From: Clostridia bacterium
Lineage (GTDB): Bacteria > Bacillota > Clostridia > Oscillospirales > CAG-272
Assembly (NCBI GenBank): GCA_017463485.1
Contig: JAFTPD010000002.1
Location: 321,870 to 385,869 of the forward strand
Direction: 5' to 3'
Length of the DNA stretch: 64,000 nucleotides
Part shown: piece after piece, positions 1 to 64,000 of the stretch
Numbering within the stretch: the first letter of the stretch is position 1
Layout of the letters: the number at the start of each line of letters is the position of its first letter
The notes under the pieces: generated by a model
Told to the model about the DNA's origin: nothing
The model's database searches: none
What the model saw: only the letters and a program-made list of their open reading frames with translations
Program-made: the position numbers and the translations under genes

Positions 1-360
1 GCGTTGGGCATCCGTCGCGGCGGAAATTTATCAAATTCCTCGCTTGAGGTTCTCGCAATCGTGGCTTACAATCAACCCGTAACGCGCTCATTCGTCGATA
101 CCGTGCGTGGAGTTGACAGCTCGTATGCCGTTACTTCTCTGCTTGACAAGGGACTTATTGAGGCTTGTGGCAGGCTTGACGCCCCGGGTCGTCCCATGCT
201 TTACGTTACGACGGACAAATTCCTCCGCGTTTTCGGACTTAATTCCTTGTCCGAGCTTCCCGAAACCGACGGACTCAATACCGCTGCGGCTAACCTTGAT
301 GCAGTTGAGAGCGCGGATACGGAATCTGAGCCGTCCGATACTGAGGAAGCTGACGAATAA
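1..360 (+). CDS. scpB: Segregation and condensation protein B (ScpB), C-terminal part; the 5' end lies outside the window
   Basis: The frame is open from the window edge. It carries the ScpB winged-helix sequence [40 protein letters not shown]...[13 protein letters not shown], followed by an acidic tail. Confidence 0.85.
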
Positions 361-399
361 TTCCCTTTTTAATCACGTGGGAAAGGAGGTGCGGAGCTT

Positions 400-1269
400 T
401 TGCCTGCGCTGATAATCGTAGGATGCATCATTTTGTTTTTCGTTCTTTTGTTCACAGTGCGCGTCGGCGTTACGATAGAATATAAAGGCGAATTCGCTTT
501 ATCCGTCAGGATATTTGGCATAAAGATACGCATCCTTCCAAAAAAGCAAAAGAAATATAAATTCAGCAAATATACTCTTAAAAAAATCCGCCGACGAGAG
601 GCAAAGGAAGCCAAAAAGCGGGCGAAGGCTGAAGCCGCCAAGCGTGAAAAGGCGGCGGAAAAAGCCAGACGCAAGGAGGCAGAGCGAAAACGCCGCGCGT
701 CCATGACAAAGGCTCAGCTTAAAGCCGAGAAAAAGAAAAAACGTGCCGAGCGTCCGAAACTCGGGGATATAGTTTCACTGTCCTTACAGGTTGCCAAGCT
801 GTTTTTCTCCAATTTTTTTGGCAAGCTCCACATCAAAGTAGCCCGCCTGCACGTCAACGTCGCAACGGGCGACGCCGCAACCACCGCGATCATGTACGGC
901 GCGCTATATCCCTCGGCTCATTTGCTTTTGTCGGGACTTCAAAAGATATCAAACGTTGACGGACTAAAGCGTGCGGATATGCGCATCACGCCCGATTATC
1001 TCGGCGAGCAGACCACCGTGGACCTGAAGATCACGTTCAGCGTAAATCTCGGCGGTGTGCTTGGTGCTATATTCAAGGCAGGCTTCAAATTCCTGTTTGG
1101 ATATACCAAAATAAAGCCCGATCCCGACGCACCGAAGGCGGACAAAACGGGTAGTATTCCGATTCCCCCGACTCCTCCGTTACCTCCATCCCCCTTCGAT
1201 AAGAAACAACCGACTGCAAAACAAGTAACCAACGGTGAGGACGTCACCGAGGAAAATAACTCCAAGTAA
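400..1269 (+). CDS. YtfI/DUF2953-like sporulation membrane protein (N-terminal TM helix, long Lys/Arg/Glu/Ala-rich linker, Pro-rich tail)
   Basis: A TTG start follows a GGAGG by about 10 nt. The N-terminus is hydrophobic (PALIIVGCIILFFVLLF). The gene sits directly upstream of ytfJ, as ytfI does in Bacillus. Confidence 0.5.
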   Translation: MPALIIVGCIILFFVLLFTVRVGVTIEYKGEFALSVRIFGIKIRILPKKQKKYKFSKYTLKKIRRREAKEAKKRAKAEAAKREKAAEKARRKEAERKRRASMTKAQLKAEKKKKRAERPKLGDIVSLSLQVAKLFFSNFFGKLHIKVARLHVNVATGDAATTAIMYGALYPSAHLLLSGLQKISNVDGLKRADMRITPDYLGEQTTVDLKITFSVNLGGVLGAIFKAGFKFLFGYTKIKPDPDAPKADKTGSIPIPPTPPLPPSPFDKKQPTAKQVTNGEDVTEENNSK

Positions 1270-1294
1270 TTTATAACTGAAAGGAAATAAAATC

Positions 1295-1708
1295 ATGGCA
1301 AACGAAAACAAGCTTCAGGAGATCATCCAGACTTCCCTGCAAAACATCAATTCTATGATCGACACAAACGCTATTATCGGAAATCCCATCAACACTCCCT
1401 CGGGTACTACCATAATCCCCGTTTCCAAGGTATCCATGGGCTTTGCTACTGGCGGTCTTGACTACCACGGCAAGGGAGAGGATGCGGCTGTGAAGGCGCA
1501 GAATTTCGGTGCCGGCGGCGGCACGGGGCTCTCCATTCAGCCCCTTGGCTTCCTCGTCGTCGACGCGGAGGGCGACGTTGAAATGATCAATGTAGGTGTT
1601 AAGAATCCCACCGATCCTATCGAGCAGCTCTCCGACCTTATCGAGCGCTCTCCCGAGATCATCACCAAGATCAAGGCTATCTTCAAGAAGGACTCGAGCG
1701 AGGAGTAA
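1295..1708 (+). CDS. ytfJ: Sporulation protein YtfJ (GerW family)
   Basis: The 137-aa product contains IIGNPINTPSGTTIIPVSKVSMGFATGG...GAGGGTGLSIQPLGFLVV, typical of YtfJ/GerW. An RBS (aaaggaaat) precedes the ATG. Confidence 0.85.
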   Translation: MANENKLQEIIQTSLQNINSMIDTNAIIGNPINTPSGTTIIPVSKVSMGFATGGLDYHGKGEDAAVKAQNFGAGGGTGLSIQPLGFLVVDAEGDVEMINVGVKNPTDPIEQLSDLIERSPEIITKIKAIFKKDSSEE

Positions 1709-1780
1709 TACAATTTGTCCGCATAATTTGTCCCGTTTCCCCGTATAGTGTACCAAAACACTTTACGGAGGAACGGGTCA

Positions 1781-2968
1781 ATGCTACTTTACATATCAAG
1801 GTCAAAATTATTTCAAGGGATTATTTGCGCGCTGCTGGCGTGTATTTTGATCCTTTCTTTTCCTGTGTCCGTGTTTGCCGAATCGATATCGGACACTGCC
1901 ACGGCACTGTCTGAAAACGGCGTGTCCGCAAAGGCGGCTGTGCTTATAGAGGCGTCCGAGGGGCGGATAATTTATTCCCACAATGCAAACAAGCCCTTGC
2001 CTATGGCGTCCACCACAAAAATAATGACTGCACTCGTTGCTATCGAAAGTCTGCCGCTTGATACGGTAGTCACCGTGCCGCGCGAGGCTGTTGGCATTGA
2101 AGGCTCGTCCATATATCTGTACGAGGGCGAGAAGCTGACGCTTGATCAGCTGCTCTACGCGCTGTTGCTTGAATCCGCAAACGACGCCGCGGCGGCTATT
2201 GCATACGCGGTTGCGGGCGGAATTGAAGAATTTGCCGTGCTGATGAATAAAAAGGCTGAGAAGCTCGGGCTTGTAAACACACATTTTACAAATCCGCACG
2301 GACTTGACGAGGAAGGTCACTACACTACGGCTTACGAGCTTGCAAAAATCACTGCCGCCGCTCTGCAAAACGACTTTTTCCGCGAAGTGGTTTCCACCAA
2401 GAAAAAGACCATTCCCATGCGCGACGGCGAGGGCACTCGGGTGCTTATCAATCACAACAAAATGCTCCGCTCATACGAGGGTGCTATCGGCGTTAAAACC
2501 GGATTTACCAAGAAAAGCGGAAGGTGTCTTGTTTCTGCCGCCGAGCGCGACGGACTTACCCTTATCGCAGTTACCATCGGCGCGCCCGACGATTGGCGCG
2601 ACCACACCCTCATGCTGGATTACGGATTTGCGTCATACGAGTCGCTGACACTCTGCTCAGACGGTCAATTTACTGCCCCGCTTTGGCTTGTCGGCGGCGA
2701 GGCTGAATACGTTATGGTTAAAAATCAAGGCGAGCTTTCCTGCGTTCTGCCAAAAAACTGCGGCGAGATACGCATGACGTTTGAAATGCGGCGATTTGAA
2801 TTTGCTCCCGTACGAGAGGGCGACACCGTAGGTCAGCTTATTTATTCCCTATACAGCGGCGGCGAGTGGATAACACTCGGCAGTGTGCCGCTTATCGTTT
2901 CTTATTCCGTTGAAAACAACGTTCCAAAGCTGTCGCTTTGGGAGAAAATCATAGATCTTTTCGGATAA
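1781..2968 (+). CDS. dacB: D-alanyl-D-alanine carboxypeptidase (serine-type, PBP5/DacB-like) with signal peptide
   Basis: An SxxK motif (ASTTKIMT) and an SxN-like motif (ESANDAA) are present, with KTGFT in place of KTG. The internal ATG at 1781 lies 9 nt after a GGAGG. A position downstream of scpB matches Bacillus dacB synteny. Confidence 0.8.
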   Translation: MLLYISRSKLFQGIICALLACILILSFPVSVFAESISDTATALSENGVSAKAAVLIEASEGRIIYSHNANKPLPMASTTKIMTALVAIESLPLDTVVTVPREAVGIEGSSIYLYEGEKLTLDQLLYALLLESANDAAAAIAYAVAGGIEEFAVLMNKKAEKLGLVNTHFTNPHGLDEEGHYTTAYELAKITAAALQNDFFREVVSTKKKTIPMRDGEGTRVLINHNKMLRSYEGAIGVKTGFTKKSGRCLVSAAERDGLTLIAVTIGAPDDWRDHTLMLDYGFASYESLTLCSDGQFTAPLWLVGGEAEYVMVKNQGELSCVLPKNCGEIRMTFEMRRFEFAPVREGDTVGQLIYSLYSGGEWITLGSVPLIVSYSVENNVPKLSLWEKIIDLFG

Positions 2969-2998
2969 ATTCATTCATACAAAAGGATTTTTAAAAAC

Positions 2999-3721
2999 AT
3001 GGAGCTTGTCAGAATATCAAAATACTTTACCGATTGCGGTGTTATGTCGCGGCGTGCCGCTGATGCGGCTGTGGCTGACGGACTCGTTACCGTCAACGGA
3101 AGCGTAGCCGAGCTTGGGCAAAAAATTGACCCAGCGCGCGACGTTGTAAAATACAAGGGCAAGGTCGTAAAGCCGAGTGCAGGTAACGGCGGCGAAAAAA
3201 TATGCATTATGCTTAACAAGCCGCGCGGTTACGTTACCACTATGTCTGATGAAAAAGGCAGACCCACCGTCGCCGAGCTTTGTGCCGACGCAGGCGTCAG
3301 GCTCTACCCTATCGGACGGCTGGATATGGATTCGGACGGACTTTTGTTGCTCACCAACGACGGCGAGCTTGCAAATTATTTATCCCACCCGAGTCACCGC
3401 GTTGACAAGGTTTACGTTGCAGTAGTTGCGGGCGGTGTGACCACCGCTCAGCTTGAGGGCATGACGCGCCCCATTGAAATTGACGGAAAAACCACCTCCC
3501 CCGCTCGGATAAAAAAGATAGGCTCTGACGGTCAGCTTACCGCTATTGAGGTAACTATCCACGACGGACGAAAGCATCAAGTTCGCGAGCTATGCGCACG
3601 CGAGGGCTTGAAGGTCAAGGGCCTTACCCGCACGGCGGAGGGCAGTCTCACTCTCGGAAATCTCCCGCTTGGCAAGTGGAGAAAGCTTACCGCGGCTGAA
3701 ATCAAGAAGCTGAAGGGTTAA
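2999..3721 (+). CDS. rluB: rRNA pseudouridine synthase, RsuA/RluB family, with N-terminal S4 domain
   Basis: The S4 region is RISKYFTDCGVMSRRAADAAV. The catalytic motif is GRLDMDSDGLLLLTNDGEL. Confidence 0.85.
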   Translation: MELVRISKYFTDCGVMSRRAADAAVADGLVTVNGSVAELGQKIDPARDVVKYKGKVVKPSAGNGGEKICIMLNKPRGYVTTMSDEKGRPTVAELCADAGVRLYPIGRLDMDSDGLLLLTNDGELANYLSHPSHRVDKVYVAVVAGGVTTAQLEGMTRPIEIDGKTTSPARIKKIGSDGQLTAIEVTIHDGRKHQVRELCAREGLKVKGLTRTAEGSLTLGNLPLGKWRKLTAAEIKKLKG

Positions 3722-3732
3722 AAGGAAGGACA

Positions 3733-4140
3733 TTGAATATGCTTGAAGTATTACCTATACAGACTAAAGACGAGCAACGCGAGTTCTGCGAGCGCTGCGG
3801 AGTTGAGTTTATCCCCGATTTGATGGCATATCACGCGAAATGGGGCGGCGAGCTTATCGGAGTTTGTCAGTTCACTATGAATTCGGACGGTGGTTTTATA
3901 CGGTCAATGGGACTTGTACGCGACAAATTCACGTCCCGTGAGGAATTTGAAGCACTGTTCGTGCTCGGACGCGCGACGCTGAATTTTATAGATCTGTGCG
4001 GAGTCCACACAGCCTACTACACGGCAGAGGACTTTACCGACGAGAAAATAATACACGCCATCGGATTCAAAAAAAATTCCGACGGCGTATACGAAATGTC
4101 GCTTACCGACTTTTTCAAAGAGCCTTGCTCGCATCATTGA
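3733..4140 (+). CDS. Hypothetical small cytoplasmic protein (possibly an acyltransferase-like fold)
   Basis: The ORF is uninterrupted and co-directional with rluB, with an AAGGAAGGA RBS. I recognise no diagnostic motif. Confidence 0.4.
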   Translation: MNMLEVLPIQTKDEQREFCERCGVEFIPDLMAYHAKWGGELIGVCQFTMNSDGGFIRSMGLVRDKFTSREEFEALFVLGRATLNFIDLCGVHTAYYTAEDFTDEKIIHAIGFKKNSDGVYEMSLTDFFKEPCSHH

Positions 4141-4147
4141 ATATTCT

Positions 4148-4177
4148 AAAAAAACGGTCACAACGTGACCGTTTTTT
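4148..4177. terminator. Bidirectional rho-independent terminator between convergent genes
   Basis: The sequence aaaaaa-ACGGTCAC-aac-GTGACCGT-ttttt is a perfect 8-bp stem flanked by an A-run and a T-run. Confidence 0.8.
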
Positions 4178-4180
4178 AAT

Positions 4181-5158
4181 TTATTTCAATTTCTGCGCGC
4201 GGATATCAGTTCCCACAAAAGGCAGAACGGTATATTCACCCAGCACGCGGCTAGTGATTCTATCCCAATATCTGCGACGGAATTCGTCCTGCGAGAGATT
4301 GGTGCTGATTATAGTCGCCAAACGGCGGCTGAGGCGAGTATTAATAATATTGTAGAGAACGGACGTAGTAAACTGATTGTTCACCTCAGTGCCCATATCG
4401 TCGATTATAAGCAGGTCGCAGTCAAAATATCTTGACGTATCACCGCTCTCATCTCCGCTCGTGCTGTTACCGAAGCGTTGATATTCAAAGTCGCCGAGGC
4501 AACCGACCGCGGTGGTGTAAAACACGTCGCAGCCCTTTGCTATGACCGTGCGAGCGATAGCGGACGACAGATGCGTCTTGCCAAGTCCCGTGCCTCCAAA
4601 GAACACCATGCTACCCGACTTGCCGGACACAAAATTCTCCGCATAGCTTTTGGTTATGGTGAAAATTCTGTTCATGTGCTTATGTATTTCAGGCGAGCTT
4701 TTGTAGAAGTCAAGCGAGAAATTATCAAATGACTGCTCGTTCATGAGCTGTGCAAGTCCCGACTGCATATATCCCGCTTCTATCATTTTTGCGCGCATAC
4801 AGTGGCACATTTTGCAATCCACAAATCCCGAGTCGCCGCAATCGGGACACTCGTATTTTACCTCTGTATAGTCCTCAGGGTAGCCGTTGGCAATCAGCAG
4901 CTTTTTCTTCTCCGCTTGAATTTTCTCGTTTTCAATACGAAGCTCTGCCATGCGCGCCTCAAGCTCATCCCCACTGTTGTGGAGTGCCACGTTCATTATT
5001 TCAAGTCCGACAGATGAAAGCCTTCTGTCAAGCTCGCCTATCTCGGGTACGGCTCTTGCGACCTCCTCGCGGCGCAGGGTAGCCGCCTCGCGTGCGCGGA
5101 GATATTTTGTATTGTATTCCTCGCGTATGGCTCTGAATATATCCTTATTGTAACTCAT
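4181..5158 (-). CDS. DnaC/DnaI-like replicative helicase loader ATPase (IstB-like AAA+) with Cys-rich zinc-binding segment
   Basis: The Walker A is FFGGTGLGKTHLSSAIA and the Walker B is LLIIDDMG. A Cys cluster, CPDCGDSGFVDCKMCHC, is also present. Confidence 0.75.
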   Translation of the reverse strand: MSYNKDIFRAIREEYNTKYLRAREAATLRREEVARAVPEIGELDRRLSSVGLEIMNVALHNSGDELEARMAELRIENEKIQAEKKKLLIANGYPEDYTEVKYECPDCGDSGFVDCKMCHCMRAKMIEAGYMQSGLAQLMNEQSFDNFSLDFYKSSPEIHKHMNRIFTITKSYAENFVSGKSGSMVFFGGTGLGKTHLSSAIARTVIAKGCDVFYTTAVGCLGDFEYQRFGNSTSGDESGDTSRYFDCDLLIIDDMGTEVNNQFTTSVLYNIINTRLSRRLATIISTNLSQDEFRRRYWDRITSRVLGEYTVLPFVGTDIRAQKLK

Positions 5159-5169
5159 AAAAACCTCTC

Positions 5170-6228
5170 TTAGCCTTCAAAATCGTCGCCGAAGCTACGG
5201 CGTACAGCCGCCTTGAAAAAGTCGTCGGTTTCAAACGAGCCCCCCGACTCCTTTCCGTTTTTCTTTTTAGCCGCGGGACTTTGCTCTGCCTTAAATTTTT
5301 CCTGCGCCACTTGAATATCGGCTACAGTTCGCAGACCTTCTGCGTTCCAGTTTGCCAAAATAGAGTTTATATAAGGTAATTTTACCCCTCCCTTGGCATC
5401 TATCATGGCATTGTATGCAAGCTCGATAATTTCAAGGCTATAATTATAATCGTACAGCCAAGTTGAAAAACACTTTTTCTCCTTTGGTGTGAGCGCGCGC
5501 TCACCCATTCCGAACATGGCACGCAGGCGGCTCTCGGACTGTGCCAAAAGATCCATGCTCTGCAGCTTTGCGTTGAGCGAGCTTATGTCGAACACGTTTT
5601 CATCATAAAGCGAAAACGCCATTTTTTCAACGTAATGAAGCGACTTTTTAACACCCTTTTCGTCTTGATTCTTTTTAACGTACATCAAAAGTGTCATCAC
5701 GTATTCCCAATCAAGACCGAGGTAGTCAACAAGTCCGAGGATAATATTTATCTCGTGGGTATTGAACATCTTGCCCCAAATGCGCTGACATTCATCTATG
5801 TATTCCTTTGCTTCCTTGCGTTCCTCAAGCAAGGCAGTAAGCTCGTCAGTGGTATAGTGAGGCAATTCTTCCTTGCGCGACAACGGTTTTGAAGGTGCAA
5901 CCTCTACAACCTTAGCGACAGGTGCCGACTCTGCGGGCTTTTCAGAAGTCGCTTTTTTTGTGGCTTTACGCGATTTTTGTCCGTCAGCGACAAGCACGCC
6001 TGCTCCTCTCCAAAATGCAACAGCGCCATTTATTTCATCCTCGCCGCATCCGCAGATATCGGCAAGCGCCGCACAATTTTCCGCGCTGTCGATATTCTTG
6101 CACAGCTCGGGAGAATCGGCAAGTGCAATAAGCACCTTTATCTCAACTGCACCCGCATTTTCAAGATGCTCACGTATTCCTCCCGGCAAGGAGATGACAG
6201 ACGTGCCGTAATTTATATTAAGTGTCAT
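5170..6228 (-). CDS. DnaD-domain replication initiation / membrane attachment protein
   Basis: The C-terminal DnaD-type repeat reads IWGKMFNTHEINIILGLVDYLGLDWEYVMTLL ... YINSILANW. The gene is paired with the downstream loader ATPase, as dnaB-dnaI are in Bacillus. Confidence 0.65.
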   Translation of the reverse strand: MTLNINYGTSVISLPGGIREHLENAGAVEIKVLIALADSPELCKNIDSAENCAALADICGCGEDEINGAVAFWRGAGVLVADGQKSRKATKKATSEKPAESAPVAKVVEVAPSKPLSRKEELPHYTTDELTALLEERKEAKEYIDECQRIWGKMFNTHEINIILGLVDYLGLDWEYVMTLLMYVKKNQDEKGVKKSLHYVEKMAFSLYDENVFDISSLNAKLQSMDLLAQSESRLRAMFGMGERALTPKEKKCFSTWLYDYNYSLEIIELAYNAMIDAKGGVKLPYINSILANWNAEGLRTVADIQVAQEKFKAEQSPAAKKKNGKESGGSFETDDFFKAAVRRSFGDDFEG

Positions 6229-6264
6229 AGATTATATTCCTTCCCTGTCGGTCACAGCTCCGTC

Positions 6265-7011
6265 CTAATTATCCTCGGCGGATGCAAGCCTTGACGCAAT
6301 TTTATAATTGAGGATCATAAGCGAATCGCCGAGATGGACGTTCTCCACCACCACCTCGTCGGGGCTGTATTTAAGCTCAACGCCCATATAGTTCCAAAGC
6401 CCCTTAACCTTTGCCTTTACAAGTCGGTCGGCAATTTCTCTCACCTGCGGCTGGGGACAGGTGATAACGGCAATATCAACAACGTGGTTTTTGCAGAATT
6501 CTTCAAGCAGGTCAAGAGATATTACATTAACTCCCGCCACGCACTGCCCGACGAGTCCCTCGCCCGTGTCGAACATACCGATAATATCAACGCCGCGTTT
6601 TTCAAACATAGCCTGATGGACAAGTGCGCGTCCAAGGTCGCCCGCACCAATAATTATCGCGTGAAATCCCGCGCCGACGCCAAGTATCTCGCTTATTTTT
6701 GCAAACAGATAGTTTACGTTATAGCCGTATCCCTGCTGACCGAAGCCGCCGAAGCAGTTAAGATCCTGACGTATCTGCGAGGCGGTGACGTTCATCATCT
6801 CGGACAACTCGCCCGAACTGATTCTCATTCGTCCCTGTCTTACAAGCTCACGCAGATATCTGTAATATCTCGGAAGACGCTTTACAACGGCAGAGGAAAC
6901 CTTTATCTCCTTACCACCGTCCGCGACCTCATCAGCCGCTACGGATTCCTTTATGTCGTCGCTTGAAAATTCAGTATCAGCCTTAAATAAGATGCGGTCG
7001 TCGTTCCTCAT
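6265..7011 (-). CDS. rex: Redox-sensing transcriptional repressor Rex (with about 40-aa acidic N-terminal extension)
   Basis: The sequence VVKRLPRYYRYLRELVRQGRMRISSGELSEMMNVTASQIRQDLNCFGGFGQQGYGYNV is followed by a Rossmann motif, IIIGAGDLG. Confidence 0.85.
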   Translation of the reverse strand: MRNDDRILFKADTEFSSDDIKESVAADEVADGGKEIKVSSAVVKRLPRYYRYLRELVRQGRMRISSGELSEMMNVTASQIRQDLNCFGGFGQQGYGYNVNYLFAKISEILGVGAGFHAIIIGAGDLGRALVHQAMFEKRGVDIIGMFDTGEGLVGQCVAGVNVISLDLLEEFCKNHVVDIAVITCPQPQVREIADRLVKAKVKGLWNYMGVELKYSPDEVVVENVHLGDSLMILNYKIASRLASAEDN

Positions 7012-7040
7012 GACAGTTAAGTCCTATCCTTTCAAAAAAT

Positions 7041-8051
7041 TCAATAGTCGGTTGCGCGCGCGTTCAGTGACGTGTCCGAGCGCTGTCCGCGCAAATATTC
7101 GTAATATCCCGCCGCGGCAATCATTGCGCCGTTATCACCGCAAAGGCTACGGTCGGGGACGATAAACTTTATTCCCCTACTCTTGCACAGCTCGTCAAGT
7201 GCCGCACGAATATGCGAGTTTGCCGCTACTCCACCTGCAAGAACAAAAGTTTTAACGTCAGCATTTTTATCAAGTGCCAACGACGTCTTTTTTACTATAC
7301 CGCGGACGATAGTGTGGGTATAGGATGCAGAGATCGAAGCGCGATCTATCTCCTCGCCCTTTTGATTTGCGGAGTTTATGATATTCAGCGCTGCAGTTTT
7401 GAGACCACTGAATGAAAAATCAAGATTATCACCGATAAGCGCGGGCGACGGGAGCCTATATTTGCTCTTATCCCCTTCGTATGCAAGCTTATCAAGTGCC
7501 GCACCACCGGGATACGGCATACCGATAACTCTGCCTATCTTATCAAAGGCTTCGCCTGCGGCATCGTCGCGAGTACCGCCAATTTCTGCGATATCGGTAT
7601 AGTCATTCACAAGATAGAATGAGGTATGTCCGCCCGATACGACGAGCGACAAAAACGGCGGTTCAAGCGTTGTGTCCGTAAGATATGCCGCGGCAATATG
7701 TCCGTGAATATGGTTTACGGATATCAGCGGAATATTGTTGGCAAACGCCAAGGATTTTGCAAAATTCACGCCCACGAGCAATGCGCCTATAAGACCGGGA
7801 TGAGTTGTAACAGCAACAGCCCCCACGTCCGCAAGCGTTATTCCTGCGGTATCAAGAGCTTCATGTGTGATCTTACTAATAGCCTCGATATGAGCACGGC
7901 TTGCGATCTCCGGTACAACACCACCGTACAGACGGTGGATATCTATTTGCGAAGCCACGATATCTGATTTTATTCTGCGCACTCCCTCGCCCATCTCAAT
8001 GACGGCGGCAGACGTTTCGTCGCAGGAGCTTTCCATGCCTAAAATATACAA
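7041..8051 (-). CDS. tsaD: tRNA N6-adenosine threonylcarbamoyltransferase TsaD
   Basis: The motifs ILGMESSCDETSAAV, VNHIHGHIAAA and LAGGVAANS are present. Confidence 0.9.
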   Translation of the reverse strand: MYILGMESSCDETSAAVIEMGEGVRRIKSDIVASQIDIHRLYGGVVPEIASRAHIEAISKITHEALDTAGITLADVGAVAVTTHPGLIGALLVGVNFAKSLAFANNIPLISVNHIHGHIAAAYLTDTTLEPPFLSLVVSGGHTSFYLVNDYTDIAEIGGTRDDAAGEAFDKIGRVIGMPYPGGAALDKLAYEGDKSKYRLPSPALIGDNLDFSFSGLKTAALNIINSANQKGEEIDRASISASYTHTIVRGIVKKTSLALDKNADVKTFVLAGGVAANSHIRAALDELCKSRGIKFIVPDRSLCGDNGAMIAAAGYYEYLRGQRSDTSLNARATDY

Positions 8052-8073
8052 GTTCGGACAGTCCTTTCAGTGC

Positions 8074-9501
8074 TTAATTTCTTTTCAACATCTTTTTTGC
8101 CATTCCCAACACGCCGCCGACAAGGCGCATAACGTCGCTTATATTCCAAAGCACGACAGCCGCAAATGAGAGAATAGCTCCAAACCACCAGAATCCCGAA
8201 TAGTGTCCGCCCGTAAAGGTCATACAAACGGCAAGCACACAGATGAGGACGGTATTGACTCCCGCTCTCAATCTTTCCTGTCGGAACGGAATAAGCTTGG
8301 TTATAGTCGCAAGACGCACGACAAAAACTACAAAGTAGCTGACAAACGTGGCGATCGACGCGCCCATTGCGCCCCAAATCGGAATCCACAAGATATTCAA
8401 TACGATATTCAGCGCCGCGCCAATGAAGGCGGTGCGCAAGGAGTAGACCGTCTTTCCGCAAGTATAATATACCGATCCGAGGAAGGTATCAAGTGCTGTA
8501 AAGACAGTAGCAACGCAAAGCACGGGGATATACACCCACGCCTCCGAGTATCCTTCCGCGAACAATAGACTCGCAAACGGCTTGCACAGCAGGATCAATA
8601 GCGCGCCGCCAACAAATCCGAGTGTGGTATACATTCGCCACACGCGGGAGAAAAATGCCGTGCGTGCCACCTCGTCCTCACTGTCGGATATGGCGGAAAG
8701 CTTCCACGCGCCGTCGAATATAGACACAGCGTAGATAAGAAGAGTCGGTATTTTATATGCTGCGGCGTAAAGTCCGTTGCTCTCGGGCGAGGCAAGAAAC
8801 GCGACAAGGTATCTGTCCGACACGCTCGTCACCCACCAAAACACCGTGGTAGGAATCAGCGGCAGGCAGAATTTGAGCATGCTTCGCATCACGGTGGGAC
8901 GAAGCGCAGATATCTTTATCGACCGCCATAGCTTAGCATAGACTACCAAAAATACGGTTGTCAGGAAATCGGCAAGTACGACGGACAGCACGTATCCCAT
9001 AACGCCCATATCCAGAACGGGCAAAAACAGGAGATTGAGCAATACCGTCAGCGCGGTGTTCAACAATCCTTGTCCCGCAAAGAGCTTGGTATAACCGCAG
9101 GCGCACAGATACTGCGAGCAGACGGCGTGGATATTGGATACGACCACATAAAGGATGATAAGCCATACGTAGCCTGAAAAGAACCGGATAAATCCGAGCA
9201 GCGGGGACAGTACGAGAAAGCCGAGCGTACCGTAAAGAAGGATAGCAAGTCCGTTTGTAAAAAAGACCTCTTTATCCTCCAGCTTTGCCGCCGTACTGCG
9301 GAAAATTCCCTCACCAATACCCAGACAAGCTATGGGAATGAGCAAATTAGCCGTGTTTGATATCAGATCCGCTGTACCGTACTGTGCGGTCGTAAGGCAC
9401 GAGGTATACAGTCGCATCATGAGGAAAACTATTATTTTAGACAAAAATTTACCCGCGGTGAAAAGCGCGGTATTGGAAACCAATCGATTATAGCGGTTCA
9501 T
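8074..9501 (-). CDS. MOP-superfamily polysaccharide/lipid-linked oligosaccharide flippase (Wzx/SpoVB/MurJ-like), polytopic membrane protein
   Basis: The 475-aa product is highly hydrophobic with about 12-14 TM segments. The N-terminus, NTALFTAGKFLSKIIVFLMMRLYT, is typical of Polysacc_synt proteins. Confidence 0.6.
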   Translation of the reverse strand: MNRYNRLVSNTALFTAGKFLSKIIVFLMMRLYTSCLTTAQYGTADLISNTANLLIPIACLGIGEGIFRSTAAKLEDKEVFFTNGLAILLYGTLGFLVLSPLLGFIRFFSGYVWLIILYVVVSNIHAVCSQYLCACGYTKLFAGQGLLNTALTVLLNLLFLPVLDMGVMGYVLSVVLADFLTTVFLVVYAKLWRSIKISALRPTVMRSMLKFCLPLIPTTVFWWVTSVSDRYLVAFLASPESNGLYAAAYKIPTLLIYAVSIFDGAWKLSAISDSEDEVARTAFFSRVWRMYTTLGFVGGALLILLCKPFASLLFAEGYSEAWVYIPVLCVATVFTALDTFLGSVYYTCGKTVYSLRTAFIGAALNIVLNILWIPIWGAMGASIATFVSYFVVFVVRLATITKLIPFRQERLRAGVNTVLICVLAVCMTFTGGHYSGFWWFGAILSFAAVVLWNISDVMRLVGGVLGMAKKMLKRN

Positions 9502-9623
9502 TTATGCAACTTCCTGCCTCACATTTCAAAAGTGCGCGTCTTTTGGCACTATACTACATTATATTATATATTTTAACAGAAAACAAGTCCGTAGTCAATA
9601 GTAATTTATAAATTTACATTATT

Positions 9624-9667
9624 ACAAAAAATTCTCCGCAGGCGCGTACAGCGTATGCGGAGAATTC
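9624..9667 (-). terminator. Rho-independent terminator downstream of yebC
   Basis: An 11-bp stem (AATTCTCCGCA / TGCGGAGAATT) is followed on the minus strand by TTTTTTG. Confidence 0.75.
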
Positions 9668-9677
9668 ATTATTTTAC

Positions 9678-10412
9678 TTATCTGTCACAGTTTTCCCAGT
9701 TGTGATAAACGTCGAGAACATCGTCGTCCTCCTCCAGCTTATCCAGCAGAAGTCCCATAAACTTGCATTCCTCCTCACCGTCAATGGTGGTGTAGGTGGA
9801 CGGGATCATTGTAACCTCGGCGGAGGCTACGTTATAGCCAAGTCCCTTAAGGGTATCTGCAACGGCATAAACGTCTGAGGGATCGGTGGTGATTTCAAAG
9901 ATACCGTCGTCTGCGGAGAAGTCCTCAGCGCCTGCTTCAAGAGCCTGCTCCATCAACTTGTCCTCCTCGTACTCGCCGTCCTCGTCCTGAATAACGACAA
10001 CGCCCTTGTCTGTAAACATAAAGCTTACCGAGCCGCTCTGTCCCATGTTGCCGTGGAACTTTGAGAAGTAGGAGCGGACGTTACCAGCGGTACGGTTGCG
10101 GTTATCGGTAGTTGCCTTAACGATAATTGCAACACCTGCAGGACCGTAGCCCTCGTAGGTGATCTCCTCGTAATTTTCGCCCGTATTTCCCTGCGCCTTT
10201 TTGATGGTGCGCTCGATATTATCGTTAGGCACGTTGTTAGCCTTTGCCTTCTGGATAAGGTCGCGGAGCTTGGAGTTGGAAGCGGGATCGGGACCGCCCT
10301 CCTTTACTGCAACCATAAGCTCCTTACCGATTTTTGTGAAGACCTTGGCTCTCTGGGAGTCGGTCTTTTCCTTCTTGTGCTTGATATTAGCCCATTTGCT
10401 ATGTCCTGACAT
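9678..10412 (-). CDS. yebC: YebC/PmpR family DNA-binding transcriptional regulator
   Basis: The canonical N-terminus MSGHSKWANIKHKK starts at the ATG at 10412. The longer ORF to 10469 would overlap the argS 3' end. Confidence 0.9.
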   Translation of the reverse strand: MSGHSKWANIKHKKEKTDSQRAKVFTKIGKELMVAVKEGGPDPASNSKLRDLIQKAKANNVPNDNIERTIKKAQGNTGENYEEITYEGYGPAGVAIIVKATTDNRNRTAGNVRSYFSKFHGNMGQSGSVSFMFTDKGVVVIQDEDGEYEEDKLMEQALEAGAEDFSADDGIFEITTDPSDVYAVADTLKGLGYNVASAEVTMIPSTYTTIDGEEECKFMGLLLDKLEEDDDVLDVYHNWENCDR

Positions 10413-10431
10413 ATCTATTTCCCCTTTTGAA

Positions 10432-12165
10432 TTATATTTTTTCGGTTTTGCGCAGGCAGATAAGTCCAAACGCGCTACCCAGCACGTGCTTTACTGCCTC
10501 GGTGAGCTTGAGTCTTGAAGCACGAAGCTCGGGAGTATCCGCATTGTTTATCGGGCACTCGTGATAGAAGCGGTTGAATGCCGTTGCGATATCAAGAATG
10601 TAGCGAGTGATGACGGAAGGCTCGTAGTCGCGGATAGCCACTCTGACCTTCTCCTCAAACTGCGAAAGCGTTACGGCAAGAGCCTTTTCCTCGGGGGTTG
10701 TTATAGTAACGTCACCCGCAGGTATGTCGCCTGCCTTTTCAAGAATGGAGCAAGCGCGCGCGTAGGTATACTGAACGTACGGGCCCGTATTTCCGTCAAA
10801 GGAGAGCGCCTCCTCCATATTGAAGTTGATATCCTTGATACGGTTATTGGAAAGATAATAGAACACGATCGCTCCGACGCCCACAGCCTCGGCAATATCG
10901 TATCTGCCCTTGAGCGCGGGGTTCTTTTCCTCCATTATCTCCGAAACCTTCTCGATTGCTGCGGCAAAGAGATCCTTGAGAAGCACCACGTTACCCGTTC
11001 TTGTCGCAAGCTTTGCGCCGTTGACGCTGACAGTACCGTAAGGCACGTGAACAAGCTGATCTGCCCACTCGTAGCCCATAAGATCAACCACCTTGAACCA
11101 CTGCTGGAAGTGAAGTATCTGCTGTCCGCTCGTGACGTAGATAGCCTTATCAAAGCCGTATTCCGCTTTTCTGTATACAGCCGCCGCGATATCTCTTGTA
11201 GGATAAAGGGTTGAGCCATCGCGCTTGAGAATAAGGCAAGGCGGCATTCCGTACTCTTCAAGATCAACGATGGATGCGCCGTCGTCAATTTTAAGCAATT
11301 CCTTATCCCTCAATATCTGCACCTGCGCGGGCATTTTGTCGGTATAGAAGGACTCGCCCTTATAGCTGTCAAATGTGATATCAAGCTGTTTGTAGGTCTT
11401 TTCGTATTCTTCAAGACTTATCTTGACAAACCAACGCCAAAGCTCAAGGTTTTCCTCGTCGCCGATCTCCATTTTGTGGAACTCGGCTCTTGCCTTCTCT
11501 GCAAGCTCGGGATCGGGAGCGATTCCCTGCTCCTCGTTACCGCTGATCGCGTTGTTTATGCGGACGTAAAGGCTGACAAGCTCGTCAATTCCGCCCTTTT
11601 CGATAAGCTCCTTATTACCCCACATACGGTAAGCCAATACCAGCTTCCCGAACTGTGTTCCCCAGTCGCCGAGGTAGTTGATACCCACGCACTTATAGCC
11701 TGCAAATTCATGCAGCTTTTTGAGCGAGTGACCGATAACCGTCGTTCCGAGGTGTCCGATATGGAAAGGCTTTGCAACGTTGGGCGAAGAATAGTCAAGC
11801 ACGACTGTCTTCCCTTTGCCGAAGTCGGGCGCGCCGTAGTTTTCCTTTTTGTCAAGTATCTCGGGGATCACTGCGGATGCGAGATAATCCTTTGAGATAT
11901 AAATATTAAGATAACCGTTGACTGCCTGCGCCGAGTCAATGCAATCCGCGCTCATTTCGGGCACGAGGGTCTGCGCGATCTGCACGGGAGAGCGACGGAG
12001 CGTTTTGGAAAGCTTGAAGCAAGGGAGAGCGAGGTCGCCCATGCTGCTATCGGGGGGATATTCCAACATTCCCACAAGCTCGTCGGCTGTGATCTGACAT
12101 TCGGCGGAAATATTTTTTATTCCGCACAAAAGCTTATCGGCAATCAAGGATTTGATTTTCAGCAT
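10432..12165 (-). CDS. argS: Arginine--tRNA ligase
   Basis: The 577-aa product has a class I HIGH motif (PFHIGHLG) and the C-terminal anticodon-binding DALR region. Confidence 0.9.
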   Translation of the reverse strand: MLKIKSLIADKLLCGIKNISAECQITADELVGMLEYPPDSSMGDLALPCFKLSKTLRRSPVQIAQTLVPEMSADCIDSAQAVNGYLNIYISKDYLASAVIPEILDKKENYGAPDFGKGKTVVLDYSSPNVAKPFHIGHLGTTVIGHSLKKLHEFAGYKCVGINYLGDWGTQFGKLVLAYRMWGNKELIEKGGIDELVSLYVRINNAISGNEEQGIAPDPELAEKARAEFHKMEIGDEENLELWRWFVKISLEEYEKTYKQLDITFDSYKGESFYTDKMPAQVQILRDKELLKIDDGASIVDLEEYGMPPCLILKRDGSTLYPTRDIAAAVYRKAEYGFDKAIYVTSGQQILHFQQWFKVVDLMGYEWADQLVHVPYGTVSVNGAKLATRTGNVVLLKDLFAAAIEKVSEIMEEKNPALKGRYDIAEAVGVGAIVFYYLSNNRIKDINFNMEEALSFDGNTGPYVQYTYARACSILEKAGDIPAGDVTITTPEEKALAVTLSQFEEKVRVAIRDYEPSVITRYILDIATAFNRFYHECPINNADTPELRASRLKLTEAVKHVLGSAFGLICLRKTEKI

Positions 12166-12217
12166 TTGTCTTTATTCCTTTCAAACTTATATTGCACACA
12201 ATGTTATATTTTAGCAC

Positions 12218-12246
12218 ATCTTGGCGAGAATTTCAACAGTTTTTTG
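12218..12246 (-). promoter_or_regulatory. Sigma-A-type promoter for argS
   Basis: The minus strand reads TTGAAA, 17 nt, TAAAAT, with a TGc extended -10. Confidence 0.55.
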
Positions 12247-12287
12247 AAATTTCAGCCGTTTGTCAGCGAAATTATTTTCGCATTCGC

Positions 12288-13991
12288 TTATCTTTGAGAA
12301 ATAAGCTCTCGGGCGGCGGCGCGCTGTGCGTCTGTCACGTCAAGTCCGCCAAGAATTCGCGCTATCTCCTCTACCCTCTCATCCTCCGAAAGTCGGCGCA
12401 CGGAGGTATGGGCGCGTCCGTCCTCCTCACGCTTTTCGATAAGATAATGCGCGTCGGCAAGAGAGGCGATCTGTGCGGAATGGGTTACGCATATAACCTG
12501 CGAGATATCCTTGTTCTGCATGGAAATATCGCGAAGCTTAATACCGACCTTGCGCGACGTGCGACCTGAAATTCCCGTATCAACCTCGTCGTAAATAGAG
12601 GCGTACATACCGTACTTATCGTTAAGCACACTTCGCAATGCCAGCATTATTCGGGAAAGCTCACCGCCCGACGCTATTTTAGTCATGGGTGCGGGAGGCT
12701 CGCCGGGGTTGGCGGAAACAAGAAATTCCACGTCATCCACGCCGTCGGCGTTAAATCTGCCCGTCGGCTTTACGGAAATTTCAAATCTTACCTTGGGCAT
12801 ATCAAGAAAGGTCAGCGACTCGCGTATTTTCTCTGCAAGCTCAACTGCCGCACTGCGACGGCGAGCCGTAAGCTTACCGCCTACCACACCAAGCTCTGCT
12901 TCTGCCCTCTTGATATTTTTCGTGTATTCAGCTATCCGCTCGTCGGCAGAATCAATCTCGTCAAGTCGCTGTGCCGCCCGCTCGCGGAAGGCAAGTATCT
13001 CGGCAATATCTGCGCCGTACTTGCGGCTGAGGCGGTTGATAGTATCAAGACGTCCCTCAATCTTATCGATAATTGCCGTGGAATCGGCAGACACATCAAA
13101 ATCGTCGTCCCCCACGAAGGATATTATGGTTTCGGATATATCGATAAGCTCATATTTCAGCTGTGTCAGCCGCTCGATAACGCTTTCACATTCTGGAATA
13201 ACGTCAAGCTCGGCAAGCTGTTCCACAGCAGAGGTCGCCCGCTCTACAAGCTCCTTGGCATTGATCTTGTCGCTATCGGTGAGAGCCTTTGTCGCTATCC
13301 TGACACCTTTATTTATCTTCTCTTGATGTAATAGGCGATCTCTTTGCGCTGTAAGCTTTTCCTCCTCGCCGACCTTTAAGCGCGCGCTGTCGATATCGTT
13401 TATCTGATATTCCAGCATTTCGCGCAAACGAAGCCGCTCGGATTCATCCTGCATAAGACCGTTTAGCTTTTCCTCGGCAGATCTCCACTGCGAATACAGC
13501 TCTCCGTACTCGGAAAGCAGATCGTCACAATCGGCATACGCATCAAGCGATTTCAGATGCCACGCCTTTTGCATTATCTCTCTGTTGTCGTTCTGTCCGT
13601 GGATATTTACAAGCAGACCGCCCACCTCGCGCAAAAGCGAGATCGTAACAGTCCTGCCGTTTATTCTTGCCGTGGAGCGACCGTCGGACGTAACTCGGCG
13701 TTCAAGCATTATCTCGCCGCCGTCTTCATCACAAACAGTAATACCAAGCTCGCGTAATCCTTCACTCGCCACGTCGCCCACATTGCAAAATACGGCGCTG
13801 ACGAGAGCGTAATTTTCCCCTGCGCGAACAAGCTCCTTTGAAAAGCGTCCGCCCAGCAAAAGATCAATGCTATCAACGAGAATGGATTTTCCCGCGCCTG
13901 TTTCGCCCGTCAGCACGCAAAAGCCGCTCGTAAGGTCAATGTCTGCGGACTTGATGGTCGCAATATTTTCAACGTGCAGTGAGGATATCAT
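12288..13991 (-). CDS. recN: DNA repair protein RecN
   Basis: The Walker A is GETGAGKSILVDSI. A long coiled-coil middle region and a C-terminal signature (GGELSRIMLAL) are present. Confidence 0.9.
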   Translation of the reverse strand: MISSLHVENIATIKSADIDLTSGFCVLTGETGAGKSILVDSIDLLLGGRFSKELVRAGENYALVSAVFCNVGDVASEGLRELGITVCDEDGGEIMLERRVTSDGRSTARINGRTVTISLLREVGGLLVNIHGQNDNREIMQKAWHLKSLDAYADCDDLLSEYGELYSQWRSAEEKLNGLMQDESERLRLREMLEYQINDIDSARLKVGEEEKLTAQRDRLLHQEKINKGVRIATKALTDSDKINAKELVERATSAVEQLAELDVIPECESVIERLTQLKYELIDISETIISFVGDDDFDVSADSTAIIDKIEGRLDTINRLSRKYGADIAEILAFRERAAQRLDEIDSADERIAEYTKNIKRAEAELGVVGGKLTARRRSAAVELAEKIRESLTFLDMPKVRFEISVKPTGRFNADGVDDVEFLVSANPGEPPAPMTKIASGGELSRIMLALRSVLNDKYGMYASIYDEVDTGISGRTSRKVGIKLRDISMQNKDISQVICVTHSAQIASLADAHYLIEKREEDGRAHTSVRRLSEDERVEEIARILGGLDVTDAQRAAARELISQR

Positions 13992-14461
13992 AATCCGTCA
14001 CCGCTCTTTGCGCGAACTCGGATAAGCTCTTTAAGCTGATTGCTTATGGCCGCCGCGCTGTCGTTGTCCCTTGCTACGGCGATAATGGTATCGTCACCTG
14101 CTACGCAACCGAGAAGCTGGGAAAGTCCGAGCCTGTCCACCTCAATAGCTACCGCCTGCGCCATACCAGCAAATGTATGCAGCACGACAATATTTTGAGA
14201 ATAATCCACTCGGATTATAGCCTCTGCCAAGGCACTGCTGATATGCAGCTGCTCGTCGCGCATTGATTTGGGGAGCATATATCTGTACGTGCCGTACTCC
14301 GAATTTCCCTTGATCAGCTTCAATTCTCTGATATCGCGGGACACGGTTGCCTGCGTTACGTCAAAGCCCTCGGCACGCAGATATTCAAGCAGCTCGTCCT
14401 GTGTTTCAACGTCATGCTCGGTTATTATATCAACTATCTTTGCAAGACGGTTCTTTCTCAT
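13988..14461 (-). CDS. argR: Arginine repressor ArgR/AhrC
   Basis: The winged-helix N-terminus is TQDELLEYLRAEGFDVTQATVSRDIRELKLIK. The C-terminal oligomerisation motif is GCVAGDDTI. The gene overlaps the recN start by 4 nt. Confidence 0.9.
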   Translation of the reverse strand: MRKNRLAKIVDIITEHDVETQDELLEYLRAEGFDVTQATVSRDIRELKLIKGNSEYGTYRYMLPKSMRDEQLHISSALAEAIIRVDYSQNIVVLHTFAGMAQAVAIEVDRLGLSQLLGCVAGDDTIIAVARDNDSAAAISNQLKELIRVRAKSGDGL

Positions 14462-14479
14462 TTTCCTTACCTCTTCTGA

Positions 14480-15379
14480 TTACTTTGCAGACATTTTAAG
14501 TCTGAGCCTGCGGTAAAATCCGCAGTCCTTTATGCGGATAAGATTGGTTACCTCCTCCGCGCGGCTGATCTGCACCGTTTCTCCTTTATACAGCTCGCAA
14601 TTTATTCTGCCGTCAACCGTAAGATACAGCATCTTTTCGCGGGTGCTGATGTTTTTTACGCAAAGCCGCGCGCTATCGGGAAAGATCATGGGGCGGGATG
14701 ACAGCGAATGGGGGGAGATGGGTGTTACGCAAAAGCAGCTTACACGCGGATCTGCAATAGGTCCACCTGCGGAAAGCGAATATGCAGTTGATCCCGTGGG
14801 AGTTGCAACGATAAGTCCGTCTGCGTGATACGAGGTAACGGGGATATCTCCCTCCGACAGCTCGATATCCACTATACGCGCGATAGCACCGTTGGTAATT
14901 ACCGCGTCATTGAGTCCGAGCGCTTCAAATCTCACGTTGCCCTGCGTATTAAGAAGCTTTATGTTCAGCATTGAACGCTCCTCGATATGGTAGCCTTCCC
15001 CGCCAAACAATCCGTCAAGCAGATCAAGCTCACTCATTTCAAGCTCTGCCATATAACCCATACGTCCGAGGTTAATACCGAGAATGGGCGTTTTTCGGGC
15101 AGAGGCGCGTCTTGCAGATTCAAGTATACTTCCGTCACCGCCAAGCACTACCAAGAGATCTGCCTCGGCGTACAGCTCATCCATCTGCAAAAAATTAAAT
15201 CTCACCTTGCCGCGATTCATGCGAAGCACCTTATCGCGGTTTATTGACGGCACTATAAGCTCAGCGCCAAGCTCCGAGAGCTTCTGCGCCACTGTCATTG
15301 CCGCGTTTGCCTTATCGTAAATATTATAATTCGTGATAAGACCGATTTTCTTGAAGGGGATATTGTTATTTCTGCTCAT
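14480..15379 (-). CDS. nadK: NAD(+) kinase
   Basis: The motifs LGGDGSIL and a TPTGSTAYSLSAGGPI signature are present. The ATG at 15379 is 8 nt from an AAGGAGGG. Confidence 0.9.
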   Translation of the reverse strand: MSRNNNIPFKKIGLITNYNIYDKANAAMTVAQKLSELGAELIVPSINRDKVLRMNRGKVRFNFLQMDELYAEADLLVVLGGDGSILESARRASARKTPILGINLGRMGYMAELEMSELDLLDGLFGGEGYHIEERSMLNIKLLNTQGNVRFEALGLNDAVITNGAIARIVDIELSEGDIPVTSYHADGLIVATPTGSTAYSLSAGGPIADPRVSCFCVTPISPHSLSSRPMIFPDSARLCVKNISTREKMLYLTVDGRINCELYKGETVQISRAEEVTNLIRIKDCGFYRRLRLKMSAK

Positions 15380-16148
15380 TTGCATTTCCCTCCTTTACGA
15401 AGTAGCCTATATATTCGTGATTTCCGTCGCCGCCCATAATTGGTGAATCAATTATGCCAACAGTGCGAAATCCATAGCTTTCAATTACTTTTTTGACGCT
15501 TTCCACGGCGTTTTTCCGATCCTTCGGGCTCTTGACTATCCCGCCCTTGCCGACAGCGCGTCTGCCCACCTCAAACTGCGGCTTGATAAGGCTTATCAGC
15601 TCGCCGCCGTCCTTTATCATAAAGCTGAGCGCGGGAATTATGACCGTTTGTGATATAAAGGAAACGTCCATTACCGCAATATCAACCCGACCGTCAAAGC
15701 CATCAATACTGTCGCCGTGAGGGATAAGACTTGACGGAGTCAGCGTGCGTGCATTTGTTTTTTCAAGAGATATGACACGGCTGTCAGAGAGCAGATCCGC
15801 GTGAAGCTGTCCGACTCCCGAATCCACGGCAAACACTGCCATAGCACCTCTTTTGAGAAGACAATCGGTAAAGCCGCCCGTGGATGCGCCGACGTCAAGC
15901 GCGATCTTGCCGTCAGCCGACAGACCGAAATAGTCCAAAGCCGCTTCCAGCTTGAGTCCGCCGCGGCTGACGTATCGCATCTCGTCTATTTCGGATATTT
16001 CAACGGTATGCTCACCGTCACTTATCTCCTCCGAGGGCTTGTTTATCCTCCTGCCGTCAATACTGACAGCACCCGACTCTATCAGCTTTTGCGCCATTGT
16101 TCGACTTCTCGCAAAGCCGCCCTCGGTAATGTAAACGTCAGCGCGCAT
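15366..16148 (-). CDS. tlyA: TlyA-family rRNA 2'-O-methyltransferase (S4 domain + FtsJ-like MTase)
   Basis: The motifs YVSRGGLKLEAALDYF and LDVGASTGGFTDCLL are present. Confidence 0.85.
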   Translation of the reverse strand: MRADVYITEGGFARSRTMAQKLIESGAVSIDGRRINKPSEEISDGEHTVEISEIDEMRYVSRGGLKLEAALDYFGLSADGKIALDVGASTGGFTDCLLKRGAMAVFAVDSGVGQLHADLLSDSRVISLEKTNARTLTPSSLIPHGDSIDGFDGRVDIAVMDVSFISQTVIIPALSFMIKDGGELISLIKPQFEVGRRAVGKGGIVKSPKDRKNAVESVKKVIESYGFRTVGIIDSPIMGGDGNHEYIGYFVKEGNANEQK

Positions 16149-16151
16149 AGA

Positions 16152-16628
16152 TTACAGTATTCCGAATGCGGGAATAAGCATCATCGCAAAAGGAACAGCC
16201 GCGCCGACTACTCCGCCCACGAACACCTGCAGTGGGGTGTGTCCCACAAGCTCTTTGAGGTTTTTATTGAATTCCTCGGGTCTGTCGGATTTGAACAGAT
16301 CCTGCATAATGCGGTTGAGCACTTTTGCCTGCTCACCCGTTTCCCAGCGCACGCCCGTTGCATCACGCATAACGATAACGCAAAGCAGGAATGATATCGC
16401 AAAATAGGGCGATCCCAAGCCGTATTTGATTGCGCAAGCAACGCAAAGCGCAACGACAGATGCGGAATGCGAGGACGGCATACCGCCGTTGCCGAACAAA
16501 AATTCGATAACGGAAAATCTGCGTTCTCTGAAAATGCCCGTGAACACCTTGAGCACCTGCGCCACAAGCCAAGCGGCACCCGTACAAATAAGCGGATAGT
16601 TGGTTATCAAAGCAGTAAAAGTATACAT
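16152..16628 (-). CDS. Divergent PAP2-family membrane protein (DUF212 / acid-phosphatase-like)
   Basis: The motif GGMPSSHSASVVAL and about 4 TM helices are present. The ATG at 16628 follows an AAAGGAAAG. Confidence 0.7.
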   Translation of the reverse strand: MYTFTALITNYPLICTGAAWLVAQVLKVFTGIFRERRFSVIEFLFGNGGMPSSHSASVVALCVACAIKYGLGSPYFAISFLLCVIVMRDATGVRWETGEQAKVLNRIMQDLFKSDRPEEFNKNLKELVGHTPLQVFVGGVVGAAVPFAMMLIPAFGIL

Positions 16629-16644
16629 AGTCTTTCCTTTCTGA

Positions 16645-17559
16645 TCAATACTTTCTGACGGCAAGGAACTCTGCCAGCACTACAAGGCGCTCATGTTCCC
16701 GATATTTGCGTATATGCTCTACGGCTTCCTCGGTAAGGCGAGCGGCATAGCTCTCGGCTTCTTCTACGCTGTAGAAGCTGAGGAAGGTATTTTTGCACAG
16801 TGCGGCGTCACCGCCAACGGATTTTCCAAGCGTATCGGAGGTTGAGGTTGCATCAAGAACGTCGTCGACTATCTGGAATGCAAGTCCTATGCGCTCAGCA
16901 TATTCAATGGCGTCATGCATTTCGGCACTGTCCTCGCCAAAGCCTGCCGCAAGCACACCAAGCTGTGCGGCGACACGTATAAGCGCGCCCGTCTTATGGG
17001 CGTGAAGAGCGAGAAGCTCGTCAAGCGTAAGCTCATGACTCTCACCGTACTTATCGATCATCTGACCGCGCATGACACCACTCTCCCCTGCCGCCTCCGA
17101 CAGATATTTTACCGCAAGCAATCGGGTATCGGCAGGCAGTGAGCTATTGGAGATCAGCACTTTAAACGCATCAATAGCCATAGCGTCACCCGCAAGCAGG
17201 GCGGTAGCCTCGCCAAATACCTTGTGATTGGTAGGCTTTCCTCGGCGCAGCTCGTCGTTATCAAGTGCGGGCATATCGTCGTGGATAAGAGTGGACGTAT
17301 GCAGCATTTCAACTGCCGCGGCAAGCTCAACTGCGCGACTGATATCCCCGCAGAGCATTCGGCAGAATTCAAGCGTCAGTGAGGGACGGACGCGCTTGCC
17401 CCCCGCCATAAGGCTATATCTTGCAGACGCATCAAGCTGACCGTCACATTTTCCCGCTCCAGTATACAAAGTGTCAAGGTAGCGCTCGACTATTGCCGAG
17501 TCCTCACTAAGTATACTCAAAGCGTATTGTGTATTAATGTTTTTTGTCATTTTCGTCAA
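16645..17559 (-). CDS. ispA: Polyprenyl (farnesyl/geranylgeranyl) diphosphate synthase
   Basis: The FARM motif is LIHDDMPALDNDELRRGKPT and the SARM motif is FQIVDDVLD. Confidence 0.9.
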   Translation of the reverse strand: MTKMTKNINTQYALSILSEDSAIVERYLDTLYTGAGKCDGQLDASARYSLMAGGKRVRPSLTLEFCRMLCGDISRAVELAAAVEMLHTSTLIHDDMPALDNDELRRGKPTNHKVFGEATALLAGDAMAIDAFKVLISNSSLPADTRLLAVKYLSEAAGESGVMRGQMIDKYGESHELTLDELLALHAHKTGALIRVAAQLGVLAAGFGEDSAEMHDAIEYAERIGLAFQIVDDVLDATSTSDTLGKSVGGDAALCKNTFLSFYSVEEAESYAARLTEEAVEHIRKYREHERLVVLAEFLAVRKY

Positions 17560-17831
17560 CCCTCGGACACGTCAAAATCCACGCAGACTATCTCGCCGCT
17601 CTCGTCGCGGCTAAGCTTCTGCACCTTCTGCTCAGCGGCATCAAGCTGGGACAGGCAATTTTTAACGAGTCCCACGCCCTCCTCGTAAAGAGCAAGCATC
17701 TCGTCAAGCGAGACCTTATCTCCCTCCAAGGATTTTACCACCTCTTCAAGTCGGGACACTGCATCCTCAAACTTAATATTCTTTTTGACCGCGGCGCTTT
17801 TTTTCGCCTTAGTCGCAGTATTCTCACTCAT
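17556..17831 (-). CDS. xseB: Exodeoxyribonuclease VII small subunit
   Basis: The 91-aa product contains FEDAVSRLEEVVKSLE...LDEMLALYEEGVGLVKNC. It is translationally coupled by 4-nt overlaps at both ends. Confidence 0.9.
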   Translation of the reverse strand: MSENTATKAKKSAAVKKNIKFEDAVSRLEEVVKSLEGDKVSLDEMLALYEEGVGLVKNCLSQLDAAEQKVQKLSRDESGEIVCVDFDVSEG

Positions 17832-19114
17832 ATCTTTCCCCTTTCCTGTTTATCGGGTAGCACCGACAGCACGCTCGCCTCCAACCGACCGTCGGAGAGG
17901 CGCAAGGTTATCTTATCGTCTTGACGGACACACGACACAGAATCAAGCACACGTCCGTCCTCCCTCTCGGCAATAGCATAGCCGCGTGTCAACACGCCAA
18001 GCGGTGAGAGTGAATGAAGCCGCGCCGCCATGGATTCCAGCAATCTGCGCCGAATGTCCAGCTCCCGTCGGACAGCCGCACCCATAGCTCTGTCCAATCG
18101 GTCAACGGTTATTTTCCACTCGCCGTAAACCGCCGTCGGCGCTTCAAGCGCGCGTGAGGATGCGAGGGACTTGACCTGTCTTTTTTCAAGCTCGATTTTT
18201 CCATTTACACTTGACAGCATGGAATTTTTTATATACAGCAAGCGTTTTCTTAATTCCTCGCTGTCGGGAACGGCAATTTCAGCCGCCGCAGACGGAGTTG
18301 CCGCACGTAGATCGGCTACGAAATCGCATATTGTAAAATCCACCTCGTGTCCAACGGCGGAGATCACGGGAATATCGCAATCGGCTATGGCACGAGCCAA
18401 TTTTTCGTCGTTGAAGGACCAAAGATCCTCCATTGAACCACCGCCGCGACCTATGATTATCACATCAACGCCGCGCGTGGGATCGTCCTTCATAGCGTTA
18501 AAATATTTGACTCCGCCCGTAAGGTACGTCGCCGCCCGCTCACCCTGCACGGGTGCCGGAAAGATCAATATCCTTGCCTGCGGATATCTGCGACGGGAAA
18601 CCTTGATGATATCCCTCACCGCCGCGCCGTCGGGTGAAGTTATAACGCCTACGGTGCGAGGAAATTTCGGTATTGGTTTTTTGCGCGAGATATCGAAAAG
18701 TCCTTCCGCCTCTAAGCGTTTTTTCAGTTGCTCAAAGGCTACGGCAAGGCTGCCTGCGCCGTCAGGCACAAGGTCCTCGGCGTAAAGCTGATACTGTCCG
18801 TCGCGGACGTAGGATGATACCTTGCCGTGAAGCAGTACCTTCATTCCGTCCTCGGGGACGAAATCCAGCTTCTGTGCCGCATAGCGGAACATTACCGCGC
18901 GGATAAGCCCGCCCTCGTCCTTGAGGGAAAAGTAGAGGTGTCCTGTGCGATAGTGGTTGGTGAAATTTGATATCTCCCCTTTTACCCACACGTCGCGCAG
19001 TACCGTGTTTCCGTCCAGGAGCATTTTTATATATTCGTTGACTTGGGTGACGGTGAACGCCGCCTCGCGCGAGGCTTGGCGATCATTGCCGTCCACGCTG
19101 TATCTGACAGCCAT
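17828..19114 (-). CDS. xseA: Exodeoxyribonuclease VII large subunit
   Basis: The OB-fold N-terminus is VWVKGEISNF. The motifs GVITSPDGAAVRDI and IIIGRGGGSMEDLWSFNDE are present. Confidence 0.9.
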   Translation of the reverse strand: MAVRYSVDGNDRQASREAAFTVTQVNEYIKMLLDGNTVLRDVWVKGEISNFTNHYRTGHLYFSLKDEGGLIRAVMFRYAAQKLDFVPEDGMKVLLHGKVSSYVRDGQYQLYAEDLVPDGAGSLAVAFEQLKKRLEAEGLFDISRKKPIPKFPRTVGVITSPDGAAVRDIIKVSRRRYPQARILIFPAPVQGERAATYLTGGVKYFNAMKDDPTRGVDVIIIGRGGGSMEDLWSFNDEKLARAIADCDIPVISAVGHEVDFTICDFVADLRAATPSAAAEIAVPDSEELRKRLLYIKNSMLSSVNGKIELEKRQVKSLASSRALEAPTAVYGEWKITVDRLDRAMGAAVRRELDIRRRLLESMAARLHSLSPLGVLTRGYAIAEREDGRVLDSVSCVRQDDKITLRLSDGRLEASVLSVLPDKQERGKI

Positions 19115-19134
19115 AAATGCTCCTTTCGTTGGTA

Positions 19135-20142
19135 TTATTTAAGCCCTTCGGCGCGCATTGCAGTCATGAGCGCAACGCCCGCCGCATTGTCCGCAGAGTA
19201 CTGCGGCTCGGCAAAATAGGTTTTATAATTCTTACCCTCCGACAGCATGGGGCGCATGAGCGTGTTGCTCATCACACCGCCCGCGTAAAGAACGTCGTAT
19301 GGGTGTTCCTCGCTGTACTCGGCTTGCAGATACTCCGTCATTTTGAGCACCGTTTTGCCGATTACCGAGAAAACGAAAGCACTGACCTGCGATTTGTTTT
19401 GGCTTGATGCGTAAAGCTGAAGCGCTTTGTTTTCAAGTCCCGACAGATTGCATTTTCCGTCATTGACGGTAATTTTCATGCTTGGAATATCCCCCATCCA
19501 TTCACGTGCGAGCTGTTCCATTTCTCTGCCGCAGGGGAAAGCAAGTCCCATAGCGACACCCGCGCGGTCAATAGCCTGTCCCGCATTGATATCAGCCGTA
19601 GCGCAAAGCAGCCTTGACGTAAAAAATCCGTCGCGTGCGCCGTCTGCCGCAACCTCATGCGGAGCAACAAGCACCGCCTCCGTAGTTCCCCCTGACAAAT
19701 GGAAGGCAAAAAATGACTTTCTCAAAAGTCCGTCCGCCAAAGCTCCAGACGAATATAGCGCCGCCATAATGTGTCCGTTCTGATGCGAAAATTCATACAG
19801 CGGTACGCCGAGAGCGGATGCATACGCCTCTGCCGCTACCTTTCCCGACAAAAACACGGGCATGTACGAGTCCTCGACGTCGCGCGGACGTGATGAATAC
19901 CCCACGCCGCACACGCTGTATCCCTCGATATGCTCGGCGAGCTGACGGATAACGACGGGCAGATTTTTTGTGTGCGCAAATACAGCGTCACTCTGGCGCA
20001 ATCCGCGCTCACCCTCCCCAACGGGCAGAGGTGCTTTGCAGTTGGCTATAACGGAAAGCTCCCCGTCCTCGCCCACTGCGACAGCCGCCGCAGAGGTGGT
20101 GTAGTTGCTGGTATCGAAGCCAACGTAACAGCGGCGTATCAT
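19135..20142 (-). CDS. ASKHA-fold TsaD/Kae1 paralogue (M22 glycoprotease-like), function unknown
   Basis: Three motifs parallel the genuine TsaD: FDTSNYTTS (ESSCDETS), HQNGHIMAA (HIHGHIAAA) and YAGGVMSN (LAGGVAANS). Confidence 0.7.
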   Translation of the reverse strand: MIRRCYVGFDTSNYTTSAAAVAVGEDGELSVIANCKAPLPVGEGERGLRQSDAVFAHTKNLPVVIRQLAEHIEGYSVCGVGYSSRPRDVEDSYMPVFLSGKVAAEAYASALGVPLYEFSHQNGHIMAALYSSGALADGLLRKSFFAFHLSGGTTEAVLVAPHEVAADGARDGFFTSRLLCATADINAGQAIDRAGVAMGLAFPCGREMEQLAREWMGDIPSMKITVNDGKCNLSGLENKALQLYASSQNKSQVSAFVFSVIGKTVLKMTEYLQAEYSEEHPYDVLYAGGVMSNTLMRPMLSEGKNYKTYFAEPQYSADNAAGVALMTAMRAEGLK

Positions 20143-20600
20143 TTTTCGTCCTCGTCAGGCGCGGGGGCGTCAACTCCCTTGCCCGAAAGCTCGTCCTTTA
20201 CGGCGTTAAGCACACCGTTTACAAAGCCGCGAGCCTTATCCTCGCCAAATTTTTTGACAAGCTCTATCGCCTCGTTGATGGATATGGTGTTGGGAATACT
20301 GCTGACGTATCCCATTTCGTACACGCCAAGTCGGATGACGGCGCGGGATACGCGGGAAAGACGTCCCGTTCTCCAGCCCTTTGCGTGGCGCTCGATTATG
20401 GCGTCAACAGCCTCCAGCTTTTCACAAACACCGAAAAATACACTCTTTATGTATTCATCCTCCGCATCGATATCTCTGTCTGCTACCGCACGGTCAAATA
20501 TCTCCTCTGCGGTCGATTCGGGATGAAATTCCATTTCGTAAAGCAGTCCGAATACAGCCTCTCTCGCTTTGCGGCGGCTGACCTTATTTTCTGTTGCCAT
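20139..20600 (-). CDS. nusB: Transcription antitermination factor NusB
   Basis: The sequence SRRKAREAVFGLLYEMEF and a C-terminal GFVNGVLN motif are present. The ATG at 20600 follows a GGAGAG. Confidence 0.9.
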   Translation of the reverse strand: MATENKVSRRKAREAVFGLLYEMEFHPESTAEEIFDRAVADRDIDAEDEYIKSVFFGVCEKLEAVDAIIERHAKGWRTGRLSRVSRAVIRLGVYEMGYVSSIPNTISINEAIELVKKFGEDKARGFVNGVLNAVKDELSGKGVDAPAPDEDEK

Positions 20601-20897
20601 TTTACTCTCCTTGCCGCCCGTCCTTATCACTTTCGGCGGGCATAATCATACATGATATATTATATACCAATATAATTAAAAAGTCAACAGCCAAAATGTA
20701 TAAATGAGTGAATATTATGCATAAAACTTCGTTAATCTTTCCATATATGCATTTTCGGCACTTTAACATGCGTATTAAAAAAGCCCGAAAAACTCTCGGA
20801 AACGGCGAAAAGCGGCGAAAAGAACACCAACAGCCCCTCCAATTCCGAAATCCCCCCTTAAACTGCCCTAAACCAACAAAGTTTTCGCAAAACTGTC

Positions 20898-20926
20898 CTT
20901 GACATAATTAAAAAAATTATATATAA
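20898..20926 (+). promoter_or_regulatory. Consensus sigma-A-type promoter for the tandem CNNM genes
   Basis: The sequence is TTGACA, 17 nt, TATAAT, an exact consensus. Confidence 0.7.
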
Positions 20927-21011
20927 TATGTAGTAACCGTGTGCATTTTGGCACAATTCAGACGCGGCGACAACGCCGTAATTTATCTGAGAAAAGGAGT
21001 TGGGAGTCCAA

Positions 21012-22424
21012 ATGGACGGGGATAGTACGTTACTTTTGATTTTTATAGTCTGCGTTGCCCTCAGTGCGTTCTTCTCTTCATCTGAAAGCAGCTTTGCTAC
21101 AATGAACAAGATACGCATCAAGCAAAAGGCTGACGACGGCAATAAAAAAGCAAAAAACGCGCTTTTTATTTCGAACAATTACGACAAGGCAATTACCACC
21201 TTGCTCATTGGTAACAATATTGTCAATATTGCCGCTTCGTCGGTTGCGACAATTTTTGCTCTGAATCTTTTCGAGAACTACGCGGGGCTTACCAATGAAA
21301 CCGCTAATCTGCTTACAACACTTGTTACTACGGTAATCATTTTCCTCTGCGGCGAAATGATACCCAAGAGCTATGCCCTTGACAAGAGTGAAACGGTTGC
21401 GCTTCGCAGCGCAGCACCCATGCGCTTCCTTATGAAGCTTTTGCGCCCGTTTACCTTTATTTTCAACGGTATTACAACTCTGGTGTCAAAGCTCTTTAAG
21501 GCTGAAAACCTTCCCACTATCACGGAGGACGAGCTGAAGGACATCATCACCACTGCCGAGGAAGAAGGCGTTGTGGACGAGGAGCAAAGCGATCTATTGA
21601 TGTCTGCAATTCAGTTTTCGGGCACTACTGCCGCTAACGTAATGACTGCGAGAGATCAGATAATTGCGATCAGCGCGGATATTTCCCGCGAGGATCTGCT
21701 CGCTCTTATCCAGACCGCCAATCACTCCCGCCTACCCGTTTACGAGGGCGATATCGACCACATTATCGGCTATTTGCAGACACGCACGTATCTGCGCGCT
21801 TACCTCAAGGATGAGGACGTGAACATCCGCGATATTCTCATTCCTCCCTTCTTTGTAAGCCCCGACGCGAAAATCGACGATCTGCTGACGGTAATGCGCC
21901 AGCATAAGTTCTACATGGCTGTGGTCAGCGAGACCTGCGGCGGCGAGGATATCGACGGCACGGGTACTGTTGAATCGGATGTCGCTCCCTGCGAGAGCAC
22001 CCTCGGTATCGTTACCATCGAGGACTTCCTTGAGGAGCTTGTGGGCGATATATGGGATGAGTCCGACGAGATCGACCACACGTTTACCAAGCTTGGCGGT
22101 AACAAGTACAAAATAGATACTCACCTTACCGTGGCAGAGGCATTCGCACGTATGAATTGCCCCGAGCCCGAGGCGAGAATAGCAAAGATCCCGCTTCTTG
22201 CGTGGATCGTGCAGGAATTCAAGCACATTCCCGAGCTTGACGAATCCTTTGAATACGGCAACATGGAGATCACCGTTGACGAGATCGACGGTCACCGTGT
22301 AAGCTATATTACCGTTAAAATAGACGTTTCCTCCTCTGCCACGGAGGGCGAGGCGGATGAGGAAAATACTTCCGATACTCCCGCCGCCAGCGACGAGAAG
22401 GCTGATAAGGAGGTGTCCGTATGA
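21012..22424 (+). CDS. CNNM/DUF21-CBS-CorC_HlyC family membrane protein (hemolysin-family / Mg-Co efflux-like), copy 1
   Basis: The N-terminal DUF21 TM region includes a GEMIPKS motif. A CBS pair and a CorC C-terminal domain follow, then an acidic tail. Confidence 0.8.
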   Translation: MDGDSTLLLIFIVCVALSAFFSSSESSFATMNKIRIKQKADDGNKKAKNALFISNNYDKAITTLLIGNNIVNIAASSVATIFALNLFENYAGLTNETANLLTTLVTTVIIFLCGEMIPKSYALDKSETVALRSAAPMRFLMKLLRPFTFIFNGITTLVSKLFKAENLPTITEDELKDIITTAEEEGVVDEEQSDLLMSAIQFSGTTAANVMTARDQIIAISADISREDLLALIQTANHSRLPVYEGDIDHIIGYLQTRTYLRAYLKDEDVNIRDILIPPFFVSPDAKIDDLLTVMRQHKFYMAVVSETCGGEDIDGTGTVESDVAPCESTLGIVTIEDFLEELVGDIWDESDEIDHTFTKLGGNKYKIDTHLTVAEAFARMNCPEPEARIAKIPLLAWIVQEFKHIPELDESFEYGNMEITVDEIDGHRVSYITVKIDVSSSATEGEADEENTSDTPAASDEKADKEVSV

Positions 22425-23734
22425 TAGTTCCTTATCTTATAATCATTGCCGTTATGATAGTGCTTTCCGCTTTCTTCTCGGCAAGCGAGATGTCCTTCAA
22501 CTTTGCGAACAAGTCAAGGCTGAAAAAGGCGGCTGAGGACGGTAAGAAGACCGCCCGTGTGGCGTATTACATCACCGAGCACTTTACGTCCGCGCTGTCT
22601 GCTATACTTATCGGCAACAACCTTGTAAACATAGCGGCATCCTCATTTGGTACGCTGCTGTTTCTGGAGCTGTTTGATCAGAACGCCGCGCTTGCGTCCG
22701 TTGTTGCCACCGCTTCCATCACGCTTATCGTACTGATATTTGGTGAGATCGCCCCCAAGGTGATAGCACGTCAGCACGCTGATAAGCTTGTGCGCTTCTT
22801 TGCGTTTCCTATCCGAGTACTCACAATTATATTCACGTATATCATTCCCCTCGGCTCGCTGGCTACGGGAATGGTAAAGCTGGGGCGAAAGATTTGGGGT
22901 ACGGACAACGACGAGGACACTCCCACCGTTACCGAGGATGAGCTTTCATCCATTATCGACACGGTCGAGGAGGAAGGCGTTATCGACGAGGAAAAGAGTG
23001 AGCTGCTTCAGTCCACTCTTGATTTCCCCGACACAAACGTCGAGGAAATCATGACCCCCAGAATCGATATCGTAAATATCGACATTGACGACGACCCCGC
23101 CGCTATCAGGCAGATCATAACCGAGTCGCGCTACTCGCGCATCCCCGTGTATGAGGACAATATCGACAACATTATCGGTGTTCTCTACCTCAATCACTAC
23201 TACAAGGCTCTTGCAAAATTCAAGGCGGATGGACTTGATCCCGAGACCTTGGATATCCGCTCGCTTATCGTCGAGCCGCCCTTCATTTACAAATCCATGA
23301 AGCTTCCTGCCGCTCTTGCCACCATGAAGGAGAGCAAGATGCACCTTGTCGTCGTAACCGACGAGTTCGGCGGAACATTGGGTATCGTTACTATGGAGGA
23401 CATTCTTGAGGAGCTTGTGGGTGATATCTGGGACGAGTCGGATGAGATCGTCGAGATGATCAACAAGATCGGCGACAATATCTACGAGGTAAAGGGCGAT
23501 ATGAATATCGACGACCTGTTTGCCGAGATAGAATTTGACGCCGAGGTTCACGATTTTGAATGTGAATACTCCACCGTTGGCGGTTGGGCGGTTGAAATGC
23601 TCAACGACGCACCTAAGGTGGGTGATAGCTTCAACTACGAGAACCTCTGCATTATCGTCAACGATATGGACGATATGCGTGTTACCAGCCTTACGGTGCT
23701 TGTAACTCCCGTTGAGGAAGAAACGGAAGAATAA
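22421..23734 (+). CDS. CNNM/DUF21-CBS-CorC_HlyC family membrane protein, copy 2
   Basis: The architecture matches copy 1 (GEIAPKV, CBS pair, IVTMEDILEELVGDIWDE). The start overlaps the copy 1 stop (ATGA). Confidence 0.8.
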   Translation: MIVPYLIIIAVMIVLSAFFSASEMSFNFANKSRLKKAAEDGKKTARVAYYITEHFTSALSAILIGNNLVNIAASSFGTLLFLELFDQNAALASVVATASITLIVLIFGEIAPKVIARQHADKLVRFFAFPIRVLTIIFTYIIPLGSLATGMVKLGRKIWGTDNDEDTPTVTEDELSSIIDTVEEEGVIDEEKSELLQSTLDFPDTNVEEIMTPRIDIVNIDIDDDPAAIRQIITESRYSRIPVYEDNIDNIIGVLYLNHYYKALAKFKADGLDPETLDIRSLIVEPPFIYKSMKLPAALATMKESKMHLVVVTDEFGGTLGIVTMEDILEELVGDIWDESDEIVEMINKIGDNIYEVKGDMNIDDLFAEIEFDAEVHDFECEYSTVGGWAVEMLNDAPKVGDSFNYENLCIIVNDMDDMRVTSLTVLVTPVEEETEE

Positions 23735-23744
23735 TTCCAATATT

Positions 23745-23778
23745 AAAAGCCTCTTTCCGAGTTGGAAAGAGGCTTTTT
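23745..23778. terminator. Bidirectional rho-independent terminator (CNNM copy 2 / guaB)
   Basis: The hairpin is AAAAGCCTCTTTCC-gagtt-GGAAAGAGGCTTTT. Confidence 0.8.
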
Positions 23779-23789
23779 GTATATTCTTT

Positions 23790-25298
<1,509 letters not shown>

Positions 25299-25310
25299 TT
25301 ATTAGAATAT

Positions 25311-25339
25311 ATTATATCAAAAAGTCACCTCTCTGTCAA
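25311..25339 (-). promoter_or_regulatory. Consensus sigma-A-type promoter for guaB
   Basis: The minus strand reads TTGACA, 17 nt, TATAAT. Confidence 0.65.
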
Positions 25340-25476
25340 GGCTGTAACTTTGACGAAATTTATCGACAAATTTGTATTTTTTTAACAAATTATATAATTT
25401 TTCAGAATATCGGTAAATCTCGCTGTCACGGCGGCATAAGTTATAGATGTATAAAAACCAAGCATCGGAGGTCAAC

Positions 25477-26232
25477 GTGGAGAAAAAATCAAAGAAAGCC
25501 AATTATTCCTCGCCACTTATTTTTTGTGCATTTACGTTATTTTTATGCGCGTTTTGTATTCTGCTCACGCTGGCAAACAGACAAAATGACGCTCAAAAGA
25601 CAGATAGCGAGGTTACGGATAACACCGAATCGGCGAGTGGCACTTTTACCGCCGTCGTTATTGACGCGGGACACGGCGGTGAGGACGGCGGCGCTGTAAG
25701 TGCGGACGGTGCACAGGAAAAGGATATAAATCTAGCCATAGCTCTCATGCTACGCGATTATTACACTGCAGCGGGAATACCCACGGTGCTTACCCGCGAC
25801 GGTGACGTTTTGCTGTACGATAAAAACGCAGACCACGTGGGGAGAAAGAAAATGATGGATCTTGCAAGCCGCCTCGCAACCGCCGAGGGGACGGAAAGCT
25901 CTCTTTTTATCAGCATACATCAAAACGCATTTTCGGACAAGAAATACAACGGGCTTCAGGTGTGGTATTCCCCACATTCAGCCCAGTCGTTTGATATCGC
26001 CAAGGACATACAGTCGGCTTCAACGCTGATACAGCCTTCAAACTACCGAAAGGTCAAGGCGGCGGACGAAAATCTTTTCATTCTCCACCGTCTGCACTCG
26101 CCCGCCGTGCTGGTGGAATGTGGCTTTATGTCAAATACCGAAGAGGCATCAAGGCTTGCCTCTGAGGAATATCAAAGAAAGCTGGCATTCACTATTTTTA
26201 TATCTACGGTAAAGTATTTTAAAATTCCTTGA
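25477..26232 (+). CDS. cwlD: N-acetylmuramoyl-L-alanine amidase (Amidase_3), CwlD-like, membrane-anchored
   Basis: The motifs VIDAGHGGEDGGAV, SIHQNAF and LVECGFMSN are present, with one N-terminal TM helix. A GTG at 25477 lies 5-6 nt after a GGAGG. The ORF-track ATG at 25447 is an alternative start. Confidence 0.7.
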   Translation: MEKKSKKANYSSPLIFCAFTLFLCAFCILLTLANRQNDAQKTDSEVTDNTESASGTFTAVVIDAGHGGEDGGAVSADGAQEKDINLAIALMLRDYYTAAGIPTVLTRDGDVLLYDKNADHVGRKKMMDLASRLATAEGTESSLFISIHQNAFSDKKYNGLQVWYSPHSAQSFDIAKDIQSASTLIQPSNYRKVKAADENLFILHRLHSPAVLVECGFMSNTEEASRLASEEYQRKLAFTIFISTVKYFKIP

Positions 26233-26352
26233 CCGAATAGCACTTTTTTGCTCGAATGTTTGTGTATGTTCATAAAGGGTTAAAGGTAGGTTAACAAAAT
26301 AAAGGTATAATAAAAGCGATTATGGGTAAATGCCCGTTTTTTCGGAGGATAA

Positions 26353-27867
26353 ATGAAACAGTTAGTTAGTGCGCTGAAGGAGTCCTTGATATCCGTTCTG
26401 CCGATATTCGCAATAGTGCTGCTGCTCAGTATCACCGTTGCTCCATTGCAGTCAGGCGTTCTTGTGCTCTTTCTGTTTGGAACTTTACTTTTGCTTGTGG
26501 GCATGAGCTTTTTTACCATTGGCTCGGGTATGTCCATGCAGCCGCTTGGCGAGGGTATCGGTGTTTCCCTATCCAAATCCAAAAAGCTTATAATTCCCCT
26601 TTTGATCTGCTTTGTTTTAGGTGTGCTTATCACTATTGCAGAGCCTGATCTTCAGGTGCTTGCAGAGCAGGTCCCGTCCATACCCAATATCGTGCTCATT
26701 CTGTGCGTTGCGGTAGGTGTGGGAGTATTTCTCGTGATATCCATGATCCGCTCGCGCAAAAGGATTCAGCTGTCCCGACTGCTGCTTATCTTTTACGGAC
26801 TTGCGATCATTCTTACGTTTTTCGTGCCTGAAGAATTTATCCCCACCGCATTTGACTCGGGAGGAGTTACAACGGGTCCCGTAACTGTTCCCTTTATCAT
26901 GGCTTTGGGTGCAGGTATGGCGTCCATCAGCAGTGATAAACATTCGCAGGAAAACAGCTTCGGTCTTGTTTCCCTTTGCAGTATCGGTCCTATCCTCTCC
27001 GTTCTTATCCTGAGCATTTGCTACAAGCCAGAGGCAGAATCCGTTACCTCCGAGCTTGGAATTTTTGAAACCACGAGTGCCGCTTTTTCTGCGTTTATTG
27101 AAGGCTTCCCCAAATATGCGGGCGAGGTACTTATGGCGTTCCTCCCTATCGTGGGTATGCTTGTCGTTTTCCAGCTTGTAACCAAGCGTTTTCATAAGAT
27201 GCAGATGATAAAGGTTTGTGTCGGCTTGGTTTATACATACGTCGGACTCGTGCTTTTCCTGACCGGCGCTAACGTCGGCTTTATGCCTGCGGGACGCGAG
27301 ATCGGAAAGGTGGTTGCTTCCGGAGATTTCAGATACATACTTATACCGATCGGTATGATCGTAGGATTCTTCGTCGTTTCCGCCGAGCCTGCCGTTCATT
27401 CGCTCAAAAAGCAGGTCGAGGAGATCACACACGGTGCTATCTCGCAGAAGTCTATCGGACTTGCTCTTTCTGTTGGCGTTGCGGTTTCGGTAGGAATTGC
27501 TATGCTTCGCGTGCTTACGGGTATTCCCATATTCCCCTTCCTTGTTGCGGGATATGCCGTTTCTCTCGTCATTACCTTCTTTGTGCCGCCCCTTTACACG
27601 GGTATCGCATTTGACTCGGGTGGAGTTGCAAGCGGTCCTATGGCAACCACCTTTATTCTTCCCTTTGCTATCGGTGCTTGCGAGGCTGTCGGCGGCAACG
27701 TTATGACGGATGCCTTCGGCGTAGTGGCAATGGTAGCTATGACGCCCCTTATTACTATTCAGGTCATGGGTCTTTACAGCCGCGTCAAGTCGCGCAGAAT
27801 GCGTCAGAAGGCGCACAGCGAGCTTTTGCAGCTTGAAAACGACATGATCTATTACGACGAAATGTGA
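26353..27867 (+). CDS. DUF1538-family polytopic membrane protein, internally duplicated
   Basis: Two copies of the family motif are present: FDSGGVTTGPVTVPFIMALG (from 26851) and FDSGGVASGPMATTFILPFAIG (from 27610). Confidence 0.7.
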   Translation: MKQLVSALKESLISVLPIFAIVLLLSITVAPLQSGVLVLFLFGTLLLLVGMSFFTIGSGMSMQPLGEGIGVSLSKSKKLIIPLLICFVLGVLITIAEPDLQVLAEQVPSIPNIVLILCVAVGVGVFLVISMIRSRKRIQLSRLLLIFYGLAIILTFFVPEEFIPTAFDSGGVTTGPVTVPFIMALGAGMASISSDKHSQENSFGLVSLCSIGPILSVLILSICYKPEAESVTSELGIFETTSAAFSAFIEGFPKYAGEVLMAFLPIVGMLVVFQLVTKRFHKMQMIKVCVGLVYTYVGLVLFLTGANVGFMPAGREIGKVVASGDFRYILIPIGMIVGFFVVSAEPAVHSLKKQVEEITHGAISQKSIGLALSVGVAVSVGIAMLRVLTGIPIFPFLVAGYAVSLVITFFVPPLYTGIAFDSGGVASGPMATTFILPFAIGACEAVGGNVMTDAFGVVAMVAMTPLITIQVMGLYSRVKSRRMRQKAHSELLQLENDMIYYDEM

Positions 27868-27877
27868 GGTGACGGAT

Positions 27878-28579
27878 ATGAACAATACCGAACAAAAGCG
27901 TATCGTTGTGATGTTATCTATCCTCGCCAGAGGCAAGAGCAAGCAATACCTTGAAATGCTCAACTCCAAGAACATCAAATATCATCTTCAAAGCGTTGGC
28001 TTTGGAACTGCCCCCTCCGAAATGATGGACATTTTCGGTCTCGGCAGTAACGACAAGGACATTATTTTCAGCTTAGCACCCGTGGACGACGTTTCCGCCC
28101 TCGCCGCAGAGCTTACAAAAAACATTGACAGCTCTGCACGCTACGGAGGACTTGCGGTGATCCTTTCCCTGTCGTCCATCAACCGACTTACATCCGAGAT
28201 AATCTACCGCGCCAACCGAGATGCGGACAACGCCAAAAAAGGAGTAAAGACAGCTAAAATGAAAAACGAGCTTAAACACAATCTTATAGCAATTTCCGTC
28301 AACCAAGGCTACACCGACGAGGTGATGAAAATAGCCAAGCAGTTCGGTGCAACGGGTGGCACGGTCATCCGCGCGCGCCTTGCGGGCTCTCAAAATCTTG
28401 AGCAATTTGATGACAACGAGGACGACAGCATTTCCGTTGAGAAGGAGATCATCACCATTCTCGCGCCTGCGAATATTTGTAAGCAGATAATGGAGGAGGT
28501 CAATTCCAAGTACGGTCTGAACTCCGAGGCACGCGGAACTATCTGCTCCGTGCCTGTTGAAAAAGCGTTCAAGATCTAA
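27878..28579 (+). CDS. Tandem P-II-like (GlnB-fold) signalling protein
   Basis: The second half (LIAISVNQGYTDEVMKIAKQFGATGGTVIRARLAG...GTICSVPVEKAFKI) follows the P-II beta-alpha-beta pattern, and the first half is a degenerate copy. The ATG lies 6 nt after a GAGGTG and 10 nt after the DUF1538 stop. Confidence 0.6.
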   Translation: MNNTEQKRIVVMLSILARGKSKQYLEMLNSKNIKYHLQSVGFGTAPSEMMDIFGLGSNDKDIIFSLAPVDDVSALAAELTKNIDSSARYGGLAVILSLSSINRLTSEIIYRANRDADNAKKGVKTAKMKNELKHNLIAISVNQGYTDEVMKIAKQFGATGGTVIRARLAGSQNLEQFDDNEDDSISVEKEIITILAPANICKQIMEEVNSKYGLNSEARGTICSVPVEKAFKI

Positions 28580-28586
28580 ACAGAAT

Positions 28587-28634
28587 AAAAAATCGCAGTT
28601 CCTTCGGATCTCTCCGTCGGGCTGCGATTTTTAT
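28587..28634. terminator. Hairpin terminator between the P-II-like gene and tadA (convergent)
   Basis: AAAAAATCGCAG pairs with CTGCGATTTTT, with a structured loop. The hairpin overlaps the tadA stop codon. Confidence 0.6.
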
Positions 28635-29101
28635 TTTCTCTTTTTTTCAAAAAACGTGCGAAGAAGCTCCCGACACTCGTCGGCAAGCAATCCTCCCTCG
28701 ATCTCTGTCGACGTACGACTGCTTGGATTTCGGTGTATGCACCATACGCTTCCCATTCCGCCGGCGACTGCATCCTTTGCGCCGTAGACAACGCGGGATA
28801 TACGGGAATTGATCACGGCGCCCGCGCACATGGGACAAGGCTCGAGAGTGACGTACAGCGTGCATCCTTCAAGCCGCCAGCCGCCCGATGCCCTGCAAGC
28901 AGTGTCGATAGCGCCGATCTCAGCGTGTCCGAGCGCGTTTCCCACCACCTCACGGGTGTTGTATCCCTCAGCTATTATCTTACCGTCACGGGTAATCACG
29001 GCCCCAACAGGGACGTCGCCTCGCTCTCCTGCCAAAGCCGCAAGCTCCAGCGCACGCTTCATAAATTCAATGTCGCGCGCTTTTTGGGTTTGATCTTCCA
29101 T
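28631..29101 (-). CDS. tadA: tRNA adenosine(34) deaminase
   Basis: The zinc motifs are HAEIGAI and PCPMCAGA. Confidence 0.9.
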   Translation of the reverse strand: MEDQTQKARDIEFMKRALELAALAGERGDVPVGAVITRDGKIIAEGYNTREVVGNALGHAEIGAIDTACRASGGWRLEGCTLYVTLEPCPMCAGAVINSRISRVVYGAKDAVAGGMGSVWCIHRNPSSRTSTEIEGGLLADECRELLRTFFEKKRK

Positions 29102-29124
29102 TTTTTATTCCGCCTTTACATAAA

Positions 29125-29150
29125 TCGGGGAGAAGCGAACCTCTCCCCGA
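29125..29150 (-). terminator. Hairpin downstream of tsf
   Basis: A 9-bp stem (TCGGGGAGA / TCTCCCCGA) is followed by AT-rich sequence rather than a clean U-tract. Confidence 0.5.
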
Positions 29151-29170
29151 ATCTTTATTTTAGAAATAAA

Positions 29171-30100
29171 TTACTTATTTCCGCCTGCAAGCTTCTCGAT
29201 CTCAGCAGCGAAGTCCTCTTCCTTCTTCTGGATGCCCTCGCCCTTCTCGAAACGGCAGATCTCTACAACTGCGATCTTTCCGCCGAGAGCCTTTGCGGTG
29301 TTCTCGATATACTTGCCGACCTTCATATCGTCTTCCTTAACGTAGCCCATATCTACAAGGCAGTTTGCCTCGTAGTACTTGCCAAGCTTACCCATTACGA
29401 TACCCTCAAGTACCTTCTCGGGCTTGCCTGCCATCTTGGGATCGTTAGCGAGCTGAGTCTTGATGATCTCCTTTTCAGCCTCGATAACGGATGCGGGAAC
29501 GTTCTCGCGAGCGATATAAGGTGTGGGATATGCGCCGATCTGGAGAGCGATATTCTTTGCAAACTCTGCAAAGCCGTCCTTATCAGCAACGTCGGTGTCA
29601 AACTTTGCGATAACGCCGATAGAGCCTGCACCGTGAATGTAGGTGCTGGTGATACCCTCAACTACAACAAAGCGGCGGATGCTGATCTTTTCGCCGATAA
29701 CGAAGATCATTTCCTTCAGCTTCTCATCAACGGTAACGGTTCCGTCAACGTACTTACCTGCCATAAGAGCATCAACGTCAGCGGGCTTGTTAGCGATAAT
29801 GGTCTGAAGCAGAGCCTTTACGAACTCCTTGAACTTCTCGTTCTTTGCAACGAAGTCGGTCTCGGAGTTAACCTCGATCATAGCGGTTACGTTGCCTTCC
29901 TTCATGATATCAACGATACCGTCGGCAGCGATACGGTTTGCGATCTTGGACTGAGCCTTCAGCTCGCCCTTCTCACGCAGGATCTTAATAGCGGCCTCAA
30001 CGTCTCCGTCAGCCTCAACAAGTGCCTTCTTGCACTCCATCATACCGATACCGGTCTTTGCGCGGAGAGCGGCAACATCCTTAGCAGCAATAGTAGCCAT
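29171..30100 (-). CDS. tsf: Translation elongation factor Ts
   Basis: The UBA-like N-terminus is AKDVAALRAKTGIGMMECKKALVEADGDVEAAIKILREKG. Confidence 0.95.
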   Translation of the reverse strand: MATIAAKDVAALRAKTGIGMMECKKALVEADGDVEAAIKILREKGELKAQSKIANRIAADGIVDIMKEGNVTAMIEVNSETDFVAKNEKFKEFVKALLQTIIANKPADVDALMAGKYVDGTVTVDEKLKEMIFVIGEKISIRRFVVVEGITSTYIHGAGSIGVIAKFDTDVADKDGFAEFAKNIALQIGAYPTPYIARENVPASVIEAEKEIIKTQLANDPKMAGKPEKVLEGIVMGKLGKYYEANCLVDMGYVKEDDMKVGKYIENTAKALGGKIAVVEICRFEKGEGIQKKEEDFAAEIEKLAGGNK

Positions 30101-30124
30101 TTTCGTATTCTCCTTTGTATTTAA

Positions 30125-30865
30125 TTACTCTGCAGCAACGGTCTCGTCTGCTGCCTCGGGAGCAGTCTCCTCGGTGAGCTGCTCGCCCTGTCTGCCTTCG
30201 ATGATCGCGTCAGCGATAACGGAGGAGATGAGCTTGATAGCGCGGATAGCGTCGTCGTTACCGGGGATAACGTAGTCTGCGTCGTCAGGATCGCAGTTGG
30301 TATCAACGATAGCGATTACGGGGATACCCAACTTCTTAGCCTCAAGAACAGCGATGTGCTCCTTGTGGGGGTCTACGATAAAGATAGCGTCGGGAAGCTT
30401 CTCCATGGTCTTGATACCGCCGAGGTTCTTCTCGAGGTCGAAGATCTCCTTCTGCTTGCCTGCAACTTCCTTCTTGGGAAGCAGCTCAAAGGTTCCGTCC
30501 TCCTGCATCTTGTTGAGAGTGTTAAGACGGTTGATGGAACGCTTGATGGTCTTGAAGTTGGTCATCATACCGCCGGGCCAACGTACGTTTACGTAGTACA
30601 TGCCGCAACGGGTAGCCTCTTCCTTGATAGCCTCAGCAGCCTGCTTCTTCGTACCAACGAAGAGGAAGGTGCCGCCTTCAGCGGAGAGGTCGCGAACGAA
30701 GTTGTAAGCTTCCTCAAACTTCTTAACGGTCTTCTGCAGGTCAATGATGTAGATACCGTTACGCTCGGTGAAGATGTACTCCTGCATCTTCGGGTTCCAA
30801 CGTCTGGTGTGGTGTCCGAAATGAACACCTGCTTCAAGCAACTGCTTGATGGTGATTACTGACAT
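30125..30865 (-). CDS. rpsB: 30S ribosomal protein S2
   Basis: The sequence [27 protein letters not shown] starts at the ATG at 30865, 7 nt after an AAGGAGGA. The ORF-track extension to 31033 is non-coding leader. Confidence 0.95.
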
Positions 30866-31004
30866 TTTCATGTCCTCCTTAAACGGTTTTTCCACCACAG
30901 ACACCGTTGCAAAATGATCTGGGCACACGCCCCGACACCGATCTTGCACTGTCCATGCCTGTGTGTGTATTTTTTTATTGCTGTGCTTCGCGCACAACAG
31001 GGGT

Positions 31005-31033
31005 ATTATACCATGCCTATCAACATTTTGCAA
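31005..31033 (-). promoter_or_regulatory. Sigma-A-type promoter for rpsB-tsf
   Basis: The minus strand reads TTGCAA, 17 nt, TATAAT, with a TGg extended -10. The leader is about 130 nt. Confidence 0.6.
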
Positions 31034-31067
31034 CAGGTGTTTGCATTTTTTACAATTTATTTACAAT

Positions 31068-31361
31068 TTACTTGAACATTCTGCGTCTTCTCTTCCCTCC
31101 GCACTCGCAGGAGCAAAGCTCGTCGGGTGGCAATCGGACGAGTATAGTATCATCACCGAAGCACTCTACCTTGCACCACGGAATCTTGTATTCCTTCCCC
31201 TTTCCAAAACCGAGTCCCCCCGATTCCCCGGGGACGATAATGGATATCAGCTTGCCGTCGGGGACGGACAGCTCAAAATCGCAGGGATAGCCGAGTCTTG
31301 CGCCGTCGCAAAGATTTATTACCTCCATAGATGCAAGCTCGGATACAGTTGTACATTTCAT
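31068..31361 (-). CDS. ylmC: YlmC/YmxH-family sporulation protein (PRC-barrel)
   Basis: The sequence MKCTTVSELASMEVINLCDGARLGYPCDFEL...IPWCKVECFGDDTILV starts after a GGAGGTG. The upstream ORF extension consists of hairpin sequence. Confidence 0.8.
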   Translation of the reverse strand: MKCTTVSELASMEVINLCDGARLGYPCDFELSVPDGKLISIIVPGESGGLGFGKGKEYKIPWCKVECFGDDTILVRLPPDELCSCECGGKRRRRMFK

Positions 31362-31397
31362 AAACGCACCTCCAAAAATATTTGGTACATTATATGA

Positions 31398-31430
31398 TTG
31401 CGGCGGCGGAAAATTTCTCCGCCGCCGCAA
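31398..31430 (-). terminator. Strong GC hairpin after the P-type-ATPase-like gene (13-bp stem)
   Basis: TTGCGGCGGCGGA pairs with TCCGCCGCCGCAA across a 7-nt loop. There is no clean U-tract, and a TATAAT for ylmC follows. Confidence 0.5.
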
Positions 31431-31436
31431 GGCAAA

Positions 31437-34178
31437 TTATTTTTCGTTTTTTCGTCTTTTCCTGATAAGTCTCAACGCGACGGCGTAAGTCAAAGGTGCA
31501 GTTGCCGAAAGCAACAGTGATGCGGGCGGAGTACCGCCGATAATTGCGGCAACGGCCGAGGCTACTGTCAGCGCCAGCATGAGAAGCGTAATGATAGCTG
31601 ACGCGCGGCTGACGGTAATTCTGCCGCCCCGCTCTCCGCGTCCCTTCCATTTGACGAGCATTGCGTAAATTACAAGCTGAACTGCAAGCAGTGCCGTGAG
31701 AGCCGAGCCAAACAGCTCGTCAAGAGCGCCGAGTCCGAAGGAAAATCCGATAAGAAGCGTCAGCACGTAAAACACGAAGGCAATTCCGACGCACAGCAAA
31801 TTATCCTTGCACATCAGCAATATTCCCTTCACGTCGTGCTTGTGCAAGGAGGTATTTGTCTCCGCCGCGTCGGTATGCTCGGTTGAATCTCCCGCAAGAG
31901 CGAGTGATAGCATAGCCATAGCGTCAAATGCCATTCCCGAAATAAGTATTCCGACTCCGCTCATGAGCGAAAGGCCGAATATCATTGGCACTGCGACAAG
32001 CACGACTCGCGCCGCTATGGCAGACACGAGATACTTGATCGAAGCTGTCAGCTTACGATCGCATCTTCTTGCGGAATCGTAGGCACGGGCAAGCGAAAGA
32101 AATCCTCCGCCCGTTTCGGTTGCTCTGCCGACAATTACATCTGCTCGGCGAAGCATAAGATCACACGCTCTGCCGCCGTTTGGATGCGAGTCGGGAGATC
32201 CGCCCGCAAGAGCAGGTCTGCGTGGCGCACCCGTCCGAGCCCTACTCTCATAACATTCGGGCGAGCAGGCTACCGCAACGTCAGCGCAGGACATAAGTCC
32301 GAGGTCGTCAAGCTCGTGAGCAATCACCGCGACACGTCTGCCGCCACGCTTGAGCTCAAGTAAAAAATTATGTATTTCATCACGGTCAACGCCCACAAAG
32401 GCACGCACGCCGCAATCTGCAAAATCTTTGATACTGTTAAATATTTTATCGTCTGCGTTCAAGGTGAGGATACATTCCTCCCGGCGTGATGCGCAAAGCA
32501 GAGGTGCGTTCTGTTCAAATCCACATTCGCGAAGCACGCGCTGTGCCTCAAAGGATTCGGAATGCTCAAACACGAAAACGCGCACTCCCTTGTCTTCAAG
32601 CGAGCGTATAGCTCCACCCGTGCGCTTGGAGGTATGGCGGGCGTATGCCACAGCGCCCCTCAGCTCATTTCCGTCACCGCCAAGCAAAAACAGTACGCCG
32701 AGTCTCTCTCGGCTGACTTGATTTACAAAATCAACGTATCGGCTTTTCAGCTCGCCCTCGGGCATAGATTTTCTGATCTCGCTGAAATTTTCCGACAGAC
32801 GTAAGGTCTCCTCCTCGCCGCTCTTGTACGCAACGTGAACTCCGACCTCCAGCGGAACGGTGCTGTCAAGTCGCAGGCTCAGACTGTCAAGCTCCGGCTC
32901 GCCCCAAGCGCAGGTAAGCTCGGACAAGAGCCTTATTTCGCTTGCCGACATGTAAGTATTGAAGCGTCGGCAATTATGCGCGGCAAGATGTAATTTTTCT
33001 GCAAAGTCCGAAAGTCGGGAGTCGTTGTCCCCTTCTGCAAGCACGTATTTCTCTCCGTCTATCATTATCTGCTCGGGGTGAGGTATGCCGTCGTGAACAG
33101 CAGACGTTCCGATAGCTACAATATCGGTGATCTTTCCAAGCGTATCAACGCAAGCGCGCGTTTTGACAATGCTTGAAGTCCCCGATTCGCCAAGTCGGTA
33201 AAGTCCCGTGCGGCAGACAGTATGGCTCACGCGGACAAGGGCGATAGCTCGCACACCCATCGAAGCCGTCGCGAGTGCCACACAGGAAAGAATTATACCA
33301 AAAAGATCGCTTTTTGAGCCAAGCGTGAGTATGCTTACGATAAGGAGCGGAATTATGCTGATAGCAGACAGAAGGCTGTAAACGGAGAAAAATCCCTTGA
33401 CGCTTCTCACTGCCGCGCTGTCACGGCTAAGATGTGCGGGAAGATGCAAGGGACGGATTCCCCCGTCCTTTGCTCCGGCGTGGGTATCCAGTCCTACCGC
33501 AGTTACCACTGCAACTCCGTATCCGCGGCGCACAACATCGCCCGCGTACACCATATTATCGGGAGAATTCATCTGCCCCTTCGGAATATCCTCGCCGATA
33601 GGCTCTGCGCGCTTGGATAGCATGACTCTTTCCGCAGTAAGGTATTCCTCCACCTCAAGCTCGGCGGCGGACAGAAGTCTTACGTCTGCCGCGGCTATAT
33701 CACCCTCAAACAAAATGACAATATCTCCTACGACCAGCTCTTCCTCGCGGACTCGGTATAGCTTACCTGCGCGAAGCACGCGCGGCATGGGCGCATCCTT
33801 GCGCTGAAGCTCCATATCAAAGGTCTGTGCCTTACGTTCAAGCAAGCCGAGGACGATTCCCTCCGCTACGGCAACAAATGCGACTGCCGCACCGAGAAAA
33901 GCCCTCTCAAACAGAATAGCCACAAGTGCTATTGCAAGCAAGAGCCACAAAAGCGGATATGAAAACATTTCGCCCATACATACGGACGCGCTTTTTCCAT
34001 GAAGCGAAAACAGTCTGCCCCCCGTGCGCTTTGAGCGTCTTACGCTCACCTCGCGGTGGGAAAGCCCTGCGGAGGCATTTGTATCGTAATACTCCACCAG
34101 CTCCTCAACACTCATTCGGCAAAGCTCAGATGCGCTTATATTGACATCAGTATATACGGGGCGCTTTTCGGTTGCCAT
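31437..34178 (-). CDS. P-type ATPase homologue (P2-like, about 10 TM) with degenerate catalytic motifs, a probable pseudo-ATPase
   Basis: The cation-ATPase N-terminus is SVEELVEYYDTNASAGLSHREV. The A-domain reads RVLRAGKLYRV..VVGDIVILFEGDIAAADVRLL. TGES is replaced by TAER, DKTGT by IGTSA, TGD by EHS, and GDGVNDAPAL by AHELDDLGLM. Confidence 0.7.
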   Translation of the reverse strand: MATEKRPVYTDVNISASELCRMSVEELVEYYDTNASAGLSHREVSVRRSKRTGGRLFSLHGKSASVCMGEMFSYPLLWLLLAIALVAILFERAFLGAAVAFVAVAEGIVLGLLERKAQTFDMELQRKDAPMPRVLRAGKLYRVREEELVVGDIVILFEGDIAAADVRLLSAAELEVEEYLTAERVMLSKRAEPIGEDIPKGQMNSPDNMVYAGDVVRRGYGVAVVTAVGLDTHAGAKDGGIRPLHLPAHLSRDSAAVRSVKGFFSVYSLLSAISIIPLLIVSILTLGSKSDLFGIILSCVALATASMGVRAIALVRVSHTVCRTGLYRLGESGTSSIVKTRACVDTLGKITDIVAIGTSAVHDGIPHPEQIMIDGEKYVLAEGDNDSRLSDFAEKLHLAAHNCRRFNTYMSASEIRLLSELTCAWGEPELDSLSLRLDSTVPLEVGVHVAYKSGEEETLRLSENFSEIRKSMPEGELKSRYVDFVNQVSRERLGVLFLLGGDGNELRGAVAYARHTSKRTGGAIRSLEDKGVRVFVFEHSESFEAQRVLRECGFEQNAPLLCASRREECILTLNADDKIFNSIKDFADCGVRAFVGVDRDEIHNFLLELKRGGRRVAVIAHELDDLGLMSCADVAVACSPECYESRARTGAPRRPALAGGSPDSHPNGGRACDLMLRRADVIVGRATETGGGFLSLARAYDSARRCDRKLTASIKYLVSAIAARVVLVAVPMIFGLSLMSGVGILISGMAFDAMAMLSLALAGDSTEHTDAAETNTSLHKHDVKGILLMCKDNLLCVGIAFVFYVLTLLIGFSFGLGALDELFGSALTALLAVQLVIYAMLVKWKGRGERGGRITVSRASAIITLLMLALTVASAVAAIIGGTPPASLLLSATAPLTYAVALRLIRKRRKNEK

Positions 34179-34190
34179 AAATCGTCCTTT

Positions 34191-34223
34191 CTCAAAAGCC
34201 GCAAAAGAAAATCCTTTGCGGCT
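34191..34223 (-). terminator. Rho-independent terminator after the Clp ATPase gene
   Basis: AGCCGCAAA pairs with TTTGCGGCT, followed on the minus strand by TTTGAG. Confidence 0.55.
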
Positions 34224-34228
34224 GATGC

Positions 34229-36541
34229 TTATTTAGTGGTTATGCGAAGTCCGTCCGAGTCGGCGTCAAGCAATATCATACCTACACCGTTTTTGTAAGC
34301 CGAAATTATTGTTTCCGCCACGGGATCCTCCACGTTGCGCTGAATATATCTGCGCATATTGCGCGCGCCGAATTTGACGGAATAGGATTCCTCGGCGATA
34401 TATTTTGCCGCCGCGGGAGTATATTGAAGGGTGATCTGCTTTTCTTCAAGCGACGATTTCAACTCGTCCAGCATAATAGACGCGATCCGCGCAAAATCCT
34501 CTTGGCACAGCGAGCGGAAAGTGATTATTTCGTCCACTCGGTTGATGAATTCGGGGCGCAGGAAGCCTGAGAGCGCCTTCATTGTCGCACTCTCCTCCAT
34601 GGAATGAAGTCCGTCGGAAAAGCCTACCACAGCACCCGAGCGATCCGAGCCCGCGTTTGTGGTCATAACGATCACGGTATTTTCAAAATTGACCGTTTTG
34701 CCGTGGGCGTCAGTCAGCCGTCCGTCGTCAAGTATCTGGAGCATGACGTTAAGCACGTCAGGGTGTGCCTTCTCTATCTCGTCAAAGAGGACGATTGAGT
34801 AAGGACGGCGGCGTATCTTCTCGGTAAGCTGTCCCGCGTCGTCGTAGCCGACGTATCCGGGAGGTGAGCCGATAAGTCGGGACACCGATTCGCGGCTCAT
34901 AAACTCCGACATATCAAGTCGGACAAGCGTTTCGGGTGAGTGGAAAAGGTCTGCCGCAAGCGTTTTTACAAGCTCGGTCTTACCTACTCCCGTGGGTCCT
35001 GCGAATATAAAGGACACCGGCTTTTTCTTATAGCTGACTCCCGCACGGTTGCGTTTGATGGCTCTTGCCACGGCGCTAACCGCCTCGTCCTGACCGACGA
35101 TACGGCGCTTGATACGCTCCTCCAGCTTATCCACCTGCTCAAACTCGTTTTCGGTCACGGTGGTAGCGGGAACACCCGTCCACACTTCAATCACAAGTGC
35201 AAGCTCGTCCGCAGTGAGAGTAATGCCGTTACACTCAGGCTCGATCTCGCCAAGACGGGCAGACAATTTCAGCTCCTCCGCCTTGATGGAGGCAAGCTCC
35301 TCGTATTTCTTTCTGTCATCAGCATCTGCACTTTCCGCGCTCTCAATAGCCTCTCTTTGTTCCTTGAGGCGAAGCAGCTTATCTCTTATCTCATACGACT
35401 CGTTAAGCGTTGCATTTGACAGCGACGCATGCGATGCCGCCTCGTCAAGCAGATCGATCGCCTTGTCGGGCAGATATCTGTCAGTGATATATCTTTCCGA
35501 CATAATGACCGCGCGGCGGAGAAGTTCCTCGGGTATTGAAACGGCGTGGAATTCCTCGTAATAATGCTTGATGCCTTTAAGCATTTCCACGGTTTCCTCA
35601 AGGGACGGCTCAAGCACCGTAACGGGCTGGAATCGTCTTTCAAGAGCTGTATCCTTTTCGATATACTTGCGGTACTCCGTCAGCGTGGTCGCGCCGATTA
35701 TCTGCACCTCGCCGCGGGAGAGCGCGGGCTTCAAGATATTCGCCGCGTTGACACTTCCCTCCGAATCACCCGTTCCGACGATATTATGCACCTCGTCGAT
35801 AACGAGAATGACGTTGCCCTCCGACTGCACCTCGGATAGAAGTCCGAGAATACGCGACTCAAACTGTCCTCTGAACTGCGTACCCGCAACGAGCGCGGTT
35901 AGGTCAACGAGATATACCTCTTTATTTTTGAGCTTGTACGGCACGTTACCGTCGGCGATAAGCATAGCAAGCGCCTCTGCGATAGCCGTTTTACCAACTC
36001 CCGGCTCACCGATAAGGCAGGGATTATTTTTCTGTCGGCGGCAGAGTATCTGCACGACTCTTGCAAGCTCGCGGTCGCGTCCTACGATCCTGTCAAGGCG
36101 TCCTTCACGCGCCATTTGCGTGAGGCAACGGCAATAGGTGGTAAGATATTTCAGCTTTTTCTCCTTACCCTTCGCTCCTTTTTTTGCACCGCCCTTATTA
36201 TTCATACCCTCAAAGGGTACTACGTTAGCGCCCATATCAGCACCGGGGATAATTCCACCGTCGCCAAAGAGCTTGGGCAGATCTATCGCAGGCGCGCCGC
36301 CGTCCTCGTTGTCGTCGTTATCCGAGGGAGTCATGAACTCACTCAGCCCGTCCTCCATAGATTCCAGCTGCTCGGGACTGATACCCAGCTGACCTGCCAT
36401 ATCACCGAGCATATTATTTACGGGTATCCCCGCTTCCTTTGCGCATTTTATGCAAAGTCCCTCGCTTGAGCGCTGTCCGTTTTCCATTCTGGACACGAAC
36501 ACCACCGCAAGCCTTTTATGACATTTAGAACACATTACCAT
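34229..36541 (-). CDS. Class I Clp/Hsp100 AAA+ ATPase (ClpC/ClpA-like, two AAA modules) with Cys4 N-terminal ribbon instead of Clp_N repeats
   Basis: The Walker A motifs are GEPGVGKTAIAEAL and GPTGVGKTELVKTL. A short middle coiled coil is present. The N-terminus is CSKCHKRLAVVFVSRMENGQRSSEGLCIKC. Confidence 0.85.
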   Translation of the reverse strand: MVMCSKCHKRLAVVFVSRMENGQRSSEGLCIKCAKEAGIPVNNMLGDMAGQLGISPEQLESMEDGLSEFMTPSDNDDNEDGGAPAIDLPKLFGDGGIIPGADMGANVVPFEGMNNKGGAKKGAKGKEKKLKYLTTYCRCLTQMAREGRLDRIVGRDRELARVVQILCRRQKNNPCLIGEPGVGKTAIAEALAMLIADGNVPYKLKNKEVYLVDLTALVAGTQFRGQFESRILGLLSEVQSEGNVILVIDEVHNIVGTGDSEGSVNAANILKPALSRGEVQIIGATTLTEYRKYIEKDTALERRFQPVTVLEPSLEETVEMLKGIKHYYEEFHAVSIPEELLRRAVIMSERYITDRYLPDKAIDLLDEAASHASLSNATLNESYEIRDKLLRLKEQREAIESAESADADDRKKYEELASIKAEELKLSARLGEIEPECNGITLTADELALVIEVWTGVPATTVTENEFEQVDKLEERIKRRIVGQDEAVSAVARAIKRNRAGVSYKKKPVSFIFAGPTGVGKTELVKTLAADLFHSPETLVRLDMSEFMSRESVSRLIGSPPGYVGYDDAGQLTEKIRRRPYSIVLFDEIEKAHPDVLNVMLQILDDGRLTDAHGKTVNFENTVIVMTTNAGSDRSGAVVGFSDGLHSMEESATMKALSGFLRPEFINRVDEIITFRSLCQEDFARIASIMLDELKSSLEEKQITLQYTPAAAKYIAEESYSVKFGARNMRRYIQRNVEDPVAETIISAYKNGVGMILLDADSDGLRITTK

Positions 36542-36663
36542 GTATATTGACCTCTTTTCGTGGGTAGATCCTGATTTATTGAGCCGTGCTCAACATTATA
36601 TTTTAACACCTTCACAATAACTAATTATGAACAAATTAAAAATCATCTGCAAAATCCATCGCA

Positions 36664-37539
36664 TCAAGAGCGAATTTTATGCGTGTTTCGATATTTTACG
36701 GGAGTCATTCCCTTTATTTTCTTAAATATCTTGCCAAAATATGAGGCGCTTGAAAAGCCTGTCGCGGCGGAAATTTCATCGACCGACAGCTCACTGCCCA
36801 AAAGCATATTTGCCGCCTGCTCCACGCGTAGAACGTTCACGTACTCATTTACTGTGCAGTTGAAATATTTTCGGAAATCCCGATACAGCACGCTCTTGGA
36901 AATATTTACCCCTGCCGAGATGCTTTGGATGGACAGCTCCTCGGTGCAATTTGCATTTATATAGTCCGTCGCCTTTTCGATATTTGAGCTGTATTTCAAC
37001 TCCAGCATATCCTCAAGCAGAATATATTTTGACAGCATTACGGCAACGTTGATGATACTCTCCGTCTTTTGCTCGTCAAAATAACGCAGCTTTTCATAAT
37101 ATTCCTTCAAATTATCGAGTGAAACTCCAAGGTCCTTGACGCGCTCGGCTATCTCCGAAAAATCCGTTTCGTTGCGCAGCTCTCCGAGTATGATATAGCC
37201 TATCAAGGAGCCGTCGTGATAAAGCGGAACGGCAATATCGGTAAGCCCCGCGTGGCAAACATGACGCACTGCTATCTGTTGCTCGGAGCATTTTTCCAAA
37301 AGGCAGTAGTCGGAGTTTTGGCAAGCGCGCATTCCCGCATCGCTCTTGTGGATCTCATGGCAGAAATCCGACTGCCTTGAGTGGTCAAGGAACATATATA
37401 TGCAGGAACAATCCGCTCTGCGGAGAGCAATATTTACACCCGTAGCGTTGTAAAAATCCTGAAATGCACGCGCTATTTTTTCGGTATTGTAATTTATGAT
37501 CAAAGCCGTCACCGCCTTCCTGCAAATATTATACACCAA
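36664..37539 (-). CDS. AraC-family transcriptional regulator with N-terminal PocR sensory domain
   Basis: The PocR-type Cys pattern is FCHEIHKSDAGMRACQNSDYC...VCHAGLTDIAVPLYHDGSLIGYIILGE. The C-terminal AraC HTH region is SISAGVNISKSVLYRDFRKYF...FSSASYFGKIFKK. Confidence 0.8.
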   Translation of the reverse strand: MVYNICRKAVTALIINYNTEKIARAFQDFYNATGVNIALRRADCSCIYMFLDHSRQSDFCHEIHKSDAGMRACQNSDYCLLEKCSEQQIAVRHVCHAGLTDIAVPLYHDGSLIGYIILGELRNETDFSEIAERVKDLGVSLDNLKEYYEKLRYFDEQKTESIINVAVMLSKYILLEDMLELKYSSNIEKATDYINANCTEELSIQSISAGVNISKSVLYRDFRKYFNCTVNEYVNVLRVEQAANMLLGSELSVDEISAATGFSSASYFGKIFKKIKGMTPVKYRNTHKIRS

Positions 37540-37666
37540 AAGCGCAATTTTGTCAATACTTTCTCAAAATGCGGAATATAGTGCGAAAAAGTGGGAAATC
37601 AACACCTTGCGTATAGGAATGAAATGTGATAAAATTAAGTTAACAAACTTCAAGGAGGACGGGTTT

Positions 37667-39568
37667 ATGTATAAGCTTTCCGTACCAATATCACTCAAGT
37701 CGATAAACGACGATTCCATGAAAATTTTTCTGCGCGATTTCAAGGCTTGCGGAGTCAAACGGGTATTCATCTGCGGTCTCGGATACATATTTGACCCGAA
37801 CGACCATTGTTACACTCATGCCCACGTGCTTCAAAGCGCTATTAACACCTTCCGTGAAAACGGCTACGAGGTTGGCGTTTGGATAAGCGCATTCGGCCAC
37901 GGAGTTGCGCTCTCTCACATGGTAGAGGAATTCGACCTCAGCAGATACACCGATATCGAGGGTATCGGCGGCGACAAGCGCTCGCACGCCTTTTGCCCGC
38001 TGGACGAGAATTTCAGACATGATTACGCAGAAGGTGTCAAGCACATCGCACGTATGCATCCCGATATCATAATGCTGGATGACGATTTCCGCCTTAATAC
38101 GCGCGGATATTATTTCGGTTGCTTCTGCAAAAAGCACGTTGCGGAGTACTACAAGCGTCTGGGAGAGGAAGTCCCCCGCTCCGAGCTTGAGCGACTGATG
38201 TTCACGGGCGGTAAAAACAAGTACCGCTCCGAGTGGATGAGGCTCTCGTCCGACACCCTGCTTGATTTCGCGAAAATGCTTCGCGCAGAGGTGGACAAAA
38301 TCTATCCCGACATCCGCCTCGGTGCATGTACCACGGGAGAAAACTGGGACTTTGCGGCAAACGCTATTGAGGTGGCAAAAGCCTTTGCAGGCAATAGTAC
38401 CTTGCCCTTTACCCGAACTGCGGGCGCACCTTATTGGAGTCCTATGGTATCCGACGCCATTGAGGACACCAGAATGCAGGTTGAGTGGTGTAGCGGCACG
38501 GGTGTCGAGGTATTTGCTGAAGGCGACACCTATCCCCGTCCCCGATATATTGTCCCCGGACGACGCCTTGAGGCGTTTGATCTTGCTCTTATCGCTGACG
38601 GAACTGCCGACGGCGACTTGAAGTATATGTACGAGTACATAAACAAGCCCGAAAACGAGCGCGGCTACGTACAGCGCCACATCAAAAATGAAAAGCTCCG
38701 CGAGGAGGTAAGTGCGCTGTTTGACGGAAAAAGCGCGGTCGGCGTGCGCTCGCTGAACATAATGCGCCGCATTGAAAATATGATCATGCCCGACACCATA
38801 GAAATAGTTCAGCCCGCAACCAAGCTTGCACAGTACGTACGGAGCGCAAGCCGCCTGCTCCTGTCCCGCAACGGTATTCCCACGAGCTACACAAGCGGCG
38901 GATATTACCCCATATTCCTATACGGCGAGAACGCAAGATACGTTACCGCTGATGACCTTAAAAACGGCGCGATACTCGATATTCCCGCCGCCAAAGCACT
39001 CGCGGATATGGGAATTGACACGGGACTTATTTCAGAGGAAGCAGCTAACTTTACGGGCGAGCGTTTCCCCGATGCCGACGACTCGGTAATGGGCTTGGGG
39101 GGTATTGCTCTCAAGCGTATCGCTTGCTCGGACAAGGCAAAGGTACTCAGCACCTTTGTTCCCGACGGCACGCCATCTGCGTACACTTATGAGAACAAAA
39201 ACGGTCAGCGCTTCCTCGTTATCGCTCACGACGGATATCGCTCATGTCTCAGCGGCTCGGCGAATTTCTACAACAGCTACTACCGTCAGGAGCAGCTCAT
39301 ATTAGCTATTGAATGGCTGGGCGGTAAAAAGCTCCCTGCAGTATGCCCGAAGGCTCCCTATCTCTATCTTCTAACCTCAGTTGGCGGCGGCGCTATGTCT
39401 GTGGCTCTCGTCAACAGCTATGAGGACGACGTGATCGACCCCGTGGTACAGCTTGACCGCGAATACAGCGAGATCAAGTTCGTAGGCTGCGACGGACGGC
39501 TCGAGGGCGACAAAGTCTACCTTTCCGATATATCACCCTACGGCTTTGCGGCGTTTGAGGTAAAGTGA
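37667..39568 (+). CDS. Hypothetical 633-aa cytoplasmic protein, possibly a TIM-barrel glycosyl-hydrolase-like enzyme
   Basis: The ATG at 37667 lies 8 nt after an AAGGAGGA. The ORF-track start at 37496 overlaps the araC gene. The segment AFCPLDENFRHDYAEGVKHIARMHPDIIMLDDDFR resembles GHL-type barrels. The family is not identified. Confidence 0.45.
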   Translation: MYKLSVPISLKSINDDSMKIFLRDFKACGVKRVFICGLGYIFDPNDHCYTHAHVLQSAINTFRENGYEVGVWISAFGHGVALSHMVEEFDLSRYTDIEGIGGDKRSHAFCPLDENFRHDYAEGVKHIARMHPDIIMLDDDFRLNTRGYYFGCFCKKHVAEYYKRLGEEVPRSELERLMFTGGKNKYRSEWMRLSSDTLLDFAKMLRAEVDKIYPDIRLGACTTGENWDFAANAIEVAKAFAGNSTLPFTRTAGAPYWSPMVSDAIEDTRMQVEWCSGTGVEVFAEGDTYPRPRYIVPGRRLEAFDLALIADGTADGDLKYMYEYINKPENERGYVQRHIKNEKLREEVSALFDGKSAVGVRSLNIMRRIENMIMPDTIEIVQPATKLAQYVRSASRLLLSRNGIPTSYTSGGYYPIFLYGENARYVTADDLKNGAILDIPAAKALADMGIDTGLISEEAANFTGERFPDADDSVMGLGGIALKRIACSDKAKVLSTFVPDGTPSAYTYENKNGQRFLVIAHDGYRSCLSGSANFYNSYYRQEQLILAIEWLGGKKLPAVCPKAPYLYLLTSVGGGAMSVALVNSYEDDVIDPVVQLDREYSEIKFVGCDGRLEGDKVYLSDISPYGFAAFEVK

Positions 39569-39593
39569 TAGGAGTGGCAAAAAGGTAACATCT

Positions 39594-40448
39594 ATGAATG
39601 CATTTCTTCTTATTTCAACCATCACGACACTGACCTTGCAAAACGTGATAATGAAGGCGTACAGCAAGCGCGGACGAGGCGGATCGTTCAGCTTTGCAAG
39701 CATTGGCGCACTTGCGGCGCTGATAGTGTTTATTATCGCGTCGGGAGGCAAGCTGAATTTCAACGCCGCTATAATTCCCCATTCCATTGCCTTTGCGGTG
39801 TCCTACTGCACAGCTCTTGTCGGCACCTTCCTCGCCGTGCGCGAGGGTCCGCTCTCCCTTACCAGCCTTATTACGTCTTATTCGCTGATCGTGCCAACTC
39901 TTTACGGACTTATATTCGGCGGCGAGGATATCAGCGTTCTGCTTATAATCGGTCTTGCGCTTTTGCTTATCTCGCTTGTATTTATCAATCTCAAAAGCAA
40001 AAATGACGAGAAAAAGATAAGCGCAAAATGGGTATTTTACGTTCTTCTCGCATTCGTGGGCAACGGTATGTGCTCTACCGTCCAAAGAATTCAGCAGGAA
40101 AATGGCTGCGCGGTTTACAAAAACGAATTTATGATAATCGCCCTGCTTATTTCCGCCGTTGCGATATTTATCTGCGCGCTTCTGACCGAAAGGAAAAGCA
40201 CCTTTGCTAACTTAAAGGATGCCGCGCCCTACGCAGCCTCCCGCGGAATTGCCAACGGACTTACCAATCTTTTCGTGCTTTTACTTACGCCGCGTATGCC
40301 CGCGTCGGTCATGTTCCCCCTGATCTCCGCAGGCGGAATAGTTGCCACGGTGCTGATCTCAATTTTCGTTTACAAGGAAAAGCTGTCCTTGCAGGAAAAG
40401 ATAGGCGTTATTATCGGTATCGCCGCGATAGTAGTTCTGAATATATAA
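39594..40448 (+). CDS. DMT-superfamily (EamA-like) 10-TM transporter
   Basis: The 284-aa product has two similar five-helix halves and follows the preceding gene by 25 nt. Confidence 0.6.
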   Translation: MNAFLLISTITTLTLQNVIMKAYSKRGRGGSFSFASIGALAALIVFIIASGGKLNFNAAIIPHSIAFAVSYCTALVGTFLAVREGPLSLTSLITSYSLIVPTLYGLIFGGEDISVLLIIGLALLLISLVFINLKSKNDEKKISAKWVFYVLLAFVGNGMCSTVQRIQQENGCAVYKNEFMIIALLISAVAIFICALLTERKSTFANLKDAAPYAASRGIANGLTNLFVLLLTPRMPASVMFPLISAGGIVATVLISIFVYKEKLSLQEKIGVIIGIAAIVVLNI

Positions 40449-40449
40449 C

Positions 40450-40492
40450 AAAAGCCACGCCGCGCTGAAATCAGCGCGGCGCGGCTTTTGCG
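40450..40492. repeat. Hairpin terminator and left copy of the island-bounding inverted repeat
   Basis: The 25-nt core CGCCGCGCTGAAATCAGCGCGGCGC lies at 40458-40482 and the tail CTTTTGCG at 40485-40492. The reverse complement recurs at 46085-46118. Confidence 0.8.
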
Positions 40493-40496
40493 TTAT

Positions 40497-40967
40497 TCAA
40501 TCAATTTTATGTTTTTCCTTTCTGTCAGCCAAGTTCTTTCCAAGTCTATACAGTAACCAAGATATAATCGGGCTTGCAAAGACAAGTACCTCTACGATTT
40601 TAAAATCTAACATAGCAACCGGTGCAAAAATGGGAATATAGATTTCAAAAAGCCTTGATGCATAAGCTATAATAACTAATGCAGAAATGGAAATCGATAT
40701 CCAAACACAGAGCTTGGCTCCGCCGCACAGCTTACGTTCCGATAAATAATTTATCTGAAACAGAAACAAAAGCTGTGACAGAAAACACGGAATGCACATA
40801 AGTAAAAAGAACCCAAAAATAAATTCATTACCGAATATATCATCCCGGACCGGAGAAAGTATTATTTCCTTGTAGCCATCTACAACAAGATATATATCTA
40901 CGCCTATAAACAAAGCGGCGGATATTAAAACAGGTAGTTTTTTTCTGATAGTATGCATTATATTCAT
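40497..40967 (-). CDS. Hypothetical 156-aa polytopic membrane protein (4-5 TM), low-GC island gene 3
   Basis: The ORF is AT-rich and follows a GGGGGA RBS. Hydrophobic segments include LPVLISAALFIGVDIYLVV, FIFGFFLLMCIPCFLSQLLFLF and VWISISISALVIIAYA. Confidence 0.6.
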   Translation of the reverse strand: MNIMHTIRKKLPVLISAALFIGVDIYLVVDGYKEIILSPVRDDIFGNEFIFGFFLLMCIPCFLSQLLFLFQINYLSERKLCGGAKLCVWISISISALVIIAYASRLFEIYIPIFAPVAMLDFKIVEVLVFASPIISWLLYRLGKNLADRKEKHKID

Positions 40968-41011
40968 ACATAATCCCCCATAATTGCAAGTAGATTATTA
41001 CGAGCGGTACT

Positions 41012-41791
41012 TTATGGATAAGTCGGTTCGTCCAGACCGTATTCGTCGCAGATATCGTCAATCATTACAGTCAGGCCGAGAGTACAAGGAATATACCACA
41101 CATCTTCCTCCCCTATAGCATCATTTTTGATACGTATGTAGTACTTACCATCACAAACATATATGTTTGCTTCCCAATAGATCTCCTCGTATTCTTTAAA
41201 TGAAAAGCGTAGCATCAGGTACTCATGTTCATCATTCAGTATGGGAGTGGGCGACGAAACACCATCACGCAAATCCTTATACGTCAGATAATTTGCCTCC
41301 GCGTTTTCGATAGTTTTTGCTATCTCCTTGGCCAGCGGCTCAGGGATTTCCGTGAGTACTTGTTTTTCGGTTTTTTCACGATATAAGCACCAATCGTCGC
41401 CAGACGGATATCCGTCACTCAAAAACAGTTTAGCAGAAGATAAATCAAATGTCAGTTTTCCTTCAAAATCAACATGCTTTTTCACTGTAGGACCTACTGC
41501 AGGACCTATTCCGGTGCCGGTAACAACGCAAGCAACAAACTCATCTGTGGATACACCGTTAATCTTGTAATATCTCCTCCTCGGCACTCCGCACGCGCCA
41601 ATCATTTTAGATTCACACTCTTCCCAAACTATGTTATAGTCCAAAGAAATATAATTCTTTTCTTCAATATCATTTCCGGGGAATATTAGCGCAAAAAGCT
41701 GTACAAAAGGAATGGCTACTAAAATTAAAATCAATACTACCACCACAATGACTGAAATAATACAGCCATGTAGGACATCTAATTTTTTCAT
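41012..41791 (-). CDS. Hypothetical 259-aa membrane-anchored protein, low-GC island gene 2
   Basis: The N-terminus is MKK followed by a hydrophobic stretch of about 30 aa, then a soluble domain of about 220 aa. The ATG lies 6 nt after the upstream stop, and its GGAGGG RBS is inside the last codons of the upstream gene. Confidence 0.65.
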   Translation of the reverse strand: MKKLDVLHGCIISVIVVVVLILILVAIPFVQLFALIFPGNDIEEKNYISLDYNIVWEECESKMIGACGVPRRRYYKINGVSTDEFVACVVTGTGIGPAVGPTVKKHVDFEGKLTFDLSSAKLFLSDGYPSGDDWCLYREKTEKQVLTEIPEPLAKEIAKTIENAEANYLTYKDLRDGVSSPTPILNDEHEYLMLRFSFKEYEEIYWEANIYVCDGKYYIRIKNDAIGEEDVWYIPCTLGLTVMIDDICDEYGLDEPTYP

Positions 41792-41797
41792 GCTATT

Positions 41798-44700
41798 TTA
41801 TCCCTCCAGATATGAAATCCAATCATTTAATGCTCCATTCCTTATGGTATACATATGATTATATTTCCCTGTATAGACTTTGATATTATCCCCGCTTCTT
41901 CCCAATGTTGCACTCCAGCTTGGTACTAAACCATCGCCTATCGTATCTTCATAATTAATTTCTATTCCTCGCGAATACAAGTCCTGAGAAATTATCTCAA
42001 AATATCTTAGTTGAACAGTAGTTGCTACACCAGAAACACATATGTACTTGCTATTGGCACTATATGTAATATGTTTATTGTTTAACATACAACTATCATG
42101 AAAAGCTTCCGCTTCCGTCATTAATGTAGAATTAAAATGTGGCAAATAGCCAGATATCAATCTCATTGACGTTGCATAATCATCACATGGTGTTTCGGTG
42201 GTTTCCCCAACGAATGGAAGTATAGTGGATACATAATGAGTGAGATACGGCATTGAATTTGCAGACAAATAATATTCCGATGGGAACAACTCATATATAC
42301 TTGGATAATTGCTAAATAGTTTTTGTAATGGATCCGATGTTAGTGTCGAAACTGTAAGAACAGCATTTACAATATTAAGTGCATTTTCATAATCTCCACC
42401 CGCCAACGCAGATATATCTACATTAGCCCACACATTAATTACTTCAGGAGTGCCTAATAAAGGTGATGAAAGCATATAAACCTCTTCAACTTTATTTCGT
42501 TGTTCCTCACCTATTGCCATATAACCAGAAGAAACCAATCCTCCCATGCTGTGGGAAATGAGAATCACCTTGTCGTATCCACACTCATCAATAAACGCAT
42601 CCAATTTTTCAGCAGAGACAGTATTAGATAGACGCCAATCGTAAGAGAAAAACTCAATAGCATATTTTGATGTAATATCGGGATCGGAATACAATTCATT
42701 TATCAACTCATAATAAGAGTTCAACAAACCTGCATGCGGGGTGTAATATCGGCTATCATATGATGAAGGCAAGGTGTATATGGGGTTACTATGATCTGTA
42801 TCGTTATCAGCATATGTGGGTTGCACATAAACATATTTTTTTGTATAAACATCATATTTGGATAAACCATTATCATTGCAAGATAGTGTATCGTAAAACA
42901 TATTTGCAAATGTAACTGTTGGAATACCTGTCACAGGCAAACTCAAAACATATGCAGCGATCAAATTTGAAATATCATCACTGTCTAACGACTGAGATAT
43001 CATGGAAAGCGTATTAACCATATCTTGATTAATAATAGGGGCATGTTCTTTAAAATAGGGATTATTTTCTCCAACAAATAATTCACTTGCGAAAATCCCT
43101 GGTACAATAATTATAGCTTGTTTATTTACCTTAATGTTGAACGTCCTTGTCAATCCCGTAGTCTTATGCGTAGCCAAAACGGCTGCAGTGCCCGGGGCTA
43201 CTCCCGTGAATCTATGAGTACTTGCATCGTATGTTACGTACTGGCTACCCGAAGTTATAGTATAGTCAAAATCGCTATAGGCTATCCAAAAGCCATTCAG
43301 AGGGGCGTTAATTGAGGCGGTAACCGTATCGTCGATATCTATTGCAAGATCATAAAAGCCGAGGGTTGAACTGGGCTCACAATAAATATCTTCTAAAACA
43401 ATACGCCAAGCTTGTTTTGAGTAGCCATCCGTATCTACGGCATACAATGCCTTGGTGGAGATAGACGATGGGTTGGTTGCCTGATCGGAGGCATATAAAT
43501 ATTTACCGTTGGATTTGTTTTGTATCAGAACTCCCCCGCCTGACACAGCAGTACTTATTGCCCATTTATATATGTCGGGTATAGTTTCCGAGGAATCATT
43601 ATATACTCTTACACCGCTTGAACTTTCGGTACTTGCAGAAAGATAGTATCCCGGAACGTCCGCACGTTGAATCGTACAATATCCATCGCCCAAATTAACT
43701 ATTTTCCACTTTACAGTATCGTCACCTATAGTTGATAACAACCCTCTTTGGCAATTTGCATAGGAATTTGACCAATGGAGATACTTTCCGATAGATCTAT
43801 TGGTTAGATAATAACAGCCTGTTTCGATAGCCGACCGATACTCGGACATATATACTTCTTCATCATTATCGTCAAAAATGTACCACATTTGATAGTAATT
43901 AGACGTATCAAGTGTTTGAACGAATATGTTGCCGGGAGAATCGGCGGTAGTTCCTGTGTTCGTACCGTTAGACGATTCATTTGCGGTCAATGCCAGCGCC
44001 ATATTTGAACGAGGAACGACCCTAAACACATACCTGTTTACCGGAACTACAAACCATTCTTGGGATATCGGATCGGTGGCTGAATATATTTGAACGTTCC
44101 TACCGCTGTATATTTCCCCACCTGATCGTTGTATACTAAGAACTTTGTCGGTTCCGGATGACGAGCTCATGGAACGGAAAAGATATGCGCCCGTTGACGC
44201 AACGTATTCCAGCTTAAACTTTTGTTCGGTGGTTGCAATTTCACTACTGTTTTCGACTTGATATACGTTTGAGTTATTAGCCGGTTCTGCACCGTTAACA
44301 GTCATATATGAACGGCTACCGCCATTTTGGAAAGAATATACCCCTCCATCCAACATCCCTGCGGGAAGTGTGTATCCGTATCTTACTTTTAGTGCAGGGC
44401 GCAGCTCCGGAGTCGTACATTCAGAACTGTAAAACGGTCGTATGAACGTATCGTCATCATCATCTTCCAGTCCTATAATAAAATCGCCCTCATAGCTATC
44501 ATTGTACCTTATTTCGTATTCCTCATCAGAATACATGCTATATATATGTGGTGTGAAATCAAATGTCACTTGTGTGACATTTGAAGCTACGGTACAATAT
44601 GTTACAAACTTATATCCATTAGTTGCCATTTGATAATCATAGCTTTCGAAATCAGAATATCCAACAAAATATCCTGCTTTCATACCGATATCCTTCGAAG

Positions 44701-45937
44701 GTCCGGATTGCAGATTTAATACCAGTTCTGCGCCGATTATAGGCATTGATTGATCTATTACGGGCAATTTTTTAATTCGTATAACTGCTTTTCGACGATC
44801 GCCATTATTCTTGTGGGTAAAATACATATACTGCGAAGCAGAATGATCTGTTGTGGAGTTTTCTTGCACATAGGTATCTTCAATATTTGCAACATAATCT
44901 CCCGTAGTAATAGACGGGTCGAGTAATATTGGAAAGACACGTTCAGACGAACCAAACCATTCAGAATCTGGAGTATATATGATTGTGCAAATATCGCCGT
45001 CTTTTTTTGCCGTTACACTAACGTCGTAGCAGATCTCAAATTCCGCATCCATCATATACGGTATACCAATGCGAAATTGCATAACTCCGTCGCCATCTAC
45101 AAGGTCGACGCTTCCGTTTTCATTTACAACAGGCGAAAGCGTACCGATATTCATATTCATGGATACCGATTGAATATCGCTTCTTTCGGAAATGATAATG
45201 TCTTCTTCAATCTTGTTGTGATATACGGTATACTTCAAAGAAACGTTTTGCTCATTAGTAAAAGCATTGTTATAGTGAATTTGCGATGAAACGTTAGGCA
45301 AATAATACGAATCATCATCAGTCACCAAACGGTCAGAGGGGGTGCTATACTCTATTTTCGTGCTGTTTATCGGCTGAGCCTTGACATCAGCCGACGGAGA
45401 TACTGTCAGATTTGCGGTGCCACCGTTAATTTGTTCTATTTGCGCATAGGAGGCTACTGCTGTTTCGATATTAGCATTTTTTGACGTTTGAATTCCCCAT
45501 GATAAAGTATATCCGTTACGCTCTATCCGTGCAATATTTGTTGAAGAAGCACTTTCGGAAAAAGAAACTTCAAAATCAGAATTCCCGCTTTTATACGTTT
45601 TTGTCGCTGAATCGTAAGTCAGCGATTGGTCGACGTCTTGCCAAGAATTGTTCGCGTCGAGATAGTGAACCGCCTCGGGATACGTCACCGAAACATACGT
45701 GCCGTCCGAGCAAAGATAATGCTTCTCAAACTGTCCGCGCTTGGAAACGTCTTCTTCAACAATGAAAACGTCTTGTTTGACTGAATCGCCGCCGTTTGAA
45801 ACTACTTGTTCCGGCAGTTCCGACGTGTCGGCGTTTTCATTGTCTAAGACAATAGCCTGTGCAGGCAACGTGACGAATATCATCACCAAAGACATCAACA
45901 GGGCGATAATTTTCACTTTGAAATTAACTTTTTTCAT
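41798..45937 (-). CDS. 1,379-aa secreted multidomain protein: signal peptide, beta-sandwich region, 2 x ricin-type beta-trefoil, Ig-like module, C-terminal LCAT-type alpha/beta-hydrolase (lipase/acyltransferase)
   Basis: The ATG at 45937 follows an AAAGGAG, and the signal sequence is MKKVNFKVKIIALLMSLVMIFVTLPAQA. Six QxW-type subrepeats are present (QKF, QEW, QMW, VKW, YKW, QAW). The YDWR motif lies at 42632-42643 and ISHSMGG at about 42539-42556. Confidence 0.8.
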   Translation of the reverse strand: MKKVNFKVKIIALLMSLVMIFVTLPAQAIVLDNENADTSELPEQVVSNGGDSVKQDVFIVEEDVSKRGQFEKHYLCSDGTYVSVTYPEAVHYLDANNSWQDVDQSLTYDSATKTYKSGNSDFEVSFSESASSTNIARIERNGYTLSWGIQTSKNANIETAVASYAQIEQINGGTANLTVSPSADVKAQPINSTKIEYSTPSDRLVTDDDSYYLPNVSSQIHYNNAFTNEQNVSLKYTVYHNKIEEDIIISERSDIQSVSMNMNIGTLSPVVNENGSVDLVDGDGVMQFRIGIPYMMDAEFEICYDVSVTAKKDGDICTIIYTPDSEWFGSSERVFPILLDPSITTGDYVANIEDTYVQENSTTDHSASQYMYFTHKNNGDRRKAVIRIKKLPVIDQSMPIIGAELVLNLQSGPSKDIGMKAGYFVGYSDFESYDYQMATNGYKFVTYCTVASNVTQVTFDFTPHIYSMYSDEEYEIRYNDSYEGDFIIGLEDDDDDTFIRPFYSSECTTPELRPALKVRYGYTLPAGMLDGGVYSFQNGGSRSYMTVNGAEPANNSNVYQVENSSEIATTEQKFKLEYVASTGAYLFRSMSSSSGTDKVLSIQRSGGEIYSGRNVQIYSATDPISQEWFVVPVNRYVFRVVPRSNMALALTANESSNGTNTGTTADSPGNIFVQTLDTSNYYQMWYIFDDNDEEVYMSEYRSAIETGCYYLTNRSIGKYLHWSNSYANCQRGLLSTIGDDTVKWKIVNLGDGYCTIQRADVPGYYLSASTESSSGVRVYNDSSETIPDIYKWAISTAVSGGGVLIQNKSNGKYLYASDQATNPSSISTKALYAVDTDGYSKQAWRIVLEDIYCEPSSTLGFYDLAIDIDDTVTASINAPLNGFWIAYSDFDYTITSGSQYVTYDASTHRFTGVAPGTAAVLATHKTTGLTRTFNIKVNKQAIIIVPGIFASELFVGENNPYFKEHAPIINQDMVNTLSMISQSLDSDDISNLIAAYVLSLPVTGIPTVTFANMFYDTLSCNDNGLSKYDVYTKKYVYVQPTYADNDTDHSNPIYTLPSSYDSRYYTPHAGLLNSYYELINELYSDPDITSKYAIEFFSYDWRLSNTVSAEKLDAFIDECGYDKVILISHSMGGLVSSGYMAIGEEQRNKVEEVYMLSSPLLGTPEVINVWANVDISALAGGDYENALNIVNAVLTVSTLTSDPLQKLFSNYPSIYELFPSEYYLSANSMPYLTHYVSTILPFVGETTETPCDDYATSMRLISGYLPHFNSTLMTEAEAFHDSCMLNNKHITYSANSKYICVSGVATTVQLRYFEIISQDLYSRGIEINYEDTIGDGLVPSWSATLGRSGDNIKVYTGKYNHMYTIRNGALNDWISYLEG

Positions 45938-46026
45938 TTCGTACTCCTTTCTGTTTTTTGTCAATATTCTCCACATTACGGCAATACGTTGCAATAATCT
46001 TGCCTCGCATATCGTAGTGCAACCTG

Positions 46027-46055
46027 ATTATACCATAAATTACCACAAAAGTCAA
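46027..46055 (-). promoter_or_regulatory. Consensus sigma-A-type promoter of the island operon
   Basis: The minus strand reads TTGACT, 17 nt, TATAAT, with a TGg extended -10, about 85 nt upstream of the ATG at 45937. Confidence 0.7.
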
Positions 46056-46084
46056 TACCTTAACGAGATATTTTGTGCAAAAAG

Positions 46085-46125
46085 CGCAAAAGTGCGCCGC
46101 GCTGATTTCAGCGCGGCGCACCATT
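46085..46125. repeat. Hairpin terminator after cvpA and right (inverted) copy of the island-bounding repeat
   Basis: The tail CGCAAAAG lies at 46085-46092 and GCGCCGCGCTGATTTCAGCGCGGCG at 46094-46118. This is the exact reverse complement of the 40458-40482 core. The stem has 14 bp. Confidence 0.8.
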
Positions 46126-46132
46126 TATTATT

Positions 46133-46621
46133 TTACATGCTTGATATTTTATCTGCAATAAAGCCGAAAATGTTGATATCGTGAAAAAGCTTGAACAGGA
46201 AGGAATTTTCGTAGATATCCATATTTCCCGAGAGGTAGACGTAGCCGTAAAAGATCGCCGAGATAAAGCTACACAAAAGCGCCGCGCTGACAACTCCGAG
46301 GGCAACGCCGAGCAGCTTATCTGCGGTGGCAAAGATAGATTTTTCAATCAGCTTGGAAAGCACATTTGCAAGCAGGGTAAGTCCCACGAACACTGCCGCG
46401 AACAAAATGATATACCCCAGCACTGCGGAAAATGCACCGCCGGCACCTCCGAGCATATCGATTATCACTCCCGAAAGCACGGGACCAAGCAAAGCAGTAA
46501 TTATAAACGTCAGCACCAGCCGTCCCAGCTTCAGGGCGGATTTTACAAATCCTGCGCGGTAATATTTGAACACCGTAAAGCCGATTATCACCGCAAGCAC
46601 AAGGTCAATGGTTATATTCAT
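46133..46621 (-). CDS. cvpA: CvpA-family membrane protein
   Basis: The 162-aa product has 4 TM helices. The N-terminus is IDLVLAVIIGFTVFKYYRAGFVKS. Confidence 0.75.
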   Translation of the reverse strand: MNITIDLVLAVIIGFTVFKYYRAGFVKSALKLGRLVLTFIITALLGPVLSGVIIDMLGGAGGAFSAVLGYIILFAAVFVGLTLLANVLSKLIEKSIFATADKLLGVALGVVSAALLCSFISAIFYGYVYLSGNMDIYENSFLFKLFHDINIFGFIADKISSM

Positions 46622-46666
46622 AATACTCCTTTCGCCGCTTTTGGCGGCTATTATGTTTTACCGGAA

Positions 46667-47932
46667 TTATTCCTCGGATTTCAGCACCGTAGCATACGAG
46701 GTGGTGCAGGCAAGCACCTTGCCGTTTTTGCGGACGAGCAATTTATCCACGCCGTCGTCGGGAAGAATGAGCGGCTCCCCCTCTCCGCGCGACGAAAAGC
46801 TGCGCACATTATCCTCGGTCAGAACATACACGTCCCTGCCCGACAGGCAAATTTGAATTGGCTTTGCTCCCTCCTCCACCTGTACGCGATATGCCTCGTT
46901 ACCGTATTTATCAACTACTGCAAGGATATAAGCATCTGCTGAGTCGTTGGATCTCAGCAAGACTGCGACGTTATCCTTCGTCACGGTATACAGTGCGGGG
47001 GCGCCGTCTGAAAATGCTATTTCCTCATTCGCCGTACCGTCGAAGCGGTAAAATCTCAAGCCGTCGCCACAAACGGCGGTAATTCTGGAATTGTCCGAGA
47101 ATGCGAGGTCGTAGACCACGGTATTGCCGAGTGACACGTCGGCTTCGCTCTCCGAAGCTCCCACTCGCAAGGTGACAAGCCTTGTCGCGCCTCCCTGTGC
47201 GGTGTATTCAAGCACCGACATTGCAAGCCGCGTGCCTCCGTCGTTGAAGGCTACGTCGGTAACGTATCCGTCGGTACGGTACGTAGTTATTTTTTGCATA
47301 TCGGCGTCGTATATATTCACCTCGGACTTATATTCGCGGCTTCTGGTGACCACCGCAAAGCTTCCACTATCCGACATTTCGGCAAGATAGACGGGATATT
47401 CGGTAGACTCGCCGTAAATACGCACGAAGGAATTATACACGGCGAAGGACTTTTCCCCTCTGCCCCAGACCACGAAATATTTATCTCCACTGCTTACACA
47501 CGGATTAGTATATGCCACGTTATCCGAAAGGGTCTGCTTACCCGACGCGCTGATAACGGTTACCTCGTCTTCGCCCGCCACGATAAGTCCCTCGCGGTAG
47601 AGCGCGTAGCTTTGGGAAGCACCCGAGGTAGGATAGCTGAGATAATTTGCCGCGTCGGATGCATCGGTGGCGGCGGCGTTGATATCCTTTACGAGATAAT
47701 AAAGATTGCTGTACGTAATCAGCTTAGAGCCGAAAATTATGGTGGTCAGCAAAAAGAGGAATAAAACTATATATATTATCATTCTCGCCGCTGAGAAGCG
47801 CGCGGCAAGCTCGGAATAATACGGAATGGAGGGCGAGGAAAAGTCGATAGGCTCGCCGTCGGTGCTTTTACTTTTATATATTTTATTTTTCACTGTGTAG
47901 AACAGCTTTTGCAATCTTTGACCAAGCTTCAA
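46667..47932 (-). CDS. Membrane-anchored protein with beta-strand-rich repetitive ectodomain (possibly DUF5711-like)
   Basis: There is one TM helix (IIYIVLFLFLLTTIIFG). A TTG start at 47932 lies 8 nt after an AAGGAGG. The family call is tentative. Confidence 0.45.
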   Translation of the reverse strand: MKLGQRLQKLFYTVKNKIYKSKSTDGEPIDFSSPSIPYYSELAARFSAARMIIYIVLFLFLLTTIIFGSKLITYSNLYYLVKDINAAATDASDAANYLSYPTSGASQSYALYREGLIVAGEDEVTVISASGKQTLSDNVAYTNPCVSSGDKYFVVWGRGEKSFAVYNSFVRIYGESTEYPVYLAEMSDSGSFAVVTRSREYKSEVNIYDADMQKITTYRTDGYVTDVAFNDGGTRLAMSVLEYTAQGGATRLVTLRVGASESEADVSLGNTVVYDLAFSDNSRITAVCGDGLRFYRFDGTANEEIAFSDGAPALYTVTKDNVAVLLRSNDSADAYILAVVDKYGNEAYRVQVEEGAKPIQICLSGRDVYVLTEDNVRSFSSRGEGEPLILPDDGVDKLLVRKNGKVLACTTSYATVLKSEE

Positions 47933-47956
47933 GAAAAGCACCTCCTTACCTTGAAA

Positions 47957-48718
47957 TTATTCGTAAAACACCCGATTAAGATACAGACCGTCAGGCGGTG
48001 CTGTGCGTCCCATTTTCCGTCTGTCAAGCGAGTCAAGCCGCTCGCCGATACTGTCGGGCGATATTTTTCCGTAGGCTACGTCAAGTAGCGTACCCACAAT
48101 TATCCTCACCATATTATACAGAAATCCGTCGGCGCGTATGCGCACGGTAATGACCTTGCCGTCGGATTTCACGTCCGCCTCAAAAACGGTACGTACCGTG
48201 GACGTGACCTTTGAGCCTGCCGCCATGCAAGCCGCGAAATCCCGCTTGCCCACCATGGAAGCGAGTGCTGTTTTCATAGCTTCAAGTCCTTTTCCGTCGA
48301 TCGGCTTCGGGACTTGCCAGCTACGGCTGACCTCAAACGGATCTCTCACGGGTGAATTGTATATGCGATATACGTATTCCTTTGATACGACGGAATATCT
48401 TACGTGAAAGCTGTCCTCCACCTCGGTTGCCTGCCACACCGAAATACTGTCGGGCAGTCTTGTATTCATGGCAAAGGGTATTTTATCTGCCGTAATGGAG
48501 GTGGCAAATTCTCCGCCGCCGTGCGGCTCAACCGTCGCGCAGAACATATTTGCGTGAACTCCGCTGTCGGTTCGACTGCACCCTGTCACATCGCATCTGA
48601 CTCCGAAAAGGTCGGAGGCGGCACGGGTAAGCTCCTCTTGAACGGATCTGCCGTTTTTTTGCGTCTGATAACCGACGTATCCGCTTCCGTCGTAGCTGAT
48701 GTAAAGTAAAAATTTCAA
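47957..48718 (-). CDS. truA: tRNA pseudouridine(38-40) synthase
   Basis: The motifs YDGSGYVGYQ and GCSRTDSGVHA (catalytic Asp) are present. A TTG start at 48718 lies 8 nt after a GAAGGAGG. Confidence 0.9.
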   Translation of the reverse strand: MKFLLYISYDGSGYVGYQTQKNGRSVQEELTRAASDLFGVRCDVTGCSRTDSGVHANMFCATVEPHGGGEFATSITADKIPFAMNTRLPDSISVWQATEVEDSFHVRYSVVSKEYVYRIYNSPVRDPFEVSRSWQVPKPIDGKGLEAMKTALASMVGKRDFAACMAAGSKVTSTVRTVFEADVKSDGKVITVRIRADGFLYNMVRIIVGTLLDVAYGKISPDSIGERLDSLDRRKMGRTAPPDGLYLNRVFYE

Positions 48719-48830
48719 GAAAAGCGCCTCCTTCCCCAAATTTAGTCACCGATAATTATACCACAACTTTGAACGGCTGTCAATACGCGCGCGGGAATAC
48801 TTAAAGCAAAAAAGTGTTAAAAAGTCTTGA

Positions 48831-52052
<3,222 letters not shown>

Positions 52053-52067
52053 TTTTGGGGTAATAAA

Positions 52068-53468
52068 ATGAAAAAGTCAAAGCTTATAGTTCTGTCGCTT
52101 GCCATAATCACAGCCGCGTTATCTGTCATTATTCTTTCGGGCTGTGATTCAGGCGCGGCAAATATGACCTTCACCTCCGACGGAAGCGGAGGATACGTGC
52201 TGACAAAGTACAACGGAAATGCAAAGGACGTAACCGTTCCCGATACCTACAAGGACGCTCCAATTACCGCTATCGGCGCGGAAGCGTTTGCGGAGAATCG
52301 AAGCCTCCTTTCCGTTTCACTTCCAAACACAGTAAAGAAAATAGGCACGCGCGCCTTTGCATATTGCGCGCACCTCACTTCCGTAAATCTCGGGAATGGG
52401 GTTGAGACAATTGAATACGAAGCATTCAAAATGTGTGGAAAGTTGTTTTCTATAAACATCCCCTCCACCCTCAAAACGGTAGGAAATTACGCCTTCGAGT
52501 CCTGCACATCACTTGAGTCTGTAGTGCTTCCCGAGGGTGCTGAGAAAATCGGAGAATATGCCTTTCAATTCTGCACGTCGCTGTCGACGGTCGTCATACC
52601 AAACGGCATAACAGAGCTTCCGAAATATCTTTTTGAGGGCTGTGACAAGCTGTCCAGCGTATCCCTTCCAGACACGCTCACATGGATCGGCGACGCTACC
52701 TTTTTGAGATGCAAAAGTCTTGCTGCCATTGATATTCCCGACAGTGTTACCTACATAGGTCAGCATGCTTTTACAGGTTGTGAAAAGCTTACGAACATTA
52801 CTCTCCCCCAAAATATTACCGAGATAAGCTACAGCACCTTCAGCGGGTGTACCTCTCTGACATTCCCAACTATCCACAAAAATATTACCAAGATAGGCGA
52901 TCATGCATTTCAGGATTGCGATGCTATCACGTCGGTAACGATTCCAAGCACCGTCACCAAGCTTGGATCGGGTGTGTTTGAGTATTGCAGTTCTCTGCAT
53001 ACCGTAACCTTTGATTCTGCAACTCAAATCAGTCGTTACATGTTCCATGGTTGCGATTCTCTCAGCTCTGTGACTCTATGCGAAGGAATTACGAGCATTG
53101 AAGACAGTGCCTTTTCCGGATGCTATCCGTTATCCGAGATTACGATACCTACCACCGTTAAGTCCGTCGGATATGAGGCATTTTTGAATTGCACCGCGCT
53201 GACGGATATTACCTTTTCCGAAGGCTTCGTTGAGATCGGCGTAAACGCATTTAAGGACTGTACCTCCCTGCAGACCGTTGATCTGCCCTCCACCGTCGTG
53301 CAGATATGGGACGGCGCATTTGCCAACTGCACAGCACTTGCGACTATAAATTACAGCGGCTCGGAGGAACAGTGGAAACACATTGAAAAAGGAAAAGCCG
53401 ATCCTGTATACGGCATTCTTGATTGGAATCACGGCACGGGTTATATCACAGTTAATTACAATGGATAA
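52068..53468 (+). CDS. BspA-type leucine-rich-repeat (LRR_5) surface lipoprotein
   Basis: The lipobox is SVIILSGC. There are about 15 repeats of the pattern IP..VT.IG..AF..C..L..V. Confidence 0.85.
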   Translation: MKKSKLIVLSLAIITAALSVIILSGCDSGAANMTFTSDGSGGYVLTKYNGNAKDVTVPDTYKDAPITAIGAEAFAENRSLLSVSLPNTVKKIGTRAFAYCAHLTSVNLGNGVETIEYEAFKMCGKLFSINIPSTLKTVGNYAFESCTSLESVVLPEGAEKIGEYAFQFCTSLSTVVIPNGITELPKYLFEGCDKLSSVSLPDTLTWIGDATFLRCKSLAAIDIPDSVTYIGQHAFTGCEKLTNITLPQNITEISYSTFSGCTSLTFPTIHKNITKIGDHAFQDCDAITSVTIPSTVTKLGSGVFEYCSSLHTVTFDSATQISRYMFHGCDSLSSVTLCEGITSIEDSAFSGCYPLSEITIPTTVKSVGYEAFLNCTALTDITFSEGFVEIGVNAFKDCTSLQTVDLPSTVVQIWDGAFANCTALATINYSGSEEQWKHIEKGKADPVYGILDWNHGTGYITVNYNG

Positions 53469-53472
53469 ACTG

Positions 53473-53502
53473 AAAAGAGCAACCGATATCGGTTGCTCTT
53501 TT
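53473..53502. terminator. Bidirectional rho-independent terminator
   Basis: AAAAGAGCAACCGAT/ATCGGTTGCTCTTTT is a perfect 30-nt palindrome. Confidence 0.8.
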
Positions 53503-53520
53503 CATGTTAATTATATAAGC

Positions 53521-54003
53521 TCAAAGTATCTTCCCAAGCAAGGTCAGCGCGTATTCGCAAAGGGCGTGATCCTCCTCGCCCGTGCCGCCGCTGATTCCGA
53601 GTCCGCCAATGATTTGCCCTTCATGCGCAATCGGAACTCCGCCGCCGAAAATGACCAGCTTTTCGTTTGCCTGCAAGCCGTAGAAGGTCTCACCCGGCTG
53701 GCACAGCTTTTGAAGCTCAATGGTCGGCATTTTGACCGCCACTGCGGTGTACGCCTTTTTGATCGCTACGTCACAGCTTACGAGATATGCGCCATCCATT
53801 ACGTGGACAGCCACCGTATTTCCCTCTGAATTAACAATGGCAACGGCGATCTGCTTTCCGAGCGCTCTCGCTCTGTCCTCCACCGCGCTCATAAGCTTTA
53901 CAGCTTTATTCAAGGTGAGCTTTGGAGCGGAATTTATATTTTCCAGCACGCGGGAGACTATCTCGTCTACATTTACCGCGTCGTTGCGTTTTTTATTATC
54001 CAT
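53521..54003 (-). CDS. GlcG/HbpS-like heme-binding protein (DUF336)
   Basis: The motif is GGGVPIAHEGQIIGGLGISGGTGEEDHALCEYAL. The start is taken at MDNKK. Confidence 0.75.
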   Translation of the reverse strand: MDNKKRNDAVNVDEIVSRVLENINSAPKLTLNKAVKLMSAVEDRARALGKQIAVAIVNSEGNTVAVHVMDGAYLVSCDVAIKKAYTAVAVKMPTIELQKLCQPGETFYGLQANEKLVIFGGGVPIAHEGQIIGGLGISGGTGEEDHALCEYALTLLGKIL

Positions 54004-54070
54004 AAGACGTCCCCCTTCCGTCGGAATTCTTACACTGTAACAATTATACCTCACACTTCCCGATTTGTCA

Positions 54071-54100
54071 ATAGCGGCGGAAAAATATTTCCGCCGCTAT
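54071..54100 (-). terminator. Hairpin downstream of spoIIID
   Basis: ATAGCGGCGGAAA pairs with TTTCCGCCGCTAT. The U-tract lies on the plus side only. Confidence 0.4.
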
Positions 54101-54110
54101 ACCGATTTTT

Positions 54111-54374
54111 CTATTGCTCCCCGCTATGTCGATATTTACGCCGTGTCGCCTCGCCGCCGCGGATGTGACGCTCCTTTTTGTTCTTATCCAATACCTTTTT
54201 GACGTCCTCAAAGAGCGGTCTGTTTACACTCTTTAAGGTGTGCGTTACGTCCTTGTGAACGGTGCTTTTGCTGACGCCGTATTTCTGAGCCGCTTTTCGC
54301 ACCGTAGCGTTATTTTCCACTATGTAGGTGGCAAGGACAACACACCGCTCCTTGTCAGTCGCGATATACATCAT
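54111..54374 (-). CDS. spoIIID: Sporulation transcriptional regulator SpoIIID
   Basis: The 87-aa product contains VRKAAQKYGVSKSTVHKDVTHTL and HIRGGEATRRKY. Confidence 0.9.
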   Translation of the reverse strand: MMYIATDKERCVVLATYIVENNATVRKAAQKYGVSKSTVHKDVTHTLKSVNRPLFEDVKKVLDKNKKERHIRGGEATRRKYRHSGEQ

Positions 54375-54495
54375 AAAAACCTCCGAAGCGCCGCCGCCGA
54401 AGCTGTGACGACGGCAACTTGCCGTAATTACGTTAAGTAGTACACTCTATGCGAAAAAATATGATTTATTCGCGAAATTATTTACCTTTACCGTC

Positions 54496-54524
54496 TTGTA
54501 ATCGGCGAAAAAGTGTGTTATAAT
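54496..54524 (+). promoter_or_regulatory. Sigma-A-type promoter for rlmB-proC
   Basis: The sequence is TTGTAA, 17 nt, TATAAT, with a TGt extended -10. Confidence 0.55.
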
Positions 54525-54573
54525 GTAACGGTATGTATGTTTATTGACGCAAATCGTCGGAAGGAGGCGGAAT

Positions 54574-55356
54574 ATGGCTCAAAAAGAAGCGGAAAAATTT
54601 GCACAAAGCGATATTTTCGAGGGTATGACCTCCATATCCGCTCTGCTCAACGCTCCCGACACCGCCGCAAACGACAGGCGCATCCTTGAGGTGCTTGTGG
54701 ACGGTGTGAGGTTAAAGTCGAAGGCGCGTGAGATATCCTATCTGCGTCACAAGGCGGACGAGCTTGGATTTTCCGTAAGCGTGGTGTCAGCGGATGAAAT
54801 TTCGGATCTTGCCGTTGGAAATACCCACGGCGGCATTATTGCAAAATGCACCGACAGGACACTTCCTGAATTTGACAAGAAACTGATATCCGACAACGGA
54901 TTTTACGTTATGCTTGACGGCGTTGAGGACCCGTACAATTTCGGCTACGTTCTGCGCTCAATGTACGCTGCGGGAGCGGACGGCATTATACTCCCCCGCC
55001 GCAACTGGATGGGCGCTGCTGGAACAGTGGCTCGTTCCTCGGCGGGCGCATCCGAAAAGCTGCCTATTTTCGTCGGCGAGCTTGAGGATGTGATCGACGG
55101 CTTCAAGGATTTGAAATACACTGTCGCCGTTGCGGGAATTCGTGATTCGGTCAGCATTTATGACGCCGATCTGACCACTCCTCTTTTGCTTGTGGTGGGC
55201 GGTGAAAAGCGCGGTATCTCGCGCGCTCTGCTTGACAAGTGCGACGTGACTGTGAGGATAGATTACAGTGAAAAGGCCGCATTTGGTGGCTCGCTCTCGG
55301 CGGCTTCTGCGGCAACCGTCATTGCGTTTGAGGTCTTGCGGCAGAACAAAGGGTGA
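54574..55356 (+). CDS. rlmB: SpoU/TrmH-family RNA 2'-O-methyltransferase (RlmB-like)
   Basis: The motifs GVEDPYNFGYVLRSMYAAGADGIILP and LVVGGEKRGIS are present. The ATG lies 6 nt after a GGAAGGAGG. Confidence 0.8.
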   Translation: MAQKEAEKFAQSDIFEGMTSISALLNAPDTAANDRRILEVLVDGVRLKSKAREISYLRHKADELGFSVSVVSADEISDLAVGNTHGGIIAKCTDRTLPEFDKKLISDNGFYVMLDGVEDPYNFGYVLRSMYAAGADGIILPRRNWMGAAGTVARSSAGASEKLPIFVGELEDVIDGFKDLKYTVAVAGIRDSVSIYDADLTTPLLLVVGGEKRGISRALLDKCDVTVRIDYSEKAAFGGSLSAASAATVIAFEVLRQNKG

Positions 55357-55413
55357 ATTTTCCCGAAACCTTCACCCTGTCTTAACATTTCTGTGCTATA
55401 CTGTGAGGTAATT

Positions 55414-56232
55414 ATGAGTAAGATAGCTTTTATCGGCGTGGGAAATATGGCAAGCGCTATTATTTTCGGCATCACGTCATCCGACACTCCTGTTTTGTGG
55501 GAGGATATAATCCTTTTTGATAAATTCACGGCACAATACGATAAATTCGGCGACAAGCCCTACGTAACGGCTGAATCTGCAAAGCAAGCCGCTGAGCTCG
55601 CGGACTGTGTTATACTTGCAACCAAGCCGCAGAATTTCCCCGAGGTGCTATCCGAGCTGTCGGACGTTCCCGATATTGAAAAGAAGCTTATTATCACTAT
55701 TGCCGCAGGCATTACGACCGAGACAGTCAGCCGCGCACTTGGCGGCGCGAGAGTTGTACGCGTGCTTCCCAACACTCCCATGCTTATCGGTATGGGAGTG
55801 ACGGCGGCGTGTCGGAACTGCCTTGTATCGGATGAGGATTTTGAATATGCGATCTCTCTTTTCCGTCCGTCGGGCAGTGTCACGGTGATTGACGAATCCG
55901 AGATGAACAGAATAATTTCTGTCACTTCCTCCTCCCCCGCTTACGTATTCGGCTTTATAAAGGCGATATGCGACGGCGCGACGGCGCAGGGACTTGACGG
56001 CGAGGCTCTTACAGCTTGCGTTTGCGATATGGTGATCGGCTCGGCGACTCTTATGAAAAAAAGCTATTTGGAGTCAGGCAAAACGGCTGACCAGCAGATA
56101 AGCACGGTTGCATCCAAGGGCGGCACGACCGAGCGGGCTATGGCATCGCTTGCTGCCGACGGCTTTGACGATATGATACGCCGCGCTATGCAGGCTTGCA
56201 CCGACCGTGCGGACGAATTGAGCCGCGGCTGA
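55414..56232 (+). CDS. proC: Pyrroline-5-carboxylate reductase
   Basis: The Rossmann motif is IAFIGVGNMASAI. The motifs RVLPNTP and SKGGTTERA are present. Confidence 0.9.
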   Translation: MSKIAFIGVGNMASAIIFGITSSDTPVLWEDIILFDKFTAQYDKFGDKPYVTAESAKQAAELADCVILATKPQNFPEVLSELSDVPDIEKKLIITIAAGITTETVSRALGGARVVRVLPNTPMLIGMGVTAACRNCLVSDEDFEYAISLFRPSGSVTVIDESEMNRIISVTSSSPAYVFGFIKAICDGATAQGLDGEALTACVCDMVIGSATLMKKSYLESGKTADQQISTVASKGGTTERAMASLAADGFDDMIRRAMQACTDRADELSRG

Positions 56233-56294
56233 CGCATAAATTTTGATGCTCGGACATACTCTGTAACCACAGTAACTGTTACGGAGGCAGTCTT

Positions 56295-56957
56295 GTGAGT
56301 AGCTCAAAAAAGAACAAATACACGTATCTGTTGACGGACGGCAATAGCACGGTTCCGACAGCAAAAAACACCAAAGACAAAAAAAGCGCGCCGGAGCGTG
56401 CAGGCACGGCGCGAAGGACTACTTCTCTCTTTGGCGGATATCTGGCTTTATCCCTCGTATTTTTTCTCCTTGGCGCGGCTGTGGCGAATTTGTTCTTTGC
56501 CAAAGGCGGTGGTGCTTATACCGAGATAATATCCGCACATTTCAGCACTGTCGGAGTTTCCAAAACGCTTTTCACTGCAAGGATATTTGCCGCGCGGGTA
56601 TTGCCAGTCGTATGTCTGTGTATCGGCGCACTCACCTTCTTCAGCGGAGGTGTGTCAGCGGCGGTGCTTGCGGTATGCTCGGCGGTATTCGGTATCGGCA
56701 CGTGTGCGGTACTGACCTTTGATCCCGCTCATTCTGCCGAGTACATATTGTGGTCGATCTTACTGATTGCCGAATATATTGCCTGTGCAATATTTGCACG
56801 AAAATTTTTTATTCATCTATTCGTAGACAAAAACGGATACGGCAACGTAAGGAGCTTGTGGGTCTACCTCGGCATCTGCTTTGCGTTTTTGCTGATCCTG
56901 TTGCTCATTTCTGTCATTTATACCCTTCTGCTGTACGGCGGAAGCGTAAAAATATAA
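56295..56957 (+). CDS. Hypothetical polytopic membrane protein with basic N-terminal tail
   Basis: A GTG start lies 7 nt after an ACGGAGG. There are about 5 TM segments and no diagnostic motif. Confidence 0.45.
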   Translation: MSSSKKNKYTYLLTDGNSTVPTAKNTKDKKSAPERAGTARRTTSLFGGYLALSLVFFLLGAAVANLFFAKGGGAYTEIISAHFSTVGVSKTLFTARIFAARVLPVVCLCIGALTFFSGGVSAAVLAVCSAVFGIGTCAVLTFDPAHSAEYILWSILLIAEYIACAIFARKFFIHLFVDKNGYGNVRSLWVYLGICFAFLLILLLISVIYTLLLYGGSVKI

Positions 56958-56979
56958 TTCCTATGAAAGGAAAATCAAC

Positions 56980-57915
56980 GTGGAAAAGAAAAAGAAGTTT
57001 AAATTGTTTGATATGAATCGCGACGGGCGCGGAGTCGAGCCGGGCGAGGACACACGCCCCACGCTCAAATTTTTCTTTAAGCAGCTTGGGCGCAAATTCT
57101 GGAAGCTGTTTTCCCTCAATCTTATGATGCTTGTCCAGATCATTCCTCTCTTGCTTATTTTCTACGTACATCTAACAGGCCCGACCTCTCCCACCGTGGG
57201 CAACGTGCTGTACGTTCCGCTGCTTGGCGCGCAGACTGCCGCGCCCACCGCCGCAGGCTCGGCGCTGTTCAACACGGTTTCGGGCATGCTGACCATTCCC
57301 ACCTTTAACACGTACATATATTGGGTGATCATTCCGCTTATCGTCTTTACCGTTGTGACCTACGGCTGGCAGAAGGTCGGCTCAGTATACGTTCTTCGCA
57401 ACCTTGCACGCGGCGACGCGGTGTTCGTTGTTTCGGATTATTTCCATGCTATCAAGCGCAATTTCGGTCAGAGCTTCCTTTTGGGACTTATAGATTGCGC
57501 GGTGATATTCATGCTCGGCTTTGATATTTTGTATTTCAGCGGAGCGCCTGCGGGTGGATTTAACACGTTTATGTCGGCAGCTCTCGTAGCTATCGTGATA
57601 GTATATCTGCTTATGAGCTTCTACACTCACCTCATGCTTGTGACGTTTGATATGAAGCTGTCGAAAATATTCAAAAACGCGCTTATCTTTTCGGCACTCG
57701 GCATCAAGCGTAATCTTATGGCGTTGCTCGGTATTGTGCTTTCTGTCGCGCTTTCTGCGGCGATAATGTTCCTTGGAATCCAAGCGGGAATTTACGCCAC
57801 TATCATAATTCCCTTCCTCATTCTCCCCGCGCTTATCGGATTTATCTACGTTTACGCGGCTTATCCCGTAATCAAAAAATATATGATCGATCCCGTGCAG
57901 AATAAAAGTGAATGA
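56980..57915 (+). CDS. YesL/DUF624-family membrane protein
   Basis: The N-terminus FKQLGRKFWKLFSLNLMMLVQIIPLLLI is typical of DUF624. There are about 6 TM segments. Confidence 0.6.
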   Translation: MEKKKKFKLFDMNRDGRGVEPGEDTRPTLKFFFKQLGRKFWKLFSLNLMMLVQIIPLLLIFYVHLTGPTSPTVGNVLYVPLLGAQTAAPTAAGSALFNTVSGMLTIPTFNTYIYWVIIPLIVFTVVTYGWQKVGSVYVLRNLARGDAVFVVSDYFHAIKRNFGQSFLLGLIDCAVIFMLGFDILYFSGAPAGGFNTFMSAALVAIVIVYLLMSFYTHLMLVTFDMKLSKIFKNALIFSALGIKRNLMALLGIVLSVALSAAIMFLGIQAGIYATIIIPFLILPALIGFIYVYAAYPVIKKYMIDPVQNKSE

Positions 57916-57925
57916 ATAAAAGCAG

Positions 57926-57957
57926 GCGGCTACCGTTATCGGTAGCCGCTCATTTTT
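57926..57957. terminator. Bidirectional rho-independent terminator
   Basis: The hairpin GCGGCTACCG-ttat-CGGTAGCCGC is followed by TCATTTTT. Confidence 0.8.
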
Positions 57958-58753
57958 ACATTTTTGATATTTTAACAAGTCTTTCGTAGCAGGTGTTCAA
58001 AAATTCCTCGTGGGACATTTTGAGGTATTCGGGGGATGTGCTGTTGAACACTTCAAGCGTGAGATCACCCTCATATCCGTACTCATCCAGCTTACGCATC
58101 ATTTTTGCGTAATCAGCCGTACCGTCAAACGGGAGCAGATGCAGATCAGGCTCACCCACCTTCTCTTTTCCCCTGCCGAGATTATCGTGAATATGTGTAC
58201 AAAGAGTTCTTTCGCGGAATATGTCGAGCCAGGTAACGTATTTCGTATAGCAATGCTCGTGTCCGTTGTCATAGCAAAAGCCCACCGAGTCACGGTTTTC
58301 ATATCTCTCGACAAAATATGACACGTTTCCTACGACACGAAGATTTTCGAACGCCACCTTGACGTTTTTAGACTCTGCATACTCTACAAGCTCGTCAAAT
58401 CTTTTGAGTCCCACATCACTGATAGCCGGAGGAGTCCAGCCACTCGAAAGGTGAAGAATAACCACAGGTACTTCGCTTTGAGATGCCGCATCGATTGCGA
58501 TCTTAATTCTGTCGTAAAGGTCACGGTATGCATCGCCTTCAAGCCAGAAAGTATTTACTTTATCAAACGGCGCGTGGATAAAGGTATATGCAAGTCCCAG
58601 CTTATCCGCTATTTCCTTCACCTCCGCCACCGCGGCAGGCGTGTATACATCAGTAAAAAATGATTTAAATCCTGCCTTTGCTATAAGTGGGAGCGCGTCC
58701 TTGGCACTGACTCCCTTAAGGCAATTCGCATCTATTCCAAACCGTCTTTCCAT
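57956..58753 (-). CDS. Xylose-isomerase-like TIM-barrel protein (sugar phosphate isomerase/epimerase family)
   Basis: The 265-aa product contains the family-typical segments VKVAFENL, GFCYDNGHEH, HIHDN and LEV. Confidence 0.7.
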   Translation of the reverse strand: MERRFGIDANCLKGVSAKDALPLIAKAGFKSFFTDVYTPAAVAEVKEIADKLGLAYTFIHAPFDKVNTFWLEGDAYRDLYDRIKIAIDAASQSEVPVVILHLSSGWTPPAISDVGLKRFDELVEYAESKNVKVAFENLRVVGNVSYFVERYENRDSVGFCYDNGHEHCYTKYVTWLDIFRERTLCTHIHDNLGRGKEKVGEPDLHLLPFDGTADYAKMMRKLDEYGYEGDLTLEVFNSTSPEYLKMSHEEFLNTCYERLVKISKM

Positions 58754-58778
58754 AAAAATCCATCCTCCAATGAAAAAA

Positions 58779-59504
58779 TTATTGCTTTACGTTATATTTC
58801 AAAATACGGTCGATCAAAACCGTCTGCTCGCCGTTTATCACAGTGCTGTCTGACATAACAAAATATTGCGTTCTCGACGCATCACTGCCGATATCCGTGC
58901 GGAACGTGCCGTTATTCTTGCGTATTTTATACTCCACCTCATACTCGTACTGAGTATAGTGTATCTCTCCCTCGGTATGCTCCGACACTTTTATGCGCGT
59001 GAACTTAATGTCGTATATTTGTTGCATTGTGAACTCATCCTCGGGGGCGTTTTCCTCCACGGAATAATAGTTCTCACTGAACAACGCGTTATAGCCCTCG
59101 TGGTCGCCGCGAATGATACACTGTATCATTTCATAAAGCAGCTTAAATCCCTCGTCCTGTGTGGCAAGATCCTTTTCACTTACCGAAACGGTGACTCCCG
59201 TTGAAGCATCTGACAAGTAAGGTCTGCGGTCAAGCGCGAGGTAGTCCTTGTCCTTCAATATATCGTATTCGTAGTCTATCTTGTGAAAAATTATGGTGTT
59301 TGGACGGTAGCCGCCGTCATCCTCATCCTTTTCTTGTATGCTTGCGACGATATACGACACAACAAAATACAAGAGTGCGAAGGCAAGCATTATTGCGAAC
59401 ACAATAATTATCCGCTTTCTTATTTTAGCGGCGTGAGCGGCGGATTCCCTTGCCGCATCCTGTAATTCAACGGTGTTTTCGGTCATATTTTCTCGTTCCT
59501 CCAC
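58779..59504 (-). CDS. Hypothetical membrane-anchored protein
   Basis: There is one TM helix (IIIVFAIMLAFALLYFVVSYIV) and a soluble domain of about 170 aa. I recognise no motif. Confidence 0.45.
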   Translation of the reverse strand: MEERENMTENTVELQDAARESAAHAAKIRKRIIIVFAIMLAFALLYFVVSYIVASIQEKDEDDGGYRPNTIIFHKIDYEYDILKDKDYLALDRRPYLSDASTGVTVSVSEKDLATQDEGFKLLYEMIQCIIRGDHEGYNALFSENYYSVEENAPEDEFTMQQIYDIKFTRIKVSEHTEGEIHYTQYEYEVEYKIRKNNGTFRTDIGSDASRTQYFVMSDSTVINGEQTVLIDRILKYNVKQ

Positions 59505-59629
59505 GGCAAAAGCTCCTTTCCGGTGTGATTTTACTCTTTACTGTGTAAGTATAGCACATTCCTACAAATTCTGCAATATTTTTTGAAAAATCTTTTTATA
59601 AAATTTTCGTGAATTTACAGACTTTAATG

Positions 59630-59658
59630 TTGTACTTTGCGAAAAAATGTGGTATAAT
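59630..59658 (+). promoter_or_regulatory. Sigma-A-type promoter for apgM-lepB-rbgA-rnhB-yraN
   Basis: The sequence is TTGTAC, 17 nt, TATAAT, with a TGg extended -10. Confidence 0.55.
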
Positions 59659-59701
59659 AGTGTGATTTGATATTTGTTTAATGAAAGGTTCGGTAACATA
59701 C

Positions 59702-60913
59702 ATGAAATATCTAGTACTCATTCCCGACGGCATGGCGGATGAAAAAATAGAAGCACTTGGCAACAAAACACCAATGGAAGCAGCTGACAAGCCCACAATG
59801 GACGCGCTTGCCAAGGTATCCACAGTCGGCACCGTTCTCAACGTACCCGTTGGCATGGTACCCGAGAGCGATACGGCTAACATGGCAATTCTCTCCTTCG
59901 ATCCCAAGGTATATTCCCACGGTCGCTCCCCTCTTGAGGCGCTGAGCATGGGACTTGACATGGCGGATGACGAGGTGGCTATCCGCTGTAACGTGGTAAC
60001 TCTCTCCGACGAGCCCGAGGAGTATGACGACAAGACCATGCTCGATCACAGTGCTGATGAGATCACGACCGCAGAGGCTGACGAGCTGATCCGTGCGCTT
60101 GATGCGGAGCTTGGCGACGAAATCCGCAAATTCCACACCGGTGTCAGCTACCGTCACTGCCTTATCTGGAAAAATTGCGACGAGCATTACGATTTTTCCC
60201 GTCCGCACGACATTATCGGACGCAAGATAAAGGACTACCTGCCCAAAGCTGAGAACGGCGGTGCGGAGTTCTACGAGCTTATGAAAAAGAGCTACGATAT
60301 CCTCAACCGTCACCCTGTAAACGAAGCGCGTCGTGCGCGCGGACTCAAGCCCGCTAACTCCGCATGGCTGTGGAGTCCCGGAAAGAAGCCTCAGCTTCCC
60401 AATTTCCGCGACAAGTGGGGTATTGACGGAACAGTCATCTCCGCCGTTGACCTTATCAAGGGTATCGGTCTTTGCGCGGGTATGAAATCTGTGGACGTCG
60501 AGGGTGCAACGGGTAACGTACATACCAACTACGACGGCAAGGCACAGGCGGCTATCAATGCTTTCCGCGACGGTGCTGATTTCGTTTACGTTCACGTTGA
60601 AGGTCCCGACGAGTGCGGTCACAGAGCGGAGACTGAGAACAAGGTACTCTCCATTGAGCTTATCGACAAAAAGATACTTGCCCCCGTTTACGAATACCTC
60701 AAGGGCTGCGGAGAGGATTTCAAGATACTCCTGCTCCCCGACCATCCCACGCCCATTCGTATCCGCACTCACTCCTCCGATCCAGTTCCCTTCTTCCTAT
60801 ACGAGTCGGGCAAGACCTCGGCGGGCGTCGACGGCTTCTGCGAGGACACGGCGCGAGCGACGGGTCTTTACATTCCCCACGGTCACACTCTCCTTGAAAA
60901 TATGATCAAATAA
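59702..60913 (+). CDS. apgM: Cofactor-independent phosphoglycerate mutase, archaeal ApgM-type (the family also contains proposed homoserine kinases)
   Basis: The motifs MKYLVLIPDGMAD, DTANMAILSFDP, VHVEGPDECGH and LLLPDHPTP are present. Confidence 0.8.
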   Translation: MKYLVLIPDGMADEKIEALGNKTPMEAADKPTMDALAKVSTVGTVLNVPVGMVPESDTANMAILSFDPKVYSHGRSPLEALSMGLDMADDEVAIRCNVVTLSDEPEEYDDKTMLDHSADEITTAEADELIRALDAELGDEIRKFHTGVSYRHCLIWKNCDEHYDFSRPHDIIGRKIKDYLPKAENGGAEFYELMKKSYDILNRHPVNEARRARGLKPANSAWLWSPGKKPQLPNFRDKWGIDGTVISAVDLIKGIGLCAGMKSVDVEGATGNVHTNYDGKAQAAINAFRDGADFVYVHVEGPDECGHRAETENKVLSIELIDKKILAPVYEYLKGCGEDFKILLLPDHPTPIRIRTHSSDPVPFFLYESGKTSAGVDGFCEDTARATGLYIPHGHTLLENMIK

Positions 60914-60926
60914 TGGAGTAATCACT

Positions 60927-61535
60927 ATGCAAGATCAGGAATTCAATCTTCCCGAGGGCACCGACACAGAAGGCACGCGCGGCGGTATCGTTTCTGCGCT
61001 ATTTGACGTTGTGGAGATACTTGCCTTCTCCCTTTTGACGGCGCTTGTAATATTCACTTGCTTTTTCCGCCTTTGCCGAGTCAGCGGTGCTTCTATGAAC
61101 AACACCTTCCTTGACGGTCAGCTTCTGGTGACTCATAACGTTTTTTACACTCCCGAGCAGGGTGACGTTATAGTTTTCCACATGACAAGCGACAAGGTAC
61201 CAAGATACAACGAGCCTATGATAAAGCGTGTTATCGCCACCGAGGGACAGACGGTAAGAATAGACTACGGCGCAAAGCAGGTTTACGTTGACGGAGTCGC
61301 TCTTGAGGAGGACTACGTTCATCTGCTTTACGACAAATACTATCTTGCCCCCGACTACGGCTTTGACCATCAAAGCGGTATTTTCGAAGCCACCGTTCCC
61401 GAGGGACATCTGTTCGTTATGGGTGATAACCGCAACAACTCTGCCGACAGCCGTCAGTCTGAGATAGGATTTATCGATCGGCGACGTATTCTCGGCAAGG
61501 TCATCCTTCGCGTTGCCCCCTTCACTACCTACTGA
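60927..61535 (+). CDS. lepB: Signal peptidase I
   Basis: The catalytic Ser lies in SGASMNNTF and the catalytic Lys in IKRVIATEGQ. The motif GDNRNNSADSR is present. Confidence 0.9.
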   Translation: MQDQEFNLPEGTDTEGTRGGIVSALFDVVEILAFSLLTALVIFTCFFRLCRVSGASMNNTFLDGQLLVTHNVFYTPEQGDVIVFHMTSDKVPRYNEPMIKRVIATEGQTVRIDYGAKQVYVDGVALEEDYVHLLYDKYYLAPDYGFDHQSGIFEATVPEGHLFVMGDNRNNSADSRQSEIGFIDRRRILGKVILRVAPFTTY

Positions 61536-61550
61536 TAAAGGACGCATATT

Positions 61551-62420
61551 ATGCCAAGTGAAAATATTCAATGGTTTCCGGGGCACATGGCGAAAACTCG
61601 CCGATTGATCGCGGATAACCTGAAAAACGTTCATATCATTATCGAAATCCTTGACGCGCGTATTCCGCTGAGCTCACGAAACCCCGAGCTTCGCCGACTT
61701 ACGGGCGACAAGCCCACCATCCTTTTGCTCAACAAGGCTTCCCTTGCAGATCCTGCGAAAAATCGCGAATTCGTCAAGGCTTACACCGATAAAAACACGC
61801 TTTGTATTCTTACCGACTGCATAACGGGCGAGGGTATCAACCGCCTCCCCGACGCGGTGCGCGATATTCTTCGCGACAGAGTGGAGCGATACGAGGAAAA
61901 AGGTATGGCAGGACGTCACCTGCGCGCCATGGTCGTGGGTATCCCCAACGTGGGAAAATCCACGCTTATCAATAAAATCTGCGGCTCGACCAAGGCAAAG
62001 ACCGAAAACCGTCCCGGCGTTACCCGCGACAAACAATGGGTGACTACCCGATTCGGACTTGATCTGCTTGATATGCCGGGTGTGCTGTGGCCAAAATTTG
62101 AGGACAAAATTATCGGTGAAAATCTTGCGCTTACGGGTGCTATCAAGGACGATATCCTTGACGTGGAGCAGCTTGGCTGTATCCTCTGCCGACGCATGCG
62201 TCAGCTTTATCCCGAAAATCTGGCGGCGCGCTACAAGCTCCCCGAGGACGGCTCGTGGCGTGAGCTTGACGACTACGACTTGCTGACACTTATCGGCAGA
62301 CGGCGCGGTTGCCTTATTTCGGGCGGCGAGGTGGACACCGAGCGCGCGGCTAATCTCGTTGTGGACGAATTCCGCGCGGGCAAGCTGGGACGTGTGACTA
62401 TCGACACCCTTCCCGAATAA
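61551..62420 (+). CDS. rbgA: Ribosome biogenesis GTPase A (YlqF/RbgA), circularly permuted GTPase
   Basis: The sequence [10 protein letters not shown] is present, and NKASLAD (G4) precedes [13 protein letters not shown] (G1). Confidence 0.9.
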
Positions 62421-62442
62421 ATCTTTATAACTTGGAGGACGT

Positions 62443-63078
62443 ATGCCGGATTACAGCATTGAACAGGAACTTAATACTCTTGGATTTGGCGCGGTTTGCG
62501 GAGTTGACGAGGCGGGGCGAGGCCCTCTTTGCGGCTCTGTCGTTGCAGCAGCGTGCATACTTCCCGACGGACTTTATATTGAAGGTCTTAACGATTCCAA
62601 AAAGCTGACGGCTAAGCGCCGAGAAGCTTTGTTTGACGTAATTTGCGAGAATGCTATCGCCTTTGGTATCGGCGAGGGTACGGTTGAGGAGATAGATTCG
62701 CTCAACATTCTTGAAGCCGATCTATTAGCCATGCGACGCGCTATTGAAAACCTGCATACACTGTCAGGGGAGCGCGTGAAGGCGGATTTTGCTATAATCG
62801 ACGGCAATATTGCGCGTGATTTTCAGATTCCCGCGAAGGCTGTCATCAAGGGTGACGCGCTTTCCATGTCCATTGCGGCGGCGTCCGTGCTTGCCAAGGT
62901 CACACGTGACCGACTGTGCGAGGAATACGACAAGGCGTACCCGCAGTATCAGATAGCCAAGCACAAGGGATATGGCACCAAACTCCACATGGATCTTTTG
63001 CGCGAGCACGGTCCTTCTCCCATTCACAGAAAAAAATTCGTGAGATTTCTTGACGAGCGGACGGACGGAAATGATTAA
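62443..63078 (+). CDS. rnhB: Ribonuclease HII
   Basis: The motifs GVDEAGRGPLCGSVVAAA, DSKKLT and GYGT are present. Confidence 0.9.
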   Translation: MPDYSIEQELNTLGFGAVCGVDEAGRGPLCGSVVAAACILPDGLYIEGLNDSKKLTAKRREALFDVICENAIAFGIGEGTVEEIDSLNILEADLLAMRRAIENLHTLSGERVKADFAIIDGNIARDFQIPAKAVIKGDALSMSIAAASVLAKVTRDRLCEEYDKAYPQYQIAKHKGYGTKLHMDLLREHGPSPIHRKKFVRFLDERTDGND

Positions 63079-63505
63079 GCTGTTTTCACGCTTTTGTAAA
63101 AAGTCTGCCGAGAAGGAAAAGGCGGAGCACAAGGCAAAAATCGGACGGCTCGGCGAGGACGTTGCGGCTGAATTTTTTGTCAGCAAAGGATATTCCGTTG
63201 TAGCACGCAATCTGCATATTTCCCATCTCGAAATAGACCTCATAGTCGAGGACACAAGCTTTCTCGTTTTCGTGGAGGTCAAAGCGCGTACCGCACAGTA
63301 CAATGGTGCGTCACGCTACGGCAGACCCGCATCTGCTGTCGACTCCAAAAAGCGAGCGCGTATTGCCGCGGCGGCAGAGGAATATTTAAGACAAAATCCC
63401 ACGGATAAGCAACCGCGTATCGACGTGCTTGAGGTGTACGTCGGCAAAGACGGTACACTGCCCAAGGTCTTGCATATCCGAAATGCATTCGGTGCGCAAG
63501 GATAA
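63071..63505 (+). CDS. yraN: YraN-family (UPF0102) endonuclease-like protein
   Basis: The motifs GRLGEDVAAEFFVSKGYSVVARN, EIDLIVED and FVEVK are present. The gene overlaps rnhB by 8 nt. Confidence 0.8.
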   Translation: MIKLFSRFCKKSAEKEKAEHKAKIGRLGEDVAAEFFVSKGYSVVARNLHISHLEIDLIVEDTSFLVFVEVKARTAQYNGASRYGRPASAVDSKKRARIAAAAEEYLRQNPTDKQPRIDVLEVYVGKDGTLPKVLHIRNAFGAQG

Positions 63506-63526
63506 CTGTTTTTACGGAGATCTTAT

Positions 63527-64000
63527 ATGAAGCTCTCACTTATTGATTCTCACTGCGACACGGCTTACGAGCTATTTTTGCGTGGTGAAAATATCCAAAG
63601 CAACACCTGCCACATCTCGCTCGACGGCTTTTCGGCGTTTGACCGCAAGGCTCAGCTTTTTGCGATATGGAGCGACAGGCGTTACAGTGACGAGGAGTGC
63701 TTTTCGCGCTTTCTGGCGGCGGCGGATAATTTCAGATCCGATGTTCAACGCCACCGTGACGGAATTTCACTTGTGTCGGATGCGGACGGCTTTGCGGCGG
63801 CGTGGGAGTCTGGCAAGCTTGCCGCAATCCCTGCCGTTGAGGACGCACGACTGCTCGGCAAAGAGCTGTCGCGCATGGACGTTCTCAAAGCATACGGAGT
63901 CAAGTATCTGACTCTCACGTGGAGCGGCGAGAGCTGTATCGGCGGAGCGCACGACACGGAGGCGGGGCTTACCGATTTTGGTCGTCGGGTGGTCGAGCGT
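63527..64000 (+). CDS. Membrane-dipeptidase-family (peptidase M19) protein, N-terminal part; runs off the window
   Basis: My own translation from the ATG at 63527 gives MKLSLIDSHCDTAYELF...VKYLTLTWSGESCIGGAHD...GLTDFGRRVVER. It is open to the window end and is absent from the ORF track, which lists a different frame. Confidence 0.7.
   Translation, partial: MKLSLIDSHCDTAYELFLRGENIQSNTCHISLDGFSAFDRKAQLFAIWSDRRYSDEECFSRFLAAADNFRSDVQRHRDGISLVSDADGFAAAWESGKLAAIPAVEDARLLGKELSRMDVLKAYGVKYLTLTWSGESCIGGAHDTEAGLTDFGRRVVER

Follow-up and report, generated by a model that had tools for sequence, protein, structure and literature searches.

Serine lipases with a GxSxG motif attack the membranes of neighbouring bacteria in the Tle/Tli systems of the T6SS and in TslA/TilA of the Staphylococcus aureus T7SS, and a membrane-anchored or lipoprotein immunity protein encoded next to the lipase neutralises it. 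We analysed a 64-kb stretch of DNA (the window, to which all coordinates refer) that contains an island of three genes with a similar pairing, known here from sequence: gene 1 encodes a GxSxG serine lipase and lies beside a candidate membrane-anchored immunity gene, gene 2. In contrast to Tle/Tli and TslA/TilA, export apparently proceeds by Sec alone, targeting would be mediated by lectin domains, and the neighbourhood contains neither T6SS nor T7SS genes. The lipase is LCAT/PGAP1-like, and gene 2 matches known Tli or TilA proteins neither in sequence nor in fold. Tle1 has been described with its immunity gene (PMC12135965).

The layout of genes 1 and 2 is that of the Sec-exported Gram-positive polymorphic toxin systems (Zhang et al. 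2012, PMC3482391; S8-PTS, Li, Tan and Zhang 2022, PMC9424270), in which a signal peptide is followed by receptor-binding or adhesion domains and a variable toxin end, with the immunity gene directly downstream. RicinB is counted among the receptor-binding/adhesion domains of such toxins, and the catalogued toxin domains already include alpha/beta-hydrolase lipases and DUF4329 (Tox-JAB-2) (PMC3482391; PMC9424270). Unlike these systems, the island has neither an S8 peptidase gene nor a BetaH domain, lacks RHS, LXG and HINT modules and shows no processing motif that could be recognised. WapA/Rhs wall-associated toxins, such as Streptococcus suis WapA (PMC12704120), share with the island the Sec signal, an N-terminal DNRLRE/CBM96-type surface domain and a downstream immunity gene. 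However, gene 1 lacks Rhs/YD repeats, a LysM domain and an associated sortase, and CBM96 occurs in its homologues only. We found no description in the searchable literature of the combination that makes up the trunk of this protein, namely three beta-trefoils and Big_2 together with an N-terminal region that in relatives contains CBM96/DNRLRE.

Compact cargo without a recombinase, lying between two recombination-site repeats, is known from the CIMEs (cis-mobilisable elements) of Streptococcus and the pdif modules of Acinetobacter plasmids. The island resembles them in being compact, in lacking a recombinase of its own and in being bracketed by two short, partly palindromic sites of host type. 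Its site is nevertheless unlike dif/Xer sites, and no integrase, ICE or Xer-dependent element was linked to it. In our view the island is probably a toxin-immunity cassette of the polymorphic-toxin type that is self-contained, was acquired horizontally and lies in the chromosome of an uncultured member of the Oscillospiraceae.

Composition and boundaries of the island

The initial annotation had described, from rough counts, a low-G+C island, and the computed G+C, GC3 and tetranucleotide profiles all deviate in the same segment. The G+C content of positions 40493-46084 is 39.1%, compared with 50.1 ± 1.1% in all other 5.6-kb windows (minimum 0.478). Each 500-nt window between 40500 and 46000 has a G+C fraction of 0.35-0.44, while the flanks range from 0.48 to 0.55. 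GC3 is also low in the three island genes (0.331, 0.385 and 0.351, against 0.47-0.66 in 48 other ORFs), and the compositional deviation is therefore not an amino-acid effect. The tetranucleotide L1 distance of the island is 0.448, more than 20 SD away from the 94 other windows (0.131 ± 0.014, maximum 0.171). The island is foreign DNA.

Two convergent core genes flank the island and lie outside it. An EamA-family transporter gene (39594-40448, plus strand; Pfam EamA, 9.6e-10) bounds the insertion site on the left, and cvpA (46133-46621, minus strand), which encodes a membrane protein of the Colicin_V production family (Pfam Colicin_V, 3e-16), bounds it on the right. One hairpin (40449-40490) is located directly 3' of the EamA stop codon (40446-40448) and another (46092-46121) 3' of the cvpA stop codon (46133-46135) on the minus strand, as expected from the sharp boundaries previously placed at the terminator hairpins of these genes. 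Further features proposed earlier were also recovered between the hairpins: three co-directional minus-strand ORFs (genes 1, 2 and 3 at 41798-45937, 41012-41791 and 40497-40967), a gap of 6 nt between genes 1 and 2 (TAA-AATAGC-ATG), and a TTGACT-17-TATAAT promoter.

The left boundary palindrome (40449-40492; CAAAAGccaCGCCGCGCTGA-aa-TCAGCGCGGCGcggCTTTTGCG) has a 20-bp stem that is 95% complementary, and its RNA folds have energies of -35.9 and -40.9 kcal/mol (z = -7 to -8). It is a predicted bidirectional terminator for EamA (plus strand) and gene 3 (minus strand). The right boundary palindrome (46085-46121; CGCAAAAGtgCGCCGCGCTGA-tt-TCAGCGCGGCGcac) has a perfect 14-bp stem (100% complementary; RNA folds of -34.3 and -36.0 kcal/mol) and is the predicted terminator of cvpA (minus strand), which would insulate the island promoter region. 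The outer half of each palindrome is host-derived, and the island side consists of the inner half plus CTTTTGCG on the left and the inner half plus CGCAAAAG on the right; that is, the resident terminator palindrome is present at both ends of the island, extended by these sequences. The two copies form an inverted repeat of 35-38 nt, the best long-range inverted repeat of the whole window, and also a direct repeat of 22 nt with 91% identity (which reads as 22-33 nt). The initial annotation had overlooked that the boundary hairpins are copies of each other, and also that the function of the cargo can be identified. The duplicated host palindrome at the junctions constrains how the island arrived.

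The empty site that the initial annotation had proposed to look for, with EamA and cvpA facing each other across a single hairpin, was found in a sister species. In the Oscillospiraceae MAG SIG628, EamA (96% identical) and cvpA converge across 48 nt with one hairpin, and none of the three genes is present. SIG628 and the window share 89-92% nucleotide identity over 16 kb of flanks, and the net length difference between filled and empty site is 5637 nt. The core of the left palindrome is identical to the single hairpin of the empty site, which was the sole other Firmicute match to this core among 185,579 species genomes. Deviating composition and an empty site in a relative, two marks of an acquired island, were both found, the empty site being that of a sister species. 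These results support a horizontally acquired module. The initial annotation's reading, a cargo module that was acquired, has a promoter of its own and lacks a mobility gene, stands on composition and the empty site. The cargo itself can be identified as a secreted lipase gene of the polymorphic-toxin type and a likely immunity gene.

Gene 1 and its relatives

The island promoter (46027-46055, minus strand) is of the sigma-70 type, with 17 nt between TTGACT and TATAAT, a TG extension and 11 of 12 consensus positions, and it is the best promoter-like site of the region. Downstream of it come a leader of ~80 nt, an AAAGGAG ribosome-binding site and the ATG of gene 1 at 45937. Gene 1 (41798-45937, minus strand) encodes a predicted secreted protein of 1379 aa of the polymorphic-toxin type. 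A signal peptide (aa 1-28, cleavage after AQA) was read from the N-terminus, MKKVNFKVKIIALLMSLVMIFVTLPAQA, which is hydrophobic over aa 3-32. It precedes a conserved N-terminal region (~aa 30-520), ricin-type beta-trefoil lectin domains (~530-860), a Big_2-like Ig domain (~870-945) and a lipase domain (~946-1379). RicinB_lectin_2 was matched by Pfam in three stretches (1.4e-17), and the profile of gene 1 matches beta-trefoil proteins in the PDB. CBM96/DNRLRE was detected in the N-terminal region of more distant homologues only, gene 1 itself being below the Pfam reporting level.

The last ~435 residues form an LCAT/PGAP1-like alpha/beta-hydrolase lipase with the motif GHSMGG. Gene 1 scored 34.4 bits with Pfam LCAT (cutoff 21) and 26.5 bits with PGAP1 (cutoff 24.3), and among 27 lipase homologues LCAT was matched in 25 and PGAP1 in all 27. 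The triad Ser1130-Asp1335-His1361, the GHSMGG motif (H1129-S1130-x-G1132-G1133) and YDWR (1099-1102) are invariant in these 27 homologues; Asp1335 and His1361 were assigned as triad residues from conservation, not structure. The profile also matches the PDB lipase 7x2p (2e-8). PADLOC returned a single weak match, to LmuA (E = 0.0045), which falls on the nucleophile region of the hydrolase, and an anti-phage defence system was rejected.

We found 154 homologues of gene 1, and the trunk (approximately the first 945 residues) is common to more than 150 proteins of gut and rumen Clostridia. The trunk is ~50-55% identical whatever the C-terminus, and past ~aa 945 identity falls to background in the non-lipase types. 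The C-termini of 84 family members fall into at least 12 unrelated clusters, and those of relatives include DUF3289, DUF4329, DUF6345, YkzU and other lipases. DUF3289 has been shown by experiment to be an antibacterial effector with an immunity gene downstream (PMC12135965), and DUF4329 is the Tox-JAB-2 of polymorphic toxins (PMC3482391). A common trunk with unrelated C-termini is the pattern of polymorphic toxins. Family members occupy differing chromosomal loci across genomes, always below the local G+C content, and one adjoins genes of a conjugative element. No processing or cleavage motif was seen at the junction of trunk and toxin, and the window holds no orphan toxin-immunity array.

The downstream genes and the proposed function

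Gene 2 (41012-41791, minus strand) encodes a protein of 259 aa that is anchored in the membrane by its hydrophobic N-terminus (aa 1-42) and whose beta-rich domain is predicted to lie outside the cell. A GGAGG Shine-Dalgarno sequence is located within the last codons of gene 1 and, together with the 6-nt gap, fits co-translation of the two genes. This topology and position are also typical of lipase-specific foldases. The gene 2 family has 34 representatives among 1.84 billion proteins, many of them with a lipobox. A member lies directly downstream of the toxin gene at all four loci with lipase-type toxins and at none of the four with other types (eight loci only), where different small genes follow. 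When divergence was compared in pairs of toxin lipase and gene 2 (57/33%, 49%/weak and 34%/barely detectable), gene 2 changed faster and in step with the lipase. An AlphaFold2 model of gene 2 (pLDDT 90) is beta-rich and found no fold match in the PDB, and no Pfam family, that of the lipase chaperones included, matches the protein at E = 0.01 or better. Since the family follows all four lipase-type toxins examined, gene 2 is predicted to be the likely cognate immunity protein for the lipase. A gene 2 relative is also found in a DUF3289-type locus, which suggests either an orphan immunity gene or a family that serves as a general accessory.

Gene 3 (40497-40967, minus strand; GC3 0.33) encodes a small membrane protein of 156 aa with approximately four hydrophobic helices by hydropathy. 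It had no match in Pfam, NCBIfam or PADLOC, found itself alone among 5.8 billion proteins, and is absent from all other loci of the family. It may provide a second immunity function or act as an accessory protein.

With its own strong promoter and the strong bidirectional terminators predicted on either side, the cassette would work as follows. The gene 1 protein would be exported, and its lectin domains would bind surface glycans of a neighbouring cell, where the C-terminal phospholipase would then attack the outer leaflet of the membrane. Gene 2, anchored in the membrane of the producer with its domain outside, would bind and block the lipase and so protect the producer and its kin, and gene 3 would be an additional membrane protein, possibly a second protection factor.

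Improbable in our view is a nutritional or surface-remodelling operon, in which a glycan-anchored secreted lipase or acyltransferase scavenges lipids and gene 2 is a foldase or chaperone like Lif of the Pseudomonas and Burkholderia lipases. Architectures of lectin plus enzyme are indeed common among carbohydrate-active and degradative enzymes, and the CBM96 module that relatives carry in the trunk binds polysaccharides (PMC9971899). This leaves unexplained, however, the antibacterial toxin domains, validated or predicted, that relatives carry on the same trunk. The N-terminal anchor, the extracytoplasmic domain, the location immediately downstream and the lipase-specific association of gene 2 would suit a foldase, but Lif is all-helical. 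The confident model of gene 2 is beta-rich with no match in the PDB, no lipase-chaperone match was found in Pfam, and we rejected a lipase plus Lif-type foldase operon. Furthermore, gene 2 relatives persist without an adjacent preceding lipase at two loci (L016 and L039), where a foldase would be useless and an orphan immunity gene is expected. We regard as highly improbable a toxin or adhesin directed at eukaryotic cells (host epithelium, protozoa or fungi), with lectins binding galactose-type glycans and genes 2 and 3 as unrelated membrane proteins. Ricin-type beta-trefoils are well known for binding eukaryotic glycans, LCAT-like enzymes act on lipids of eukaryote type, and the lectin region has a weak PDB sequence match to 'binary toxin A-like protein' (8bad, E = 0.007). 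Against such a target, an outward-facing, lipase-specific downstream partner implies self-protection and hence a target that the producer also has, and the DUF3289 of trunk relatives acts on bacteria.

Arrival at the terminator palindrome

The initial annotation had seen no integrase, transposase or tRNA target, and we likewise found no tRNA near the island and no integrase or transposase domain in it or within ~10 kb (from Pfam marks on contigs with the same locus). A search for a donor, vector or recombinase returned none. Two kinds of mobile element were rejected. An integron gene cassette does not fit, as GTTRRRY (the attC R-box) is at neither junction, no tyrosine recombinase is found in the neighbourhood and the cassette has its own promoter. 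For an insertion sequence or composite transposon the 35-38-nt inverted repeat is present but a transposase is not, and the host-derived outer part of the repeat is found at the empty site as well.

The cassette would have entered, or stayed in, this lineage exactly at the terminator palindrome common to the convergent EamA and cvpA genes, by an enzyme or vector that the island does not encode. After this event each end would carry its own copy of the palindrome, so that transcription would still terminate in all four directions.

Because the empty site belongs to a different species and not to a strain of the same species, the direction of change, gain or loss, is read from composition alone; composition favours insertion in this lineage, with loss in the sister lineage as the alternative. 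According to that alternative, which we consider unlikely, the cassette is ancestral and was lost from the SIG628 lineage when the palindrome copies recombined. The 91%-identical direct repeat would allow this, a crossover in the left arm would yield exactly the single hairpin of SIG628 with the loop of the right copy and the right flank, and the island occurs on every one of the six contigs from the window's own lineage. However, the GC3 of the island genes (0.33-0.39, against ~0.57 in the host) has hardly drifted, which argues for a recent arrival. Moreover, the truA-DUF5711-cvpA synteny is kept at seven loci of more distantly related Clostridia, and none of them has a toxin gene after cvpA. 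An ancestral cassette would still be acquired DNA, and the timing alone would differ.

A bolder interpretation of the favoured insertion, which we think quite unlikely, is that the duplicated palindrome records a recombinase-independent insertion of a cassette into terminator hairpins, that the trunk family of gut and rumen Firmicutes is a previously undescribed polymorphic toxin system that depends on Sec and is guided by lectins, and that the gene 2 family represents an immunity fold without a solved relative. A terminator palindrome between convergent genes, once extruded or cleaved, would capture foreign DNA, and repair would restore a full, even stronger terminator on each side, so that the newcomer would be transcriptionally insulated from the start. 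If this is true, toxin-immunity cassettes of Clostridia would have general landing pads in the hairpins between convergent genes.

Composition and anatomy of the island

The DNA between the EamA-type transporter gene (39594..40448, plus strand) and cvpA (46133..46621, minus strand) had been described in the initial annotation, from rough counts, as a low-GC island. Computed GC, GC3 and tetranucleotide profiles showed directly that this foreign composition is genuine and pronounced. GC in 500-nt windows was 0.35-0.44 over 40500-46000 and 0.48-0.55 in both flanks. The unique island DNA (40494-46083) has a GC of 0.391, compared with 0.501 ± 0.011 (minimum 0.478) for all other 5.6-kb windows of the 64 kb. 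The tetranucleotide distance between the island and the rest of the window was 0.448, against 0.131 ± 0.014 (maximum 0.171) for 94 control windows. GC3 of the three island genes was 0.331, 0.385 and 0.351 vs 0.47-0.66 in 48 other long ORFs. The deviation thus sits at synonymous sites and is no by-product of amino-acid content, which rules out an amino-acid composition effect. A second, milder low-GC patch (0.41-0.46) was observed at 36250-37750 over a PocR/AraC-type regulator gene together with the spacer upstream of it. The sister-species locus L001 has a matching dip in the same place (14250-15750 of L001), so the patch is an ancestral feature that does not belong to the island.

The gene content of the island agreed with the initial annotation. 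Three ORFs lie on the minus strand, at 41798-45937 (gene 1), 41012-41791 (gene 2) and 40497-40967 (gene 3), with a gap of 6 nt between genes 1 and 2 and a GGAGG within the end of gene 1. The proposed promoter, TTGACT-17-TATAAT with a TG extension (46055-46027), is the best promoter-like site of the region. No tRNA gene was found near the island, and recombinase domains were absent from the island and from about 10 kb around it. No part of the window matched an RNA family in the Rfam scan at gathering thresholds, and a tRNA-SeC call made by ARAGORN at 18356-18447 (minus strand), inside a 428-aa ORF (17828-19114), is probably a false positive. Elsewhere in the window, a 105-nt direct repeat of 78% identity (22005-22109 and 23381-23485) is shared by neighbouring plus-strand ORFs at 21000-22424 and 22421-23734, which are probably tandem paralogues.

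The empty site and the junction palindromes

The comparison of the flanks with related genomes that the initial annotation had proposed was run, and an empty site was observed directly. The neighbouring DUF5711 protein, used as a query, led to L001 (SVQX01000040.1, Oscillospiraceae MAG SIG628), in which 16 kb align to both window flanks at 89-92% nucleotide identity, and which therefore belongs to a sister species. In L001 cvpA and EamA converge over 48 nt that contain one hairpin, and all three island genes are missing; the net length difference from the window is 5637 nt. The truA-DUF5711-cvpA block is also kept in six more distant Clostridia, none of which has a toxin gene after cvpA. Since the block is conserved without a toxin in both the sister and distant relatives, a functional connection with cvpA (colicin V production) was rejected.

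Identical EamA or gene 3 proteins are encoded on six contigs from at least five samples, and all of these carry the island at 99.9-100% identity. Exact look-ups of the EamA and gene 3 proteins revealed no empty or alternative site state within the lineage of the window, and metagenomes scanned with EamA for sites in another state of occupancy yielded only relatives of at most 55% identity, which are uninformative. Because no empty site was seen in this lineage, composition is the basis for choosing between gain here and loss in the sister, and it speaks for a rather recent gain. Two independent assemblies, from different samples and with different naming (L008 and L009), end at the identical base within gene 2 (window position 41141), two further contigs start at 41152 (L037) and 41097 (L038), and the other end of L009 lies in cvpA at 46465. 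These shared ends suggest a recurrent assembly-graph branch, such as a co-existing variant; no alternative sequence was found at the breaks (41097-41152 and 46465). The 690-aa ORF adjoining EamA (37496-39568, plus strand) has no Pfam match and is 93% identical in the sister species; its start differs among assemblies, giving 633 or 690 aa.

Hairpins are present directly 3' of the EamA and cvpA stop codons, as the initial annotation had stated, although it had missed that they are copies of one another. The empty site reads TAA-CAAAAActcaCGCCGCGCTGA-tt-TCAGCGCGGCGcacCATTTATTATTTTA. The left junction of the window reads TAA-CAAAAGccaCGCCGCGCTGA-aa-TCAGCGCGGCGcggCTTTTGCG, followed by 4 nt and the gene 3 stop codon, and the right junction, which continues into the cvpA stop codon, reads CGCAAAAGtgCGCCGCGCTGA-tt-TCAGCGCGGCGcacCATTTATT. 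The 23-nt hairpin core is present in exactly two copies in the window, against a chance expectation of none, and the left and right palindromes form the best long-range inverted repeat of the entire 64 kb. Across 185,579 species (one genome each), the empty site was the only other Firmicute copy of this core, and the remaining 15 matches were in unrelated high-GC bacteria. With two copies in the window and the empty site as the sole other Firmicute copy, a REP-like repeat family was ruled out.

The core is itself palindromic, and therefore the duplicated pair can be read as an inverted or a direct repeat. Read as inverted, the repeats are 35-38 nt with the same loops and a perfect 8-nt extension on the island side (CGCAAAAG/CTTTTGCG); read as direct, they are att-like and about 33 nt, with two loop bases flipped. 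Campbell-type integration of a circle with a matching palindrome fits these junctions, and so does repair or duplication after cleavage of a palindrome. Each repeat reading is compatible with both models, and the sequences do not discriminate between them. As RNA, each window copy folds more stably (-34 to -41 kcal/mol) than the single ancestral hairpin of the empty site (-22 and -28 kcal/mol), and a T-run lies 3' of each window copy in both directions. EamA, cvpA, gene 3 and read-out from the island therefore all meet a terminator. Flanking inverted repeats were absent from four other toxin loci of the family (L010, L013, L014 and L016), and thus palindrome duplication is not a conserved or general feature of these cassettes, nor do they bring along a conserved hairpin of their own. 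Our literature search found no publication on terminator-palindrome duplication at island junctions. Because the filled site can be aligned with the empty one at single-base resolution, and the terminator palindrome that received the island is unique, the locus offers an unusually clean case for studying how islets that lack mobility genes enter bacterial chromosomes.

The lipase gene and its probable toxin family

The gene 1 product has 1379 residues, with an N-terminus (MKKVNFKVKIIALLMSLVMIFVTLPAQA) that can be read as a Sec signal peptide. Pfam placed RicinB_lectin_2 on three stretches (1.4e-17) and matched the C-terminal third to LCAT (34.4 bits, cutoff 21) and to PGAP1 alpha/beta-hydrolases. 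The catalytic residues are intact: the GHSMGG nucleophile elbow (Ser1130), Asp1335 and His1361 are invariant in 27 full-length lipase-type homologues, as is a YDWR motif at 1099-1102. A profile of this 27-homologue alignment matched the solved structure of a putative lipase, 7x2p (2e-8), and designed or natural beta-trefoil proteins.

The protein database holds 154 relatives of gene 1, none of them named. Those sharing the lipase are 34-57% identical over the full length, and the closest homologue outside the lineage of the window reaches just 57%. Among the relatives listed, about two-thirds align to no more than the initial 64-69% of the query. In sliding windows, identity remained at ~50-55% to about residue 945. 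A Big_2-like Ig domain bearing the motif ATHKTTG...F.I.V closes the common trunk there, and past this point the identity of non-lipase types was at background level. Clustering of the regions after this motif gave 12 unrelated C-terminal classes with 84 members, so that polymorphism of the family was observed directly. Pfam named DUF3289, DUF4329, DUF6345, YkzU and a second lipase type (PGAP1/DUF676-like) among these C-termini. DUF3289 is an experimentally confirmed antibacterial effector domain with an immunity gene downstream and a proposed likeness to colicin M (PMC12135965), and DUF4329 is catalogued among polymorphic toxins as Tox-JAB-2 (PMC3482391). In more distant family members the trunk contains CBM96/DNRLRE, which they have in common with the polymorphic toxin WapA of Streptococcus suis, where it forms the head of the protein (PMC12704120).

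Family members occupy chromosomal sites that vary by genome, adjoining bipA, prfC, lexA or a padR operon, and all of these loci have a GC below that of their surroundings. At one further family locus, L042, P0029 is flanked by genes characteristic of conjugative elements. One side (1-5552) encodes a helicase/methylase-type protein of over 3168 aa (MutS_I, SNF2, ResIII), and the other (13733-15463) carries DUF3848 and DUF3991/Toprim_2 genes. A conjugative-type element is thus a possible vehicle for the family. In L013 (12933-13097), a 38-residue fragment 92% identical to residues 791-828 of the P0006 trunk lies downstream of the immunity gene and resembles a scar left when recombination replaced a cassette. 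At the ksgA-bipA locus in two other genomes (L010 1520-7311, L013 544-6449), a GH25 muramidase gene and a ~1440-aa gene with no Pfam match precede the toxin gene, and this region may be a larger cell-envelope attack cluster. A search of species genomes for gene 1 relatives by peptide patterns returned nothing, as did a search of IMG/VR viral contigs, and searches of plasmids and phages returned remote domain-level matches only.

The partner genes and the proposed action of the cassette

The gene 2 product (259 aa) has one N-terminal hydrophobic anchor. A word-based protein search found only the protein itself, and an exhaustive HMMER search recovered a family of 34 representatives of 230-370 residues. 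In many members a lipoprotein signal replaces the anchor, and the family therefore faces outward. By the family profile, a member lies directly downstream of the toxin in all four lipase-type loci examined (the window, L010, L013 and L014) and in none of four non-lipase loci, so that the partner gene is specific to the lipase. In the DUF3289-type locus L016 a member is second downstream, after a translationally coupled 173-aa gene, and in L039 one follows a polytopic membrane protein, not a lipase.

Divergence of gene 2 tracks that of the lipase and is faster. Relative to the window, the lipase domain is 57% identical in L010, 49% in L013 and 34% in L014, and the corresponding gene 2 relatives are 33% identical, a weak match and detected by the extended profile only. 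The main rival is that gene 2 encodes a foldase, which would share the topology and position of an immunity protein; however, the faster co-divergence and the orphan copies argue against it. By these sequence comparisons, gene 2 behaves as expected of a cognate immunity protein of which orphan copies occasionally occur. An AlphaFold2 model built with a 32-sequence alignment was beta-rich (pLDDT 90, pTM 0.81); prediction from the single sequence was useless (pLDDT 39). Foldseek of the model against the PDB found no counterpart (best E = 0.13, TM ≤0.16). Gene 2 thus represents a candidate lipase immunity family with a confident model that lacks a match among solved structures.

Gene 3 encodes a 156-aa protein with approximately four membrane helices. 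The word-based protein search returned no homologue other than itself, and the gene is absent from other family loci. NCBIfam gave nothing meaningful and PADLOC no defence match.

These findings support the horizontally acquired cargo module of the initial annotation and allow it to be specified as a polymorphic-toxin-type lipase and immunity cassette, already known as a class. No description of the trunk family, the immunity fold or the palindrome-duplicating insertion was found in the searchable literature. As predicted from sequence, the gene 1 protein would leave the cell via Sec, its lectin domains would attach to surface polysaccharide of neighbouring cells, and its LCAT-like phospholipase would then harm the neighbour membrane from outside, while the gene 2 product, located on the outside of the producer's own membrane, would protect the producing cell. 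A lipase acting from outside agrees with the proposal that at least one other warhead of the family, DUF3289, acts in the periplasmic space beyond the cytoplasmic membrane (PMC12135965). Toxins acting there need no import machinery.

The gene 1 family comprises more than 150 unnamed proteins with a lectin trunk and at least 12 exchangeable warheads, several of which act on the envelope from outside. Among the strictly anaerobic Firmicutes, the dominant bacteria of gut and rumen communities, Sec-secreted, contact-independent polymorphic toxins have been little charted. The family loci provide toxin-immunity pairs open to testing, and such cassettes probably shape competition between strains.

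Follow-up and report, generated by a model that had tools for sequence, protein, structure and literature searches.

Among the described toxins that resemble the protein analysed here, the lipase Tle4/TplE of Pseudomonas aeruginosa, whose structure is confirmed as PDB entry 4R1D, is an antibacterial PGAP1-like phospholipase that acts outside the cytoplasm and is encoded alongside the periplasmic immunity protein that neutralises it, Tli4 (TplEi) (PMC5611513). In Staphylococcus aureus, the T7SS phospholipase A toxin TslA also acts outside the cytoplasm and is neutralised by the lipoprotein TilA; TslA is polymorphic, and the copy number of its immunity gene varies (PMC10730906). A Sec-dependent polymorphic toxin is known from S. 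suis, where WapA (WapA-CT1) carries an unknown N-domain and a DNRLRE module in its wall-binding fragment (PMC12704120). Additionally, RicinB, discoidin or bulb-lectin modules are found in a general class of polymorphic toxins (Zhang et al. 2012, PMC3482391). The locus described here occupies positions 40497-45937 on the reverse strand of the window, the whole 64,000-nucleotide stretch of DNA that was analysed. Comparative evidence throughout suggests, with a probability of about 0.7, that it is a toxin-immunity cassette gained by horizontal transfer and belongs to a Sec-dependent polymorphic family of gut Clostridia.

The toxin gene lies in a single reverse-strand ORF (41798..45994), in which the ATG at 45937 (MKKVNF...) gives a product of 1379 aa. 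Direct reading of the sequence places a Shine-Dalgarno motif, AAGGAG (45944..45949, reverse strand), 6 nt before this ATG, so that the start used in the earlier note is likely the true one. About 90 nt 5' of the start codon, the promoter-like TTGACT-17-TATAAT with an extended TG (46027..46055, reverse strand) has 11 of 12 matches, the best in the region, and is a promoter candidate by consensus match alone. The translation and the structural model both indicate a Sec-type signal peptide at aa 1-28 (MKKVNFKVKIIALLMSLVMIFVTLPAQA|IV; 45854..45937, reverse strand). By eye it has an n-region (MKKVNFKVK), a hydrophobic core and the site PAQA|I, and the model has a helix at residues 5-23 that leads into a disordered linker at 23-54, in agreement with the classical signal peptide proposed from the letters. 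All motifs quoted in the earlier note were found where it had placed them, and its domain order (signal peptide, N-domain, DNRLRE-like module, two ricin-B domains, Ig-like stretch, hydrolase) proved correct.

The C-terminal domain (aa 937-1379; 41801..43129, reverse strand) is, judged by its modelled fold and its triad, an LCAT/LPLA2-type alpha/beta-hydrolase, whose presumed activity and substrate are those of a phospholipase A. The Pfam profiles LCAT (34.4 bits, cut-off 21) and PGAP1 (26.5 bits, cut-off 24.3) both scored above their gathering thresholds, and the AlphaFold model of the domain had a pLDDT of 90.7. Its top Foldseek matches were LPLA2 and LCAT (E 1e-13 to 1e-9), with generic lipases at 2e-5 or weaker and the lipase-foldase complexes 2es4 and 9g8u among the weaker matches. 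The motifs FSYDWRLS at aa 1097 (YDWR at 1099-1102), VILISHSMGG at 1124, GDGLVP at 1334 and KYNHMY at 1358, which holds the late His, contain between them the triad Ser1130 (42548-42550), Asp1335 (41933-41935) and His1361 (41855-41857, all reverse strand). These three residues are invariant across 55 sequences and align with S165/D327/H359 of LPLA2 and with Tle4. Residue by residue, YDWR, HSMGG, GDxxV and the His align with the corresponding LPLA2/LCAT motifs (YDWR, HSMG, GDG-V, His), with the residue that is replaced in the S165A structure 4x92 among the aligned ones. Profile, fold and residue alignment thus agree with the LCAT-family assignment that had been made from motif order.

Human LPLA2 (PLA2G15) and LCAT are the best whole-domain matches (TM 0.54 query-normalised and 0.62 target-normalised, E=1e-13), but identity to them is only 14-15%, and the domain described here differs from both in its extra, lower-confidence helical insertions at domain residues 30-80 and 240-270 and in its fusion to a 935-aa delivery scaffold. 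The profile of the hydrolase family also matched Tle4/TplE (4r1d) with E=9e-7, indicating homologous catalytic domains, and the alignment includes PGIxGxxL, Y(D/N)W and HSMGGLVA; the fold is nonetheless nearer LPLA2/LCAT than anything else, Tle4 included. Delivery differs as well, being by T6SS injection for Tle4/TplE and by a Sec signal peptide with a lectin scaffold, in a Clostridia lineage, for the protein described here. Adhesin-like scaffolds (BspA-LRR/Big_2, Shr-HID, CARDB) carry this hydrolase domain too, which is therefore not in itself diagnostic of toxins; in the sample examined, no LXG or Rhs scaffold had it.

The scaffold begins with a conserved beta-rich N-domain (aa 55-345; 44903..45775, reverse strand) with 45 invariant alignment columns and the motifs FEKHYLCSDG, HNKIEEDI and PILLDPSITT. 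This domain gave no significant match in Pfam or the PDB, and is related to residues 85-306 of an Rhs protein from a Priestia megaterium plasmid (hhalign 99.2%, E=3e-19), a comparison by which it is a domain common to Rhs/WapA-type toxins of Bacillota. The Priestia protein (WP_318619417.1) combines a head homologous to the one described here, N-domain plus CBM96, with DUF6531, RHS and a small downstream ORF. A CBM96/DNRLRE-like beta-sandwich follows, its mapped part spanning aa 349-464 (44546..44893, reverse strand), and the motif GDYVANIEDTYVQ, which starts at aa 346 (44902, reverse strand), matches the segment for which a DNRLRE fold had been inferred. The 1379-aa protein itself has no DNRLRE/CBM96 match in NCBIfam or Pfam; the homologue P0091 matches CBM96 with E=8e-9, and alignment A2 places that match on aa 349-464 of our protein, so that the DNRLRE assignment is supported indirectly, through the homologue and not by a direct match. 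In common with this protein, WapA/Rhs-type toxins further have a Sec signal, a toxin part that varies at the C-terminus, and a small gene immediately 3' of their own. Their DUF6531 and RHS-repeat cage is, however, replaced here by two ricin-B trefoils and a Big_2-like domain, and no RHS match was obtained in the Pfam search of the protein; an Rhs shell therefore cannot encapsulate this toxin or release it by autoproteolysis.

The two ricin-B domains claimed earlier are borne out by the Pfam profile RicinB_lectin_2, which scored 64.5 bits over four stretches (cut-off 25.6). Trefoil 1 (aa ~531-688; 43874..44347, reverse strand) was located with this profile and has the lectin 8bad as its PDB sequence match, and trefoil 2 (aa ~705-848; 43394..43825, reverse strand) was delimited by the alignment of ThreeFoil (3pg0) with aa 706-847. 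Their six motifs, QKF 572, QEW 626 and QMW 683 in the first and VKW 742, YKW 790 and QAW 842 in the second (44224-43403, reverse strand), include the invariant tryptophans W628, W685, W792 and W844. Foldseek matched the lectin region to the tandem trefoils of HA33, MTX and ebulin. The general class of lectin-bearing polymorphic toxins likewise joins a polymorphic C-terminal toxin to lectins thought to recognise target-cell glycans (PMC3482391). The scaffold closes with a Big_2-like Ig domain (aa ~860-935; 43133..43360, reverse strand), which contains YVTYDASTHRF at aa 900 and ends at the recombination junction (...ATHKTTGLTRTFNIKVNKQ). The Ig-like stretch of the earlier note holds as a beta-sandwich in the predicted model and through close homologues, which match Big_2 in the same region with E=2e-4 to 5e-4, still under the Pfam cut-off; the protein itself reaches only E=0.28. 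Streptomyces umbrella toxin particles reportedly also carry a polymorphic C-terminal toxin, with their lectins on separate UmbA proteins, whereas the lectins described here lie within a single Sec-exported polypeptide.

The scaffold of residues 1-935 is found joined to at least 16 unrelated classes of C-terminal tail. In a comparison with about 75 homologues carrying other tails, similarity broke off sharply at aa 935-950, and the junction (aa ~935) showed no motif for processing or release. Scaffold identity is independent of tail class, identity to the scaffold described here being 56-58% in proteins with non-LCAT tails and only 30-46% in some LCAT-tailed ones. Other tails are antibacterial domains that act on the envelope: DUF3289 is among them, Peptidase_C70 and DUF4329 also occur, and Peptidase_M23 follows the N-terminal module alone, without ricin domains. 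Experiments have established DUF3289 as an antibacterial T6SS effector, its immunity gene lying downstream, and a periplasmic, colicin M-like action has been proposed (PMC12135965). Among the homologues found, the family is confined to gut Clostridia MAGs, its carriers being uncultured commensal Clostridia from healthy humans and herbivores. All homologues come from metagenomes or MAGs and none has an informative name, as expected from the earlier statement that the protein is uncharacterised. The searched literature held neither this N-domain/CBM96/two-ricin/Big_2 scaffold nor its gut-Clostridia distribution.

Only 6 nt past the toxin stop lies the gene for a 259-aa protein with an N-terminal membrane anchor (family D0; 41012..41791, reverse strand), which is likely the cognate immunity protein on the basis of its linkage and would act by binding the toxin. 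D0 is the first downstream gene in six of seven LCAT-type loci and in none of 19 loci with other tails (Fisher p=3e-5, a value that overstates independence because the loci are related), and the downstream protein of the seventh is weakly homologous to it. Members are small lipoproteins or anchored proteins, mostly lipoproteins, and are more diverged (18-33% identity) than the toxin domain (35-58%). In one locus (L036) the D0 lipoprotein is intact and of the toxin gene only aa 1-106 and the final ~40 aa are left; a DUF3289-type locus (L005) holds an orphan D0 copy, two others (L008, L023) hold 5'-truncated orphan tail-plus-ORF modules, and in L030 the toxin gene is split and apparently disrupted. 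Across the family, the downstream ORF is tightly packed at every locus (spacing -53 to +59 nt), and 23 of the 26 proteins encoded immediately downstream are lipoproteins, polytopic or held by a signal anchor. For most of the other tail classes these proteins form no BLAST clusters, and covariation is therefore clear only in the LCAT class and in class 4. D0 has no relative in Pfam or the PDB and no likeness to any known immunity family; lacking sequence relation to any solved protein chain, it has none to Tli4. By description, TslA-TilA is similar in pairing a Gram-positive phospholipase A toxin with a lipoprotein, but TilA belongs to DUF576 and D0 to no Pfam family, and TslA is exported by the T7SS with a reverse LXG-like helical domain and Lap partners, while the present protein, which lacks a helical targeting domain, uses Sec.

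A low-GC island (0.35-0.44 against ~0.50) spans exactly three genes, those for the toxin, the 259-aa protein and a 156-aa membrane protein, which together form an operon-like unit. The third product (40497..40967, reverse strand) has four predicted TM helices and no relatives among the other loci; its gene precedes a terminator-like GC hairpin with a 20-bp stem (40448..40491, reverse strand), which ends the unit and is the left border copy of a repeat. The right copy (46092..46131, forward strand) lies downstream of a convergent CvpA gene. The two hairpins share a 22-nt identical core, none being expected by chance, and the repeat has 38-nt arms that are 87% complementary. Homologous cassettes occupy unrelated genomic contexts; an empty site proving insertion of the island was looked for and not found. 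The window is otherwise rich in glycan-utilisation genes, including a GH2 beta-galactosidase gene at 48846-52052. The earlier note had passed over the polymorphic-toxin nature of the protein, the adjacent candidate immunity gene and the island.

Of the functions offered in that note, an interbacterial membrane-attacking effector is favoured over lipid scavenging because the tails are swappable, each class has its own downstream gene, and the LCAT tail is paired with D0. A secreted, glycan-anchored lipase or acyltransferase serving nutrition or surface remodelling on host, dietary or microbial lipids, with D0 as a lipase-specific chaperone or foldase comparable to Lif/LipB of the Pseudomonas and Burkholderia lipases, is unlikely. 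The occurrence of the hydrolase on many adhesin-type scaffolds in Firmicutes would suit such an enzyme, as would the glycan-utilisation genes of the window, the CBM96 and ricin-B modules typical of CAZymes, and the foldase complexes among the weaker fold matches, Lif-type foldases being membrane-anchored and encoded directly 3' of their lipase. However, the tails include antibacterial DUF3289 and non-lipase enzymes, the head domain is common to Rhs toxins, and D0 has no sequence similarity to Lif. Additionally, D0 stands intact beside a deleted toxin in L036 and as an orphan beside a non-lipase toxin in L005, where a dedicated foldase would be useless.

A toxin against the host or another eukaryote is improbable: strict pairing with polymorphic, fast-diverging self-protection genes, along with orphan modules and loci that keep immunity alone, is what marks conflict between related bacteria. 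In such a toxin the tandem lectins would attach to glycans of epithelia, protozoa or fungi, in the manner of botulinum HA33, MTX or the ricin B chain, the LPLA2-like domain would injure eukaryotic membranes and D0 would only protect the producer while the toxin is exported. Structurally, the lectin region does come closest to lectins of toxins, and these bind animal glycans (HA33, mosquitocidal MTX, ebulin), the closest solved relatives of the catalytic domain are mammalian, the related TplE has been described as a trans-kingdom toxin (PMC5611513), and the family is restricted to gut-associated bacteria; yet the carriers are commensals of healthy hosts, and the sister tails Peptidase_M23 and DUF3289 hit parts of the bacterial envelope that eukaryotes lack. 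Very improbable, finally, is an ordinary surface protein shaped by the generic C-terminal domain shuffling of large Firmicute exoproteins, next to unrelated small membrane proteins. The poor clustering of downstream proteins within most tail classes and their lack of any known family would fit it, but the sharp breakpoint common to homologues, the tight gene spacing, the specific LCAT-D0 association, the intact D0 of L036 and the Rhs-like head all speak against it.

Altogether, the protein is most likely a Sec-exported, lectin-targeted phospholipase A toxin against rival bacteria, with a cognate immunity protein, and, as far as sequence comparison can tell, most likely a member of a previously undescribed Sec-dependent polymorphic-toxin family. 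Sec would export the 1379-aa protein with cleavage of its signal peptide, and the N-domain, the CBM96-like module and the two trefoils may then bind cell-surface glycans, keeping the toxin on the producer's wall or docking it on that of a neighbour. On the outside of the target's cytoplasmic membrane, the Ser1130-Asp1335-His1361 hydrolase would act as a phospholipase A, possibly as a transacylase. The membrane-anchored, extracytoplasmic product of 41012-41791 would bind and block the lipase and so shield the producer, as Tli4 does against Tle4 and TilA, a lipoprotein, against TslA. Recombination where Big_2 meets the tail would swap the tail together with its immunity gene and may in this way give rise to new specificities.

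The gene under study occupies a single long open reading frame on the minus strand of the window (41798-45994), and the start proposed in the earlier note, an ATG at 45937 with an AAGGAG box 6 nt 5' of it, yields the 1379-aa protein described there. A promoter-like site with near-consensus TTGACT-17-TATAAT plus TG lies at 46055-46027, and a Sec signal peptide is predicted for the product. The motifs quoted in that note were all found where it had placed them, and Pfam searches agreed with its combination of lectin modules and an LCAT-type hydrolase, with matches to RicinB_lectin_2, LCAT and PGAP1.

The region from residue 1 to about 935, referred to here as the scaffold, carries ricin-B (R-type) beta-trefoil lectin domains, for which sugar binding is predicted. 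The RicinB_lectin_2 match reached 64.5 bits across four stretches, and six QxW-like motifs, spaced 48-59 residues apart, supply three subrepeats to each ricin-B domain. A structural model of residues 1-936 (pLDDT 83) consisted of a signal helix and a disordered linker followed by all-beta domains; tandem beta-trefoil lectins (botulinum HA33, mosquitocidal MTX and ebulin B) made up the bulk of its fold matches, and none was obtained for the N-domain. Two other modules named in the earlier note were recovered in part, through homologues. The Ig-like stretch matched Big_2 weakly in the protein itself (E=0.28) and better in close homologues (E=2e-4 to 5e-4), yet still under Pfam's cut-off. Similarly, the DNRLRE-type domain had no match in the protein itself among the CBM96/DNRLRE profiles PF24517 and NF033679 at E<=1, whereas homologues at about 36% identity matched PF24517 (E=8e-9) in a region aligned to residues 349-464, which makes the assignment an indirect one.

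The strongly conserved N-domain (aa 55-345) had no significant match in Pfam or the PDB, and a sub-threshold match to DUF7572 was set aside. A tblastn search of plasmids led to a relative in Priestia megaterium, a 2186-aa "DNRLRE domain-containing protein" in which a homologous N-domain is directly followed by CBM96, then DUF6531 and RHS repeats, with a 78-aa ORF 17 nt downstream. Alignment of residues 85-306 of the Priestia protein to the N-domain of the family with hhalign gave 99.2% probability (E=3e-19). This Rhs/WapA-type toxin and the ORF behind it (locus L044, 7004-13817, from plasmid NZ_CP137807.1) are plasmid-borne in a cultured organism, and the flanking genes encode an IS3 transposase and proteins with cell-wall-binding repeats. 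The toxin may offer an experimentally tractable way to study the shared head domain. In Streptococcus suis, WapA is a Sec-dependent polymorphic toxin with a comparable head, whose unknown N-domain and DNRLRE lie inside the fragment assigned to wall binding (PMC12704120). The head is therefore common to the protein studied here and to Gram-positive Rhs/WapA toxins, but in place of their Rhs cage it has a pair of lectin domains and one of the Ig type. Since neither RHS_repeat nor DUF6531 was matched in the protein or its family and the N-terminal head alone is common to both, it is not an Rhs protein.

The C-terminal tail (aa 937-1379) was assigned in the earlier note to the LCAT type, and profile, fold and catalytic residues all support this assignment. 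PF02450 (LCAT) was matched at 34.4 bits (cut-off 21), over profile positions 90-173 only, and PGAP1 at 26.5 bits against a cut-off of 24.3. The tail has the motif order YDWR ... xHSxG ... GDGxV ... His; across 55 aligned relatives, the most distant at about 23% identity, YDWR and the triad assigned by that alignment, Ser1130, Asp1335 and His1361 (domain Ser194, Asp399 and His425), were invariant. The AlphaFold2 model built with this alignment had a pLDDT of 90.7 and a pTM of 0.92, and in a Foldseek search of the PDB the top 11 matches were lysosomal phospholipase A2 (LPLA2) and LCAT (E 1.5e-13 to 1.4e-8, TM 0.5-0.63; 0.59-0.63 when normalised to the target), followed by generic bacterial lipases at E 2e-5 or weaker. 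A profile search of PDB sequences paired YDWR with YDWR, AHSMGG with AHSMG, GDxLVP with GDGTV and the late His with the LPLA2 His; in the structure of the S165A mutant of LPLA2, AHAMG stands at the serine aligned to the nucleophile. The tail is predicted to have phospholipase A or acyltransferase activity.

The same hydrolase profile also matched 4r1d_A (E=9e-7), part of the Tle4-Tli4 (TplE-TplEi) complex of an antibacterial lipolytic T6SS toxin with its periplasmic immunity protein (PMC5611513). Homology to Tle4 effectors is confined to the catalytic domain. Tle4 is delivered by a T6SS (VgrG/PAAR) from a Gram-negative host, whereas the protein studied here has a predicted Sec signal peptide and its carriers are Clostridia MAGs; no T6SS genes were present in the flanks examined. 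About 1700 representative sequences are related to the hydrolase domain, and the six long ones sampled sit on adhesin-type scaffolds, with no LXG or Rhs scaffold among them. Because these are not classical toxin scaffolds, the domain alone is no proof of a toxin.

A search with the whole protein gave 154 relatives, none informatively named. About 40 of these are full-length with an LCAT-like tail, while about 75 match residues 1 to about 935 only and then continue into other sequence, and the BLAST end-points cluster at residues 935-950, immediately behind the Ig-like domain. On clustering, the tails of 113 proteins fell into at least 16 classes unrelated to one another, with further types found on the N-domain alone. 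Tails that could be named include DUF3289, DUF4329, DUF6345, PF27189 and another type of alpha/beta-hydrolase (PGAP1/DUF7379/Palm_thioest); in reference genomes, only the N-domain/CBM96 head precedes Peptidase_M23, and Peptidase_C70 and DUF7689 are also present. Experiments have confirmed DUF3289 as an antibacterial effector domain of the T6SS, with its immunity gene located downstream; periplasmic action is proposed for the domain and a resemblance to colicin M predicted (PMC12135965). Scaffold identity to the query is uncoupled from tail class, being 56-58% in proteins with non-LCAT tails and 30-46% in several LCAT-tailed ones, which implies that tails are exchanged by recombination. A conserved N-terminal scaffold bearing interchangeable C-terminal domains is a defining trait of polymorphic toxins (sensu Zhang et al. 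2012), and the family has it.

The family also has toxin-immunity modules that are orphaned or displaced, and loci that retain immunity genes only, although none of these lies within the window. Downstream of full-length toxin genes, loci L008 (10644-14513) and L023 (11296-13200) carry 5'-truncated orphan modules made up of the ricin/Ig (Big_2) end, a different tail and its own small ORF. One downstream protein of L008 has a faint Pfam record of TipC (TelC immunity), with several more small ORFs after it. A further locus, L030, has a split, apparently disrupted toxin gene (5306-7437) and no intact full-length copy. Directly upstream of the LCAT-type toxin genes of L001 (1-4449) and L004 (1-5311) stand a GH25 muramidase gene and then a gene of about 1440 aa, which has no Pfam match and no similarity to the scaffold, and whose product may likewise be a large secreted protein with an antibacterial or lytic role, encoded close by.

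At every locus examined, the toxin gene has a small ORF behind it, with a spacing of -53 to +59 nt. Lipoproteins, signal-anchored and polytopic proteins account for 23 of the 26 first downstream proteins, which fits toxins that act outside the cytoplasm. In the window this position is held by a 259-aa protein (41012-41791, minus strand) homologous to the first downstream protein of other LCAT-type loci (34% identity to that of L004, E=1e-22). By BLAST clustering, this family, designated D0, stands behind the LCAT tail in six of seven loci and behind none of 19 other tails (Fisher p=3e-5, with loci that are not independent of one another), and the seventh LCAT-type locus, L003, has a weaker D0 relative. 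The class 4 tail is paired with the D5 family in both of its loci; the downstream proteins of the other tail classes were too divergent to cluster by BLAST. Sequence comparison thus indicates a downstream gene that varies with the toxin domain, another hallmark of polymorphic toxins, with covariation clear for two tail classes only, and an immunity function is predicted for it.

D0 itself had no sequence match in Pfam or the PDB to a known immunity or foldase family; a hit to Imm59 (E=0.56) was noise, a faint match of the 259-aa ORF to conj_TIGR03750 was dismissed as chance, and a word-indexed homologue search with D0 gave nine matches only, all without annotation. As the companion of a lipase-like tail, D0 could alternatively be a lipase foldase, but several observations argue for immunity instead. 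An orphan D0 gene lies inside L005, a locus of the DUF3289 type. In the immunity-only locus L036 (7911-9073), 139 codons are left of the LCAT-type toxin gene, in which aa 1-106 of a protein like the homologue P0059 are fused to its last ~40 aa, while the D0 lipoprotein gene immediately downstream is intact. Moreover, tails that are not lipases also have downstream genes of their own. D0 is more diverged than the toxin domain, at 18-33% against 35-58% identity.

The toxin gene and the D0 gene belong to a low-GC island. Between about 40450 and 46150 the GC content is 0.35-0.44, compared with about 0.50 outside, and this span covers exactly the toxin gene, the 259-aa gene and a third gene (40497-40967, minus strand), after which a strong hairpin terminator is found. 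The third gene encodes 156 aa with four predicted TM helices. It had no relatives among the 26 related loci and no Pfam family, a faint TssN match was dismissed as chance, and its lack of similarity to any downstream protein speaks against an orphan immunity gene of one of the other classes; possible roles are those of a release factor or of an immunity protein, either a second one or an orphan. A GC-rich hairpin of about 35-38 nt stands at either border of the island (40445-40491 and 46092-46131), in each case shortly after the stop codon of a convergent neighbour (EamA and CvpA); the two copies share an identical 22-nt core, GCCGCGCTGATTTCAGCGCGGC, where none would be expected by chance. They may represent a bidirectional terminator that was duplicated and marks where the island inserted; the idea that the hairpin is an attachment site used across the family was rejected, since it was found in same-lineage contigs only. 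Because every contig encoding an identical CvpA carries the island and none offers an empty site, it is GC content only that points to insertion.

The genes flanking the island are ordinary (EamA transporter, CvpA, DUF5711, TruA and GH2 beta-galactosidase), and homologous cassettes occur in unrelated contexts, adjoining BipA, DXS or RF3. Two uncharacterised chromosomal neighbours also lie outside the island, a 690-aa ORF with no Pfam match upstream of the EamA gene (37496-39568, plus strand) and the 424-aa DUF5711 protein between CvpA and TruA (46667-47941, minus strand).

Members of the family were found only in MAGs of Oscillospiraceae, Ruminococcus, Eubacteriales, Lachnospiraceae and Clostridium sp. 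CAG:448, except for one partial match in a Selenomonadaceae genome. The named sources of carriers include human (Hadza), deer, goat and rabbit guts, and some genomes hold several copies. The reference-genome distribution was obtained from an alignment-based scan; a single-protein scan of the same collection returned no relatives. Plasmid and phage collections contained no full-length relatives. Two unannotated human-faecal "Bacteriophage sp." contigs, MT835902.1 (6524-6955) and MT835548.1 (4519-4668), had short weak matches, which fall on the toxin N-terminus (aa 3-147) and the nucleophile region (aa 1092-1141).

Altogether, these observations suggest, with a probability that we put at roughly 70%, that the gene product is a polymorphic toxin exported by Sec, which combines lectin domains with a phospholipase A warhead and has a cognate immunity protein anchored in the membrane, and that it belongs to an undescribed family of gut Clostridia; the signal peptide, the lectin specificity, the enzyme activity and the immunity of the system are predicted. 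The observation made in the earlier note is confirmed, and its interpretation is supported. Among the roles offered there, which included a host-directed effector and a glycan-anchored lipid-scavenging enzyme, that of an interbacterial membrane-attacking effector is the best supported.

We also consider, more tentatively and with doubts that outweigh our confidence, that the system is the founding example of a bacteriocin platform, diffusible and addressed by lectins, in uncultured gut Clostridia. Each toxin would be a single Sec-exported polypeptide whose CBM96 and ricin-B modules read a wall-glycan "address" on competitors, and whose exchangeable C-terminal enzymes (the phospholipase, the DUF3289 domain proposed to be colicin M-like, and other hydrolases) act from outside the membrane. 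Since all of these enzymes would act there, the toxins would require neither a dedicated machine for secretion nor an Rhs cage nor translocation. The lipoprotein immunity genes would spread on their own and act as resistance determinants at the level of the community.

How the dominant Gram-positive gut anaerobes antagonise one another is poorly understood, and most known protein weapons belong to the T6SS of Bacteroidota and Proteobacteria or the T7SS/LXG systems of Bacilli. No concept is overturned and no new principle introduced by the polymorphic toxin reading, because such toxins with RicinB modules and Sec signals had already been foreseen in outline in 2012. For the interbacterial antagonism and gut microbiome fields, the family offers candidate toxin-immunity pairs, the first being the LCAT-like lipase with D0, along with several uncharacterised candidate toxin and immunity domains and, for comparative work, a bacterial branch of the LCAT/LPLA2 fold. 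If the polymorphic toxin reading is correct, uncultured Oscillospiraceae and Ruminococcus-type Clostridia would use large Sec-exported toxins in which a WapA-like head and lectin modules take the place of the Rhs cage, and in which at least 16 envelope-directed warheads are swapped together with matching immunity genes, while the lectin modules may define targeting at the level of strains.
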